This document shows positions 1 to 64,000 of a stretch of 64,000 bases of DNA, in pieces. The notes beneath the pieces were generated by a model, which saw nothing but the letters and a program-made list of their open reading frames with translations, searched no databases and was not told the DNA's origin. This stretch comes from Microbotryum violaceum (taxonomy: Eukaryota): positions 496,001 to 560,000 of the forward strand of contig CDLV01000016.1 of assembly GCA_001244265.2 (NCBI GenBank), read 5' to 3'. Made by a program: the position numbers and the translations under genes. The first letter of the stretch is position 1. Each line of letters begins with the position of its first letter.

Positions 1-573
1 CACGCGACGTAGACGATGTAGACAAATTCAACATCGCCCGGATTGATCCTTTCGTTGAAGTTTCGCTATACCAGCCCGGTCTCGCATCCCCTGCCAAGAA
101 GCGTAGCAAGGTTGTTCGGTACGTGCCGCGGAACCGCGCTTGGATGTGATCCTGTGCGCTGATGCTGAGCTGGCTTCCTGGGTAGCGGGAATGCGTTCAA
201 TCCGATCTTCAACACGCCCTTGACTTTTGAGTTCACTGCTCACCCCTCAGAGGGCATGTTGGATCTTGTCTTTCTTCGCGTCGAAGTGCTCAATGCGCGC
301 GGCAACATCAAAGCGGCGTTCGAAGAAGGGAAAGGGGATCCGGTGGGTGCCTTCGCCATTTCACTGGGCGCGCTGCTACCTGGTAAGATCCAGCCTACTC
401 TTGCGCCCAATGTACCTTCCCTGACGTCTGAAATTGACCGAATCACGCGTAAAGGCTACCGGCACGTCCCCTTGTACGATGCTGTTGGCGACCAGCTCCT
501 GTTCTCCACCCTATTCCTTAAGGTCGTCCTGGACCCTCGGAGTTCGGGCATACCTGCGACTCTCGGCCCGTAG
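1..573 (+). CDS. PLC1: Phosphoinositide-specific phospholipase C, C-terminal C2 domain (5' truncated by the window edge; spliced)
   Basis: Spliced exons read DPFVEVSL...GNAFNPIFN...LVFLRVEV...LLPG/YRHVPLYDAVGDQLLFSTLF, typical of the fungal PI-PLC C2 domain. GT-AG introns at about 119-185 and 383-454; stop at 571-573. Confidence 0.85.
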
Positions 574-986
574 ACACTTCCCTGTACTTGTTATGGCATG
601 CTTGTTGTATGTTGCCGAGTCCCCCCGCTGCTCCCAATTGGGAATGCTTACTTTTGCGCTCGGAAGGGTCCAAAGTAGTTGTCCTTCTGTTGAGCACTAT
701 CGCTTTCAAAGTATTGGGTAAAGTCCTGAATTGCTTGGAATGAGCTTAGAATCCACATTGCCCCGTCAAGTGTGCTCACCTTGATGGCCGGGATAGTCGC
801 TCGTTTCAAGCACGATAACATCACCATACATTCGTCTCGTCCACATCACATCAAAAATCTGTGAATCGCAGTAATCGCCGGCGATCGAGGTGCAAGAGTT
901 TGATCCGCGAGCCTCCACTGCAGCGTCGCGCTCGGCGGACTGGGCTCTCCTCACAACCCCACTAGTCCAATCACGGTCGTATCGTC

Positions 987-2015
987 ATGTCATCCGCACC
1001 TGCACCATCCAACAAGACTTCTTCTGCGGTGCCCTCGGAAAATGTACTCTCTGCCAAGGCAAGTGCTCGAAGGGGTATGAGCCGAACCTTCTGGTCGTAT
1101 CCTAATCCCATCGCTAGCCCTTGTTACTCTTCCACTGACGGATGTTCTTTTCTTGATCTCCCGACGGACCGTAACCCCTACACCGTCTTGGTCACAAATG
1201 TCTTATCACTCTTCTCAAATTGCTCACGCATCCTTTCACGATTCCGATCTCACGAATGCTGCAACCGCCCGATCCCGTCCGACGTCTTTCTCGCATCGTT
1301 GCGTCGCCTCTCGCCTCTCGCTGGACTCTGACCGGTGCATTCGAACACGCTCGCACAACAGTCGGATATCTGTGTATCGAATGCCATCGTCAAGGCTGGT
1401 ATCGGATTCGGCGCAGGTGTTGTCTGTTCGGCGATTCTGTTCCGTCGTAAGTAGCGAACAGGCATGGGAGCCGAGCCGAGCTCTGTTTGAGCGCTATCAT
1501 AGCACTTGGCGTCACGTTATGTAGACGCGGGCTGACCTAAGTCCATGACTCTTGCACGCAGGGCGACCGTGGCCCGTGTTCGTAGGGCTCGGCTTTGGTC
1601 TAGGACAAGGCTACAGCGACTGCGAGAGGGTCTTCAACCCGGCCGCCGTGCCCGGTTTCGTCATCGCCAAAGATGGCAAGCCTCAGGTTCGTGCCATGGC
1701 TACGTCACACAGGTCTCATTGAAGCTAGCACTAGACGCTCACAGCGGTATCCCTGTTTCGCTCTTCACCTCTGCCCCATCCCGCGCCTCCTCCGGCGCTG
1801 TGAACATTCACAATGATGTTACGACTTTGAAGGCTTCGCCGTACGCGAACTTCAACCCCTTCGGATCTAAGGCTTCCGATGTCAAGGACAGCGCCGAGGA
1901 CAAAGTTTCACAAGTCGTGGACAAGGTCAAGGACGCGACAAAACAAGTCGTCGGCAAGGCAGAGGCAGTGAAAGACAAGGCCGAGAACAAGCTCGGCGAC
2001 ACGAAGTGGGTGTAG
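987..2015 (+). CDS. MIC10: MICOS complex subunit Mic10 (spliced), with a probable charged C-terminal extension
   Basis: Exon 1 (987-1058) MSSAP...SENVLSAK; exon 2 from 1362 SDICVSNAIVKAGIGFGAGVVCSAILFR; exon 3 RRPWPVFVGLGFGLGQGYSDCERVFNP. The two GxGxGxG transmembrane motifs around RRR are diagnostic of Mic10. The last exon (to 2015) is less certain. Confidence 0.85.
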
Positions 2016-3365
2016 CATGAGTATCAGCGCTTACGATACGTTGGTCAGAGTAGAAGAAAGAAGAGAAGGAATAGAGCATGGTATCTTGCCAGGTGTTGCA
2101 GGGATCCGCCTGCCAACTCACCGCCGGAGTCTGCCACGTGACCTGGTAGGTGTCCACAATCTTGCTCCCGCAGCGATAAACTTACTCCCGCAACGCCGCT
2201 CGCGCCTACTGCCATGCCAGACAACTCTTATGTCCTCTAAGATACAGCCGTGTCAATCCACTCCGATCGGTGTACAGAGTGATCAGAGTCGGCGAACCGG
2301 GCAGACGACGGAAGAAGTAAATTCAAAAGTGTTGTGGCTCCAGCCAGGCTCAACATCAATTCGCACCAATCGGCAGTATTTAGTCGTCGAAACGCACCTC
2401 AGGCGTACCTTCAAAGTTACAGCCTAGACCGCGCGCGCGAGCGCGCCAAAAACCTCGATCCTCAGCGGGTTTCACACTGGGGTTGGTCGCCCAATACCCG
2501 GATTGCCAGGACTCCCAATCCCGGGGTGGTCAACAGCGGCAGATGCATTATACGGACCGACATGACTTCGTTGATCAAGCTATACCCAGTACTCAAAAGT
2601 TATGATGTTTCCCAATTCTAAAATAATGTGGAACACTAGTGATTCGGGACATCTCAATCGCGCAAACTTTTTGGCAGACAGTGGCCGTGGCTTGTGCTAC
2701 ACAGCTTAGCACACGTCATGTGTCGGCCGCGAGCCAGCGCAGTCCAGCGCGCGCCCTTTTCGGACGTCCAAGATGCCCCAGTGTTCGCCTCTGCCTCTTT
2801 TCCCCTCGTTGTGCGCGCACCTTTCGACCAGCGTTGTACAAAAGCTGCCCAAAACATATCAGTGAGTTCCAGAGGTGTATGCTCGCTGTCGCGCCGCGTA
2901 CGTTTTCCCCGCGACTTTGGGGTTGACCGTCGCTTGCTAATAGCTCAGCTCACCTCCCAGCTGAACTGGCTTGCATGCTGTCAGACTAACGTCTGACCAC
3001 CCAAAGCCATCGTACTTATCCCTAGGCTCCTTCTATTTTACCTCTGTTGTGATATTACCTTTCTAGGTGCCTAATCTCCGTTCGATACTGGTCCAAAATA
3101 CACGTACGTCGCGTCGTTCTTGCCCAGCTCAGCCCACGTGACTAGTAGTATACGACAATCGATCGACCCTGGCTTCGATTGCTCCTGCTGGAAGTATCGA
3201 CTGACTACTCTCGGACCTGAAGTAGCTTCAGAAAATAGATAAAAAGAAGAAGAAGCGCCCCTTTTTATTTTCTGTTTTTGTCCAGGACAAAAAAAAAAAA
3301 AAAAAAGGGCGACAATTTTGCATCAATCTACAAAATCTTCCTAGCTTCTGAGAGTTCTATCTTCC

Positions 3366-4500
3366 ATGGAAGGCACGATGGATTTCTTGTTCAGTCCCGT
3401 CTCAACCGCCAACGCGATGCCTGGTCTTTCCATGTCCAATCAGTCTGCGCGTGGCCAGTATCCCAATCCCAGCTCCTGTTCAACATTCGATCAACGGTCT
3501 TCAGGCACCACTGCCGAGCAATTGTGCCCGCCTCCGACCTCCGCCGGCGCTCGCAAGGAATGCCTACCCGCAGATGCTCGAATTCCTTAAGGCATGATCG
3601 GGCGCGTGCAAAGCAAGCCGCCTAAGCGCTATACCCCAAGGAAGAGAAAGACGGACCGTCACTGTGCGTTTCAGCAGATCCTTGCCGTGCCGTCATGGAA
3701 TGGTACTATTGCGACGAGAACATTCGGCTGAGCGATTCCAACGCGTCACCCAGTCAAAGGTGGTCGGTCAGGAAACGAAGGGCGCTGAGCACGTGGGACA
3801 CCTTCCGGACGAGCCAGTACTTCTCGAGAAGCTACCTAACGATGATGGTATTGATCGTAAGTAGATGTCAAACCTTCCTCGTTCCGTGTTGAGTGCTCTA
3901 AATTGCCTCATTGCTGCTATTCCTACTCCCAGTCCCAGTCAGCCTGATAGAACGACAACCGATCGCCAGCGAGTTGTGGACTCGGATCAACGCGACAGAA
4001 AAGCGGGCGAGCCGAGTGCGAGGACATCCCGGCGCTGGAGCAAGATACGACAGCCATTGGTGCCGATGATGTGGACAATTTTGTATCCACCATTGCCTTC
4101 ACGTGACCCTGTACAGCGGGGGCGTCTGACAAGGCAGCTGCACAAGCTTATATAGAACTTGCCTCACAATGGCAAGATACTGTGAGTTGAGCTTCTTGTG
4201 GAGTCTCTTCGTGTCTGTTCAACACGCTTACTTACATACTGTGCTTCTTAGAGCGCCTACTATCCGTTGAACTTCCAAATCGAGACATTCGCTGTGATCG
4301 GCTCCAGCTGTGTGGAGCGCAAGGAAGATCGCGCCTTCCGCTGTTCCGCTGGGGCAGAGGCTTTCTCTGAACGCATAGGCTGGCTTGGAACTGACCAGGA
4401 ACTTGATATAGTCAAGCGCTTCACCAAAGTCGTAACTGGTCATGCGGCATTCGAGGAGTCAATGTACCGATCCAGCTAGGTGCGCGGTGGAGATTCCAAC
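3366..4500 (+). pseudogene. Decayed companion gene of KDZ element A (homolog of the 58734-60300 gene; HMG-box-like)
   Basis: Fragments WDTFRTSQYFSR, IASELWTRIN and DRAFRCSAGAEAFSERIGWLGTDQELDIVKRFTKVVTG align by eye with WNDFKTSRFFRC, IGSRYWEQVK and DRFIVSTLGGAAFMRRQGWDSDQQKDILVNFTDCVNG in element B. Frameshifted. Confidence 0.7.
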
Positions 4501-5985
4501 TTGACCACGCGCTTCGACTATGCTCCTCGCCCTCTTCGTTCTTTGACCCTTGCGGGCCGGCGACGTTTACGATAAGAAATTGACATTTCGAGATCTCAGC
4601 ATCTGGTACTGTCAATTGGTGCAGCAAGCGTTTGGTGAGTGCTGTTTGTCGCGTCGCGTCCCGTGTCGGACCGATTCCGTTCGATCTGGACTCTTGACCC
4701 TGATCCCTTTCTGCCCTCTCTCGACTATCTCGATTAGCCGGTGCACTCCAAACACAACGGGCTCAAGAAGACGTCGGCATGCCAAGCAACCCGAAGACTT
4801 GGTTCAACAGGCCGAAACTTCTTTCTCAAGATGATTGTCCATGTTAACGGGGGGTTTGCGCCTTAGCGATTTCCGCTCTCCGACCGGCTCGCCCAAGACG
4901 AATCTAGCCGACCATCGATGTGAAAAATGTAGTTCAAGAACGCTTTGACGCATCAGCAACGTATCGCACTCGTTATTTCTAACCGAATGTAATGTGGCTA
5001 TAACATACACTCAACGCGAAGAAGCCATCTTTTGGTCTGATCAGTCACAAGCATGTGCAACGCACTCCACTCGGGAGGGATCGTTTGAGACCGGCGGACC
5101 GTCTCGCACAGGGGGCAAGTACGAAACACCAGAGCGATAATTGTAGCTGCCAAGACTACTACGTAACGACTTCATTCTGGCTTATTCTGCCTTAGCTCGC
5201 CTTCTGTGTTTTGAAAACTCTTTGTGAAGGACGCCAGTGCGGAATCGCCGAGCGCTCTTGAAGTAATTATTTAATGGCGGAACCTTCCAGTGACCGGTGA
5301 GAACAGCTTCTTGCTCTATAAGTGTGACTTTTTTTTTTTTTGGTTTTGGCATACAAGACCGCGTGACCGAGAAAATAAGTGCATACGGAAGAGGCACGCT
5401 GCTTGAAAAGGGACAACGCCACTCGACTCCGCTCCTATTATTATTCACTCTTCAAGACGCGTTTAGCTCGGGTTTGTATGCGCGATGAGGTTGGGGCATC
5501 GCCGATCGGCGATTGCGCCCAAGTGCAGGTATCACTGCGCTGTACTAGATGCACCTCAGAAAGTCTAGCACATGACATTGTGGACTGAAGTACGCGCAAT
5601 CGGGCCAATCGCCCCTTTATCGGGCTAGCGACCTCAGTGTTCATGATTCACCCGCCAGTCTCATAGATACATTGGAATAATATTGATTTGAATGTCACCA
5701 TCGTGCTTAGCAATCAAGTTGAGCCTCATGCCGGCCTTCAAAGGACACTTTCGATTGAGCTCAAAATAAGAGCATCGGGTGAACTCAACGGCACGCTGCG
5801 CCTACCGCACCTACCCAAGGCATGAGATGGTATTTGAGGGCTTGACTCGAGGCAGCTCGTCGAGTACTCCCCCATGACCCGGCTTACCGTCTCGTCATGG
5901 TGTCAATTGAACCCTTGCGGAACCCTGCGTTTGACTTTAGCGGGGGGGGGGCAAAAGACCTCCCGACTCGGCATCCTCGCACGAA

Positions 5986-6690
5986 CCCTCGGTCGGGCTG
6001 GGTGGGAGATAGAAAACATGTACTGCTGTTCCAAACTTCTTGAACGGTTCAATGAAGTCTATGATGATATTCTCGTCGCCATATTAACTGTGCCCGAACT
6101 TTTTGTTGTAGTGTCCCCCGACTTTCACCGTCGAAACACCGGAGACCAAGGTTACGTTCTTGCCCTCGGTCGGGCTGGGAGGGAGACAGAAAACATGTAG
6201 GGCTGTTCCAAACTTCTTGGAAGGTTCAATAAAATATATCCAGGTAGCTTCGTGGCCATGTTTACGGTGCCCGAGCCCGAAATTTTCGTTGTAGTGTTGC
6301 CCGACTTTCACCGTCAAACCTCCGAGACCAAGGTCCGTTTCGACGTTGTGCACTCGGTCCTCGGTCGGGCTGAGTGGGAGATAGAAAACATGTACCGCTG
6401 TTCCGAACCTATTGAACAGTTCAATGAAGTCTATTATTCTCGTTTCTTGACCACATTAAGTGTTCCCGAACTTTTCGTTGTAGTGTTTCCCGACTTTCAG
6501 CCTCGAAATGTCCGAGACCAAGATTAGTCTTGACGTTTTGCACTCGGTCGGACTGGGTGGGAGATAGAAAGAAGATACTGCTGTTCCAAACTTCCGGGGC
6601 GGTTCAATAGAATACCCTCGCGACCATATTCACTGTGCCCGAACTTTTCGTTGTAGTTTTTTCCGACTTTCGGCCTCGAAACACGCGCAG
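5986..6690. repeat. Diverged tandem repeat, about 4 units of 177-195 bp
   Basis: The unit ctcggtcgggctgggtgggagatagaaaacatgtactgctgttccaaactt...cccgaacttttcgttgtagtg...cccgactttc recurs at about 5986, 6163, 6358 and 6544. Confidence 0.9.
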
Positions 6691-7119
6691 TTGACGGTTA
6701 AACCCGGCACATTCACCTTTGGCCCCTATCAAGGTCTGAACCTCATGAAGAGCCTATGTTGGGGAGGTAATAGGGAACTCGTGGTCCGTTTGAAACACTT
6801 AACGTTTTTGGTCTTCAGAAACCGGCAAAAAGTGCAGTGGTACCCCTTGGCGATTTTGGCGATTTTCGATTTTGGCGATTCTGAGGATGGAAGCAGAAAA
6901 ACCCTACAGGGTAGCAGAAAACCCTTCTCTTATGCCACGTAAGGTATAAAGAGATGAGAATGAACTAGGCGAAGGCAAGAAGAGGTGCTGAACACTGTGT
7001 CTTGGGGTGAAACGCGTGGGTGGCCGATTGCAAATTAGATCTGGGTAGGGGTGGGGGCAAGCGCCGAGTAATTACGACATGTTTGAAGCGCAGGATTAAT
7101 CTATTTAACCTGCAGTAAG

Positions 7120-9270
7120 TGATACCTGGACGCCTTCGCCATCGGTGCAGCCGAACTTGTTGGGAAAAAGTTGAGGGTCCAGCTCGACTTGACAGGGCCA
7201 ACCATGCGCGAAAGCGCCAAGACACTTGTGGCAAATTCAAGACGGGGGGCAATTTAGGCACTAACTAGGGCTCGTTTAGGCACTAATCATCGCTCTACAC
7301 AGGGCGAGAAACGAGTATGTTCAGACGATTCGACCGACCACAAGAGAGAATTAGATACCTATACGCGCCTTCTGTAGGCGATGCTTGAGGTTGCAGGCAA
7401 TGTTTTACAAGACCCCAATTCTGGCTTCGGGCTGTTCTTGTTCTGAGACGTGCTTGATCAGAGCCAATGCATAGTACAGCCTACAATGTCGAGCCACCCC
7501 CAATGAGGAGGACAGTAATTAAACACTGCAACGATCTTGCGAAGATGGTACAGTCATACGTACGTACCGCCGCTCCTCTCAAGCCTGTTGGACGTCTCGG
7601 AAACCGCGTTATGCCGACACACGCACGCCACAAGAGCCGCGTCGATTTTCCCGGCCAGAGCTTTTCAGCGCCATCGTCAGCAACTTTCTAAGATTCTGTG
7701 CATGCTTGTAAGTGGAGGTGTTAGAGGATCAGGGCAGAGCAGGGTGTTATATGGACTATCATGCTGAACAACGTACCTTCTTGGACGGTGTCGGCGCCCG
7801 CTCGACCGCCTCTTTCATTTCCGAAATTTCTGCCGCGCTGATGAACAAGTCCGGCGTGGTCGCTTGTGGGTCATACTTGGCTGCCTGGTTGCGCCATTGC
7901 TGAAAGCTTCCATCATGCGCAAACAAATGATCAAGTGGTAGGTGCCCGGTTTGGCAGCTTCAATGTGTTGGTCCAAATTCTGCAGGACACTTGTCAGCAA
8001 ATGAACCCTTTATGTGGAAGAGGCGATTGTCGGATCCGGCCTCGTGTGCGGCCAATGCTCGGAACTCGTCGAGCTGCTCGTTGCTTTTGTGATCGAGGCT
8101 CGCGGCCCTAGAGAAGTGCGCATGCAGGGGACTAGATTGGCACCGTCCCACACAAGACTCATGAATCGCGCTGAATTTGACCTCAATCTACAAACTAATG
8201 AGACGCCAGCCCACCTGAATCCCCCCATCCGTATCTTCTATAATGATCATCCATCCCTTGGGTCATCCCATCAACGGACGAGGGATCAACAATCCAGCAA
8301 GATTCGACCATTTGTAGAGCTTGGAATGTGAAAGCGGTCTTGAGGCAGTTGTACTCATAAGGCCAGTCTGAGCCAGTCGTTCGGCGTATGTGATTGGGGG
8401 ATCACCACTAATGGATCAGGGACAGACAGAGACCTCGTGGGGAAAGCCTGTGCCAAATGGAGCCATTGGAAACACAGGATCCCCGTTCCCCAGCAGATAA
8501 AGCTGAAGAAAGATTCGGAAGTGCTTACGACTGGTGGCGCCATGGACCAGAATGGAAAGGACATGTGTGCCTTTGCGGTCGCGCGGCGGCGGGGCCACCT
8601 CGTCGGCGATCCTGAATCCGTTCTCGACCTCAATGATGCGCGGATAGAGATGCCATTTTGGGCACGCCACAAACGACATGTACTGCACCCAGAGTCGAGG
8701 TCGTGCCTGCTTGCTGAATGCCGCCTCGCGCACAAGGAAAGCGAGGTATGTCCTGTCCACCCTTTCCAAGGTATGAATGAGGGTGACGATGGGATGGAGC
8801 TCATTCCTGAGGCGGTCCAGCGTCATCTGAGACATGTTGCGTGAATCGTAGACGTCCAGTCGGCAGGGTTCGAGGATAGGAGGAAGTGTACGTTGGCGAA
8901 ATTTTTGTTCTAACCACCATCACCTTCGTGCATGGCTCTGTCGTCGAGATCTGAGCGTTCTCCGGCGCCGTCATCCTCGTCTACCCCAAAGTAGTCGCTA
9001 TACTCGAACGCAGCGGCAGCGAATGCGGATACCGGGTCCGGTAAGAGGGGGACTAGGGGAGTGGGAGTCTGTACCGAATTCGACGTCGATGATGATAACG
9101 CTGATGATGCGGTGGGTCTTGGTCTATCGAAACGGTGTCCACTCCACCAAAGGGATCGTAGACCTTGACCTTGGCCCAGGTTGGAGCACACGACGCGCTG
9201 GGCTGATCGTTTAGGTCCTGCGGCCTCAGCTTGCGTGGTCTGAACTGTCCAGGGATGAAACGGCGAGTCA
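7120..9270 (-). pseudogene. KDZ transposase pseudogene of element A (a C-terminal part may continue to about 5150)
   Basis: Minus-strand fragments RPRLWVQYMSF, LDEFRAL...FADKCPA, AAKYDPQATTPDLFI, DAALVACVCRHN, IGVL*NIACNL and AHGWPCQVELDPQ...FGCTDGEG are colinear with the transposase at 50602-54475. Many stops and frameshifts. Confidence 0.85.
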
Positions 9271-9574
9271 TCGTGTCGGAAGATCCAGTGTCGATGTACG
9301 GCTGCCGCTCGCGATGTGGAAAGAGACGAACAGGCACGTGCGGTTTGTGCGCGACTGGCCGTTGGTCGCGCGACTTCGATCACGGGTTGCACGTGACCGT
9401 GAAGCACCTAGCGCAGGGTGGCAGACTCAGCTCGGAGGCCACGAGACTCTGACAAGACGAATATAGTCGAAGTGGCATCACATGGCAGCTTGGGAAGTAT
9501 TTTTAGGGGCATGGATCCATCGCAACAATCTCGTAGTTGGACTACACACACTGCTTTCCCCTTGACGGCCCCGG

Positions 9575-9840
9575 TGTAACGCCGGTGGCCTTACAGAAGG
9601 ATCGCGAGTACTGAGCCGATCGACTCGTCGTATTCGTTGTCCTTCAAGAGGTATTGTAGACTGTATTCTGGTTTCAGGATCGGTTCGAATGAATGTGTTC
9701 CTCTAAGAGGGAGAGAGAGGACCCAGACTGAACTACACAAAAGGGGGAAACCGGCCAATAATGGTCCAATATTCGGTTAACCGGGTTTCGGCCAGATTCA
9801 GTCGTTGGTCATGCGCGTGCGAGGCCGTTCGGGCCTCACA
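9575..9840 (-). mobile_element. Solo LTR (266 bp) of the Ty3/Gypsy family at 41948-61331
   Basis: TG...CA ends; nearly identical to 41948-42213; flanked by a perfect 5-bp TSD cccgg (9570-9574 and 9841-9845). Confidence 0.95.
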
Positions 9841-10429
9841 CCCGGGATGGGGAGTCCTGGCTATCCGGGTATTGGGCGACCAACCCCGAAACCCGCTGAA
9901 GGATCGAGGATTTTGGCGCGCTCGCGCGCCGGCCACGACACATGTAAGGATATATCCTTACACATGAGTTAAGGTCAATACACAACCAAATCTGTTCATC
10001 TTGATATTGTAACATCAACATATAACTATTTCTGAATGGTGTCTGCAAGGACTACATGATAGCATGTCTATTGCAAGACTTGTAGTGATTCAAAATCTCT
10101 GTGTCCTTACCGCACCTCCCGTATCCTTACCGCACCCTCGTATCCTTACATGTGTCGACATGTGTAAGGATACGCCCGCGCGCGCACGTGACATGCGTAA
10201 GGATACGCCCGCGCGCGCACGTGACATGTGTAAGGATACGCCCGCGCGAGAAGGTGCCATGTGGAACGACAGGAGGCGCACTCAGCCCGAAGCCTTTGTT
10301 CACATTTGTTCACCTAATTGTCCCCACACCGCCCATCGACGTCAACACCGTGGCACTGTTGAATTTTGCGAACCAGCCAATTGCGACCTCCAGCTTTGTG
10401 CCAGCAGGCACGGACTCAAATCTTTCATC

Positions 10430-13400
10430 AATGAGATTGCGGAACCGCCAACTTCCCGACCGTGACGCCGGGCCCTGGGCTCGGACTCGTTCTGGAGCTG
10501 GAGACCGGCCCCAATGGCGGACTCCCAAGTCGAGATTCAAAGTCCCAAGCATCAAAAGCCAATCAACGGTAGGAACCAATTGTCGAATCAGGAAAGGAAA
10601 TGGCCAGTCGGTCCCCGAGTCGGCAAACTCAGCGCATCCTCAGGACGATTCTGGCGACCTTCAAGCTGAAGCATTGACCTGCACGGTGTCCGCACCGCGG
10701 CTATCGAAATCCCCGACTCCAACAGGAGAATTTCCTATCACCGATCGTACAAGCGCCTTGCCTAATCGCATCAAGTCCGCAGAGGACTGCGAGGAGAACT
10801 GTGACAATTATGTGGACGATAAGCACAACGATCACAAGGACGACCGTGACAATGACTCACCTTGTTCCACTCGGCTCGCCCACGACACTCCCTTCCACCA
10901 CACCATCAAGCAAGAGAAGTCAACAATGCCTCTCCTGTGCTCCCAGAACAGCGATCCCGGTTGGCCGTCGCTGCGCAGTCAAAGCAGTGTTGAGAGTGTG
11001 AATTCCGCTTCTACCCTCCAAGTGGGCTCGCTTTCACCAGCATTAGCTCCGAACCTCTCCCGTCTAAGCGTTTCACAACCCAAGGCTATTCCAAAGGACA
11101 GCTCCATTCTTCCCAAGCATCAAAATACGACTCTTAAGCTTGAAGGTACGCCACATGTGTTGTCTAGATGGTAGGCCACCGGTAACGAGGCGAGGCGCGC
11201 GCCCGGAGGCTCGATTGGTTTTAAGGCAGTGGATTAGACTTAGTGTCTGAGTGGATTATAGTGTTGCGCGTGGGCCTATGCCTTCGCAAAGCAGAGTCCC
11301 TTGTTTATCTTTTCTTTAATCACTCGTTCCTCGACTATCGGTTCTGACACTGCGCTGCGCATCATTCTACCGCTGCCACCTATATAGGTTAGTTGTAATA
11401 TTTCAATCACTTGTTCCTCAACTATCGGTTCTGACACTGCGCTGCGTAACATCCTACCGCTGCCACCTCTATAGGTGGTGCACTTTTACATCAACATGCG
11501 CTCTCCCAGCCTGCTTAACAAACGGCTTCACTGGAAATTGATATTGTCCGCTTGCCTTTCTTAGTGTTGATGGTCAACTCTGAGGTTTCAAAGAAACCTC
11601 TCTTGGCGACTAACGTGCCGATGATATTTACGCTGTTGGTGTCCATCAACTTCACGGAGACAGGACATTGTTTCGTCTATCTACGAGATATTTTGGAAGA
11701 GGTTGCTGAGCTAACTGGCCTGGCTCTCCAAGGTATGCAAGACAAGATTAGATCGGTTCCCAAGCAATGTTGACAGGCCACTCAGCCAGTTACTAACCGT
11801 TTAATTCGGCGACTTATCTGTGTTTTTGTACAGAGGACTCCTGCTTCGACTACTGGGTGGTCGACGACGCGGCTACGTCATCTACTCACTCGACTCCATG
11901 TCTTGCCTCCTGCCGGTACGACCAACTCGCAGCATTTACTGCTGCGACCGACTCTTCGGACAAGGTTCTCGGGTTGACCGGCTTCGTACTCGACATCGAC
12001 TCGTTGCCAGCAGAAGCAACCATTACCTTGAGAGTGCGTATAGCTTCATGAGTTGACGGATTCTACGTCGTTGAGCTTTAGTCGCTGAGCTGACTCTTGA
12101 TTGCAAATGTCACAGGTCTACGAGCACATCAAGGCTCGACTCCCATTCGTAAATATCACTACAAGACCTCAAGGCCGGGTAGATGCCCCTGTTCCAAGTG
12201 GCGCACCTTCTGCTTCCAAGCACGACTTGCTTGTCAGGGAAAAGCGTGAAGCATCTCCAAGCGACAGGATCTCCGGCAATCTACGTCCGAACACCGAACC
12301 ATATTCAACGGATGACAAGCTCGTCAACAGTGAAGATCATGCGAATTTACCAACATATAGTGAAGGAAGGACAACGATGACGGACTTGATGCTCGAAGCA
12401 TACCCACAAGAGATTGTTCTTGATCCTTGGCGGCCCAACGGGACTTGGGGCGACGTCCTCATTGTTCGTATGGATCCAGGCTCGAGCGGTGGCTTGTCAC
12501 ACATGTGGGCTTTCTCGGCGTCATAATCTCGAACCGATTCAAAAGGGCGATGGAAAGGCCCGCGTTTGGATGCAAACGTCGAGTACAGCAAGTACAGCAA
12601 AAGACGTTGCATGGGCGTGTTCGTCTGTTGTGATTAATCATGCCCTGGCAAGCGTCGACCTCACACATCGCTGTCGACAGCGAGTAGGTCGAAGTTGTTT
12701 CAGGAGGAGACTCCACAGCTCGTCACAGGTCGCCCCAAGAAGGCTGCAACCCGCAAGCACCTCGCTCCAAACGTTGAGAGGCCTTCAGACGAGTTACCGC
12801 CGTGTCCAATCACAAGCTGTAACGGACCGATGAGGCACATCCTGTGCTCCGCTACGATTGCCGGAGGGCAGCGTGAGGAATGCCCGGGGGAAATATATAT
12901 CTGGCATTCAGGGTACCATTTGCATCCTCCGCCTCTGGTGTCGCGTCCGTCCCCGCAACATCTGGAAGAGCTGCAACAATTGCGTAAAGCCGCTCCACAA
13001 GCATCGGCCGCCGAGCTGCGCATGGGACAAATGTCCGCATTTCCGCAGGACCCTCGTCATCGGCCGTCCGCCTCTGAGATTTGCCCTGTATTCGACAGCA
13101 TTCTATCAATATCGAGATACGCACCAAGAGTGGGCCACAGTAAGCGTAATGGAGCCCTGCCCGACACGTTGAGGTCAGCTATTGAAGCTGTTGCCAATGC
13201 CGGTTGCCTCGCGTACATCGAAATACCGGGACAGCGCCAAGGGCAGCCACTTGCCGAGCAAATACACGATCCTGACCCTCGGAAGCAACCCAGGAACGAT
13301 GGGTCGCGGTCGAAGTCGAAGATCATCTCCAATTCGCTAACCGACTCTGAGACGTCATTTGGCATCCAGACTCCTCAGATGAAAGCGAGGCTCTCGGAAA

Positions 13401-16400
13401 CGATTGACGACCGGCTAGTCGAAGGCAATTTGGGATGGCCTACCGACGCTCACAACACCTACCTTCACGACAATTGGGTGTTGCTCGCCACGGTCTGCTA
13501 TTCGCCAAGCGCTCGTCGCTGGTTTCCGACGCTCCTGTACTCCGTCGGCAACCACGAGCGATCGGGCTTCTACCGCCGACACATTCCAGATTCTTGACGA
13601 TGCCAATTATAGCGTGGAGGACATCGTCACCGGAGTCACATTTGTTGTCGATTATTCAAGCGCGCAGATTTCGGGTCTTCGCCAAGCCATTTCGGATTGG
13701 TACGTGGCACGCAAGACCGCAGATGTGGGACGCTTGAACGTCACACCCAATCAGGTGTCACAGTGGACTGCAGAGGCTATTCAGATTGGCGAGAAGGCGG
13801 CAAGCGGGTGCGCCTTTCACTTCATTGAGCAGGTCAGGAGGTTCGGGGTCCGACATCTCAGTACGCAAACGGAGCGCGAACGATTTGCAATGCTGGTCAA
13901 CACCATGCGCAACGCGAAGTCCCATGCATCGATTGAGTCCATAGCAAAGCGCACAATCGACGAGTTTCCTGTGTCAGAGAATTGGATCAAATGGTGGACA
14001 CGACCGGCGATTCGAAATGTGGTATTCAAGGAACTCAATGGATCCGCAGAAAGATGCGTGGCTACCACAACAAATGCGGTGGAATCTTCCCACTGGCTCC
14101 TAATCCATTCATGTGGTGGCGAACGCTTTGGACCGGTGGAAGGGGTGATGCGACTTATCGACTTCGCGAAAATGACAGACCGAATTGAAAGTCATGCGAC
14201 CGGTAAGGCCCTGGCATAGCGTTACCACCAGCCCATTATCCTCATCTAAAACCATTCTCGCCTTTGCTTTGAAAGCAGACGGCTATGTCAGGAGTTCCAC
14301 TTATCACGAGCAAGGCAACGTCCGCGCTCATATCAAAAAGATCAAGTCACGCAATCGGGTACCTTCATCCTACGTCAGTGACGCCAACATGCCTGAGCCT
14401 TCGATCTCGTTCGCTGCACCTGCTCGTCTAGCTGGCATCGGGTTTTCTGAGTCACCACAAGGACCTTCAGACCTGTCAAAGGGTCCTGCAACACCACCAC
14501 TGAGCGAATCAACCAAATTACCTCCTTCCACGTCAAATCGTTCCCGGCAGCAACCAAAGAACCGGTCAAGGCAGGGCAATGAGCCCACTGCGCAGTCGAT
14601 GGCCTCCAAAAAGGGCTCAACACGTGTTGATTACCCCCACAAGCGCAAGATTCCTGACCCGCCGTCTGACGAGCATAGTTCGAGCGAATCATCAGACGAC
14701 GTTGGATTGACGCCCTCAATTCATTGCAATTCATCCGAGGCCATTCCCCCGACGGATCGCTCCATCAAGCTCCATCAAACGTCCAATTCCAAATTGAAAG
14801 GTAGTCCTCCCCGCTCAGATTTCAGCGGCCCATCGCGACGAGTCCCCGTTGTCCCTATGGCTGTGAGGGCGCTCAATGAAGAAACGGAGTTGTCCCAAAT
14901 ACGTACGCCTCCGCCCCAGACTGTTGACTGAGTGCAGAGGCGCTGAGGCCTGGCTGACGGAAATCCTGCTCTGATTTATCCTCCGTCTCACAGTTCTTGC
15001 GCAGCACAATGCACGAAATTTGGAAGCCCCCAGTGGTCGAAAATACCGGATACCTCGAAAACGATTGGCCTTCCTCTTGTTGGAACCTGAATCACAATCG
15101 GAGGCAAAGAGGACATGTACGTCCGTATTCGACATTCCCCTGTCCCTGGTTGCGCCCAAGTCGGAGTTGGCGCCATCGAAATCTGCAAGAAAGGTAGAAA
15201 TCGCCACGCCAAAACCTGCTTCGACGTCGACGTCGCTCGAGCGCACCAGTGACAAGCTCCCAGAGGACTCTAGATCTGCACCAAGGGTAAAATTCGCTCC
15301 GCCCAAGACATCGACGTCGACATCGCTCGGTAGCACGATTGTGCAGCTCCACGCAGACTTCTGGCTTCGATCAGGTGAAGACGGGCCAGCCGTCATTATC
15401 CAAGGCCCGTGGAGCGATAATTCTTGCTGGATTGACTCAACGCTTATCGCATTGCTCTCGGTCGCCAACGGATTGGAACCATGGCTGCAGTGTCTGGATA
15501 TCCTTAACACCCATACGGCCTACGTGATTCCTCCACTTGGCGATGAGATGGTGTTGAGGCTCCGCCCTCGATATTTGGCACTCGAGCTATGGGATGCGAT
15601 TCGCGAATACACAGCATTGGCTCGAAAGTTTGATATGAAACCGGCGGCGACCGCCATTGAAGCATACACACAATTACGAGAACGGATGATTTCCACTGTG
15701 GTTGGGATGTCGAAAGAGCGCGGAAGCCATTTTACAACTCCATTTAAGCGGGGAGTTATAGTAGCCCAGTAGTCAGTCAATCACTTAGCGAACCCCGCCC
15801 TCCCAAGACGATTAAAACTGGACGCTGATCATCACTTTTTTCGGCAGACCTGGCTCGAGACACTTCACTCGTTCACCGTCGATCATCCGGTTCTGCCAAG
15901 CGCTGTCACGTTGAATGATCCCGACCGAACTCTCGTCGAATTACATCTTCAACAAGCCGGGTATTGCACTGCCTGCAACTGCATTCAGATTGAGGTGTCC
16001 CCAAGACGACAATTTGTGGTTGACTGGCCCCTTCTCATCTCAAGTCTCCACCTGCCTTCGCATTCGCTGGAAACGTTGTCGGACGTCCTCGCCTCAATCG
16101 TTGGGCAACCGTTGAAATTGTACACAGAGGCAAAGAACTCAGGCCGTCGGCATCACAAGCGCAATTGCCCCGGAGGCTCTTACGTGCAATTCGTTTCAAT
16201 CACCTCGCTCCCCCGTGTGATTGTGATCAACATCAACAATATTTACCCGGAACATCCACTGACCCCAGCTGAGCTACGCTTCGGTGTTTCGGACCAAATG
16301 CCAGAGATGGTCTGGCGCCTTCGGTCAGGAGTGTACAACATCAACAATTCACATTTCGTTACGAACGAGACGGTTGGATAGGGCCAAGAGGCCGCATGCT

Positions 16401-16732
16401 ATCATTTCGACGCAATCAAAGGCTCTCTCGCTAGGCCGATAGGGGACAGGAACGCTGGCGGATTAGTTTCCGTTCTTTTCTACGAGCTAGAAGAGGAGTC
16501 ATTGAACTTCTTGCAAGCCTTCAACCTAATGCTAACGCGGCAGTGGCACGAAATGTGGAGTCTATACCATGAGCCCTCCGATCCTACCGATATCCGCATT
16601 AAAGTGTCAAGTCTACCACCCAAAGGGACTCTTGAAGAAGGACAAGGTGTCTGGAAGATGGAAGATGCGTCGGCTTTTTTTCATGAATGCGAGATAGTGA
16701 GTGTCGGGAACGCCAAAAAAGCAGATCAATAG
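10430..16732 (+). pseudogene. MULE transposase with a GCM-like Zn domain and a C-terminal USP-like (peptidase C19-type) protease domain; spliced and disrupted
   Basis: GCM-like: RCMGVFVCC...CP...CPITSCNG...C...HSGYHLHP. MULE core: TDAH, VVDYSSAQ, GCAFHF, TTNAVESSH. USP-like: DNSCWIDS, LPRVIVINI, GVYNINNSHF, YHFDA, VLFYE. In-frame stops at 12524, 12635 and 16379, and a frame break near 13600. Exon boundaries are approximate. Confidence 0.75.
11317..11476. repeat. Two-copy direct repeat of about 72 bp inside the MULE
   Basis: aatcactYgttcctcRactatcggttctgacactgcgctgcg...ctaccgctgccacctMtataggt occurs at about 11317 and about 11405. Confidence 0.85.
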
Positions 16733-17694
16733 AGCTGACGATGCTCTCCTCTTACAATGTTTTCCAGCGGTGCAGTGCTCCTGGAGGAAATCACAGTGGG
16801 GAACATTCATGTTGATGGCAAGTTTGACTCACAAAGTTGTGCCCCAGTGGTCCAGTGAAGTTTTGGCCTTGTCAATCACTAATGTAGTGTACAGTAGGGG
16901 CTATGATAGCGGTCAGCAATAGTATGTATAACTAAACTTAGTGCAAAAATGGGCATGGCGATACTTTGACAACCACTGGTGTGCGGAAAGAGTCAATTAT
17001 TCACCAGCAGCAGCCAGTGCTCTTTGCGCGCGAGCGTATCCTTACGCATGTCACGTGCGCGCGCGGGCGTATCCTTACACATGTCGACACATGTAAGGAT
17101 ACGAGGGTGCGGTAAGGATACGGGAGGTGCGGTAAGGACACAGAGATTTTGAATCACTACAAGTCTTGCAATAGACATGCTATCATGTAGTCCTTGCAGA
17201 CACCATTCAGAAATAGTTATATGTTGATGTTACAATATCAAGATGAACAGATTTGGTTGTGTATTGACCTTAACTCATGTGTAAGGATATATCCTTACAT
17301 GTATACAAGCCGCTCGCGCGCGCGGTCTAGGCTGTAACTTTGAATGTATGCCTGAGGTGTCGAAGCGCTATATTTCAAACTGTGGTGATTTTTGAAGCCG
17401 ACTCCGTCTCCAGAGTTCCGACTCAGCTTGCAGTGACCTGTCACCTTTCTACACCGATAACGAGCCAAGTGTAGCGATACAGCGATAGTCCCAGCCCAAG
17501 ATGCAACATATCTTGACTCAGCCGAGAGTGCTTTGAGCTTCACTGGACTCGTGGTCGAACTTCAAGAAGACAGACAGCCATGCAGCATTGAAGTTGTCAG
17601 ACGCCGAGTTCCGACTCCGACGTGAGGAATTGAGGTGACCGACGACGTGGCCCGTGTGCTTCCTGCTCGCGGGCTCTCGCGGGGTCGTCCCGCT

Positions 17695-19078
17695 AGGATC
17701 CCCGAAAGCCCGGCCTGAGGCGCGTAGCGCCCGACTGGACAAATTTGGGGCCTCAGATGGGCCAAAATCGCCAAGGCGCGTAGTCGGGGGTGGACAAATC
17801 ATGGTGCGCCGGTGTGGGTGGGGTCCTAGGCCCGTAGGTTTCAGTGGACAAATCGGGACCCATTTCGGCCACGTTCGGCTTGGAAAGCCAAAGTTTGCCG
17901 ACCCTCAAGAGCAGCGGAGCGCGCGCAAAACGTTCCGGGCTGTACCGAATTCACAACAACGGCTCTAATTGATGGATATTTTGCACTTCCAACATTTATT
18001 CTTACAGATCTACAATTAATTTGATCGACTTGCTTTTAACCTTCGGTTTTCATGAATTATAACCTCTTGGCTAGTTGAACGAAGTGTTTGAAAATCTGAA
18101 CGTTTGAGTGCGCGCATCTCTGGCCTTCCCCGCCACGTCGCGTCAACGTCGTCTGTGCCATCATCGCCAATATCCTACATTCTCGGCACGGCTTGCTTTG
18201 ACGAAACGTAGAGGTCCGGATATCGATCTCTTTGACGATGATTTTGAGCGAATGGCACCCCTCTTGGACGTGAGGGTATCTGAGCTTTTCGCCTCCAGCT
18301 TTGACAAACCAGCCAATGCATCCGGATTCAGCTTAAACAGCTTTCATGGTCGACAGACGAGCCTCTCGAGTTTGAATCCCTTGCTAGGCCGCTCGATACT
18401 TTGAGGGACAAGTTGAAGATCGTGGAGCAATCCTTGCGGCATGTAGGCAAGGCCACCCGTCTATCATTATTGGCTGCCTTTCGACGTCGAATCTGGCGGC
18501 ATATGGATCACGCTGAGCGCATGCGTTCGGTTGTTCTCAGTAGCCAAGAGTTGGTGAAGTTATCCGCGTGTCGGAATCGAAGATCAACGTCCCTTCGTTA
18601 GAGCTCTGGAGGTGATGCCGTCACTGCTCGTTGAGGAGCAATTACCCCCTCAATGAACCTGGGGTTCGTAGATCTCTCTGTAGCTAGCTTACTGCTTTAC
18701 AGAGTGACTGCAATCGCTCTTACCTCTCGTGGTACGTTACATATATACTATGGCCATGCTAGATCATAGGCAAAGAGGCAGGCAGTAAGTGCAGGTGAGG
18801 AGCCCTCGGCGAAGCAGAACCGAAACGACTGACGCGCGCGCGGGCTCCGCCGATTCGGCCGAGCGAAAAACGTCCGGACGGCGTTTTCGCGATTTTTGGA
18901 GATGTTTTAGAGCATTTGAAGCGAATCTAGAGCTATTTTTTGAGGCGCGTAGATGGACTGGACATTTTGGGGACTTTTTTGGGCGAAAATTCCAAAAAAT
19001 GTTGGACAAATGAGGTCCAAAATCGGCGATTTTCACGAATTTTACCTACGCGCCTCAGGCTGGGCTTTCATGGGTCCT
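17695..19078. mobile_element. Non-autonomous TIR element (1.38 kb), immediately upstream of CYP51
   Basis: TIRs aggatccccgaaagcccggcctgaggcgcgtag and ctacgcgcctcaggctgggctttcatgggtcct. Perfect 8-bp TSD gtcccgct (17687-17694 and 19079-19086). No recognisable ORF. Confidence 0.88.
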
Positions 19079-19301
19079 GTCCCGCTGCGCGCTCCAGTCG
19101 CGGCCAATCGCAGCCAATCGCCTGATCTCGTGCGATCCACAACCGCGTCGATCTGCCTGGCGCGACCTTTGCTTCCTTCCATACATTCTCTCGCACTCGC
19201 ACTCGCTCTCGCTCTTCCGGCCGTTCGCTCCCGTGTCCCCTCCAGGTATATCTTTGACCCTTGTGGACGATTGGAAAGCCGCGCAACAACGCCTTTTCAG
19301 C

Positions 19302-21905
<2,604 letters not shown>

Positions 21906-22777
21906 TTGAGAACCATAATAATTGTGATGCGACGAGCGAGGCCGAAACTTCCTTAGCTCACTAACACCACTACTACCCCTATGAACCCTGTAATATTGTC
22001 CCGACTCTTTATCCGGTGCCATGTTCGATCTCGAGAGCCGGTCAGTCCGTCGAACTGAGGCCCTCACCGGCCTCATCCTATCGCTTGGTGCGGCAGCGTT
22101 CGGCAGCACTCGGCAGCAGCGAAGAGCGGCGCTCGGCGCCAAGGGTGTCTCAGGGCAGAAATTAGCCTTGATAGCTTGATCGATTCGAGCGGTGCGGTGT
22201 TCGCCCCCCTCCTTTCCCCGGGTAACTTGCGCTCTCGACACTCGAGCGACGAGGCCGAACAAGCCAAGAACTACTTGAACGCTGCTGATCTTGATCAAGC
22301 TCAGCCACCATCAAACGTGTCATTCTCAGTCTAGGGGAGTTCAAGTTTTCAAGATCTCCGCTCGGCTCCATCCTCCCGTGGCCCGTCCCCGCCGCCTACC
22401 CACAGGCTATAGCTACGCGCCCTCCCCTCTATCGCGACCGATCACCCCCGTTCCGCACGGCAACAAGTCGCCTGTTCCGACCTTGTGTATTGCGGTGTCA
22501 CTACCGCATCGGAAAGGCCACTATCCGCGCCCCTGGTTCGCGCTCTATCGTCACCGATAACACTGCCATCTAGCTGGCGCGGCCCCCACTTGCTCGCTAG
22601 CGTGGACCTTGGTTAGTACCTACTTACCCAGCGTGACTGGTCCACCTGAGGCACCTAGCATTGCTCTAATAGCCATCCATTGTGCGCCTCGGTAGGTCCA
22701 ACCCTGCGACTGACCAGCAACTTGCCTGTTCACTGGTCCAGCAGTTACCTCCCATCCGCCGTTCCGACACACGTGCC

Positions 22778-23957
22778 ATGTCGGCCGAGCTCCCCGGTGC
22801 CCGCAGCGGCGCTCTGACCGTTCCTGGAGCCGCTGCCCGCCCGCGCTCGAATTCACTCTCGATGGCCACTGATTTCTCCACGTCAAGCTTCTCACCCCAG
22901 GGTCAACACGCTTTGCTCTTGCCCATACCCGTGTCAAGCTCGAGCGCCAGCTCGGATGCGAATCCAGCCTCTCCGCGAATGGCCGCGCTTTCGCCGCCGA
23001 CTTACCCACTTTCGGCCTCTTTGCGGGCATTCTCCACCTTGACACTCGGTCCCCCGACCACGCTCGACTCGGAAGAGTTTCAAAAGGCGCTGAGCCATGC
23101 GAGACGGGCATCCTTTTCGAATTCGGGCGCCGGGCCAATTGTTGTGTCGGACGAGACTGCCTCAAACGTTCCCGGGATGAGCGGAAGCCCGACCAGCTCG
23201 GCGTTCTCAGACCAGCTTCCGACGCCCTCGTCCTCGCCTCAGCAGACCCCCGCCAAGTCCAACGTTGGCGTAGGCATTGGAGCCAAGGTAAAGGTTGCCT
23301 CGATCAAAGCGAGTGGTCTCGGAGGGGTTTGTGAGAAGGACGAGTTGGCACTCGCGGCTGACGAGGAAGATGAGGATGCAGTGGATCCAAGATCAGCTGC
23401 GGCCTTGTCCTCGTCTGCCTTGTTTGCGGACGGAGCAAGATGGGGATGGCCACAAACCTCGAAGTCTGGCAACTCGTCGCAATCTGGTGCAGCGGTAACC
23501 TCTCCACCGACTGCTGCCGTTTCACACACGCGCAGAGCCAGCGGTCCAACACTCATACCACTCGGCAAAGTAGTGTCCGCCGGGGCTGGTCCCCCTCCCA
23601 CACCCACCTCAGCTTCTAACGGTCTCGGCTTGTTCCGGCGATTGAGCGTAGGCGGATTTGGAAGCAAGGTAAGTCGGACGCGCGCATAGAGGCACCCAGC
23701 GTCTCCTACGGTGTCTGTGGGGTTTGTTTGCTTACGCGTGGATCCGTGAATCACAGCCAAAAGCGCCTTCGCCGCCAACGAGTGCAGCCCCTCTCCCTTC
23801 AGCTGTGGCCGCAGCGGCTACTAGTCTTACACTGGCGGACGCACGGTCTTCGCCAAGGGATGACTCGCGAGGTAGAAAAAAATTGGGACCGTCCAAGTCG
23901 ACTAAGCGCAACATCTCGCCCTTCGGCGAACGCATGTTACACGGAATGCACCATTAG
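22778..23957 (+). CDS. Ser/Pro/Ala-rich hypothetical protein (at least 2 exons; start uncertain)
   Basis: Long ORF 22682-23689 with a GTAAGT donor near 23670 joins an exon ending RNISPFGERMLHGMHH. Low complexity, with RRxS motifs. Confidence 0.6.
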
Positions 23958-24310
23958 AGATGCAGCATAGCAACGCTCTACCCGTATCTCGTCTCGAGTT
24001 GTTCAGATCTCGACTCTGATGTATTATGTTTGTTCCCTTTGCTGGTCAATCCTGTCAGGTATTGTTTCAGACTAAGCTCTTTTATACTTGTCATTTCTTC
24101 CGGGTACCTCCACATAAATTTTCTCTATTGCGCGACTCCCTGATCTGTTGTATCATGATTTGTTGTGTTTACACACTTTGGCCTGTATGATCCGCTCCTA
24201 GTACTCTGCTTGCCTCGCCGTTCGCACTGGGGACCCCGCACTGCGTACTGAGCTTCGAGGGTTGGTAGGTACCGAGTGTTCCACATGCTCCGCCCTCCCA
24301 AGACACTCAC

Positions 24311-26343
24311 TCATCCTCGGTAGTACCCAGGGGTAATCCAGGGCATCGAGGTTACCTCGGCCTTGCGCATTCTATTGCGCACTTGGACCAGAACTTGGGC
24401 TCCCTTCGTGTTGAGACCAGATTCCGTCTGAATAAAGCCCATTGAAATATTCTGGCCGACCGTTGGAGCGGGCAAGCCCGAAGTCACCACGCCGATTTCG
24501 GTGTTGCCGTCCGGCGTGAAGATTTTGGCGCCCTCTACGTGTTCTCTTGTCCGAGGTTAGGCAATACTCTACAAGAAACTGAAAGGTTCCATCCCAACCG
24601 CTCACCTCGGGCTGGTGGGCCTTTCTCAACAACGAGGCCAACGCGTTTCCGCTTGGTCCCACCCTTCTTCAGCTCAGCCAAAGTCCGTTCGGATCCAATG
24701 AACGAGCCGGGCTCACGACGATCACGCCCTGCGTACTTGCTACGCGTCAGCTGGGGTCCTCGGTTGGCGAGCCACCGACACACTCACCAACTACCCAGCC
24801 CAGCCCAGCCTCGCCAACCCCAACGGATTCATCCAAATCGTGACCGTATAGGCAAAGGCCCGCCTCGAGCCTGAGGCTGTCTCGGCACGCCAGCCCGGCA
24901 AGCTTCACCTCGGGTTGTTCCAAAAGCATCTCCGCAAAGGAGTCGACCTGTGATGTTTTGGGGACCGCTATTTCGAAGCCATCCTCCCCTGTGTAACCTG
25001 CGCGCGTGACGTGTAATGCCTCGTTCGAAAGCGACGGGATGGGGATGAAAGCCGAAGACGCGAACTGAAGCGCAGACTGGAGGGAGTAATCTTTGGGAAC
25101 GAGGCGTTGCAAGGCTTCGAACGCCTTGGGACCTTTGCCGGTTTGAATTCGTCAAAGCTGCTGTCAGCGAGGCGCTCGAGCTTCACGCACGAACAATTTT
25201 TGGCCCGAGGCTCACCTTGCAGAGCAATGAGACCAGCGTCTCGCAATATGTTCATCTCTACCTTATCGGCGTGATTTTCGTTCCACGTCTTGAGATTGGA
25301 TTCGATCCAGGTCATATCCCTATCGGCGCGCCCTGCGTTGGTGACAAGATAGAAGCTGCCACGATACACGACACCGGAAGCTTTATTAGCTGGGTCGGCA
25401 GTGACGATCTGCACAAGTCAGAGAGCCGCAGTCGCTGTGTCTACCTGTTCTCGCCCCAGCGCGTGACCATGCAGTCGTCGATGATGCCGCCCTCGGGGTT
25501 GAGTAGGACACTCAAGGTGGAGCGCATCACGCCGTTATCCGCCTTGGGTATGGGCAACGACGCAAGCGAGGCGGGAAGAAGGTGGGACAAAAAGGCCAGC
25601 GCGCCGGAACCAGTATAGCTGCCAGTCAGCCGGCGACGACGTTCGTCAGTTCGTCAGCTCGGGAGTCGTACCTCACTGCCTAGAAGCGCGTGCGTAGCAA
25701 GACCGAACTCACGTCGATTGGACCATGTGTCCAACATCAAAGAGACCCGCCGATTTGCGTACTTGGTGATGCTCAGCGACTGTACGGGCATTCATAACGG
25801 TGCTAGCACCCGGTTCAGCAAGATGGATGGGCGAAAATTGTGGCTATGGGGGGGGGGGGGGGGAGGGTTGCTTTCGTGGCCGGCTTCAAGCGACCAGTCC
25901 GCCATGAAGAACAGCGCGTGGCAACCGATTAGCATACACAGTGGCACATCCAATGGCGCGTAATAGCGTGATATAGTGCGATAGGCGGCTGTCTGGGGGG
26001 TCGATGCTGAGCAGAGGAGGGCGGAGAAAGAAGGGGCACTGACCGGGTCCACCGGCGATCGTCTCTGTCGCCTGGCCCGCATAATGCAGCGGCATGCCCC
26101 ATCCTGCGAACTCCACGATCCTTCCCTGGTGTCTGACATGGAAATCGTACAGTGGGGTGCGAGAATGGAGCTGCGGCGGTGATCAGGGCGGAACGGACAT
26201 ATGAGCAGACGTCCGAAAGGTGCGATGCGTTTGTAACGGACCGAGGAAGACGTTGTACTGAGTGATCTGTAAGCGAAGACGTTGGTGCTGGCGGCCGAGA
26301 TCGCCTTCAAGCGAGCGAACGTGACGGAGATAAGCGATGCCAT
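24311..26343 (-). CDS. GCV1: Glycine cleavage system T protein (aminomethyltransferase), mitochondrial (multi-exon)
   Basis: Basic Ser-rich presequence; [79 protein letters not shown]-terminus [11 protein letters not shown]. Confidence 0.95.
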
Positions 26344-26431
26344 GCGTTCCTGAGACGGTGCAGCAGGGTGGTAAACAGAGGTAGCGGCGGGTAGCGGGAG
26401 CGAGTCTTGCCTCAGACACCCACGACCGACG

Positions 26432-26545
26432 CGCCTGCCCGAGCCTGCCTGCCCGAGCCTGCTGCCCGAGCCTGCCTGCCCGAGCCTGCCTGCCCGAGCC
26501 TGCCTGCCCGAGCCTGCCTGCCCGCCCCCTGGCGCCTGCCCGAGC
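26432..26545. repeat. 14-bp minisatellite (cctgcctgcccgag)n in the GCV1/DSS1 divergent intergenic region
   Basis: About 6-7 tandem copies with small deletions, inside the roughly 310-bp head-to-head spacer. Confidence 0.9.
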
Positions 26546-26656
26546 AGTTGTTCACCGGTTCAGCCGGGCTCGCGCAGGCTGCTTCGCCTTCGCAGACTTG
26601 TCGGGAGCTATCGATCGCCTCGACAGACTCGACAGGCATCGAATACAAGCGGTCGC

Positions 26657-29600
26657 ATGCTTGCTTCTAGCTCACGACAGGGATGGAGGTGTTCGATCAA
26701 GCCTTCATCAAAGACGGTGGCTACTGCCCATGACCATGCCCGCACTCGGACTCTGTCGTCGTCGTCATCCCGCTTGATCGCGCCTGCATCGTCGCATTGG
26801 TCCATCGCGGCCTCGCCAGGCAGTCGCGAGCTCGAGCAATCTGACGCTGCACCACCGAGCACGTCTAATCACGACAGAGTATCGCCAGGTCCAATAACAA
26901 CCTCACACCAGCGCGTGCTCGACCGCACACTTCGTGCGGCGATCCATGTCCAGACGGAGCTCCAGAACGGTGGCCCTTCGCGGCTACGCGGGCAAGCGTA
27001 TACTCAACACGGCTGGAAACGTACTCCCCAACGTAACAATGAAGCTCGTGCCGCGACCGACCTCAGACGGCGCTCGACACCGTTGTCTTCATCGTCTTTG
27101 ACTGCACCACATCGACGCAGTTTCACCAGCTCGGCCCCACCTAGCGCAGCCGGAGCATGGCCATACGCTGCGAGGCCGACGCTGGCCGATGATTCGAACA
27201 TACACGCGCCGAATTTGTTGCGCAACGTCTCTTTATCAGGGTCAGATCCTGAGCTGCGCCAGTCGGGGAAAGCTACTCTCCGAACTGGCACGTCGGCTGA
27301 CTACGACTCACGAGCCGATGTCGTCCTTTCACCGGGCTGCTGGGTCGAAAGCATGGAGTACGTGAGCTCTCGCTGCACACGAAGAAGAATTGTTGGGACT
27401 GACCTTGAACTGGGGCTTTGATTTGCCATGTAGCGGCGGCGTACCGACCGACGGCGTGTTCCTGGGCAAGTCGAACGAAAAACACGACCAGCTACTCATC
27501 TTGTCTTCGCTCGGTGTCGCCGAGTATCAAGCCATCAAGCAAGGCTCGATCACATGTATTGTGCCTCAATTCATCAGCTCTCCCCTCGCACAGCGATGTT
27601 TGCTGCTCAACCCTAGCGATCCAAGCGTTCTCCCGATCATTCAGAGTCTTCGCCAATTTTCCGTGCGCATCGAGGACCAGACGAGGGCCTTGATCTCCCT
27701 TGGCGCCCTGCGACTCTACGAGCTTTGTTTGTCACATGCTCAAATGCCGCACTCAATCGACTGCCGGACCGCACTCGACCTGTTGGGGTACTCCGGCGAA
27801 CACAAGCCCGAGGTGCAACTCGCAATTCATCGACTCATGATGCAGGATGCGGAGCACTTTATTGCGGATCCAGCTTTGATGCGTACGACGGGTACTTTTC
27901 AACTGCGACCCCACGAAGAAGTCGAAGTCTTGGTCACAGTTAGGTCGTGGGTTCGACAGCGCAGTCCGCAAATCATGGACTTTGTCGACCGAGCCGCGCA
28001 AGTCAGACAGCATAGTCTGCTCCAGGGCACTGCATCTCCATCGATCGGGACGGTAAAGCCGCTGCTCAAAAATCCTCTACCCGACGTTTTGTGGAACAAG
28101 GACGATCTACGCATTATCGACTTTCTTCGCTTCTCGGCGGAGACCCCGCGCGCACTCCAACGCAATCCTTACTTATCGACAACGCCTTCAATTATCAAAC
28201 TTGTCGACGCTGCTTCGGACCGCTGCGGCAGGTCCGGAGTCACTCGCAGGGCGTCTCAACAGGATCTGCCGCGGGACAAAACAATCGATCGCTTACATGT
28301 GTACACCTTCCTCGCCGAGCTTGGGGCGTTGCCACCGTGGGAAAACTGGGTCGTACAAGAGTCGAGAAGCTTGCTGCAGCCATGGGACACGGCCTCAGCC
28401 AGCCTTCAAAATGAGACCCAGTCGTTGCAGCGTTCTTCACAGGGAGCGCGAACGTCGCTTCCTATAATCGATGCTCTGGACGACGTTCGGCATGATTTTG
28501 GATCACTCAATGTCTATACAATAGACGACGCCAGTGCTCGAGAATTGGACGACGGGATTTCGATCGAGCCTATAGCAGCATCCCGTGCCGGATTGAAAAC
28601 GTGGTGGATCCATGTGCACATCGCCGACCCAACCGCACTTCTCTCTCCCGAGCACAGCATTTCTCGAGTCGCGCGCACGCGTGTGCAAACGGAATACTTT
28701 CCCGAGCGCACGTGGTCGATGCTCCCGAGCTTTCTCGTTGACGACGGAAGATTGAGTCTCGGCGCTCACAATGGTGGGCTTCAACGGACGATGTCTTTCA
28801 GCACTCTAGTGGACGAAACGGGTCGCGTTGTAGACGGTAAAGTCACCGCGGGTGTGGTGCGGAACGTAAAACGCTACACTTATGGCGCCGTCAACGCAAT
28901 ACTCGGACATGCAGCTGCGGATTCAAACCCCACCAGGCTCGAGTACCCTCTCTCAGGAGATGCTACACCTCACTCTCAACCCTCAGTGCATCTTCGCGAG
29001 ACCGACGATGGCGAGCTTGCCATCAATACGCCTGACCAAGTCAAAACCGACCTGGATGTGCTCCATAAGCTAGCTCGCGCTCTCCTGCGTCGCCGCGCCG
29101 ACAACGATGCACTCTTCTGGCAATTCCCATCGTCGAGCGTCACAGTGTCACCGCCACCCGACGCAACTTGGCAAACCTCTTCGCGGCCGACCTTCTACTC
29201 TCAATGTCCACTTGTGACCCTCCATCTACCGGCAGCACCAAAGAGTCTCGCGTGGTCGGCCACGCCACTGGGGTCTGCGCAGATGCTGGTATCAGAGGCC
29301 ATGGTTGCTGCCAACCGAACGGCTGCCAAGTTCTGCGTCGAGCGAGGGCTTCCAGTGCCTTTCCGAGTTCAAGATCCGCCGCGAGTCTCGTCAACGTCCT
29401 CCCTTTCCGATATACTAGCTTTGCGCAAGCCGGAGACTGGAGAAGCAAATGCAAGCGACATTGTGCGGCTCGGCATCGACTTTCTGCCGGGCAAAACTCA
29501 GGCCGAGCCAGGTGTGCATTGGCCCATGGGGATTCGTGACTCGAGTGGATACGTGCGCGTAACAAGTCCGCTCCGTCGCTACAGTGATTTGTTCTCGCAT

Positions 29601-30044
29601 TGGCAGCTCAAATCAGCTCTATCCCCGGGTGCTGTCTTGCCTCTGTTCTCCCGCGACCAGGTGCATGTACACGCCCGTGAGTTTGATGCGTCCCAAAAGC
29701 AGCGCGCAAGATTGTCAAAGAACGCCGAGAACTTTTGGGCAATGTACATCCTGCGACACAAATTTCAAGCGGCGCAAGCCTCGCAACGCCAGGGCTCAAG
29801 TCTCAACGACCAAGATCCTTACACCGCCTTCCACTCACGAGGACTGACCGCCCTCGCTTTGCGCGGGCCCTCTAGGAGCGAGATGGAAGGTTCGTGGCGC
29901 CAACCTGTGCTTTTGCGTGAATTGGGAGTGCGCGGAACCTTGATCTCTTACACGGCTGCGGATGCTATAGCCGCTGGCGACAGCCGCCCTGTCACTATCC
30001 AGTGCGTTGATCATCGAGTCTTGGTAGAGCCGCGAGCCGGTTAG
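26657..30044 (+). CDS. DSS1: RNB (RNase II/R family) exoribonuclease, likely mitochondrial Dss1/Cyt-4-like
   Basis: Catalytic motif YTIDDASARELDDGISIE, HVHIADP, SEAMVAAN, YVRVTSPLRRYSDL. Basic N-terminus; one intron near 27358-27433. The orthology call is an inference. Confidence 0.85.
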
Positions 30045-30171
30045 ACAGTCAGGTGATGCAATGTAAAGTCCCTTGCCTGGCTATGGCTAATGTGCCATCC
30101 GAAATGGGCACGATGAGGCACTTTCATGCAAGCACTGCTCGAATTTTGGCTTTGCAGAGGACAACAGTGTA

Positions 30172-31279
30172 CTACCTGGATAGTTCTGCCTCCGCAGGCA
30201 CAAGGTTACCGAAATGATCTCTTCGCGCTCGGCTGAGGACAAAGTGGCCGCGGGAAAACGTCAGCTACGGGCCCCAAGCTTGATGCCCGACGAGCCTGCT
30301 CACAAAAATGTGTAAGACAAGGTGACTTCCTGCACATCACGCATAAGAGGATCCTCGAGAAAGTCTTTGTCGATGAAGAAGAAGACGGGCAAGTCCACCT
30401 CTTCGCCGGCAAGGATGCGCTGCTCTTCAAAGCAAAAGCATTCGACCTTTGCAAAGTAGGGGGCGATCTGTCCTCGTGGCAATGGCTGTGGTCAGCACTT
30501 GGCGAGATGCAGGGCGAGCAACATCGCTCTGCCATAGTTTGGGGAAGAACGAAGAGATGGAGCCTCACGTTATTGGGCGTCACGTTGTAAGTTGCGATAC
30601 CGACGATATCCTCGGTCGAGTTGTTCTTGGCCCTATAGAAGGCCAAGGCAGTCTCGCCCGGGAGCACGCGTACTTCCTTTTGCTGAGGCGTGAACGTCCA
30701 CGGCAACGAATCGGACGAGTCGGCGTTGAACTGCACCCTGATGCGACGTTCGGTCTCGACCACAGGGATCAAACGCTCGGCGCCGAATCGGGATTTGTCG
30801 GTCGCAGGGGTGCCGCCATAGCCGGTCGCACTACAGAAAACGCGGTAAAGGGGTACGGCCAGATAAGATGCGGTCGTGACAAGTACGATTGTGGCCGAGG
30901 AATAAAGTAGCAGCGATCTGTTGCGTTGTTGGTAGTGGGCTTTGCGGGCATCGGCATACGCTTGGGATTGCTGGGCACTTGCGGCGGACGAATGCGAGGT
31001 GGAAGCGAAAGTCCGGTGATGCGGTGGTGATGCTGCCAAACGTCGCAACGACCACAAGCCGCTTGTCTCGGTCACGAATGCCCGATTGCTACGAGAAGGG
31101 CAAAAACCCGTGCTTCTCTGCTGAACCCAGCTATCGATCGCGAGGTGTCTCCGAGTTGTGCTCGCGTATCGGCTGCCGGCGATGCTGCTCGTACCCGTCC
31201 AGGAGGCGACCGATGCTACTGCTGTCGAGCACCTTGTCGATAGCGGTAATGTGCTCACTGCGCAGTTGCACTTGAACAT
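30172..31279 (-). CDS. COX11: Cytochrome c oxidase copper chaperone Cox11 (3 exons)
   Basis: SYLAVPLYRVFCSATGYGG, LPWTFTPQQKEVRVLPGETALAFY, YFAKVECFCFEEQ, VTLSYTF; the last exon ends at a TAG at 30172-30174. Confidence 0.97.
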
Positions 31280-31395
31280 TCCTGAGTCGAGTACAAAGTA
31301 AGGGGGATGGGTGCGAACAGGTGCCTAATACTGAGGCGAAGGGCGAAGGTGCGCGCGGGCTGCTGGGGTAAGAGGCTAACCAGGGCTAACCAGGG

Positions 31396-32519
31396 AGGAC
31401 CCCCGAAAGCCCAGCCAGAGGCGGCCCGCAAATTTGGACATTTTTGGCTCAAAATGGGTCGAGGCTCACCTCATTTTTGGACATCTTCCTCCCTCCGGTC
31501 GAGCTTTTGGAGCGCAGAACAGGGTAGCGCTGGCCCAGGCGCAGGGCATAGCCGGCCCAGCGGCGCGCTGTTTGCGTTTGGAGCGCGTTACTAGTGTCTG
31601 CTTTTGCTGTAAGGTATGCGCCTCTGATGGGCATACAATACAATCTGCCGTTCTTGACCCGCTAGGCTAAAAGCAAGCCGTAACTAGAACTCGATAATCC
31701 TAGCTATTTCAGAGGCTACTTATGGGGCTGTTCCTGTGAGCCCTTTACATTTGCGATCGTTTATGTATTTTTTGATCGTCTCTCGCTCGGAACGCCGACT
31801 TGTCGAGCTACGTCTCCTCTTCTTCCTTCCGATCTGGAAGCTTTCTTGCCCAGAAATATTTTTCTTTTCCTAGTCGGTCGATAGATTCACAGGGTCCGCC
31901 GGCGCCGATTCGATCACTGAAATGCATGGCAGCACTCGAAGAGCTCCGGACGTCAGTTCAGGAGTCCAAGGCTCGCCATGTGTCTCTGTAAATCACCCAA
32001 GGGGAATTTGGTGGGCATGATTGATTCTGATACAGGGTCAAAGAGTTCTACACTACTGGCCTAGCCAGTGCGCTCAACTGCATCTCCTCAGACTTTTCCA
32101 GAGATTTCTAGGTATTAGGATATAGCGCGCGGATGTGAACCTTATTTTGCCGTGCATTCTTTTAGGTAGATAATAGTGTCATTTAAATCCTTCAAAGGAT
32201 AAATGAATAAACAAAGCCGAGAGCCTATTCGAGTCCATTGCATCAGGAAAAAGGCTCGTTGGCGGTCGCGCTGGCGGCGCTCTTTGGTGCGCGCGCGCAA
32301 CCTTTCCCGCCCGCGCGCGGCCGGGATGCAGTCTGCGCGTAGCGCAGAAAAAAATCTGAGCATTGTACAGCTTGTAGAGTAGTTTTGATAAGTCATTCAA
32401 CACTAGGCGGCCCTCATATTTGGACATTTTCAGTCAGAACCCGGGAAACATGGTGGACATTTTGCCTCGAAAAAGGCCGTTTTTAGAGGGCCGCCTATGG
32501 CTGGGCTTTCGGGGGTCCT
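31396..32519. mobile_element. Non-autonomous TIR element (1.12 kb), same TIR family as 17695-19078
   Basis: TIRs aggacccccgaaagcccagcc and ggctgggctttcgggggtcct. 8-bp TSD aaccaggg / aacctggg (one mismatch). Confidence 0.85.
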
Positions 32520-32545
32520 AACCTGGGCTAACCAGGGCTAACCAG

Positions 32546-32872
32546 CATCAGCAAAATGGCCAAGCGCGCGAAACCTCGTAAAGCAGTCTTTAAGCGGCCT
32601 AGAGCTGCTCTTAAGCGCCCTTAACCACTCGTTAAGCCACGCGCGCGTTAAGTGTCGCTTAAATGTACCCTAGATAAGGGACTCTTACGGCGCGCTTACG
32701 GCGCGCTTAAGACTCCTCGCGCGCTTTGTTTGCATACGCAAAGCGGTCCGTAAGCCCTCTTATGCGCGTATGCGTCCTTATGCACATCTTATGCACCATT
32801 AAGCGCTGTTAAGCGCGCGTAATCTCGGGCGAATCCTTAAGCGGGTTCGCGCGCGTGGCCATTTTGCTCCTG
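32546..32872. mobile_element. MITE of 327 bp with CA...TG ends and an apparent 2-bp TSD (possibly EnSpm/CACTA type)
   Basis: TIRs catcagcaaaatggccaagcgcgcgaa and ttcgcgcgcgtggccattttgctcctg; AG on both flanks. Removal restores the aaccagggNN 10-bp array. Interior is rich in ttaagcg/cttatgc motifs. Confidence 0.65.
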
Positions 32873-32902
32873 AGGGAGAACCAGGGCGAACCAGACCAGA
32901 CC

Positions 32903-34381
32903 TAAGCTCAACTAAGCCCTCCCTCTGGGAGGGGTTAGGACTTATCGGCGCGCCTGGCCCCGTTGCCCTCCGAAATTTCAGGGCCATTTTAGGGTGGTTC
33001 TCTGTAGCATGGCAAGTACTTACAATTATCCAAAACGCAGAAATGGTATTGATCTGCTACTAGAAAGGACTAGGGACTACAATTACAGAGTTCCAGGCGT
33101 GGCTCATTTGCAGTGGTGCATTGGGGCAGCAATCTACCGACGATACTTTGCGGATCCGTTGAAAGGATCGAAATATCAAGGTCGCTCTTTATCACCGCTA
33201 ATCTACTTGGCCGCAAAGGACTGGACCCCCAAAAAATTAAGGACTACAACCCGATGGAAAGGCTGCTTCGAGACACCGCTCAACTGGAGCTGTTGAGCTG
33301 TCTTCTGTGAGTGATATGGTCCCAAACTATGCACATAAAGCCAAGGGCAAAATGATGTTATGCCCTGCTAATAGCTCGTTCTGTTATGCATGCAGACAAG
33401 AACTTGGCCTCAAATCAATTGACGAGCTCAGAAAAACCCACCTCACTGGACTCGATGTCGCGATCATGAAGGTCTTCGATCGATACTGGCACTCTGACTT
33501 TGACGCTGTGCAGCGAGCAAAGGTGAACATGGAAAAGGCTCCCGTGTTCTATGACTCCGTCCTTCGGCTGCGCGACTTAGTCGATTTCGAGGAAGCGTAT
33601 TACGCCACTTTGCAAGGAGACATTGGTCGACTCATACATTGTTGGGAGCGCATGTTTCCCTTCCTCCAGGCCGCTGAAGGCGTTTCCCACTACCGAACGC
33701 ATCTGCCACACTTACTCCTTCTTCTTAAGTCCTCGCCAAATTTGTCGACCAAAAGGAGTCCGAGCTTCTTGCGTAACTCAATCGGGTCAACGCGATCTTC
33801 TTGAGTTAATTGTGATCTCCAGTGAGCAGCCCGAGAGCAGCCCGAGAGCAAGGGTTAGGCAGTTCGGGGGTTGTTTGGTTGATTGATGGTCCCTCGACGT
33901 CGTTGGCTTTGCCCTCGAAGCTGATCGTAAGGACGCTCTGAACTCAATCGATGAAGACCGACGAGGTGTGCCCTTGACAGGCGTTGGCGTTTGTACGGGT
34001 ATGGTGGATCATGAGGGCGGTAGCGACGTCGTGGACTGGCGTTGTGGACCGAAGGTGAGACCGGTGAGGCGCGGCTGGCTGATTCACGTCGGCGCGAAGA
34101 ACCGTCCCTCTAGGTCCGTGCGCGAGCCAGCTCCAAGTCGAAAATAACGACTTCTCACCCCTGTAGCTCAATGAATAGGATTCCCAAGAGCGTTCCCTTG
34201 GGGTATATGCTCGAAAAAATAGCATAAGAGTAAGTCTTTTGCAACGATTGTTTAGGTTGTTTTTGTTTGCCATGCTACAGCAAGGTGGTACTTTTCTGGG
34301 CCAAATTTCGATAGGCAACTCAGCCAAAAGCGCGGATAAGGTACAAGCCCCTCCACAGGAGCGAAACCGGTTTCGAGCTTA
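32903..34381 (+). mobile_element. AcademH-like DNA transposon, internal deletion derivative
   Basis: Termini TAAGCTC...GAGCTTA with imperfect TIRs of about 110 bp; perfect 9-bp TSD gaccagacc (32894-32902 and 34382-34390). Coding remnant VPGVAHLQW...LRLRDLVDFEEAYYATLQGDIGRL resembles DUF6589-type transposases. Confidence 0.8.
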
Positions 34382-34680
34382 GACCAGACCCGACCTCGCA
34401 AGCCGTTATATGCACACCCGAACTTTCAATTCGGCCAAGCGGAATTGTTTGTGGCCAAGTCGCTCCCGTCACTGACTTGCCTGCCTCGATGAAAGCCTCG
34501 GCCACCCCAGAGTCCGCCAGCCGTGTGAGGGTCGCACTTATCAGCCTCCAACTCCTGCAAAATCCGAAGCAGCTTTGCGTGTACTCGTCCGGCTTCCCCA
34601 GCGAACCGTCGGTAGAGTTGAATGCGATCTTCGTGTTCGGCAGTGTTGTTGGGTATTGCTTGAAGTGGTGGAGCGAGCGA

Positions 34681-35370
34681 CTATGACGACGGCGGCAGCG
34701 AGGGCGAAATTTCAGACACATGAGACGATGCTTGAGATGCGAGAGGAGCATGGTCGCTAGTGCAAAGATCCACGCGCCGGCGAGTGACACGCGCGGCAAG
34801 CCACATGTGCTTGCACGGAAACATGTGGCGCACGAAATCGGGACAATCGCAAGTCGAGATCACGCTCGAGTCGGTGGGATTGAGTCCAACGGTGTAGCTT
34901 CTCTCGACGAAGGTGGAGTCTTCGTCCTCCTGCTCGTCCTCTCCGAAAGACGCGACGTAGATCTAAAGATTGGCAAAAAGAAGAAGAAAAGTTGTCGAGG
35001 TCAAGTCAGCCAAAGTCTCAACCCCGAGATGCGAGAAAATCCTAAGCTCAACTCACGTCACCGTCGTCGTCCATCTCCGTGACCATATCGTTCGCTCGAC
35101 TCCACTCAATTGATTGCGCGGTGTTCTGGCGCCGAGTCTCGGCCTTACTCGATCGCCGACGAACAAAGCCGGTGACGATGAGACTAATCTCTTGGCGGTA
35201 TGCTGGCTCGGCGCCATTGTGAGGGTGTGGATGAGCTGATCCGTCCGTTGTCGCTGCCCGCGGCCAATGTAACAACACTTCAAGATCTTATGCCACGACT
35301 CGATGTAATTATTGGTAGTGATCGCGTGATACGTAACCTGCGAATCATCAGACAGAAGGGTATGAGCCAA
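34681..35370 (-). pseudogene. MULE transposase C-terminal remnant with a SWIM zinc finger
   Basis: TTNNYIESWHKILK (MULE catalytic Glu motif) and CDCPDFVRHMFPCKHMW (SWIM CxC...CxH). Element ends not resolved. Confidence 0.8.
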
Positions 35371-35970
35371 GGGATTTCGGCGGCGGGAACCGATGTTGGT
35401 TGTATCGATTCGGCGTCAGGCGGCGCAACGAGGGCGCGTGGCCTTGTACGACATTGATGAGTCGAAGAGGGGGTTTGACGACATGGTGTTGGAGTGGTGA
35501 AAGTCGTTTAGGACTTGCAAGTGCATGGAAGGAAGGAAAGAAAATATCGGGTTGAACAGCCCTATTTTTCATGCGCGCGGGCCACGTCTACGAGCGCGAG
35601 CGCAGTAAACAACATTGCGCTTGGACCGCGCCCGCGTTGGTCACGTGCTGTGGCGACGCACCCGACAGACGCGCCTCGAGACACAGAGGCCGAAACGCGC
35701 GGCCGGATTAGGCGGCCGAAATCGGTTCAGAACTCGCGCGCGAGGACAATAAAAAGCTGGAGTGTGTGGATAGCCCGCCGCCCAGAGGCTCCCAGAGGTG
35801 CCAGAGGTAGCCCTAAATTAAGTCCAAGAGTCGCTGCCGAGCTGTTGCGATTTCTCCCGCTCGCGCACCACGCCCCGTGTAGTCTCGACAAGACACCACA
35901 CAAAACGGCACTGGCCGAGTCCGAGCGATCTTGACCACGCTCTTGTACGACTTGCCAAGGAACGTGTGCC

Positions 35971-38900
35971 ATGGCGGGTTCGAGGAGCAAAGGCAAAGGT
36001 GTGCTTCGACGTACGGTAAGCTTCGAGCTCTTCGCATTCGCCGGTCAACGTCATCCGGGCCAGCCGCTGTCGACGATTGCTGATCCGGTTACATGACCAA
36101 TCTTCCATTCGCGATCGTTCCTACTTTCGGGTGTGTAAGAAATTCTAGATCGAGCTACCAGCCAAGCTACGGACGGAGCTCGAAGCGCTTGGCTCACTGC
36201 CACAGGCACACACGCACAAGTCACGCAACGAGCGTCGGAAGCAGCTTAGGACCCACAAGCAAGCCCATTCACCGCCCTCGAAGCTGGAGTATACACCGAG
36301 CAACACGGGCTTTCCTTCGCTGGATCAAAAACGAGCAAGCGCCGATGTACCAGCGACGCGTGCGATCAAGAAGGCGCGACGAGCCCCCGCAGCGAGTCGA
36401 AGTCGAGGTGCCGAGGAACTCGTCGATACCGCAGCTCTGTCTTCATCGACTTCTAGCGCAGCCCATGGCACCCCCCAAGCAACGCGTCGAACGCCTCTGG
36501 AGAAACTTTTATCCAAGCAAGAGAAGAGGGATTCCGCGCCCGATTTGCATCGGACTAAACCTCGTCTCGTGTCGGTCGAAGATCGTGAGATTGCCTGGCT
36601 AGCAGCCAAGCTGGGGATCCATCGAGACTCCCCAATCTCTCGTGGGGAGCGCAGCAATGTGAAGAAAGAGTTTGAAGAAGACGGTTTGGGAGGTACGTAG
36701 CTGGGATTCAGCAAACTTAATTCCGTTGGCACCACCCAAGGCATCTAACATCGCCCCGGCTGGGCTGTCATTGCCCCGGCCGTCTGGTCCTAGATCTATT
36801 CGAGGGTCTAGAAGATCTCGAGGCGGCAGCCTTTGGCGAAGGCGCAGCATCGAGCAAGGTAGAGTTGTCTTCATTATCTTCCTTGAGCGGTGTTATTGGT
36901 GCTCACTCAACTGTGGTGAGGTTTGTCGAGCTGACGCAGGGGAGCCCTCTCGCTGCCCACAGCACGCAAGCACCCAGACCGCTAGCGAAAGCGGTTTCGA
37001 GCACGAGGGTGACGTTCACGAAGACGTAAACGAACGACTTAACGATGGAACAGAATCCGAAAGCGATGGAGAGAGCTTCGGCGAGAATAGGGACGTTATC
37101 ACGCAGTGGGACGTCACTTCTGCCACTGTCGCTTCAGACGAGTTCTCATCGGGATCTAGCATGAATGCGGCCGGTCCTGCGCCACCAGCTCCGACAGCCC
37201 GCTACGTCCCCCCACAACTTCGCAATCTCGCGAAGAATGTATTACGTTCAGTTCCCGTGTCGACGCCCGTGACAGCACCTCGCCGAACGGATGAACCGCC
37301 AGCAGACTCTCGGATCCGGCGCCAGTTACTTGGCCATCTGAACCGACTCTCGAGTTCGAACATGATGCCTATCATTGATGCTATCAGTGCGATCTATGAC
37401 ACGAATCCCCGAGCGCTCGTATCGAATGCTTTCTCGTCACTGCTGCTTGAAACGATTTCCACTCGAGACAATTTGGGCGACCAGCTTTTGATCACGTACG
37501 CAGCGCTCGTCGCGGCCATGGCATACGTAGTGGGACTTGAACTGTCGGCAGGTGTGGTCTCCAAGACGATCGAACTATTTGACGCTTCGTACAACGAAGG
37601 CACAGACACATCGTCAACTGAGCGTCCACAAGCTCCATCTCAACCTGTCGCTTTCGAGGGTCGGCCTGGCAGCAAAACCTGTCTCAACCTCACAGCATTC
37701 TTGGCGGAGCTTTACAACTTCTCAGTCGTAGGGTGTACTATCGTGTACGATATCATCCGGTTTTTCATCAAGAATGGTCTAGGGGAACTGGACGTCGAAC
37801 TCTTGTCGAGGTTGATGAAAAGTGAGTTGCGACGCTCGTCTCGGGTTGCTCGTTGCTGCGCGACTGAGTGTGCAATCTTGCTGGGATTCACTTGCCTAGG
37901 ATCTGGTTCACATCTTCGGCAAGACGATCCGAGTGCTTTGAAGGAGATAGTTGCCCTTGTTAAGGAGCAAGCCGCTTTGAGTGACGTTAGTTCGAGCATG
38001 AAGTACGCCCTCGCTGCTGCCACTGCCACGGCGCATCGAACGCTAGAAAACTGACCGGCTAAACTCTGGTGTCCCAGCTCACGGACCAAATTCATGCTCG
38101 AAATGCTCACCGACGTCAAGAATAATAAGCTCAAGTCTGATTTTGTTGGTACAAATGACGGCTATTCGAGTCTGAAGAAACTCATAGCGAGCCTAGGGAA
38201 GATGAACTGTGAGCTTCGTTCGTTGACGATGCGACGCCCTTGTTCTCTCGAGCTTCACTGACGCATGTTTGTGTAGCGTCGTATCATGAACCACTACGGA
38301 TAACGTTATCGGATATTCGCAACAGCTCATCGAGGGGAAAATGGTGGCTCGTCGGTGCTGCTTGGGCCGGGATTGCCGAAGCAGAGGTAGACACGAGTTG
38401 CGCCGGACCGCCCGGGGGCCAGCGCAGCGTCGGTTTGGAAGACGGCATTCTCAAGTTGGCGCGAGCGCATGGGATGAATACCGACGTTCGACGGACCATC
38501 TTCGTGATTCTGATGAGCGGAGAAGACTATGCGGATGCGTGTGATCGACTACTTCAGCTCGGTCTCACGGATGTGCAGCAACGCGAGATCGTGCGGGTTC
38601 TGCTACGGTGCAGCGGCAATGTGAGTCCACCATTCCCGGGTTGAAGCCTCAAGCTTGAGGCCTGAGCCATGCGCTGATGCTCGGATAACGCACCGACCCG
38701 TTTGTAAAACGCGCAGGAGAGGCGGTACAACCCGTACTACACCCTGGTCTCCGCTGAACTTGCGAAACGGTCGCATGGCTTCAGGATCACGCTTCAGTAC
38801 TGCTTGTGGGACTTTCTCAGAGAACTCGGAAAAGACAGCGTTGGCCGCGAAGAGTTGGTCAATTCGATTGATATGGATACCACCGGTGGGACGGTCTCAC

Positions 38901-39356
38901 CCCGGCGCGTACACAACCTCGCCCGGCTCTATGCATGGTGCATAGCGAAGGATGCCTTATCGTTGACTGTGCTGAAGGTGTGTTCAGAAGCGTTGAGGAT
39001 AGATCTTCGAATTGAAAGCTGATGCCCTTCATCACTGCCAGCCTGTCTCTTTTGCGACAATAAAAACGCAGACGACAGATTTTCTTCAGCAGTTGTTTGT
39101 GACCATGATCATCGCAACACAGACCGCATCACCTGCTCTGGTCCTTCCCGCTCTCGAAGGACGGCGCGACAGGAAGGTGATCGAGAAGCTGTGCGTCCGC
39201 GCCGCGACGAATGGCAGCCTGGTCAAAGGGCTCCTTCACTTCTTGGAGGCCGCAGTGACGGAAGATGTGATCAGGTCAAATGTCAGGGACGACACCGCGG
39301 CGGCTGTGGCTCGGTTCGGTGTCGCCTTGATGCAGGACACTTTAAGCGCACTGTGA
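35971..39356 (+). CDS. SGD1: Nucleolar MIF4G/MA3-domain protein Sgd1/NOM1 (multi-exon)
   Basis: EDREIAWLAAKLG...EEDGL, RYVPPQLR, LLGHLNRLSSSN, LAELYNFSVV, LRQDDPSALKEI, GKWWLVGAAW, MNTDVRRTIFVILMSGEDY, YNPYY, LQYCLWDF. Confidence 0.92.
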
Positions 39357-40002
39357 CTTGGGAGTCGATCGGCGGCCGAAACATGCATACTAAACTATTC
39401 AGTCCTGCCTACTCCTGATGATGGCCATTGAAATTTTACCCCGAACGCTTTAGAAATACCACAACATACCACATCTGGCCAAATGGTGGAAGATGCAAGA
39501 CTTGTAGAAGTGGGCAACAGGAGCAGACCGGCACGACCTACAGCCCGAACTTGCCCGGACAGGCCCGGAAGACTCCCGGAAGGGGCACGGACTGGCACTG
39601 GACTGGCACGGACCGGCACGGACTGGCAGAGACCTGCACAGAAGAAAAAACTGCACAGACGGGCCGTCTGTGCCACCTGGTCAAATTAAGCCTGCCAAAA
39701 AAACTAAGGTCGCGCGCAACGCGTTAAGGCAGCTTTTTTGAAATTTGGCCCAGGAGAACGTTGGTACAGGCATGGTATACCACATCCCCCCACGGCCCGC
39801 GCCTAAGCTCGACGCCCCTCCCTTTGGGAGGGGCTTGTTAGTTATCGCGCGCTTGGCCCAGTTGCCCTCCGAGATTTTGGCCCTGAAAAGTGCCCCTTTG
39901 CTGTAGCATGGCATATATTGGTGCTATCTGAAAACTGGAGGGATACTTATTTACTTCATCATTATTGATGATGCTTCACCGAAGTTTGAAGTCTAGGAAC
40001 GC

Positions 40003-40350
40003 TTGATCATCTCGCTACAGCAACTTGAATCAACAACGGTTCTCGGTCACTGGAGGCCACGTTTGACTCAGGAGGACCGACGAGATTCCAGCGAATTACG
40101 CAAGAAGATCAAAGTTATTCTGGGCGAAAGTCTTGACGAGGACTCTACCCCCCGGCCTGTGCAGATCGAGGCCATTGCTGCACTTTTCGAACTCGATCAA
40201 TTTGCGAACCGGGATCGATATGACGCTGTGTTCGTCACAGCGCCAACAGGTTCAGGCAAAAGTGTTATGTTCGAAGCAATGTATCTCATTTATGGACGCC
40301 GGGCCGTCACCATTGTTGCCAGTCCACTGAATGCACTGAGCAATCATCAG
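40003..40350 (+). pseudogene. RecQ-like SF2 helicase N-terminal fragment
   Basis: PRPVQIEAI (Q motif), TAPTGSGKS (Walker A), VASPLNALSNHQ (motif Ia). Truncated before the DExH box. Confidence 0.8.
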
Positions 40351-40419
40351 GTGAGTTTTTCTGCCGACTGGGCTTGCTGGACCGACATCCGTGCTGATTT
40401 CCAGCGCCAGCAATATCTC

Positions 40420-41600
40420 CGTTCTGAATGTGGGCGTAACTAAAAGTTCCATGAAGCAGCTCGGTTCGTCGATCTAATTGCTGATCGTTGACGTGATGTG
40501 TGACGTCAATGTTGTCGACGGTCACATGGAAGTACTTGTTCGAGCCAATCTCCTTCATTTTGGTCGAATTCGCCTTCGTCAAGCTCGCAGCTGCCTGGAG
40601 AGTCGCCCAGCGAGACGTTAGTCGTCAAGCCGCAATCGTACAGAAATGTTGTCGATCGGTCGTTCGCTCCACATGCGAGAGTCATGAGACCGTTGCGATA
40701 CTGCATGGCGTTGTTCCTTCGGTTGCAAGCGAATGCGATCTGACCCATGACACTGCGGTAAAGCTGCGGCCAGCGTGTTGATCTTTGGTGTCAGTTCGCT
40801 GCGATACCCAGCCGAGCTAGGGTCAGAAACACTCACAAACTCGATACGCCTTTTTTCGTGACCAGACTCTTACTCTTGCTCTGGATCGGAACCATTCTCC
40901 GGGGTGGCTTCTTCCATCTCGACATCAGTGGAGGCTGTTGCAGTGGGGCCTTGTCGCAATTGATTGGCTCGGCCGGTGGTGGGTCTCCGCATTGTGATAG
41001 CAAGTTACGAATCCGTCTTCTGATGAAAGGGTTGTCTTCGGCGATTGGATCGAGCCGGGCGTCGATGTAATCGGATGCGAGGACTTCGGGAGCCAAGTCA
41101 TGACTAGCGACGAAGGCGGACTTGGTTCGCTTCATCTCTTGCATGATGATCGAGTCGGCCTGCACGCGGATAAGGCAAGTATTCAGTACGTTTTTAGAAT
41201 CCGGAGAATCAATCCGAGAAGTACGAAGTGCTGCCCACCTGCTCGGCGATCCAGTCATTGATTCGGCTGCTTGACTCTGCGCCATCCTCACGTGCAAGTC
41301 GTAGAATCAGATCAAGCACACGCTTGAGGCTGGATCAGTTGCTGTTGAACAGCTTTGGTCGGTGTGTTTGAACGCCTTCAAAGCGTGTGGAAGGGCAGAA
41401 GTACCACGACAGGTATTGACACAGCGAAAGATCGCGGCTACGAAATTCAGCGAATAGATCCGCCTCGCGGCGGGTGTTCTGGCGAGTTGACGAGGTATGG
41501 TGTCTGCTTGTTCGGGTCATTTTTGGCTTTAAATATTGTCGCGCTTGACGTGGACGACGGTGATCGTGAAAAGAGGAGAACAGCAAAGCGTACGCAAGGG
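40420..41600 (-). pseudogene. Academ/DUF6589-type transposase N-terminal fragment
   Basis: QIAFACNRRNNAMQYRNGL and HVTVDNIDVTHHVNDQQLDRRTELLHGTFSY (DN...GT motif); frameshifted. Confidence 0.6.
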
Positions 41601-41947
41601 GATCAAGCCGAACGGAGCAGGCTCACCGATGATGAGAGCGCCAATTACACGATGCGCTCGGACCATCTGAGGCCCGATCGACCGAAATCGCAGACTTCGG
41701 ATTGTTGTAGCTCCACCCACAGCTTATGAAAGATCTCGCCAGTTGGGGTATGTCATTTTTAGAAAACAAAGAAAAATACTGTCCCTCACTTTTGCATGAA
41801 TGCGCCTACTTGCCATGTTACAGAGAACCACCCCAAAATGGCCCTGAAATTTCGGAGGGCAACTGGGCCCTGCGCGCCGATAACTCGTAAGCCCCTCCCA
41901 GAGGGAGCGCTTAGTTGAGCTTAGCCCGCGCCCGGAGGCAGAATAGC

Positions 41948-42213
41948 TGTAAGGCCAGTGGCCTTACAGAAGGATCGCGAGTACTGGACCGATCGACTCG
42001 TCGTATTCGTTGTCCTTGAAGAGGTATTGTAGACTGTATTCTGGTTTCAGGATCGGTTCGAATGAATGTGTTCCTCTAAGAGGGAGAGAGAGGACCCAGA
42101 CTGAACTACACAAAAGGGGGAAACCGGCCAATAATGGTCCAATATTCGGTTAACCGGGTTTCGGCCAGATTCAGTCGTTGGTCATGCGCGTGCGAGGCCG
42201 CTCGGGCCTCACA
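41948..42213 (-). repeat. 3' LTR, 266 bp
   Basis: About 3 substitutions relative to the reassembled 5' LTR; adjacent to the PPT. Confidence 0.95.
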
Positions 42214-45200
42214 TCCTCCTTCCCAAATCCAATTTGATTGGATTTTCTTCAGTACGGGTGGCTCCTGCCTTTGCCTTTTGACCTGGGCAAGAGTTCGCGT
42301 CGTTCCGTGTCGAGCTGTGTTGTCGCGAGCTTCGCCGCGGCTGTTCTCGTCCGGATTTGTTCGAGCTTGAGGAGAGCTTCGCTCTCCTTGATTTCGTCTG
42401 AGATGTCGAGCATGCTGCGATCGTGTCGCACGCGTTGCCGTTTTCCTTCGACCTCTTGGTCCCGTAGTTGTCGACGGTTGAGATGACCCGTTTCAGCGAG
42501 CTCTGCGCGTTTTCGTTCCTATTCAATGGGGTGTTCATACTCATCTGGTCAGTCGCGTCCACGTTTGTTTTCGCCGCGACTGCATGTTCCTCCTGTCTCA
42601 CAAGAGCCTCGAAAAGCGTGATTTCGTTGACTGCCATGTGCATGTCCAACCATCGATTGAGTGGCGTCTTGTAACCGGCGTGGTATGCGTCCCATAGGTC
42701 GCGGACCATATCGTCCGTCGTTTGCAGAGTGTCGCTGCGTTCGTTTTTGTTGTCGCTATACTTGACATGGTATCGGAGGCCGGTCCCGTTTCGGGAAATG
42801 TTAATCACGTTCTTGATACGTGGAGGGGGGTTGCGCTCCCCGAGGCCGGACTTGGCCGGGGCTTGACGGTGGTGAAGGCGTAAGATTTCGCTCCATTCTT
42901 CACGGTTCTTGAGTGAAGCCACGGTGATGGATTTGTCATAGCTAGGTTCATCGAAGTCGGGCGAGGGACTCCGTTGGATGGGAGCCGTCACCTGTTGTTC
43001 TGGTTCGTCGGCGATTGTTTCAGTCACGGGTGCTGGTGCCGCTTGGACCGCTTCCGCTGGCGCAGGTGTCGGCTGTGTTGCACTCGAAGTGACGTCTTCC
43101 CCGATGAGGTCTCCGTATTTGCCGTATTCGATGTCGTCTCGGTTTTCAACTTCCATTTGTTGATCTGTCTGGATGTTGTCCGTCATTGTGACGCCGTCGA
43201 TCGGAAATAGTGGTTTGGGGTTGAAAAGGCGGTTGGGGAACCGGTTTTCGTCTGTGGCGACCCACTTCTTTACTTGACTTGCGTGAAAGCGGGGGTGGAG
43301 TCGTCGTTGGGCGTAGCGTGGAGAGAGTTCCAACGTATACGTCAATGTGGCCGGAGTGAATGCCACACATTTAAATGGGCCAGCCCAAGGGGGGGTCCAT
43401 TTGCGTGATCGGTCAGGTGCACAAGCGAAGTTCGCTGTGCGCACTAAAAATAATTCTCCTATCGCGGTCTGAAGCTGTGCGTCAGGTTTCCGCTTTCGGT
43501 CGGCAATGACTGCCTGTTCACCACGTGCTTTCAAGATATTGTCTCTAGCGCGTGATCGTCGTTGCATCGCTCAGTCAATCAATTCGCCGGCGGCAGTGCC
43601 GTCGGGAGGCCGTGCCCAGCCGGGTACGTTTTTCGGTGCGACAACTCGAGCTAGCTCGTAGGGCGAATACCCAGTGGAGGAGCTTTTCGTCGAGTTGATG
43701 CCGTGTACTACGAACGGTAGTTGGTCAGGCCAGTTCGTGTGCGTTTCGTTTACGATCTGCCTCATCATCGCGTTGAGATCTCGGTGCATCCGTTCTATGC
43801 GTCCGTTCGTTTGAGGATGAAAGCTCGTGCTCAGCAGTAGCGTAGTGCCTAGGCCTTCAAACATGGATCTCCAGAGATCTGGAGTCCATCGCGGATCGCG
43901 GTCAGACACAATCTGAAGCGGTATGCCCCAATGAGGGAACACAGATTGGAAAAACAACTCTGCGCATCCCTTCGCGGTAATCGTCTGCTCGCAGGGCACG
44001 GATATGGTTTCTCCGGTGAAGGTGTCAATCCAGTTACATAGGAATCAACCTCTTTTCCGTTCCATTGAGCTTTCACAAGTGGGCCTTGAAAGTCCACTGC
44101 GATCGTCTGTCGCGGACCTGCCGGTATTGGCATCGAGTGCGGTTGCCGCTGCGCATTTGCGTACCGGTCTTGGAGACTTGGCATGCTTCGCAGGTCTTGC
44201 AATATTCTTCGATATCTGCACTCGTAGTAGGCCACCAGTAGTGATGTGCTGCGTGAGCCAGCATCTTTCGGCTACCAGTATGTACTGTCATCTCGTGTAC
44301 GTGTTTCAACACGAGTTCTCGGACTTTTCGTCCGTCCACGGTGCCGGCTGCAATGCACAGTCGGTCGCCGTAAATTTCGTCATTCTGCCACAGAGCGCCA
44401 TCAGCGCTAAGGGTGTATCGATCGAAATCATCAACGGTGGTCACGATCTTCTTGAAGAAAGGATCGTTCAGGTAGTCCGTGGCTGCTTGCCACGTCCTGT
44501 CTCGGTGCTGAGGGCCAAGGTTCAGAGCTTGATCGGTGGGGATTCCACCTTCCTCCTCGAGTCGCGCAGCAATCGCGTTTTCCTTGCGCGACATTTTCTT
44601 CGGCTTAGGCTTCGCCACCTTCGCCTTCGGTGCTGTCTCCACCGCTGGAGTCTTGGTTTGTTCGGTTTGTCTCGGCTGAGCGAGACGACTACTGCGTCGG
44701 AGTGTTTCGGTCTGCAGAGACTGCAGCCTTGATCCTAGTAGCAAATAATCGTCACGATCATGTTCCGTATCGAGATCGTCAAGGTTTGGGTCCTCATACG
44801 AGTCGCAGACGTTGTCATCCTCGTACTGGCGGGAGAACATGTCAGGTGTTTTGTTCCAATCGCTTTCGATATGTCTGATGACAAAATCGAACTGGGATAT
44901 GAAGTTGTAGACCCGTGCTTGGCGCTCGTTCATCTGTCGCGCCGTTAAAAAAGATGCTAAAGATTCATTGTCGGTAATCACTGTCACCTTGCGGCCCAGA
45001 AGGATATTGTGAAACTGCTGAAAGCCTTCAAAGATCGCAAGGAGTTCAATCTCGTGCGTTGGATAGCTCAACTGCGTATTTGTCAATTTTCTCGAGTGAT
45101 GGTAAACCGGGAGAGCGTTCCACCAGTTTTCACCGTAAGTCACACAAGCAGACGTGCCGACTGACGACGCGTCGCATTGTAAGAAAATGTATTTGCCCGG

Positions 45201-46937
45201 AGAAGGGTTCGTCACTGGCTCCGTAGGTGGCGCAGACCGATGAATCGGGTCCGTGTCCCTCGGTGCAAGTTCTTCTTGACGAATAACCGTCAGCTGTCGG
45301 GCATCATCGATCGCCTTCTTCGTTTCCTCGAAAGCGATGTCTTGCACCGCGGACCAGGTCCACGGTGCGTCTCCAACTAAGTTGGTCAGGGGTGCAACTA
45401 TCTCGGCGAGATGTGGGAAGTAGCGACTCGACCACTCAACGCTCCCAAGGAAGCGTTGAAGTTGCACTTTCGTCGTTGGTTTCGCGATTGTCAGGATCGC
45501 ATCTTTGTGATCCTGGGACATCCGAATTGTACCGAATTGACAATCCATTCCCAAGACTTCAACCCACTCGGGGCATACTTTCAGGCTCGAGGTGCTGAAG
45601 CAAAGCTCATGCACTTGAGATCGTACGAGTACGCTGACCGTGTGGTCTCGAATCTCCTTCCATGTGTTACCGACGACAAAGATGTTGTCGGCGTATGCCT
45701 CCATTTGTTTGCCCAGAAGGCCCTGGTAGACATAGGAGATCATCCGCGCCAGTGTGGCGGGGGAGTTCGTGTCACCCTGTTGGGCAACGGGTGTCGTGTA
45801 CACGCCGTGGATTGACGTAAATGCGGTCTTCTAAACGTCTGACGGCTTGATACGAAGCTGTTTAAAAGCTCCTTTCAAGTCGAGTTCGACGTGGTACTTG
45901 TTCGTCGCGATGCGACTACGAAGGTAATCCGCATCGACCGCCGGAATAGACATTTTCACCGTGTTCGCATTGCGAGCACGAAGATCCACCACCGGTCGTG
46001 CCTTCCCATCTTTCTTGAGTATAGGCATCATCGGGTCGGCATTCTTCGTCGAAGCGGGGATCCAGAGACCGGCTTCAACATGTTGATCTTTCAAGGTCGC
46101 CCACTTGTCCATCATCGCGTCAGCTACTTTGTAGTGTCGACGTGGTCGAGGTGGATCACTCTTGTCGATGTAAGGAATCTCGTGCATGACTGCTCGCATC
46201 GGTGGGAAAGGGAGTTTGTCCCCTTCGCCGATGAAGATCTTTACAAACGTGAAGAGCAACCACATTTTGTACCGGTTCTTGTCTTCTTCAGGTTCGTAGT
46301 CAGGGGAGTCTTCCTGTCCCGTCGAAGGGTACACAGGAATTGTTGCTCGATTCTCCAATTCGCGAATTTCCCTTATTTTCATCGTCAGAGTATCGTCCAT
46401 CGTTGTCATGCTTCCAAAGTGAATGACAACTTCGTCGTCGTCATCCCACTCGTCTTGATCAAAGTCATGTGCTTCGCCGATGTTGCGTTGCAGTTTGCTC
46501 TGAGCTTTGATCGGAGCGTGGCCTGTAGCTTGTCGCTTCTTCTGTCGAGGGCGAGGAGCTCGCTCGGCCTTTTTGACAGGTGTCTCTTGAATCGGATCTG
46601 GCTGTCTCGAGACAACCTCATCAGGATTGAATGTGACCACGCAATCGTACTTTCGTAAGAAATCATCTCCGATGATGACATCGTAGTATACGTTCGCCAC
46701 CTCGAAACGTTGGGGTTTTTTCACTCCTGCGAATTCTATGTCTAGAATGCAGTAAGAGTTGACTTTGGATCGGGAGCCCTTTGTTCCAAGTCTGAGGGTT
46801 TGCGCCTGATCGTACATGTGAATCCGCGCGCCAAGTTGCCTTGGAATATACGGTGCCACAAAACACAAATCAGCGCCTGTGTCGACACACGCGTGGAAGC
46901 TTTTGCGTGTGTTCAGGGTCACGGGATGAGGGCGTCG
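42209..46937 (-). pseudogene. pol: Gypsy pol (protease-RT-RNase H-integrase), disrupted
   Basis: VDTGA protease; RPVVDLR and LDLKGAFKQL; QQGDTNSPAT; YADN in place of YADD; CDAS...EIELLAI...TDNESL RNase H; HHCC finger; VSDRDPRW and HPQTNGRIER integrase. Stops at 45831 and 43571; frameshifts near 44000-44150. Confidence 0.92.
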
Positions 46938-49697
46938 CTAGCTTTGCTTCGCCGTCGTTCCCGGTTTGTCTTGGATGTGCATGTGTCTGAGAGCTCGGGC
47001 CCGCGCACGCTGTAAGTCGTGCTCGTCCTTTGCTTTCTGAACCATTTCTGCGACTTCACCTTCCGTTAGGAATTGTATGCTGTCGGTTTGCAATCCGGCT
47101 TCAATCACATCAGCGCCTCTGAATAAACAGAGTTTCGTGCACTGGTGATCAAAGAGCTGTTTTCGTGAGCTTTCGAAGTCTCCTCGAGGCTTCAAATGGT
47201 GGCCAGCGAGGATGTCTTTCAGCTTTGCCGCATCGAACTTTGAGTCCGTGATGTAGTATGTTTTCATCGCATCCCGGTCTTCGGAATGTAAGTCGGTCCA
47301 CGGTGAAGGATTGTCTGGGGATCCTTTCCGATCGAGTACCGTGGCATGCTCAGGCTTACTTGGGTCTGTTTGCGCAACAAGTGGCGTCGCAGCCTTCTTG
47401 CGCAATTGTTCGGTGCGTCGGGCATGGACGCCCATGATCTGCAGGGCCGGTTCTGACTGGCTTGCTGCTGAATCAGTGTCTGAATCAATCGACATCATTC
47501 CCAGCTTGGGAGCTCCGGGGCATTTGCGAGCAATGTGTCCTTGCGTTCCGCATCTGAAGCAGATGCCTTTTTTCATCTGTTCTTCCCGGAGGGCAGCTTG
47601 CGCCGCATTGTCAGGGGCTTTTTCCTTCGAAGTGTTGTGCTTCGATCCTTGGTTCTGATGTTGCTTTGAGCCTTGAGATGCTCCCTGATTCGTTTTTTCC
47701 GCATTAAAATGCTTTTTCGGGTCAGAATGCTTGCCGCCTGAAGCAGCAGAAGCACTTGCTTTCCCATCCCGGGTGTCTGATTTCCTGGTCGCTTTTCGCA
47801 ATCGTCGGTTCATGGCTAGACCGCTCGTCGCTGCTTCGTGATTGGGTATAGGTTCATGCGGCGGTAGCTTGGCTGCCATGACACTGTTCTGTTGGATGTT
47901 GAAGAGTACTTCGGCTTCTCGCACAATCGCGCGCATTCTAGTCCACGTCACTTTGTCGGGATCTCCCCTGAAGTGCTGAACATGCACAATCAGACGAGGA
48001 TCCAGAGCGTCGTAGAGTTTGCGGGTCATGTCTCGTTCGCTCGTAGACGAACGCTCTTGCGAGACTTGCGTGATTTCACGGATGACCTCAGCCGTCAGTC
48101 GAAGACTGCCATCTGGCCGTTCTTGATGAATGTTTCGCCACCTGGTTTCCGCTTCTCTGTGCGCAGTCGGTGACACGAAAGTCTTTTCAAACTTCCGCGT
48201 CACCCTGCTGAGTGGGTATGGGCAGGTTTTGCGACCTTCACCACGACTTGGCCAATCTTTGTTCATCCGTTCTCGCCATTCGGCGTAGGTTTGCTTTGCT
48301 AGCCCATCCAAGCACATTTGAATGTATGGAATGGCAGCGTACGTCTCGGGATCAATTCGCATCGTGTGCAAAAATGATTCGACGTCGCGTTTCCAGTTTC
48401 TCAAGGTAACTGGGCGATCGTCTGATCCGCTGTACTTCGTCGGAGTCTCGATTTTCGGGCGCGGGGCACGTTCTTCTCGCTCATAGCGATCAGATGACTC
48501 GTGACGGTCACGAGCATGCCTTCGCGGTCTCGATGCTCCTTCCCGACGGGATCTTCGGGGTTCGTCATCTGACGACGACTCGCTGTCTGATGATTCGGGG
48601 TCGCGCGGTTTGCGCGCCTTTCGTTTGCTCCTTCGCGATCGTCGATCATGACGGTCGTAGTCCGACTCGCTTTCTTCCGAGGACGACGATGATGAGTCGT
48701 CATCTGAGGGGGGTTTAATGAACGCGCCTCTGCGTGGTGTGTAAGCAGCTTGAGAAGCGGCTTTTCGTTTGGCTTTGCGATCATTGCTCGGGGTCTTGGG
48801 GTCTTGGTGAGCCGGCTGCTTGCCGCGACTCGGCTTCGATTCGTTTCGGAGGGGCGCCTCCGGACTTGCTTGTCGGGCAAGGTTCTGAGTCGGGGCTGCT
48901 TCTGACGCGGCCTCTCGTCGTTCTCCCTGGTATCGATCTTCACTTGAAAGTGAGACCGATCTGGGTTCGTTCGTTTTCACGGATTTTTTCTCCAATTCTG
49001 TGCGAAATGCAATGGTGTGATCCGGTTCGTCATACGAATTCAAGTTCATATCGTATGATCCTCCATAATAGGAGGGGTCATCCAACCTGACTTTTCTCTC
49101 TCTAAGATTGTGCAGGTTGATATCACCCAACGAATAGCGTCTCGGCCGGTTGGGTGTCAGGTATCTCTTCAGCAAGGTGTCTGTGTTCGCTTGCGAAGTC
49201 GGGTTCGTACCTCGGGAGAAGGTCTGTGATGTCTCCTGAAATGTTTCTCTGGCTAGGCCAGTGGGTTCGTGCGCGATAATCGTGGAGTCACTTCCATCGA
49301 TCGAGCGGTCATCGGAGCCTGAGTCGCCAGGCTCGGTCTGTGAGGCTGAGTCAACAACCTCTTTCTGAGTTTTTTCAACTCTGGAATCAGCAGCATCTTT
49401 GATGTCAAGGACTTTCGTGCTGCTATTGGCCTCCATCCTGAGATGGGGGTACCCGCCAGTTCGTTCTCGGTTCGGCATCGGCGCCGAAACACGTCGGGTT
49501 TCTCGGGCGAGGTCATCGGCCCGTGTCGACATTGGAAGCCGTGGCATCGCTGCTCGGGCACCAATTAGTGATGGTGAATCATCACTTCGTGCCACACCCT
49601 TGTCTTTTTTGGGTGCAGCTAGGGTCTCATCTTTCGAGGTAGTTGAGTGAGAGGTAGCTAACCTCATACTCGGGTTTCGTAGCGAAGTGGTAAACAC
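46938..49697 (-). CDS. gag: Gypsy Gag polyprotein (919-aa open frame)
   Basis: PKIETPTKYSG capsid-like start and CCHC knuckle CFRCGTQGHIARKC; lies upstream of and in frame with the protease. Confidence 0.9.
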   Translation of the reverse strand: MFTTSLRNPSMRLATSHSTTSKDETLAAPKKDKGVARSDDSPSLIGARAAMPRLPMSTRADDLARETRRVSAPMPNRERTGGYPHLRMEANSSTKVLDIKDAADSRVEKTQKEVVDSASQTEPGDSGSDDRSIDGSDSTIIAHEPTGLARETFQETSQTFSRGTNPTSQANTDTLLKRYLTPNRPRRYSLGDINLHNLRERKVRLDDPSYYGGSYDMNLNSYDEPDHTIAFRTELEKKSVKTNEPRSVSLSSEDRYQGERREAASEAAPTQNLARQASPEAPLRNESKPSRGKQPAHQDPKTPSNDRKAKRKAASQAAYTPRRGAFIKPPSDDDSSSSSSEESESDYDRHDRRSRRSKRKARKPRDPESSDSESSSDDEPRRSRREGASRPRRHARDRHESSDRYEREERAPRPKIETPTKYSGSDDRPVTLRNWKRDVESFLHTMRIDPETYAAIPYIQMCLDGLAKQTYAEWRERMNKDWPSRGEGRKTCPYPLSRVTRKFEKTFVSPTAHREAETRWRNIHQERPDGSLRLTAEVIREITQVSQERSSTSERDMTRKLYDALDPRLIVHVQHFRGDPDKVTWTRMRAIVREAEVLFNIQQNSVMAAKLPPHEPIPNHEAATSGLAMNRRLRKATRKSDTRDGKASASAASGGKHSDPKKHFNAEKTNQGASQGSKQHQNQGSKHNTSKEKAPDNAAQAALREEQMKKGICFRCGTQGHIARKCPGAPKLGMMSIDSDTDSAASQSEPALQIMGVHARRTEQLRKKAATPLVAQTDPSKPEHATVLDRKGSPDNPSPWTDLHSEDRDAMKTYYITDSKFDAAKLKDILAGHHLKPRGDFESSRKQLFDHQCTKLCLFRGADVIEAGLQTDSIQFLTEGEVAEMVQKAKDEHDLQRARARALRHMHIQDKPGTTAKQS

Positions 49698-50601
49698 ACG
49701 TTCGCTTCTGTTGTCGGCGATGGTATCTTCAAGTATACGAGGGTTAATTACGTCCTCTACTTAAAGCAGTTACTTCGTCCAGCGAAGCAACGTGGTCGTT
49801 TTCAGAAAGTGAGGTTTGTGCCTTTCCACTCAAGAGTAAAAATTGACACGTCTCGCTACTCACGCCAACACTAGGTCGACGCTTTCGCAAGCGTGGGTTC
49901 GTTGCAAGCAACGGGGTTTCCTGTCTGTTTTCAGAGCAGATACCTTTTTCAAGGCAGACCGCCTTCTTCAGGGGATCAGTACAGGAGGTACTATGCGGAG
50001 TATCTTGAGACTGCTGGTTGTAAAGGTTGTCGATCGGCTTGTCCTCCAGCGATGGTTCGGTGTCGAGTTCGGGGTTGCTGAAGTCCAATAAAAAAGATGT
50101 AAGGCCGGTGGCCTTACAGAAGGATCGCGAGTACTGGGCCGATCGACTCGTCGTATTCGTTGTCCTTCAAGAGGTATTGTAGACTGTATTCTGGTTTCAG
50201 GATCGGTTCGAATGAATGTGTTCCTCTAAGAGGGAGAGAGAGGACCCAGACTGAACTACACAAAAGGGGGAAACCGGCCAATAATGGTCCAATATTCGGT
50301 TAACCACCTCTGGCTATATATATAAGCACGCTAAAAAGTGGCGCGCGCCTCCGACCCTCGCTTCCGCGCGACGTAGCCATACATGTTGCCCCACCTGCAA
50401 CCCGGGTTGCTGGATGGCCCGAGGACTAGGGCAACTTGCTAATGAGATTGACCTATTATTAGGGAGTACTTGTGCAGTCGCCCGCAGAGCTGTCTCTTCA
50501 AGCCTCCCCCCGCTCAGCGCCAAATCAGACCCGCCTCAGTTCTAAGACGAGCACCAACTATTGTAACACACAGTAATACATTCTCGGATTTGCATCAGAC
50601 A

Positions 50602-53600
50602 ATGGGCAGGCATAAATGGAATCGCTTCAAGTTCCGACCTGACTACTTCGAGGGACATCCTGACTATAAGCCCCGACGCCTTCGTTCGGACCCTCAACTC
50701 CGCACCAACATCCCCGGAACCCGGCACATGGTTACGTACACTGCGCGCCAAATTCAGCAAAGAACCTTCAATGAACATGCTCGTGGCGAAGCTAGCTCGC
50801 CGTCTCCTCGGCCTCCAATGGCCCCTCCGATTCAGGCCGATTTCGACGAAGCCGCCAACCCGAGTGGGATGGATTGGGATGATGAACGCCACAGCGAGTA
50901 CGGTGGTGGCTATGAACGCGACTTTAGTCCGGCCCCATACTTTCCGGATCGAACATCCCATATACCAATCGCGCCTGACTATAGTGCAACCGCCGAGCGA
51001 TTATCACTGGCTGATCTGCGCCAAGACGAAAGTTTCGAACCAGCCACACGTGGTCAGTCGAAGCAAGAAACGTACAAGCAGTTCGTGTTTAACGACTCTC
51101 GTCTTAGGCGCTTGGAACGGCCAGCGCTTCTGCGCCAGTATATCGCGTTTTGCGCTGGGGTCAAAGGTCATCTACGGCCCTTGATTGACGTGGACGAGGA
51201 GCTGTGCCAGGGTTCGGTCGCTAGCGAAGTGCCGTCGCCTTGTTCATGCGAGAGCCCCCTCACATTACTGCTTGACGTGTACGACCTCATAAGCTGTGTG
51301 TGAATAAGGCAAGTTGGGTCACTGTGTCGAATAACGCGCTGACAAGGTCGAATCGATGCAGTGGTCGAGGTACCGATCGCTTTTTGACCGAGATCCAGCA
51401 GCGATAGCCCATGCCTTACGTACGCCGAGCGCCTTGCTCAGATCGGATTGATCGGATCGACCGCAGCTGCTCCTCGCTCTGCCTTCACCTTTCGATTTGT
51501 ACAATTCCTCGACTCCTGGTGGAGCACCGCGCCGTTTCCTGTTGATGGAGCAGCTCGCGGGCTCGACATTTTCTATGAGCAAACTGGATGGGGTCAGCCG
51601 GGCCTGAGTCAGCATAAATTCGTGAGCTCGACCCCCTGTCATGGTTGCTATTGATCATTATCTGATATTTATCATCGTTCGCGCAAAACAAGGAGCTGCG
51701 AAAGCAACTCCAGCGCGCCCTTGACGAATTTCGGGCTCTCACGACATCCGAGCGAGAATTGGGCGACCTCGTCCTCGGTGTCGCGGGTTCTCTCTCGGAT
51801 AAGTGTCCAGCATGCTACGGATCGACGCGTCTAAATCAAGCCCACCATAGAGTCGAAGTGCAGCATCTTGTCGCTCTGGATGGCAACTTCCAACATTCTC
51901 GCGACACCTCAGCCAAATACGATTTTCAGGAGTCGACGCCAGCCCTCTTCATCGGCGAAGGCGAGCTCGAATCGATGAAGGAGATCTGTGATGGTGGCGA
52001 CAGCAAGAAGTCAGAAAAGGTCCGCTGATCCGAGCCGCCCCCTGCGATTCTTTCAACGCGCTGACGCCCTTCCTCTCGCGTCTTGAAGGCCTGTGCCGAT
52101 TCGTGGAAAGCGGCCAACGGCGGTGCGACACAAATCTCGCGGGGCAAGTCCGATACGGGCCTAGTTGCCTGTGTTTGCCGTCACGATATCGCGTTGAAGA
52201 TGGTCAATTTGTATCAATCAGGCGAAAAGTTCGTCAGCTCAGCTCCTCTTTCAACCGCTTACAAGGCCTGACGCTCGATTTTGATGAGGCAGGCGCTACT
52301 ACGGCTTATCGCTGCTGCAACATATTTCGAACCAACTCCCTTTCAACGATACACTCGGAGTGCTGTGTGATGTTGCGTGTAATTTGGACGGCTACATGCA
52401 ATCGGTCAGGAAGAGTGGCGGATCCGTCGTTTCTTAGATTTCTGGCCCTGGGGCGCCGCTGACCTGTACTGTACTTCGATCGCCTGCAGAGAAGTATCCT
52501 TCCCGATCTGTTTCCGAGATTGAAGTTTGCCACGAGCGTGTTTCATGCTGTTGCTCATCAATGGCCCTGCCAGCTTGAGTACAACCCGCGCCTGATTCAG
52601 CACTTTGGGTTGACGGATGGGGAGGGATGCGAACGCGTTTGGAGTCAGCTCCGATCGCTCATCCCGATCAATCGTCCTGCGAGCGCTTCTCACCGGCGCG
52701 TCAACATCTCGCGTCGCATCGACCTGATGAACAAGAACGGTGTTGACAGCCTCGGTATGCTCTGCCATCCACACTTTCACGCCGTGTTCGTTACTTAATT
52801 GTGCGGTCCCTTCGAATGCTCAAGATCAGCTTGGAAGGGCACAAACTGATCTGAGTGATGTTTCGGCAATATGGTCCGAGTCTGACCTTCTCGCGCAATG
52901 GGATTTACAACGAGCTGCTCAAGCGGCCACAACGGCGGGTCAACGTCGGGAGAACGAGGACAAGGAGCGATTAGAGCTGTTTAACATTGTACAGAGGCTA
53001 CACCACGTGGAAGGAAGGCTGTACGTTCGGCGCGTCAAACCCCATTGGAGGACGAGGGCGTAAAATTGACACTGTGTCTTGGCATTGTGTGTTCAGATTC
53101 GATCCAGTGGCTTCCGATGAAGCGAAGGCTCGCTTGCAGCAACAGCTAAGAGCTTACCAACAAGAATACGATCGCACGAAGGAGCTTGCAGCTTCAGGTG
53201 CGGCGCGCGTCCTATCTTTATGAGTATCGCCACTTGATGTTTGATGTCCCATGACATACCTAGATTTCCAGCATTTGTGCAACTGCGTAGTCAAACTTCG
53301 CGCATTACACAAAGCGACGGTCCAATTGCAATGCTGTCAAGAACGAATTGACTCAATGGGTCGGGGACGAAGCTGCGCGACAATCGGTCAAGTCGAAGCC
53401 AGCAAGCTTGTCAGCGTCTCACAGACGCACAGCAAGAAAGTAAAAGTGGCAATCGATATGTACAATAAAGCGGTCGGGGATTACCGAAATGCTGCGACCG
53501 AGCAATCGGCCCAGATTCTGGACAACTTACCGCTCGCTACCACAATTAAGTCGCTTGTGACTCTGTCGCCAACGGACGCTTTCTGGCAAGACGGTTTTTT

Positions 53601-54475
53601 CGTACACGACACTGGGCCTTGGGCGATTGATACCGATGTTCAGAAAGGGATCAAGGCGGTTTTACTCAAAGCCAGGGCGGAAGAAGAGATTCTCCGGATC
53701 GGAGCTGAGGTTCGACAACTACTTGCGTGGCTCGAAGATGAGGACACTCGCTTTGTTAGGGTATCTCAGGCATGGGCAGAGGACCGAGGTGAGATGGACA
53801 CACCCTTTCTTTGTGTTGGTGCTGTACCTTACGTCGCCCCTTCTATTAGTTCCCGAAGAAACGATCGAAGCGGCTAAGAAACTTCTCGGAACTGACGGCG
53901 CGGGCGAGGTTGGCACTGCGGTGTGGCATGTGCTTCAACGCCGGCAGATTTCGCTCAAAGAGCGTCTGGATCAGCTCGCCGAACGCGATGATCTCTCGGT
54001 TGTCTGGTTTAGGACGCGTTTACCCGCAGTTCATGAATCGCGGCCCTCGGCATTTGGTTTGATCGGGGGACTTTTCGCCGGACGGGCGAAACAGGTGTCG
54101 CGCCGTTCGCGCGGTAGTCCACGTCATTTCGGTCGCCGCCTTTCGACGCTAAATAATACTCAAATGCAGAGCCCCATCGCTGAGTCGAGCCGCAGCTTAT
54201 CAGGTCCTTCTGCCGTGGACGTGCGCCACACACCCATCGACCTCGACGCATTCCGAAGGGAACTTGGCCTGACCCCCGATCCAGCCGCGGAGCAGGCCGA
54301 GCGAGACCGTGGTGACGTGTATGAAAGACGAATGGAAGAACTTTTGGGTTCACTATCGGAGCAGGAGGTCGAGGAAGAAGATGATGCTGAGCTCGGGGAG
54401 GGCGGCGGAGAGTCAGGCTCGACAAGGAGTGAAGACTCGGACGACCTCGAGATTCTCGACGAGCCCATGGGCTAG
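50602..54475 (+). CDS. KDZ transposase with a CxC1-like N-terminal region (multi-exon; possibly inactivated by a TGA near 51384)
   Basis: GLIGSTAAAPRSAFTF, KCPACYG, VALDGNFQHSR, DTGLVACVCRHD, SGEK, DVAC, FHAVAHQWPCQLEYNPR...GLTDGEGCERVWS, RAEEEILRI: canonical KDZ motifs. Confidence 0.9.
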
Positions 54476-55007
54476 CTAGGGATGGTTTGGCGCATTTGTT
54501 GACTGTAGATTATTTGTTATTGAAGGACTTTGCTTTTTGTATGCGGCCCATATCACACATGGTAGAATGTGGACGCCAGTGCACAAAAGTAAAATGGATG
54601 TCAGCCTTAATGAGGCGTTGACGTGTTGACGACCACGATCCCACGAGCCGGTCGCCACGGCCACACTCACCGAACTGCAGCAGTACGTGACAAGCTTGAA
54701 GGTTCTGCTAAGTTGAAAACTAAAAATTGGTGCGCATCGGTGCTGACATTTGCAGGTTCAGGTTTGGGAACGTTGCCAGAGGGGGCGGGGGGCGGTGAGG
54801 ATTGGTGTTGCTGTAGTTGTTCTGTTCCAACAGCACCCCGAAGTGCGTCCAGACCCGTCCAACGGCGCTCCGTTGTACAGTGCTTGCGATAATATGTCAG
54901 CAAAAATCAATGAAATACGTCACCGCATACCTACTCCGTTGACGTGATAGTTTATGTAGTCGAGTGAGCAGGGATATTGGTCTATCGGCCAAGGACCTTG
55001 TAGGGGC

Positions 55008-55225
55008 TGTGTACTCCCGGGGTACACATACACAGAGTCGGCGCGCGACAAGAGTGTAACCCCGGGGACCCGGCCTGTGCCGTCGACAAAGCTGTGTACT
55101 CCCGGGGATACACAGTCATTCGGCGCGCAGGGTGTGATCACTCCCGGGGTACACAAGGCGCAAGCGGGGTCCCCCGGGAGTACACAGGCGCTTTCCCGCT
55201 TGCGCCTTGTGTACCCCCGGGGTGC
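55008..55225. repeat. Cluster of palindromic TGTGTACYCCCGGGRGTACACA motifs
   Basis: About six full or partial copies here, with further copies at about 55780, 55816 and 57651. Confidence 0.8.
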
Positions 55226-55290
55226 CAAGCCGGTCACCGGTGGCAGATCACTGTATAATAACATGTCCGATTCTACAACGGCAGGCGGTT

Positions 55291-55740
55291 AATCCTTTCG
55301 GTAACTTCAGACACATCCTGGGCTTTGAGCGGGAGCGTGGAAGTTTGTTGTAGTGCAGTTTCGCTCTGCTCGGTAGTTCGAACGGAGATTCAGGTAGGGA
55401 GTGCGTTGGCCTTGCGGGCTTTTCAGAGTGCAAGTCGGATGTAGCAAACGAATCTTTCGTCGGTCTTGTCGCAGGAGGGTATCCCTTCAGTAACTGCAGA
55501 CACATCCTGAGCTTCGATTGGGTGCGTGGAAGATTGTTCTAGTGCAGTTTCGCTCTGCTCGGTGGTTCGAACGGAGATTCAGTTAGAGAAGTGCATGGGC
55601 CTTGCGGGCTTTTCAGAGTGCAAGTCGGATGTAGCAAACGAATGTTTCGTCGGTTTCGTCGCAGGAGGGTGTTCCGTTCAGTAACTGCAGACACATCCTG
55701 AGCTCTGAACGGGTGCGTGGAAGTTTGTTGTAGTGCAGTC
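55291..55740. repeat. Tandem repeat, about 2.3 units of 190 bp
   Basis: gtaactKcagacacatcctg...gcgtggaag...tagtgcagt recurs at 55301, 55490 and 55681. Confidence 0.9.
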
Positions 55741-56106
55741 AGCAAGGACGTTGGCGACGGGCCGCGCCTGAGCCGTGGAACCCCGGGAGTACACAGCTGG
55801 AGAGGGCACCGGTCATGTGTACCTCCGGGGGGTACACACCGCCACGCCGGTTGTACAGTGCTTGTAAAAGTGTCCTAGAATCGATGAAGCATGTCGTCGC
55901 ATACCGCTTCCTCGTTTCCGAAGGCACAAGACTCTGTTGTAGTGTATCTACGCCCTGCCCTAAGGTTTAAGATTGAACTAGAATTTCCGCCTTCGGAGTG
56001 CGTTGTACCTCGGAGTGAATCATGATTGCAGAGCAGGATCTCCATTAACACAACATACAAGCTAGACAGCTACACACGCTCACGGAAAACTCGGGATGGT
56101 CATCGC

Positions 56107-57589
56107 CTAACCGGTGAATTGACACTCATGGTGCCTCATGTCCCAGTATCCAGGCCGCGCTCCAGCTCGCTCAGACTGGTCAGCTCGGAGAGGGTGGAGA
56201 GGTTGCTTTCGGCCTCCGAACCGGCTGCCGATCCGTGGTCGGAATGTTGGCCGGTCGCCGAACTGTGTTCCGATATCGCGTCCTCCTCGTGCCCCCGAGG
56301 TCGACGCGGCGCCCTCTCCGCCGGACCCCTTCTTGCGCATCCAACAATACGCGTCCCTCTGTTTGCTCGACAGCGCCAACCACATGTGGGCACACTCAAC
56401 AATCCAGGAGTCCCAGATCTTCTTCCTTTCGGGCTCGAGGTCCGCATCGGTGGGCGGCTTGGGAGGTTCGGGAACGTGGACGAGCACCGTCGTTGCAAAT
56501 GGTCTGAGCGCTGCTTGCCAGGTGCGATGTTCGCTTTCTAACTGATCCCGGTAATCGTCCGGGACACGTTTCCCGAGAAAAGGGCGGTACACCTTTCGGA
56601 TCCATCTTAAAAGGCGGTCACTCCCCTTCCTGGTCCTCGTCGGTCCTTACATCGTCCTCAGGGAGGGGGCGTTGGCACTCTTGGTACAGGGGTGAAAGGA
56701 TTTCACTGAATAGGCGCAATTCCTCATGTTCGGCGGCAATGTCGACGGGGACGGTGAAGATGCGCGCTCGGATATCGTCGAAGTCTTGGATGCGGGGCCT
56801 ATACTCCTTCAAAACTCTCGCACTCCCTCCACCTCTCTTTCGCTTCTGGTTATCGTATGCATCGAACAACACGTTCCTCCAATGGATGAGCACGGTCAAC
56901 AGGCTCCGAGGCAGACGTCCATTCCCTTTGTACCCTGCCCATTCATCCCAAACAGGCCACATGACGTAGTCGATCTCCTCCCGGACCTCATAGTTAAAAT
57001 TTTCGACGTCCTCGGGGATTGGGTCTTGAGTCATGATGTCTTTGGGTTCCATCACCAGCCGACGCGCCCTTTCCGCCGCCCACTCGTCGTGCCTCGCACG
57101 GCCCGCTTTCCCCGGCGCCTCCAACATGTCAAGCTTGGCCTGCAACTGCCGGCGGTATCTTTTCTTTAGGTGGCCAAAACCCTAATCAGATCAGATAAGT
57201 ACATCAACAAAGGTTTAGCCGAACTCCACATAGTTTGTTTCTGATCTCCTGGGAAAGCTGTCTAGCACTCACTGCTTGGACCTCACGGTCGGTACCGATC
57301 AGCTCAAACGCCGCCTCGTTGCATCTGTACCGACTGTCGACCGTAGACGAATTGAACGCGCGCTTGTGTATACGAATGATTTTTTTTTTAGGTTTCGTTT
57401 GGCCTCATGTGCATGTTCCGGTGCTACCGTTGGTCCGTCGAGTGACCTGTACCCTCCAGGCAGCTTGTAGTGTTTGTTGCAAAGTTCACAACGGACACGC
57501 CATTGGCCGGACTCGTCACGGATAAGATCGATGAGATGCGAGTCGATGTCGAGCCAGGCGCGCTCGCCCTCAGTGGCGCGTGGTGCCAT
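56107..57589 (-). CDS. Unknown spliced cargo gene of KDZ-B with an N-terminal CxxC zinc-finger-like motif (possibly frameshifted at a poly-A tract)
   Basis: Protein-like colinear frames 57589-57300 (WRVRCELCNKHY), 57145-56618 and 56592-56107, separated by plausible GT-AG introns. Confidence 0.55.
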
Positions 57590-58733
57590 GTTGGAACTTG
57601 GAGTGGGGGTGAGGGGTGAGATCGGTGAGAGGGAAAGAGCAGTGTCCCAATGTGTACCCCCGGGGTACACGTCGCGCCTCGCTTCACCTCACGTCACCGA
57701 GCGCGCGCGCTCTCCTCTCACAGCATCACCGACACCGCGCGCGTCACAGCCGATCCGATCCGATGCCCTCAGCGAATCACGACAAGTTACAATCAGCGAT
57801 TCTCTCTGCAGGACACAAAGGTCAAGGTCATCGAGTATTTGCACGAGACAAGATATACTGGCCACCTGGCACATTGCCTGTCCCAGGCGGGAAGCAACCT
57901 GAATACGTAGTCGGCACCGAGCGCGTCGGACCTATATGAAAGCTTGCAGTGTATGCAAGCGACTCGGCCAACAACGAGCTTTGCTACTACGAAGTCATTG
58001 ACGCCTCAGCACCAAGCTGCCATTATATCGATGCCGAGTTTACGCGCCCTTCCATTGACAATTCAGCAGAAAAGGCATTGATTACGCGTAATGCAGCGTC
58101 GTATTTCCCTGGCACATATGGTCAGCTGGCCAGCTCGGACACCTTGCGATCTTGCGTCTGCAGGTCAGAACTGCCGAACTACCTTGTTCCCTGCTTCTGT
58201 TTTATATCTGTTGTTCCAGCGTCAACGAATAATCTCGGCTTTCATTCTCACTGCGGGCACACCGTTTGGAGAACCCAACGCGAAGCGTGTTATTACGGAC
58301 ATTCTCGACAGCTTGAAGGTTCTGCTCTCACTTCGCCAACGTCTCGGGGGGTCCGAAGGGGTAGTCGGAGAAATTTGGGTGCTTTGCTGTTGTCACCCCC
58401 AAGCTCTGGGGCGAGCTTAACTGCAGTTTGACATTAGGTAGGATGCGTGAGTGCTTTATTTGGACATCCATTAAATGCCTGAATTGAATGTCCGGAGTAA
58501 AGTCTGAAACGTTAGGCGTCAGTAAATCTATTTGCTTTGCGATCAAAATCGCGTCGCATAATTGATCAACGGACGAATCAGCTAGTCAAGATGCGTGGAA
58601 ACTTGTTGAATACCTCTTGCCACACACAGGTCAATATCACCTCAACGACTACAAAAAGTTTGGCCATCTATCTCAACGCGCGATAGGCGCACCAACAATA
58701 TACTGAACAACAGAAATGTAGTCGGATTCGGAA

Positions 58734-60300
58734 TCAGGATGTTGCAGCTCCCGAATCAGCATCAGAATCGGAATTAGAATTAGAATCAGAACCAAGATCA
58801 GAAGCAGAAGCAGAATCAGATCCAGAGACTTGGTCTTCTGGCTCCGTTTCCAACTGTCCGGTTGTCACAGTACCTTCGGCACGAGTGCGGTCAAAAGAGC
58901 CCTGGCCTATCTCCTCTTTGAGTGAGAAAGTAAGGCCACCCTGTCGCATCAGAGGGATGATTCTTCTCAAATCCGCAACGGTCGGCTTCTTGCCATTTGT
59001 GGGACTGCGGAAATCACGCTCTTGAAGACCATTTCCGAACTCGACAATAAGAGCGATTGGATCCTTCGCAAGAGTTGCCTGGTTATAACTCGTAAGCTTG
59101 GAAAGCACGTAGGGCTGAGTAGATCTATTTCTCTGGTGGCGACGACGGGGCGCTTGATCTGCACGGCCACAGATGTTCAGTACTAGGCTGCAAAGTGTGG
59201 GCGCAGAGCCGTGGAATGGTTGCTCACTATAGTGATCGTCGATTATGATGCTATACCATGCGCAGAGCACTCGTTGAGACGCCTTATCAACATCGCCATG
59301 ATTAGCTGCTCATCAGATTTTGGGATCAGCGCCAATCCATCACTGAGCACAAAATACGTCCTAAAGCTTGCTTGACAAACCTCGCATCTTATATTGTTCA
59401 TTTTGCCCCTGATTAAACCGAGTCCCATTAACGCAATCCGTGAAGTTGACTAGAATATCTTTTTGCTGGTCAGAATCCCAGCCTTGGCGCCGCATGAAAG
59501 CTGCGCCGCCAAGCGTAGAAACGATAAAACGATCATTTTTTTGTTCTCGAGCTTGTTCGAGCTGACGATGACTAACGCGTCGAAGCCGTAGCCCTCAGTA
59601 TACTGCTCAACCTAATTCGGTGCCGAGCTACGTAAGTCAGCAGGGGGAACTTGGCCTCTGAGGAGGCGGAAACGGAGAGCCGAGTCTTCACGGACCAGCT
59701 CGTTCATCGCATTTTCGTATCTGCACCGCAGTTTGGAGATGGTAGCAGAATCCATTCGCCATCGCTTGAGGGGCCGAGCGGTCTCCTTTCGATCACGCGC
59801 TTCACTTGCCCTCGCTTCCTTCCATTGTTCCCAGAGTTCTGGTGAGTTTTTGACTTGTTCCCAGTAGCGTGATCCAATCGCCTGTAGCGCAGAGAAGTCT
59901 TTCGGGACTTTGTAGGGGTCCGAGTGATGGATTTGTCCGTCAGAGTAGCGTCTTGTAATGGAGAGTAAACGGTTTTGGGATGAGTCAGGAAGGCAGACGC
60001 TACACTTACCCTCGAGTCCGTTCTTTTCGAGGAGACAACGGAAGAAGCGGCTGGTCTTGAAGTCATTCCAGTCGTTTCGGTCGTTGCTTCGAGTCGCAGG
60101 GGGCGTGTACGAGTCGAGATCGTCGTCCCGAACTCCATGCCGCAAACAGTATTGCATCTTTTCGAGGCGACGTTGCAAGTTATAGAGCACGTGGGTCTCC
60201 TTTTGCGACGATGACAGGCGCGAAGTCGAAGGCAACGCTCGAACGGCATCGTGGAGGGCTCGGATCTCATCCTGAACCTCTTCGATTCGATGACTCATTG
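58734..60300 (-). CDS. KDZ-B companion gene, helical/HMG-box-like protein with an acidic SD-repeat tail (spliced; one apparent frameshift near 59540)
   Basis: MSHRIEEVQDE...RNDWNDFKTSRFF...AIGSRYWEQVKNSPELWEQWKE; homologous to the 3366-4500 remnant in KDZ-A. The HMG resemblance is by eye only. Confidence 0.6.
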
Positions 60301-60724
60301 AGTTGGACGAGTTGGACGTGGTCGGCCTTGAGGCAAGCGTCGTGCTTCGTCCATCTTCCGCGATAGGAAGCAGAAATGTGGTGCTGTTGTGTCTGAACGG
60401 TCGCTGAGGACGACAGTACAGACCCCATTTCGGGGCTGCTGGTCGATTGCACCGAAGCATCTTCGGCGGTAACAACGAGGAATGAGGAGTAGGGTCAGCA
60501 GACAATAACAAAACAATCAAGACACGAGGACTCGTCTCACGGTCGGGAGCGGCAAACGCTGACGCGTTACCGGGATTAGACAGGAGAGGCAACATATCGT
60601 ATGGTCGGATGGCTTCGAGTCAAGATATACGACCGAAAGCGGAAGGGAACAGAAAGTAGTAAGACCAGGACTGTGATCCATAACGGCGCGTCAAGCGGCA
60701 ACGCTATCGCTCGCTCGCGCTCAG

Positions 60725-60969
60725 GTAATGATGTAATGATGTAATGATGTAATGATGTAATGATGTAATGATGTAATGATGTAATGATGTAATGATGTAA
60801 TGATGTAATGATGTAATGATGTAATGATGTAATGATGTAATGATGTAATGATGTAATGATGTAATGATGTAATGATGTAATGATGTAATGATGTAATGAT
60901 GTAATGATGTAATGATGTAATGATGTAATGATGTAATGATGTAATGATGTAATGATGTAATGATGTAAT
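60725..60969. repeat. Perfect octamer microsatellite (GTAATGAT)x30
   Basis: Uninterrupted array of 240 bp plus a 5-bp partial unit, inside KDZ-B about 160 bp from the right TIR. Confidence 0.98.
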
Positions 60970-63900
60970 AATCGAGCTTCTTCTCGCTACTAATCTAAAG
61001 AAGAAATTGAGGATGAGTGTTCCGAATATGCTTTATACGCAATGGCAGCATTTATAAGGTTGGATTACCCCGATACGAGCTCGCACGTACCTGAGATGAA
61101 CGTGTTGAAGGCCACACCAGCCTCCATGTTGCGCTAGTCCTCGGGCCATCCAGCAACCCGGGTTGCAGGGGGGGGCAACATGTATGGCTACGTCGCGCGG
61201 AAGCGAGGATCGGAGGCGCGCGGCGCGCGCCACTTTTTAGCGTGCTTATATATAGCCAGAGGTGCGGTTAACCGGGTTTCGGCCAGATTCAGTCGTTGGT
61301 CATGCGCGTGCGAGGCCGCTCGGGCCTCACAATAGCGGCTAAGTAGTGCACTTGCTAACTCGCCTACGCTAATCGGCCCTTTGCCCCAGCACATGGCACT
61401 GCAGTGGCACCCCCACCCTCCCCCACCCCCTTGCACTCATCGGCATCGCTTCAAGCATGGGCTCCCTGCGACACACACCGCCACTAGTAGGAAAAGACAA
61501 GGAAAAAGACACCAAGACCAAGTGTAAGAAATTCACGAGGCGGCGGAAGAAGAAGGCGGCTGACACGATCATCGAGAGCGCGGCGACCACGGGACCAGAG
61601 GAGGGGGGCTAAGAAGAAAAAGAAAAAGAACAAGATGAGGTCATGGCCCCGTGCGAGAACGAGAAAAGGAGCCAGTCTTGTCCCCGAAGAGCGAGGCGTT
61701 TGTGAAATCCTCCGGCTACGCTGCTGGCATTATGGTATAGCGATCAAATATGATATGACAATAAAGGCTAAGGTATGACTAAGGGCTTTTAAGGCACCAA
61801 GGCGAGAGACACGAGAGACTGCAGTCGGGATAGAATCGAACGCGAGACCGAGTTCGAGAACGAAACGCTAAGGTCGGAGACTGGAGACGATGCCGAACGA
61901 GACTTGAAACGCGCAAAAAGTGAGAGAGGAGTAAAAGTTGTATTGGATCCTGGAAGTCTTCTTGAAAACAAAAAGAAGAAAACTCCCCTCAAACGTCCCG
62001 GCAGTTCAAACCGCTGCTTTCTGTTCATTCCCCTTCACCGCTTCATCCGCACAACGGGCTCCGTCTTCCTTCCAAAGCCTGCCTCACTGATCCCACCAAT
62101 GCTCGTCATTTTCCGAGTCTTTGCGGCGCAAAAGTGAACGCCCGTTCGAAATCACATCCTCTTCCTCTCCCTCCCGTAAGCCGACTTAGCCTCCCTCCTC
62201 TCGTGGCCGCCGGGAATGACTCGTCGTCGAGACGCCCAAGTCCAGAGCTTACTGCCGCCACGACTTCTATTAGCCCTGAGAAATTAAAATAGCGGATGCG
62301 ACCGGATCCCGAGTACCACAGTATTCACGGCAACCCAACGAGGCCGCGTCCGACACGTCGACCGGTTCGGAGCCCACCTCCGTCGGAGCCATCGATCCCG
62401 AGCCTTGATTACTACCTGTGGCAGTGCACCCAAGGCACGGGCGAACAACAGATGGAGGGGTGCGTGGCGCTTTGGCTTTGGTGTACCGACGACGCTGAAC
62501 TTTTTCAGCAAACGACAGCGGATGGCCTGACTTCGGCAGCCCTGGTGACACGATTGATGAGACGGACGACAACACGAACAAAGGAGTTGACTTTGACATG
62601 AGTGATCATTCGAGCGACGATTTGATTCGTTACTCTATCGACGCCACAGCCAACGGTGCATTTGGGCTTGAGGAGTGGGACTTCAGTGCGGAAGATGATG
62701 GCAGTGATGACGAAACTTGGTGAAATTTTTAATGGCTGTCTGGAATCGAAGGCTCTTGTTCCAAAAGCCTCAATCCAAACAGATGATGTGAGCGCTCGCG
62801 TGCTTTTGCCTTTTCCATTGACTAGTGTCTCTTCATGTCATACAATATTGCCCTTCTCCCGGAAGTGCAGGGAATGCAAAGTAGCAACCATACGACCGAG
62901 AGGCAACCAACGCTGGCAGGGCTTGGCTACCGCTTAAATGCGCTCTAGCCCGCTTGAAAAGGTTACTGCCCAGCAGTGGTGCCGACAGCGGGAGGTCTAA
63001 CAGGTTAGCTAGAGATCCAGGAGGAAAGCTCTTTGCTTTTGGCGATGAGGTAAACGGGCATCTTCTTGGCTGCGCTTAGTGAGTGCGCTTTCAAATTTCC
63101 GCCATTGCGTTTGGTGTTTATAGCGTGCGCAGTCAGGCCAGTCAGATGCCCGAAGTCCGTGCCGGGTCTTTGTTGATACTTTCTGAGATCTCAGCAGGGC
63201 TCACATTGCTAATTATCAGACTCCGTTTACCCCCACACTCTAATGTGTACTCGGCTAAACTGGTCCCATACTCGATCTGTTTTTCGGTGCTTTTCAATGG
63301 TGTTGTCTTGGCCACTTTAAGCCACGCAGCCACTAAGACAGTTGTACGTTTACCTCGCCATTGGACTCTCGACATTTCAGATACATGACGACGCACTCAA
63401 TACCCCTGACAGGATGTATGTGTATGATTGAACTCATTCGTTTGATGATGAGAAATGAGTTTGACAATACACCGATAATATTTGTCCCGGTGCTGAGAAA
63501 CGGATGACTTCAGATGCCAATCACACCTGCGCCTTTCATGTGCTCTCTGCCGTGTGACCCGATCCGTTGCGTGCTCTCACCGGTACATGTACTACTGTTA
63601 TATCGTAAAGGCAGAAGCTCGGAGTTAGCTATGGACAGAAAAGTGGGGCGTAAACACCTGAACGAACATCATTGAGTCAGGATCACGATGTTGTTCTTCG
63701 TACGATACCATTCCTCCTCGCATCAGCCTGAGTGCACGAGTGGCCTGCGAGCTATTGTAGGCCTCCGACTGTTTCTACTGTCGACCAACGCAGCCTTTGC
63801 AGATGACAGTTCTGGTGGTATCTCAATCGGTCTCCTCGGTTCTGTTTTCTTGAAATCGTCTTTGTAAGAGCGAGGGTCATCACCAGATCGTACTGTAGTG

Positions 63901-64000
63901 GCACTGAAAGTGACTAAGTTTTTGAGTCAGGGTACCCGGCACGGGGAAATCCACCCGTGGTCAACATTGCAATCGAAATCGTCTTGAATACTCGGGTTTC

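Follow-up and report, generated by a model that had tools for sequence, protein, structure and literature searches.

A partner gene conserved opposite the transposase in two diverged KDZ transposons of Microbotryum

The stretch of DNA analysed here (the window; 64,000 nucleotides of Microbotryum violaceum contig CDLV01000016.1) contains two diverged KDZ elements, KDZ-A and KDZ-B, each with a second gene at the end opposite its transposase. KDZ elements rank among the largest fungal cut-and-paste transposons; their mobility has lately been shown in Cryptococcus, where insertions cause drug resistance. For the extra genes that KDZ elements carry, the window offers a natural comparison: is the second gene (ORF2) random cargo, or does it belong to the transposon? 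Our analysis supports ORF2 as a conserved partner gene of KDZ transposons; its role we infer, and for that reason the result is a modest one, addressed to specialists. Additional KDZ ORFs lacking recognizable domains were already known from Cryptococcus, and the main result here is the conservation of ORF2 between KDZ lineages. The outcome is a defined ORF2 protein family and a corrected exon model. The coordinates of all features are collected in Table 1.

Table 1. Features of the two KDZ elements, in window coordinates
Feature	Position	Strand	Basis or remark
KDZ-A, composite element, 14,965 bp	2395-17359	+	ends CACCTCAGG...CCTGAGGTG
KDZ-A second gene (ORF2), decayed	3366-4945	+	profile HMM and relatives; convergent with transposase
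KDZ-A ORF2, colinear pieces	3626-3889, 3902-4066, 4252-4476, 4547-4831, 4704-4844, 4835-4945	+	
KDZ-A transposase remnant	7126-8751	-	tblastn, P0022 residues 179-556 only
KDZ-B, complete TIR transposon, 10,960 bp	50305-61264	+	ends CACCTCTGG...CCAGAGGTG
KDZ-B left terminal inverted repeat	50305-50438	+	
KDZ-B transposase gene, multi-exon	50414-54472	+	tblastn of P0022 and Pfam KDZ
KDZ-B third gene, three ORFs (129, 187, 179 aa)	56107-57688	-	
KDZ-B second gene (ORF2)	58734-60428	-	homologs P0001-P0010; convergent with transposase
Frameshift 2 in KDZ-B ORF2, poly-A run, 2 extra nt	59529-59536	-	contig comparison
WNDF...YW three-helix (possibly HMG-like) segment of KDZ-B ORF2, split by intron 1	59696-60070	-	
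Frameshift 1 in KDZ-B ORF2, 2-nt deficit	60364-60365	-	contig comparison
KDZ-B right terminal inverted repeat	61125-61264	-	

KDZ-B is flanked by an exact 8-bp target site duplication (TSD), CGGTTAAC, at 50297-50304 and 61265-61272. The element is inserted in a gypsy LTR, and the empty version of the site also lies within the window, where uninterrupted copies of the target are found at 42147-42154 and 9774-9781. Its terminal inverted repeats (TIRs) of about 135 bp, compared in inverted orientation together with the TSD (50297-50438 against 61274-61125), are 89.5% identical over 152 columns. The preliminary description of this DNA had assigned CACCTCWGG termini to both elements, and it was right: the window holds six occurrences of the motif where 1.10 are expected, a count reached in one of 100 shuffles, and four of the six occurrences are element ends (2395 and 50305 on the plus strand, 17359 and 61264 on the minus strand).

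The nearest full-length relative of the KDZ-B transposase, P0022 (1066 aa), aligns with the element by tblastn over residues 1-1066, in eight pieces of 70-98% identity. The Pfam KDZ domain (PF18758) is found in the window ORF 52463-52795 (E 3.2e-22; 79.8 bits, the cut-off being 26.6) and in P0022 itself (E 4.2e-52). The CxC1 cluster stays under its cut-off of 26.9 bits in P0022 (E 0.0012, 19.4 bits) and P0024 (23.3 bits), and exceeds it in P0029 from a related lineage (43.8 bits). With a KDZ catalytic domain, TIRs and an 8-bp TSD, KDZ-B is a KDZ transposon. Its third gene has neither a Pfam match nor a counterpart in KDZ-A. This gene, the ORFs from the second half of KDZ-A and the ORF2 family have no mutual similarity, and Pfam searches of 19 and 63 window ORFs returned nothing for any of them.

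KDZ-A is a composite element, with 49-bp ends that are 96% alike, flanks (TCGAAACG and TCGAAGCG) that match as a target duplication at seven of eight positions, and a head-to-head junction of truncated ends at about 9841-10216. Its transposase remnant is 29-32% identical to P0022 and has four and six stops in two pieces; the KDZ-B transposase ORFs match KDZ-A at 8421-7126 with 38-57% identity. The little nucleotide similarity first ascribed to the two elements was confirmed by blastn at E<=1e-5, which found nothing in common except gypsy LTR pieces. Each element has tandem repeats in the interval from its transposase to ORF2, of 189 bp in KDZ-B and 183 bp in KDZ-A; no significant sequence similarity was detected between the two sets.

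At the protein level, the second genes were compared using an independent profile HMM, built from 12 family members belonging to neither the A type nor the B type and searched against all 1955 six-frame ORFs of at least 20 aa in the window. The 11 best of these 1955 ORFs all fall within the two ORF2 loci. KDZ-B ORFs were found with E-values of 2e-17, 2.1e-17 and 1.1e-13, and KDZ-A ORF2 as six colinear pieces at profile positions 133-424 (E 8e-16, 8.7e-4, 0.013, 1.2, 1.6 and 4.4), with no match to positions 425-457. The search bears out the proposal that both elements carry a homologous gene at the far end from the transposase, in convergent orientation. Moreover, one database relative, P0017, bridges the two versions, with E 5.5e-18 to KDZ-A and 9e-8 to KDZ-B.

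Alignment of the two proteins had been suggested as a check, and direct ORF-to-ORF blastp gave a best E of 4e-7 (4252-4476 against 59364-59594, 43% identity over 42 aa), followed by 55% over 22 aa (4835-4945 against 58737-59309, E 1.5e-4) and 33% over 30 aa (3626-3889 against 59615-60619, E 0.11). The three motifs originally noted between the elements are real and colinear; the KDZ-A gene, first delimited at 4500, extends past that point to about 4945. A chance match of short motifs, with no common gene behind it, would agree with the shortness and individual weakness of the last two alignments, but it has a negligible probability, being refuted by the HMM search of the 1955 ORFs and contradicted by the bridging relative.

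The KDZ-A copy is decayed: its A-type relatives P0015 and P0018 map onto it at 79-95% identity with stops, and the segments WDTFRTSQYF (3773-3823) and LLEKL..DGID (to 3855) are in different frames. The positions of the first two introns at least, one after ..DG.. / VP.. and one before the Y..F/G.E motif, are common to both elements. The divergence between KDZ-A and KDZ-B is similar for ORF2 and for the transposase, at about 30-43% identity each. Because the gene has the same side and orientation in both lineages, it has been co-inherited with the transposase since before their split; judged from these comparisons, the acquisition of ORF2 predates the separation of the KDZ-A and KDZ-B lineages and is not a recent pick-up. 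That transposases only about 30% identical have the same partner, in the same place and with the same introns, argues that the partner belongs to the biology of the element itself. Hence the earlier statement that the gene is not random cargo stands, while the term 'two-component' is apt insofar as the gene is co-inherited with the transposase and incomplete for KDZ-B because of the third gene.

The KDZ-B ORF2 consists of five exons (60428-60010, 59907-59696, 59611-59381, 59305-59228 and 59158-58737, with the stop codon at 58736-58734) separated by introns of 102, 84, 75 and 69 nt; existing published gene models of ORF2 keep two introns. Contigs of run X16, which is probably RNA, contain four intron-removing ORF2 junctions with GT..AG ends: three are joints at 59158/59228, 59306/59383 and 59609/59694, and the fourth is a loose end at 59908 whose continuation is the end of exon 1. 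No such junctions were found in the contigs of DNA run X1, nor in those of X15 and X18. Runs X15-X18 were classed as RNA by guess, so the X16 junctions could possibly stem from an intron-less DNA copy. Intact relatives of the KDZ-B ORF2 seem to be transcribed inward, from the side away from the transposase, and to have four introns spliced out.

Two 2-bp indels interrupt the KDZ-B copy relative to every contig compared. At the first, contigs of X1, X16 and X18 insert GC behind 60364 and X15 inserts CT behind 60365, and the frame changes between MGSVL... upstream and IAEDG... downstream. At the second, contigs of X1, X15 and X16 omit two nucleotides at 59535/59536 at full depth, and the frame of NKLENK is not that of NDRFIV. 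Each of the three frame segments is itself open, over 21, 214 and 218 codons. With two 2-bp frameshifts in KDZ-B and a decayed gene in KDZ-A, neither copy in the window can make the whole protein. The word 'functional' in the preliminary description does not apply to these copies; in KDZ-A the transposase is decayed as well.

The ORF2 family comprises multi-copy proteins of about 450 aa in some six diverged subfamilies. Its profile matched 14 representatives among 1,835,955,588 proteins, and all named matches (nine of nine in one search and 12 of 12 in another) belong to Microbotryum, from four species. In the ESM Atlas, only Basidiomycota clusters were found (0.93-0.95 for the whole ORF2 protein, 0.83 for the module). 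Seven clusters with proteins of 458-567 aa (P0011, P0013 and P0031-P0035) are 42-51% identical to P0012 and cover 84-92% of it.

Linkage to a transposase is also observed outside the window. In M. saponariae, ORF2 genes P0007 (Chr2-1g04307) and P0008 (Chr5-2g07956) pair with transposase genes P0026 (Chr2-1g04311) and P0023 (Chr5-2g07961), respectively, each on the same contig; these two ORF2 loci are 4-5 gene numbers away from B-type transposase genes. Comparing one tag per cluster, two of the ten representative locus tags of B-type ORF2 clusters pair with a transposase tag. The cluster member counts are 10+1+5 for both ORF2 and transposase in M. silenes-dioicae, and 14 versus 15 in M. saponariae. 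M. intermedium, which is reported to be without TIR elements in the accessible part of the source (PMC10502011), has a half-length family member, P0020.

What might the protein do? We put at about even the chance that the gene at 58734-60428 is the resident ORF2 of an 11-kb Microbotryum KDZ transposon and acts as a helper for its transposition or expression. The ORF2 protein would then assist the element's own movement or activity; in the likeliest version, modelled by analogy on TnpA and the Myb-like protein of Harbinger, it would assemble or guide the transposase at the element ends. Its working parts may be two: a small module of three helices (WNDF...YW), perhaps resembling an HMG box, and a C-terminal domain, which is the better conserved (RFIV.S.GG.AF ... 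DF.SP.G..K....DLDRIIPLLR). In favour of this reading we count the homology and common layout of the two ORF2 genes, the exact TSD, TIRs and empty sites of KDZ-B, the restricted and multi-copy nature of the family, the signs of long-term constraint in its full-length members and exon differences, the splice junctions in the X16 contigs, the M. saponariae gene pairs, and the similar divergence of ORF2 and transposase.

Two-gene systems of this type are known among other transposons. CACTA/En-Spm elements encode the transposase TnpD and the end-binding protein TnpA. PIF/Harbinger-Nuwa elements, in the available text of one source, combine a transposase with a Myb/SANT DNA-binding protein (PMC12730594). 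ORF2 resembles both systems in being conserved with the transposase across diverged lineages and in having, according to the probable RNA contigs, its own transcription and splicing. It differs from them in having neither a Myb/SANT domain nor TnpA similarity, as no Pfam match was obtained. Unlike two-gene TIR transposons, KDZ-B has no subterminal repeat arrays: no short repeats of the kind expected for an end-binding protein were found in its terminal 400 bp, where the only 9-10-mers present at least four times belong to a (GTAATGAT)n microsatellite or are motifs common to both TIRs. The lack of such arrays weighs against a helper role.

Fungal KDZ transposases are said to adjoin HMG-domain genes, and an HMG box had been considered for ORF2. 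At the sequence level the idea found no support. Pfam found no HMG_box (PF00505) in P0001, P0003 and P0004 at E<=1 or in P0011-P0013, P0017, P0019 and P0020 at E<=5, and no family at all for the ORF2 proteins, Tet_JBP included; sequence-profile searches of the PDB with ORF2 returned no match in one case and a single unrelated match in the other. The predicted structures are mostly helical, with a three-helix module of about 70 aa. The model of the whole protein has a mean pLDDT of 57.8 and a pTM of 0.29, and that of the domain alone 71.7 and 0.44; residues 134-197 of P0012, equivalent to WNDF...YW, reach a pLDDT of 83-89. Foldseek searches of the PDB with both models gave no match at E<=0.001, and the weak matches were to MADS/MEF2 and GTF2I (E about 2).

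In VIA alignments, 66 of the 68 HMG-domain residues of SSRP1 (6l34) superpose on the module with an rmsd of 3.8 and Z 4.7, and 62 residues of LEF1 (2lef) with an rmsd of 3.6 and Z 4.2, while UBF (1v63) and TFAM (3fgh) both have Z 4.0. HMG boxes made up about 16 of the top 50 matches in one search and seven of 50 in the other, with Z 3.5-4.7, values that are below the tool's meaningful level and equal to those of unrelated helical chains. By eye, the module resembles SOX/HMGB sequences in its N-[AD]-F in helix 1, its K-x5-W-[KR]-x-[IL] in helix 2 and an F-to-W spacing of about 32 residues. HMG boxes have a net basic DNA-binding surface. The ORF2 module is, in contrast, neutral to acidic, the net charge of the 80-aa three-helix region in five family members being -2, -1, -5, +2 and +1. 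The missing known domain, the weak models and the non-basic three-helix region are further observations against a helper role.

A possible but doubtful alternative is that ORF2 has long travelled with the element as a passenger, bringing an indirect benefit to it or to the host, for instance through anti-silencing, protection from RIP-like mutation or an effect on host chromatin, and has no part in cut-and-paste itself. Such a passenger would be in keeping with the lack of subterminal binding-site arrays in KDZ-B, with a helical module that is not basic and with the fast evolution of ORF2, since the M. saponariae ORF2 proteins share 46-65% identity with the KDZ-B ORF, compared with 94-98% for the KDZ domain. 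There are also precedents. Fungal transposons, KDZ elements among them, carry genes thought to counter methylation, as stated in the accessible text of PMC12730594, where TET/JBP-carrying KDZ elements are represented by Dileera Zisupton-1_PGr in Puccinia and Kyakuja in Agaricomycetes; Dileera/Zisupton have 8-bp TSDs, whereas Kyakuja families have 7-bp TSDs and no TIRs. KDZ-B is like these elements in belonging to the KDZ superfamily and having an extra gene inside, and shares the 8-bp TSD with Dileera/Zisupton. ORF2, however, is not a TET/JBP dioxygenase and has no similarity to any enzyme family, which counts against the passenger, and its fixed position, orientation and introns across lineages with about 30% identity fit a core gene at least equally well.

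The closest described counterparts are KDZ1, KDZ2 and KDZ3 of Cryptococcus neoformans (PQ181658, PQ181660 and PQ181661). As described in the available parts of two reports (10.1101/2024.08.15.608186, 10.1101/2025.05.19.654958), these are TIR transposons of about 9-11 kb with TIRs of 139-241 bp and 8-bp TSDs, a transposase combining a KDZ domain with a CxC1 cluster, and further genes 'without predicted functional domains', regarded by the authors of the first report as possible cargo (10.1101/2024.08.15.608186), which again suits a passenger. To the extent of those texts, KDZ-B is similar in size, TIR length, TSD and KDZ transposase, in having two extra genes with no Pfam match and, like KDZ1, in having three coding genes. 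It differs in that its host belongs to a different subphylum, and in that the same texts, where available, do not report the extra Cryptococcus ORFs as conserved between KDZ lineages, unlike ORF2. The ORF2 profile found no Cryptococcus protein at E<=0.001 among its 14 matches, in a library that carries no names.

We regard it as improbable that ORF2 is a captured host gene or gene fragment drifting neutrally, with the motifs of KDZ-A and KDZ-B as a residue of common descent. Both window copies are broken, as drift would predict, many database relatives (P0002, P0009, P0014, P0016, P0015 and P0018) are fragments, the lone copy of M. intermedium is half-length, and among the differences listed the density in the KDZ-B ORF2 is equal in introns, with six over 330 nt, and exons, with 25 over 1362 nt. 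The last two of these points also tell against a helper role. On the other hand, four or more diverged subfamilies, at 42-51% identity, still have full-length copies with open frames, spliced forms of ORF2 have open frames, and no single-copy host homolog outside the multi-copy family was found among 1.84 billion representatives. In addition, 11 of the 25 listed exon differences are synonymous and 14 non-synonymous, a synonymous excess over the neutral expectation of 23% (binomial p 0.017) that corresponds, for these listed differences, to a rough dN/dS of 0.38.

A bolder version of the helper role, which we consider unlikely, would make KDZ transposons two-protein machines as a rule, with ORF2 as an architectural factor required for movement and made up of a very divergent HMG-like module and the conserved C-terminal domain, the extra ORFs of Cryptococcus KDZ1-3 as its structural counterparts and the TIRs as mirror-image promoters. 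ORF2 would then bend the element ends, pair them, or serve as a dock for the transposase, and the MARGLAQ-bearing TIRs would drive the two genes towards each other; both TIRs of KDZ-B contain the same MARGLAQ-coding start.

KDZ-A and KDZ-B, the two KDZ transposons of the window, share a second gene (ORF2), and sequence comparison confirms its homology between the elements. In both it lies at the end away from the transposase and is convergent with it. The preliminary description had claimed this arrangement together with little nucleotide similarity and three colinear motifs, and each of these points holds. At the nucleotide level (blastn, E<=1e-5), nothing common to the two elements was found except LTR pieces. 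When six-frame ORFs were compared directly, 3626-4945 (+) and 60619-58737 (-) matched in three colinear stretches (E 0.11, 4e-7, and 1.5e-4); the KDZ-A copy reaches about 4945, beyond the 4500 first proposed. Because the profile of an earlier exhaustive search had included one KDZ-A fragment, we avoided circularity with an independent HMM of 12 family members, with A-type and B-type sequences (database relatives of the respective element's genes) left out, which was run on all 1955 window ORFs of at least 20 aa. Its best 11 matches all fall within the two ORF2 loci, including three KDZ-B ORFs (E 2e-17, 2.1e-17, and 1.1e-13) and six KDZ-A ORFs (E 8e-16, 8.7e-4, 0.013, 1.2, 1.6, and 4.4), the latter in profile order on the + strand (133-174, 184-212, 265-332, 344-373, 371-396, and 403-424).

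In the exhaustive search, a HMMER profile found 14 ORF2-family members among 1.84 billion representative proteins, and word-indexed searches returned 9 and 12 matches, all from Microbotryum (anther-smut fungi of the Pucciniomycotina). All named relatives of the studied proteins likewise belong to this genus (M. silenes-dioicae, M. saponariae, M. intermedium, and M. lychnidis-dioicae). The family comprises about six subfamilies: B-type, P0012/P0020, P0011/P0031/P0033/P0038, P0013/P0032/P0034-37, P0017/P0019, and A-type P0015/P0018. Seven clusters of 458-567 aa are 42-51% identical to P0012 over 84-92% of its length, and such wide coverage at this identity points to selection acting on the protein over the long term. 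Among 31 differences listed between public-run contigs and the window ORF2, 6 are intronic and 25 exonic, with an equal density in exons and introns. The listed exonic differences (11 synonymous, 14 non-synonymous; neutral expectation 23% synonymous) give p 0.017 for synonymous excess and a rough dN/dS of 0.38, a weak signal in view of this equal density, of 29 further differences outside the listing, and of contigs that mix copies and species.

Besides its two occurrences with a KDZ transposase in the window, ORF2 is found near one on two M. saponariae contigs, four gene numbers apart on Chr2-1 (g04307 and g04311) and five on Chr5-2 (g07956 and g07961). These pairings use one representative locus tag per cluster; the proteins are single-member clusters, B-type on both sides, with ORF2 matching more than a third of the query length. 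The 3-4 gene numbers separating the paired tags would fit a third gene like that of KDZ-B. For P0009 (Chr1-1g01238, a 28% covered fragment in a single-member cluster), there was no nearby tag among the transposases listed. Cluster member counts for ORF2 and transposase are equal in M. silenes-dioicae (10+1+5 each) and 14 versus 15 in M. saponariae, which we regard as soft evidence of co-occurrence. In M. intermedium, the sole family member is the half-length P0020; the available text of one study reports TIR elements as absent there (PMC10502011). Altogether, these data show ORF2 to be a conserved, element-resident gene inherited jointly with the transposase.

Published ORF2 gene models are mutually inconsistent, and the public-run contigs resolve most of the exon structure. 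Contigs of run X16 (RNA by guess only) skip 59159-59227 (69 nt), 59306-59380 (75 nt; the joint is reported as a skip of 76, with a single letter in between), and 59612-59695 (84 nt). A fourth intron, of 102 nt at 59908-60009, follows from two further X16 contigs whose match breaks off at 59908 and resumes with the final bases of exon 1. On the - strand, each of the four introns begins with GT and ends with AG, and none of the four joints was found in the DNA run X1. ORF2 is probably expressed. Less probably, the joints come from an intron-less DNA copy in the organism of X16, which also has unspliced contigs, as the DNA comparison (X1) is from another organism. All intron lengths are multiples of three, and introns 1 and 4 are stop-free, so that gene predictors retained them (intron 1 in P0001 and P0004, intron 4 in P0001 and P0003) and the raw ORFs appear long. 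The P0003 model also lacks the third motif.

Both window copies of ORF2 are defective. Relative to KDZ-B, the run contigs have two letters added at 60364/60365 (X1, X15, X16, and X18) and two removed from a poly-A run at 59535/59536 (X1, X15, and X16), and both changes bring back a single reading frame, as in P0001. The window copy thus carries indels of -2 and +2, about 830 bp apart, and has three open segments (21, 214, and 218 codons) in two frames. Unless both indels result from misassembly, it is unable, judged from these frames, to yield a whole protein. The KDZ-A copy is more damaged: a frame change separates the conserved WDTFRTSQYF from the LLEKL..DGID that follows, alignments of relatives to it contain stops, and the most conserved C-terminal motif (DLDRIIPLLR...) was not found in it by the independent HMM. 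Among database models, the A-type P0015 and P0018 are likewise fragments.

Features of the KDZ elements and neighbouring sequence in the window
Feature	Position	Strand	Description
KDZ-A	2395-17359		49-bp ends, 96% alike; flanks TCGAAACG / TCGAAGCG, 7/8 match
KDZ-A transposase	8751-7126	-	P0022 residues 179-556 only, 29-32% identity
Ty3/gypsy element, internal part	~42.2-49.8 kb	-	
KDZ-B	50305-61264		10,960 bp; inverted ends and target duplication
KDZ-B transposase	50414-54472	+	All 1066 residues of P0022 covered, eight pieces, 70-98% identity
KDZ-B third gene	56107-57688	-	Three ORFs (129, 187, and 179 aa) separating transposase from ORF2
KDZ-B ORF2 exons	60428-60010, 59907-59696, 59611-59381, 59305-59228, 59158-58737	-	~453 codons in total
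Host genes			P450, RNB exonuclease, Cox11, MIF4G/MA3 protein, DEAD helicase

KDZ-B has an exact 8-bp target duplication (CGGTTAAC) and terminal inverted repeats some 135 bp long (89.5% across 152 columns, duplication counted in). It is inserted in one LTR of the Ty3/gypsy element (50092-50304 and 61265-61331). The empty site is seen at 41942-42216 and 9575-9843, where the flanks are uninterrupted in two copies of this LTR, namely the other LTR of the gypsy element and a third copy inside KDZ-A. LTR similarity within the gypsy element is 97.7-100%, so the insertion is recent. The Pfam KDZ domain is matched by the KDZ-B transposase (E 3.2e-22) and by its closest full-length protein, P0022 (E 4.2e-52); for the CxC1 cluster, the B lineage scores under the Pfam cut-off and a sister lineage over it. 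The third gene gave no Pfam match, has no KDZ-A counterpart, and shows no resemblance to ORF2 family members. Both TIRs encode the same ATG and MARGL(A/G)Q peptide (50414-50434 and 61149-61129), with which database models begin for transposase P0022 (left TIR) and for ORF2 P0001/P0003 (right TIR); the P0024 model starts the transposase later, at MGRH. Mirror-image promoters or first exons may reside in the TIRs. A perfect microsatellite (GTAATGAT) x 30.6 at 60725-60969, between ORF2 and the right TIR, is spliced across in models P0001 and P0003.

KDZ-A is composite, with two truncated subterminal regions head to head at ~9841-10216. At this junction, an inverted left-subterminal copy (9841-9929) abuts a direct right-subterminal copy (9917-10216) at a GCGCGC palindrome, both lacking the terminal ~35 bp; the KDZ part thus runs from 2395 to ~9930. 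The second part (9917-17359) bears inverted repeats of 300 bp, with TGTAAGGATA repeats, and its long + strand ORFs (10089-16729) are unrelated, with no Pfam match and no KDZ domain. The flank match suggests that the entire 15 kb moved as a single unit. The KDZ-A transposase is decayed, with 4 and 6 stops in its two matching pieces. Tandem repeats of similar period occupy the equivalent place in both elements, between the transposase 3' end and ORF2 (183 bp x 3.8 at 5988-6683 in KDZ-A; 189 bp x 2.4 at 55281-55739 in KDZ-B), and their units have no significant sequence similarity.

ORF2 proteins had no Pfam family match and no PDB sequence match. An AlphaFold2 model from a 10-sequence alignment was weak (pLDDT 57.8, pTM 0.29), its sole confident part being P0012 residues 134-197 (pLDDT 83-89), a three-helix region around WNDF...YW that is not basic. 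Folded alone, the surrounding 147 residues reached pLDDT 71.7 (79-90 over the module). In VIA-align comparisons with 48,161 chains, HMG boxes made up about 16 of the best 50 rows for the first model and 7 of the best 50 for the domain alone; the top one is the SSRP1 HMG domain (66/68 residues, rmsd 3.8, Z 4.7). The HMG Z values tie with those of unrelated helical proteins and are under the level that VIA-align regards as meaningful. Foldseek found no HMG box match to the models. Visual inspection offers a lead, in that N-[AD]-F ... K-x5-W-[KR]-x-[IL] has a spacing resembling that of HMG boxes. The C-terminal half (motifs 2 and 3) is better conserved and poorly modelled, and gave no informative match.

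The preliminary description had read the pair as a two-component transposon, with the partner as a DNA-bending, targeting, or anti-silencing factor. This interpretation is partly supported, in that the partner is conserved, element-resident, and co-inherited. We infer that the ORF2 product would help its element, most likely as an accessory factor acting either at its ends or on its transposase, on the model of CACTA and Harbinger elements. Subterminal repeat arrays were sought in KDZ-B and none was found, which, together with the non-basic helical module, counts against end binding. The main rival to the accessory-factor reading is a role against host silencing.

KDZ-A and KDZ-B belong to an already known class, giant KDZ transposons with extra ORFs. 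In the available text, the closest described systems are Cryptococcus KDZ1-3 (9-11 kb, 139-241-bp TIRs, 8-bp TSDs), whose KDZ + CxC1 transposase is accompanied by extra ORFs 'without predicted functional domains' (10.1101/2024.08.15.608186; 10.1101/2025.05.19.654958), which KDZ-B fits closely, its three coding genes included. Kojima (2025), surveying transposons that carry TET genes, describes no such partner gene in the available text and names Microbotryum solely for TCG hypermutation (PMC12730594). New here are a verified exon model for one extra KDZ gene and the finding that this gene forms a conserved family across diverged lineages.

Host genes and transposons are intermixed in the window. 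CACCTCWGG occurs at six sites (1.1 expected), four of which are element ends. The CACCTCTGG sites at 2869-2877 (-) and 35792-35800 (-) are without signs of element ends, and about one chance site is expected. A DUF6589 match (E 1.8e-11) in the ORF 33241-33801, together with short repeats common to 32901-33018, 39802-39877, and 41807-41924, suggests a further DNA transposon family among the host genes.
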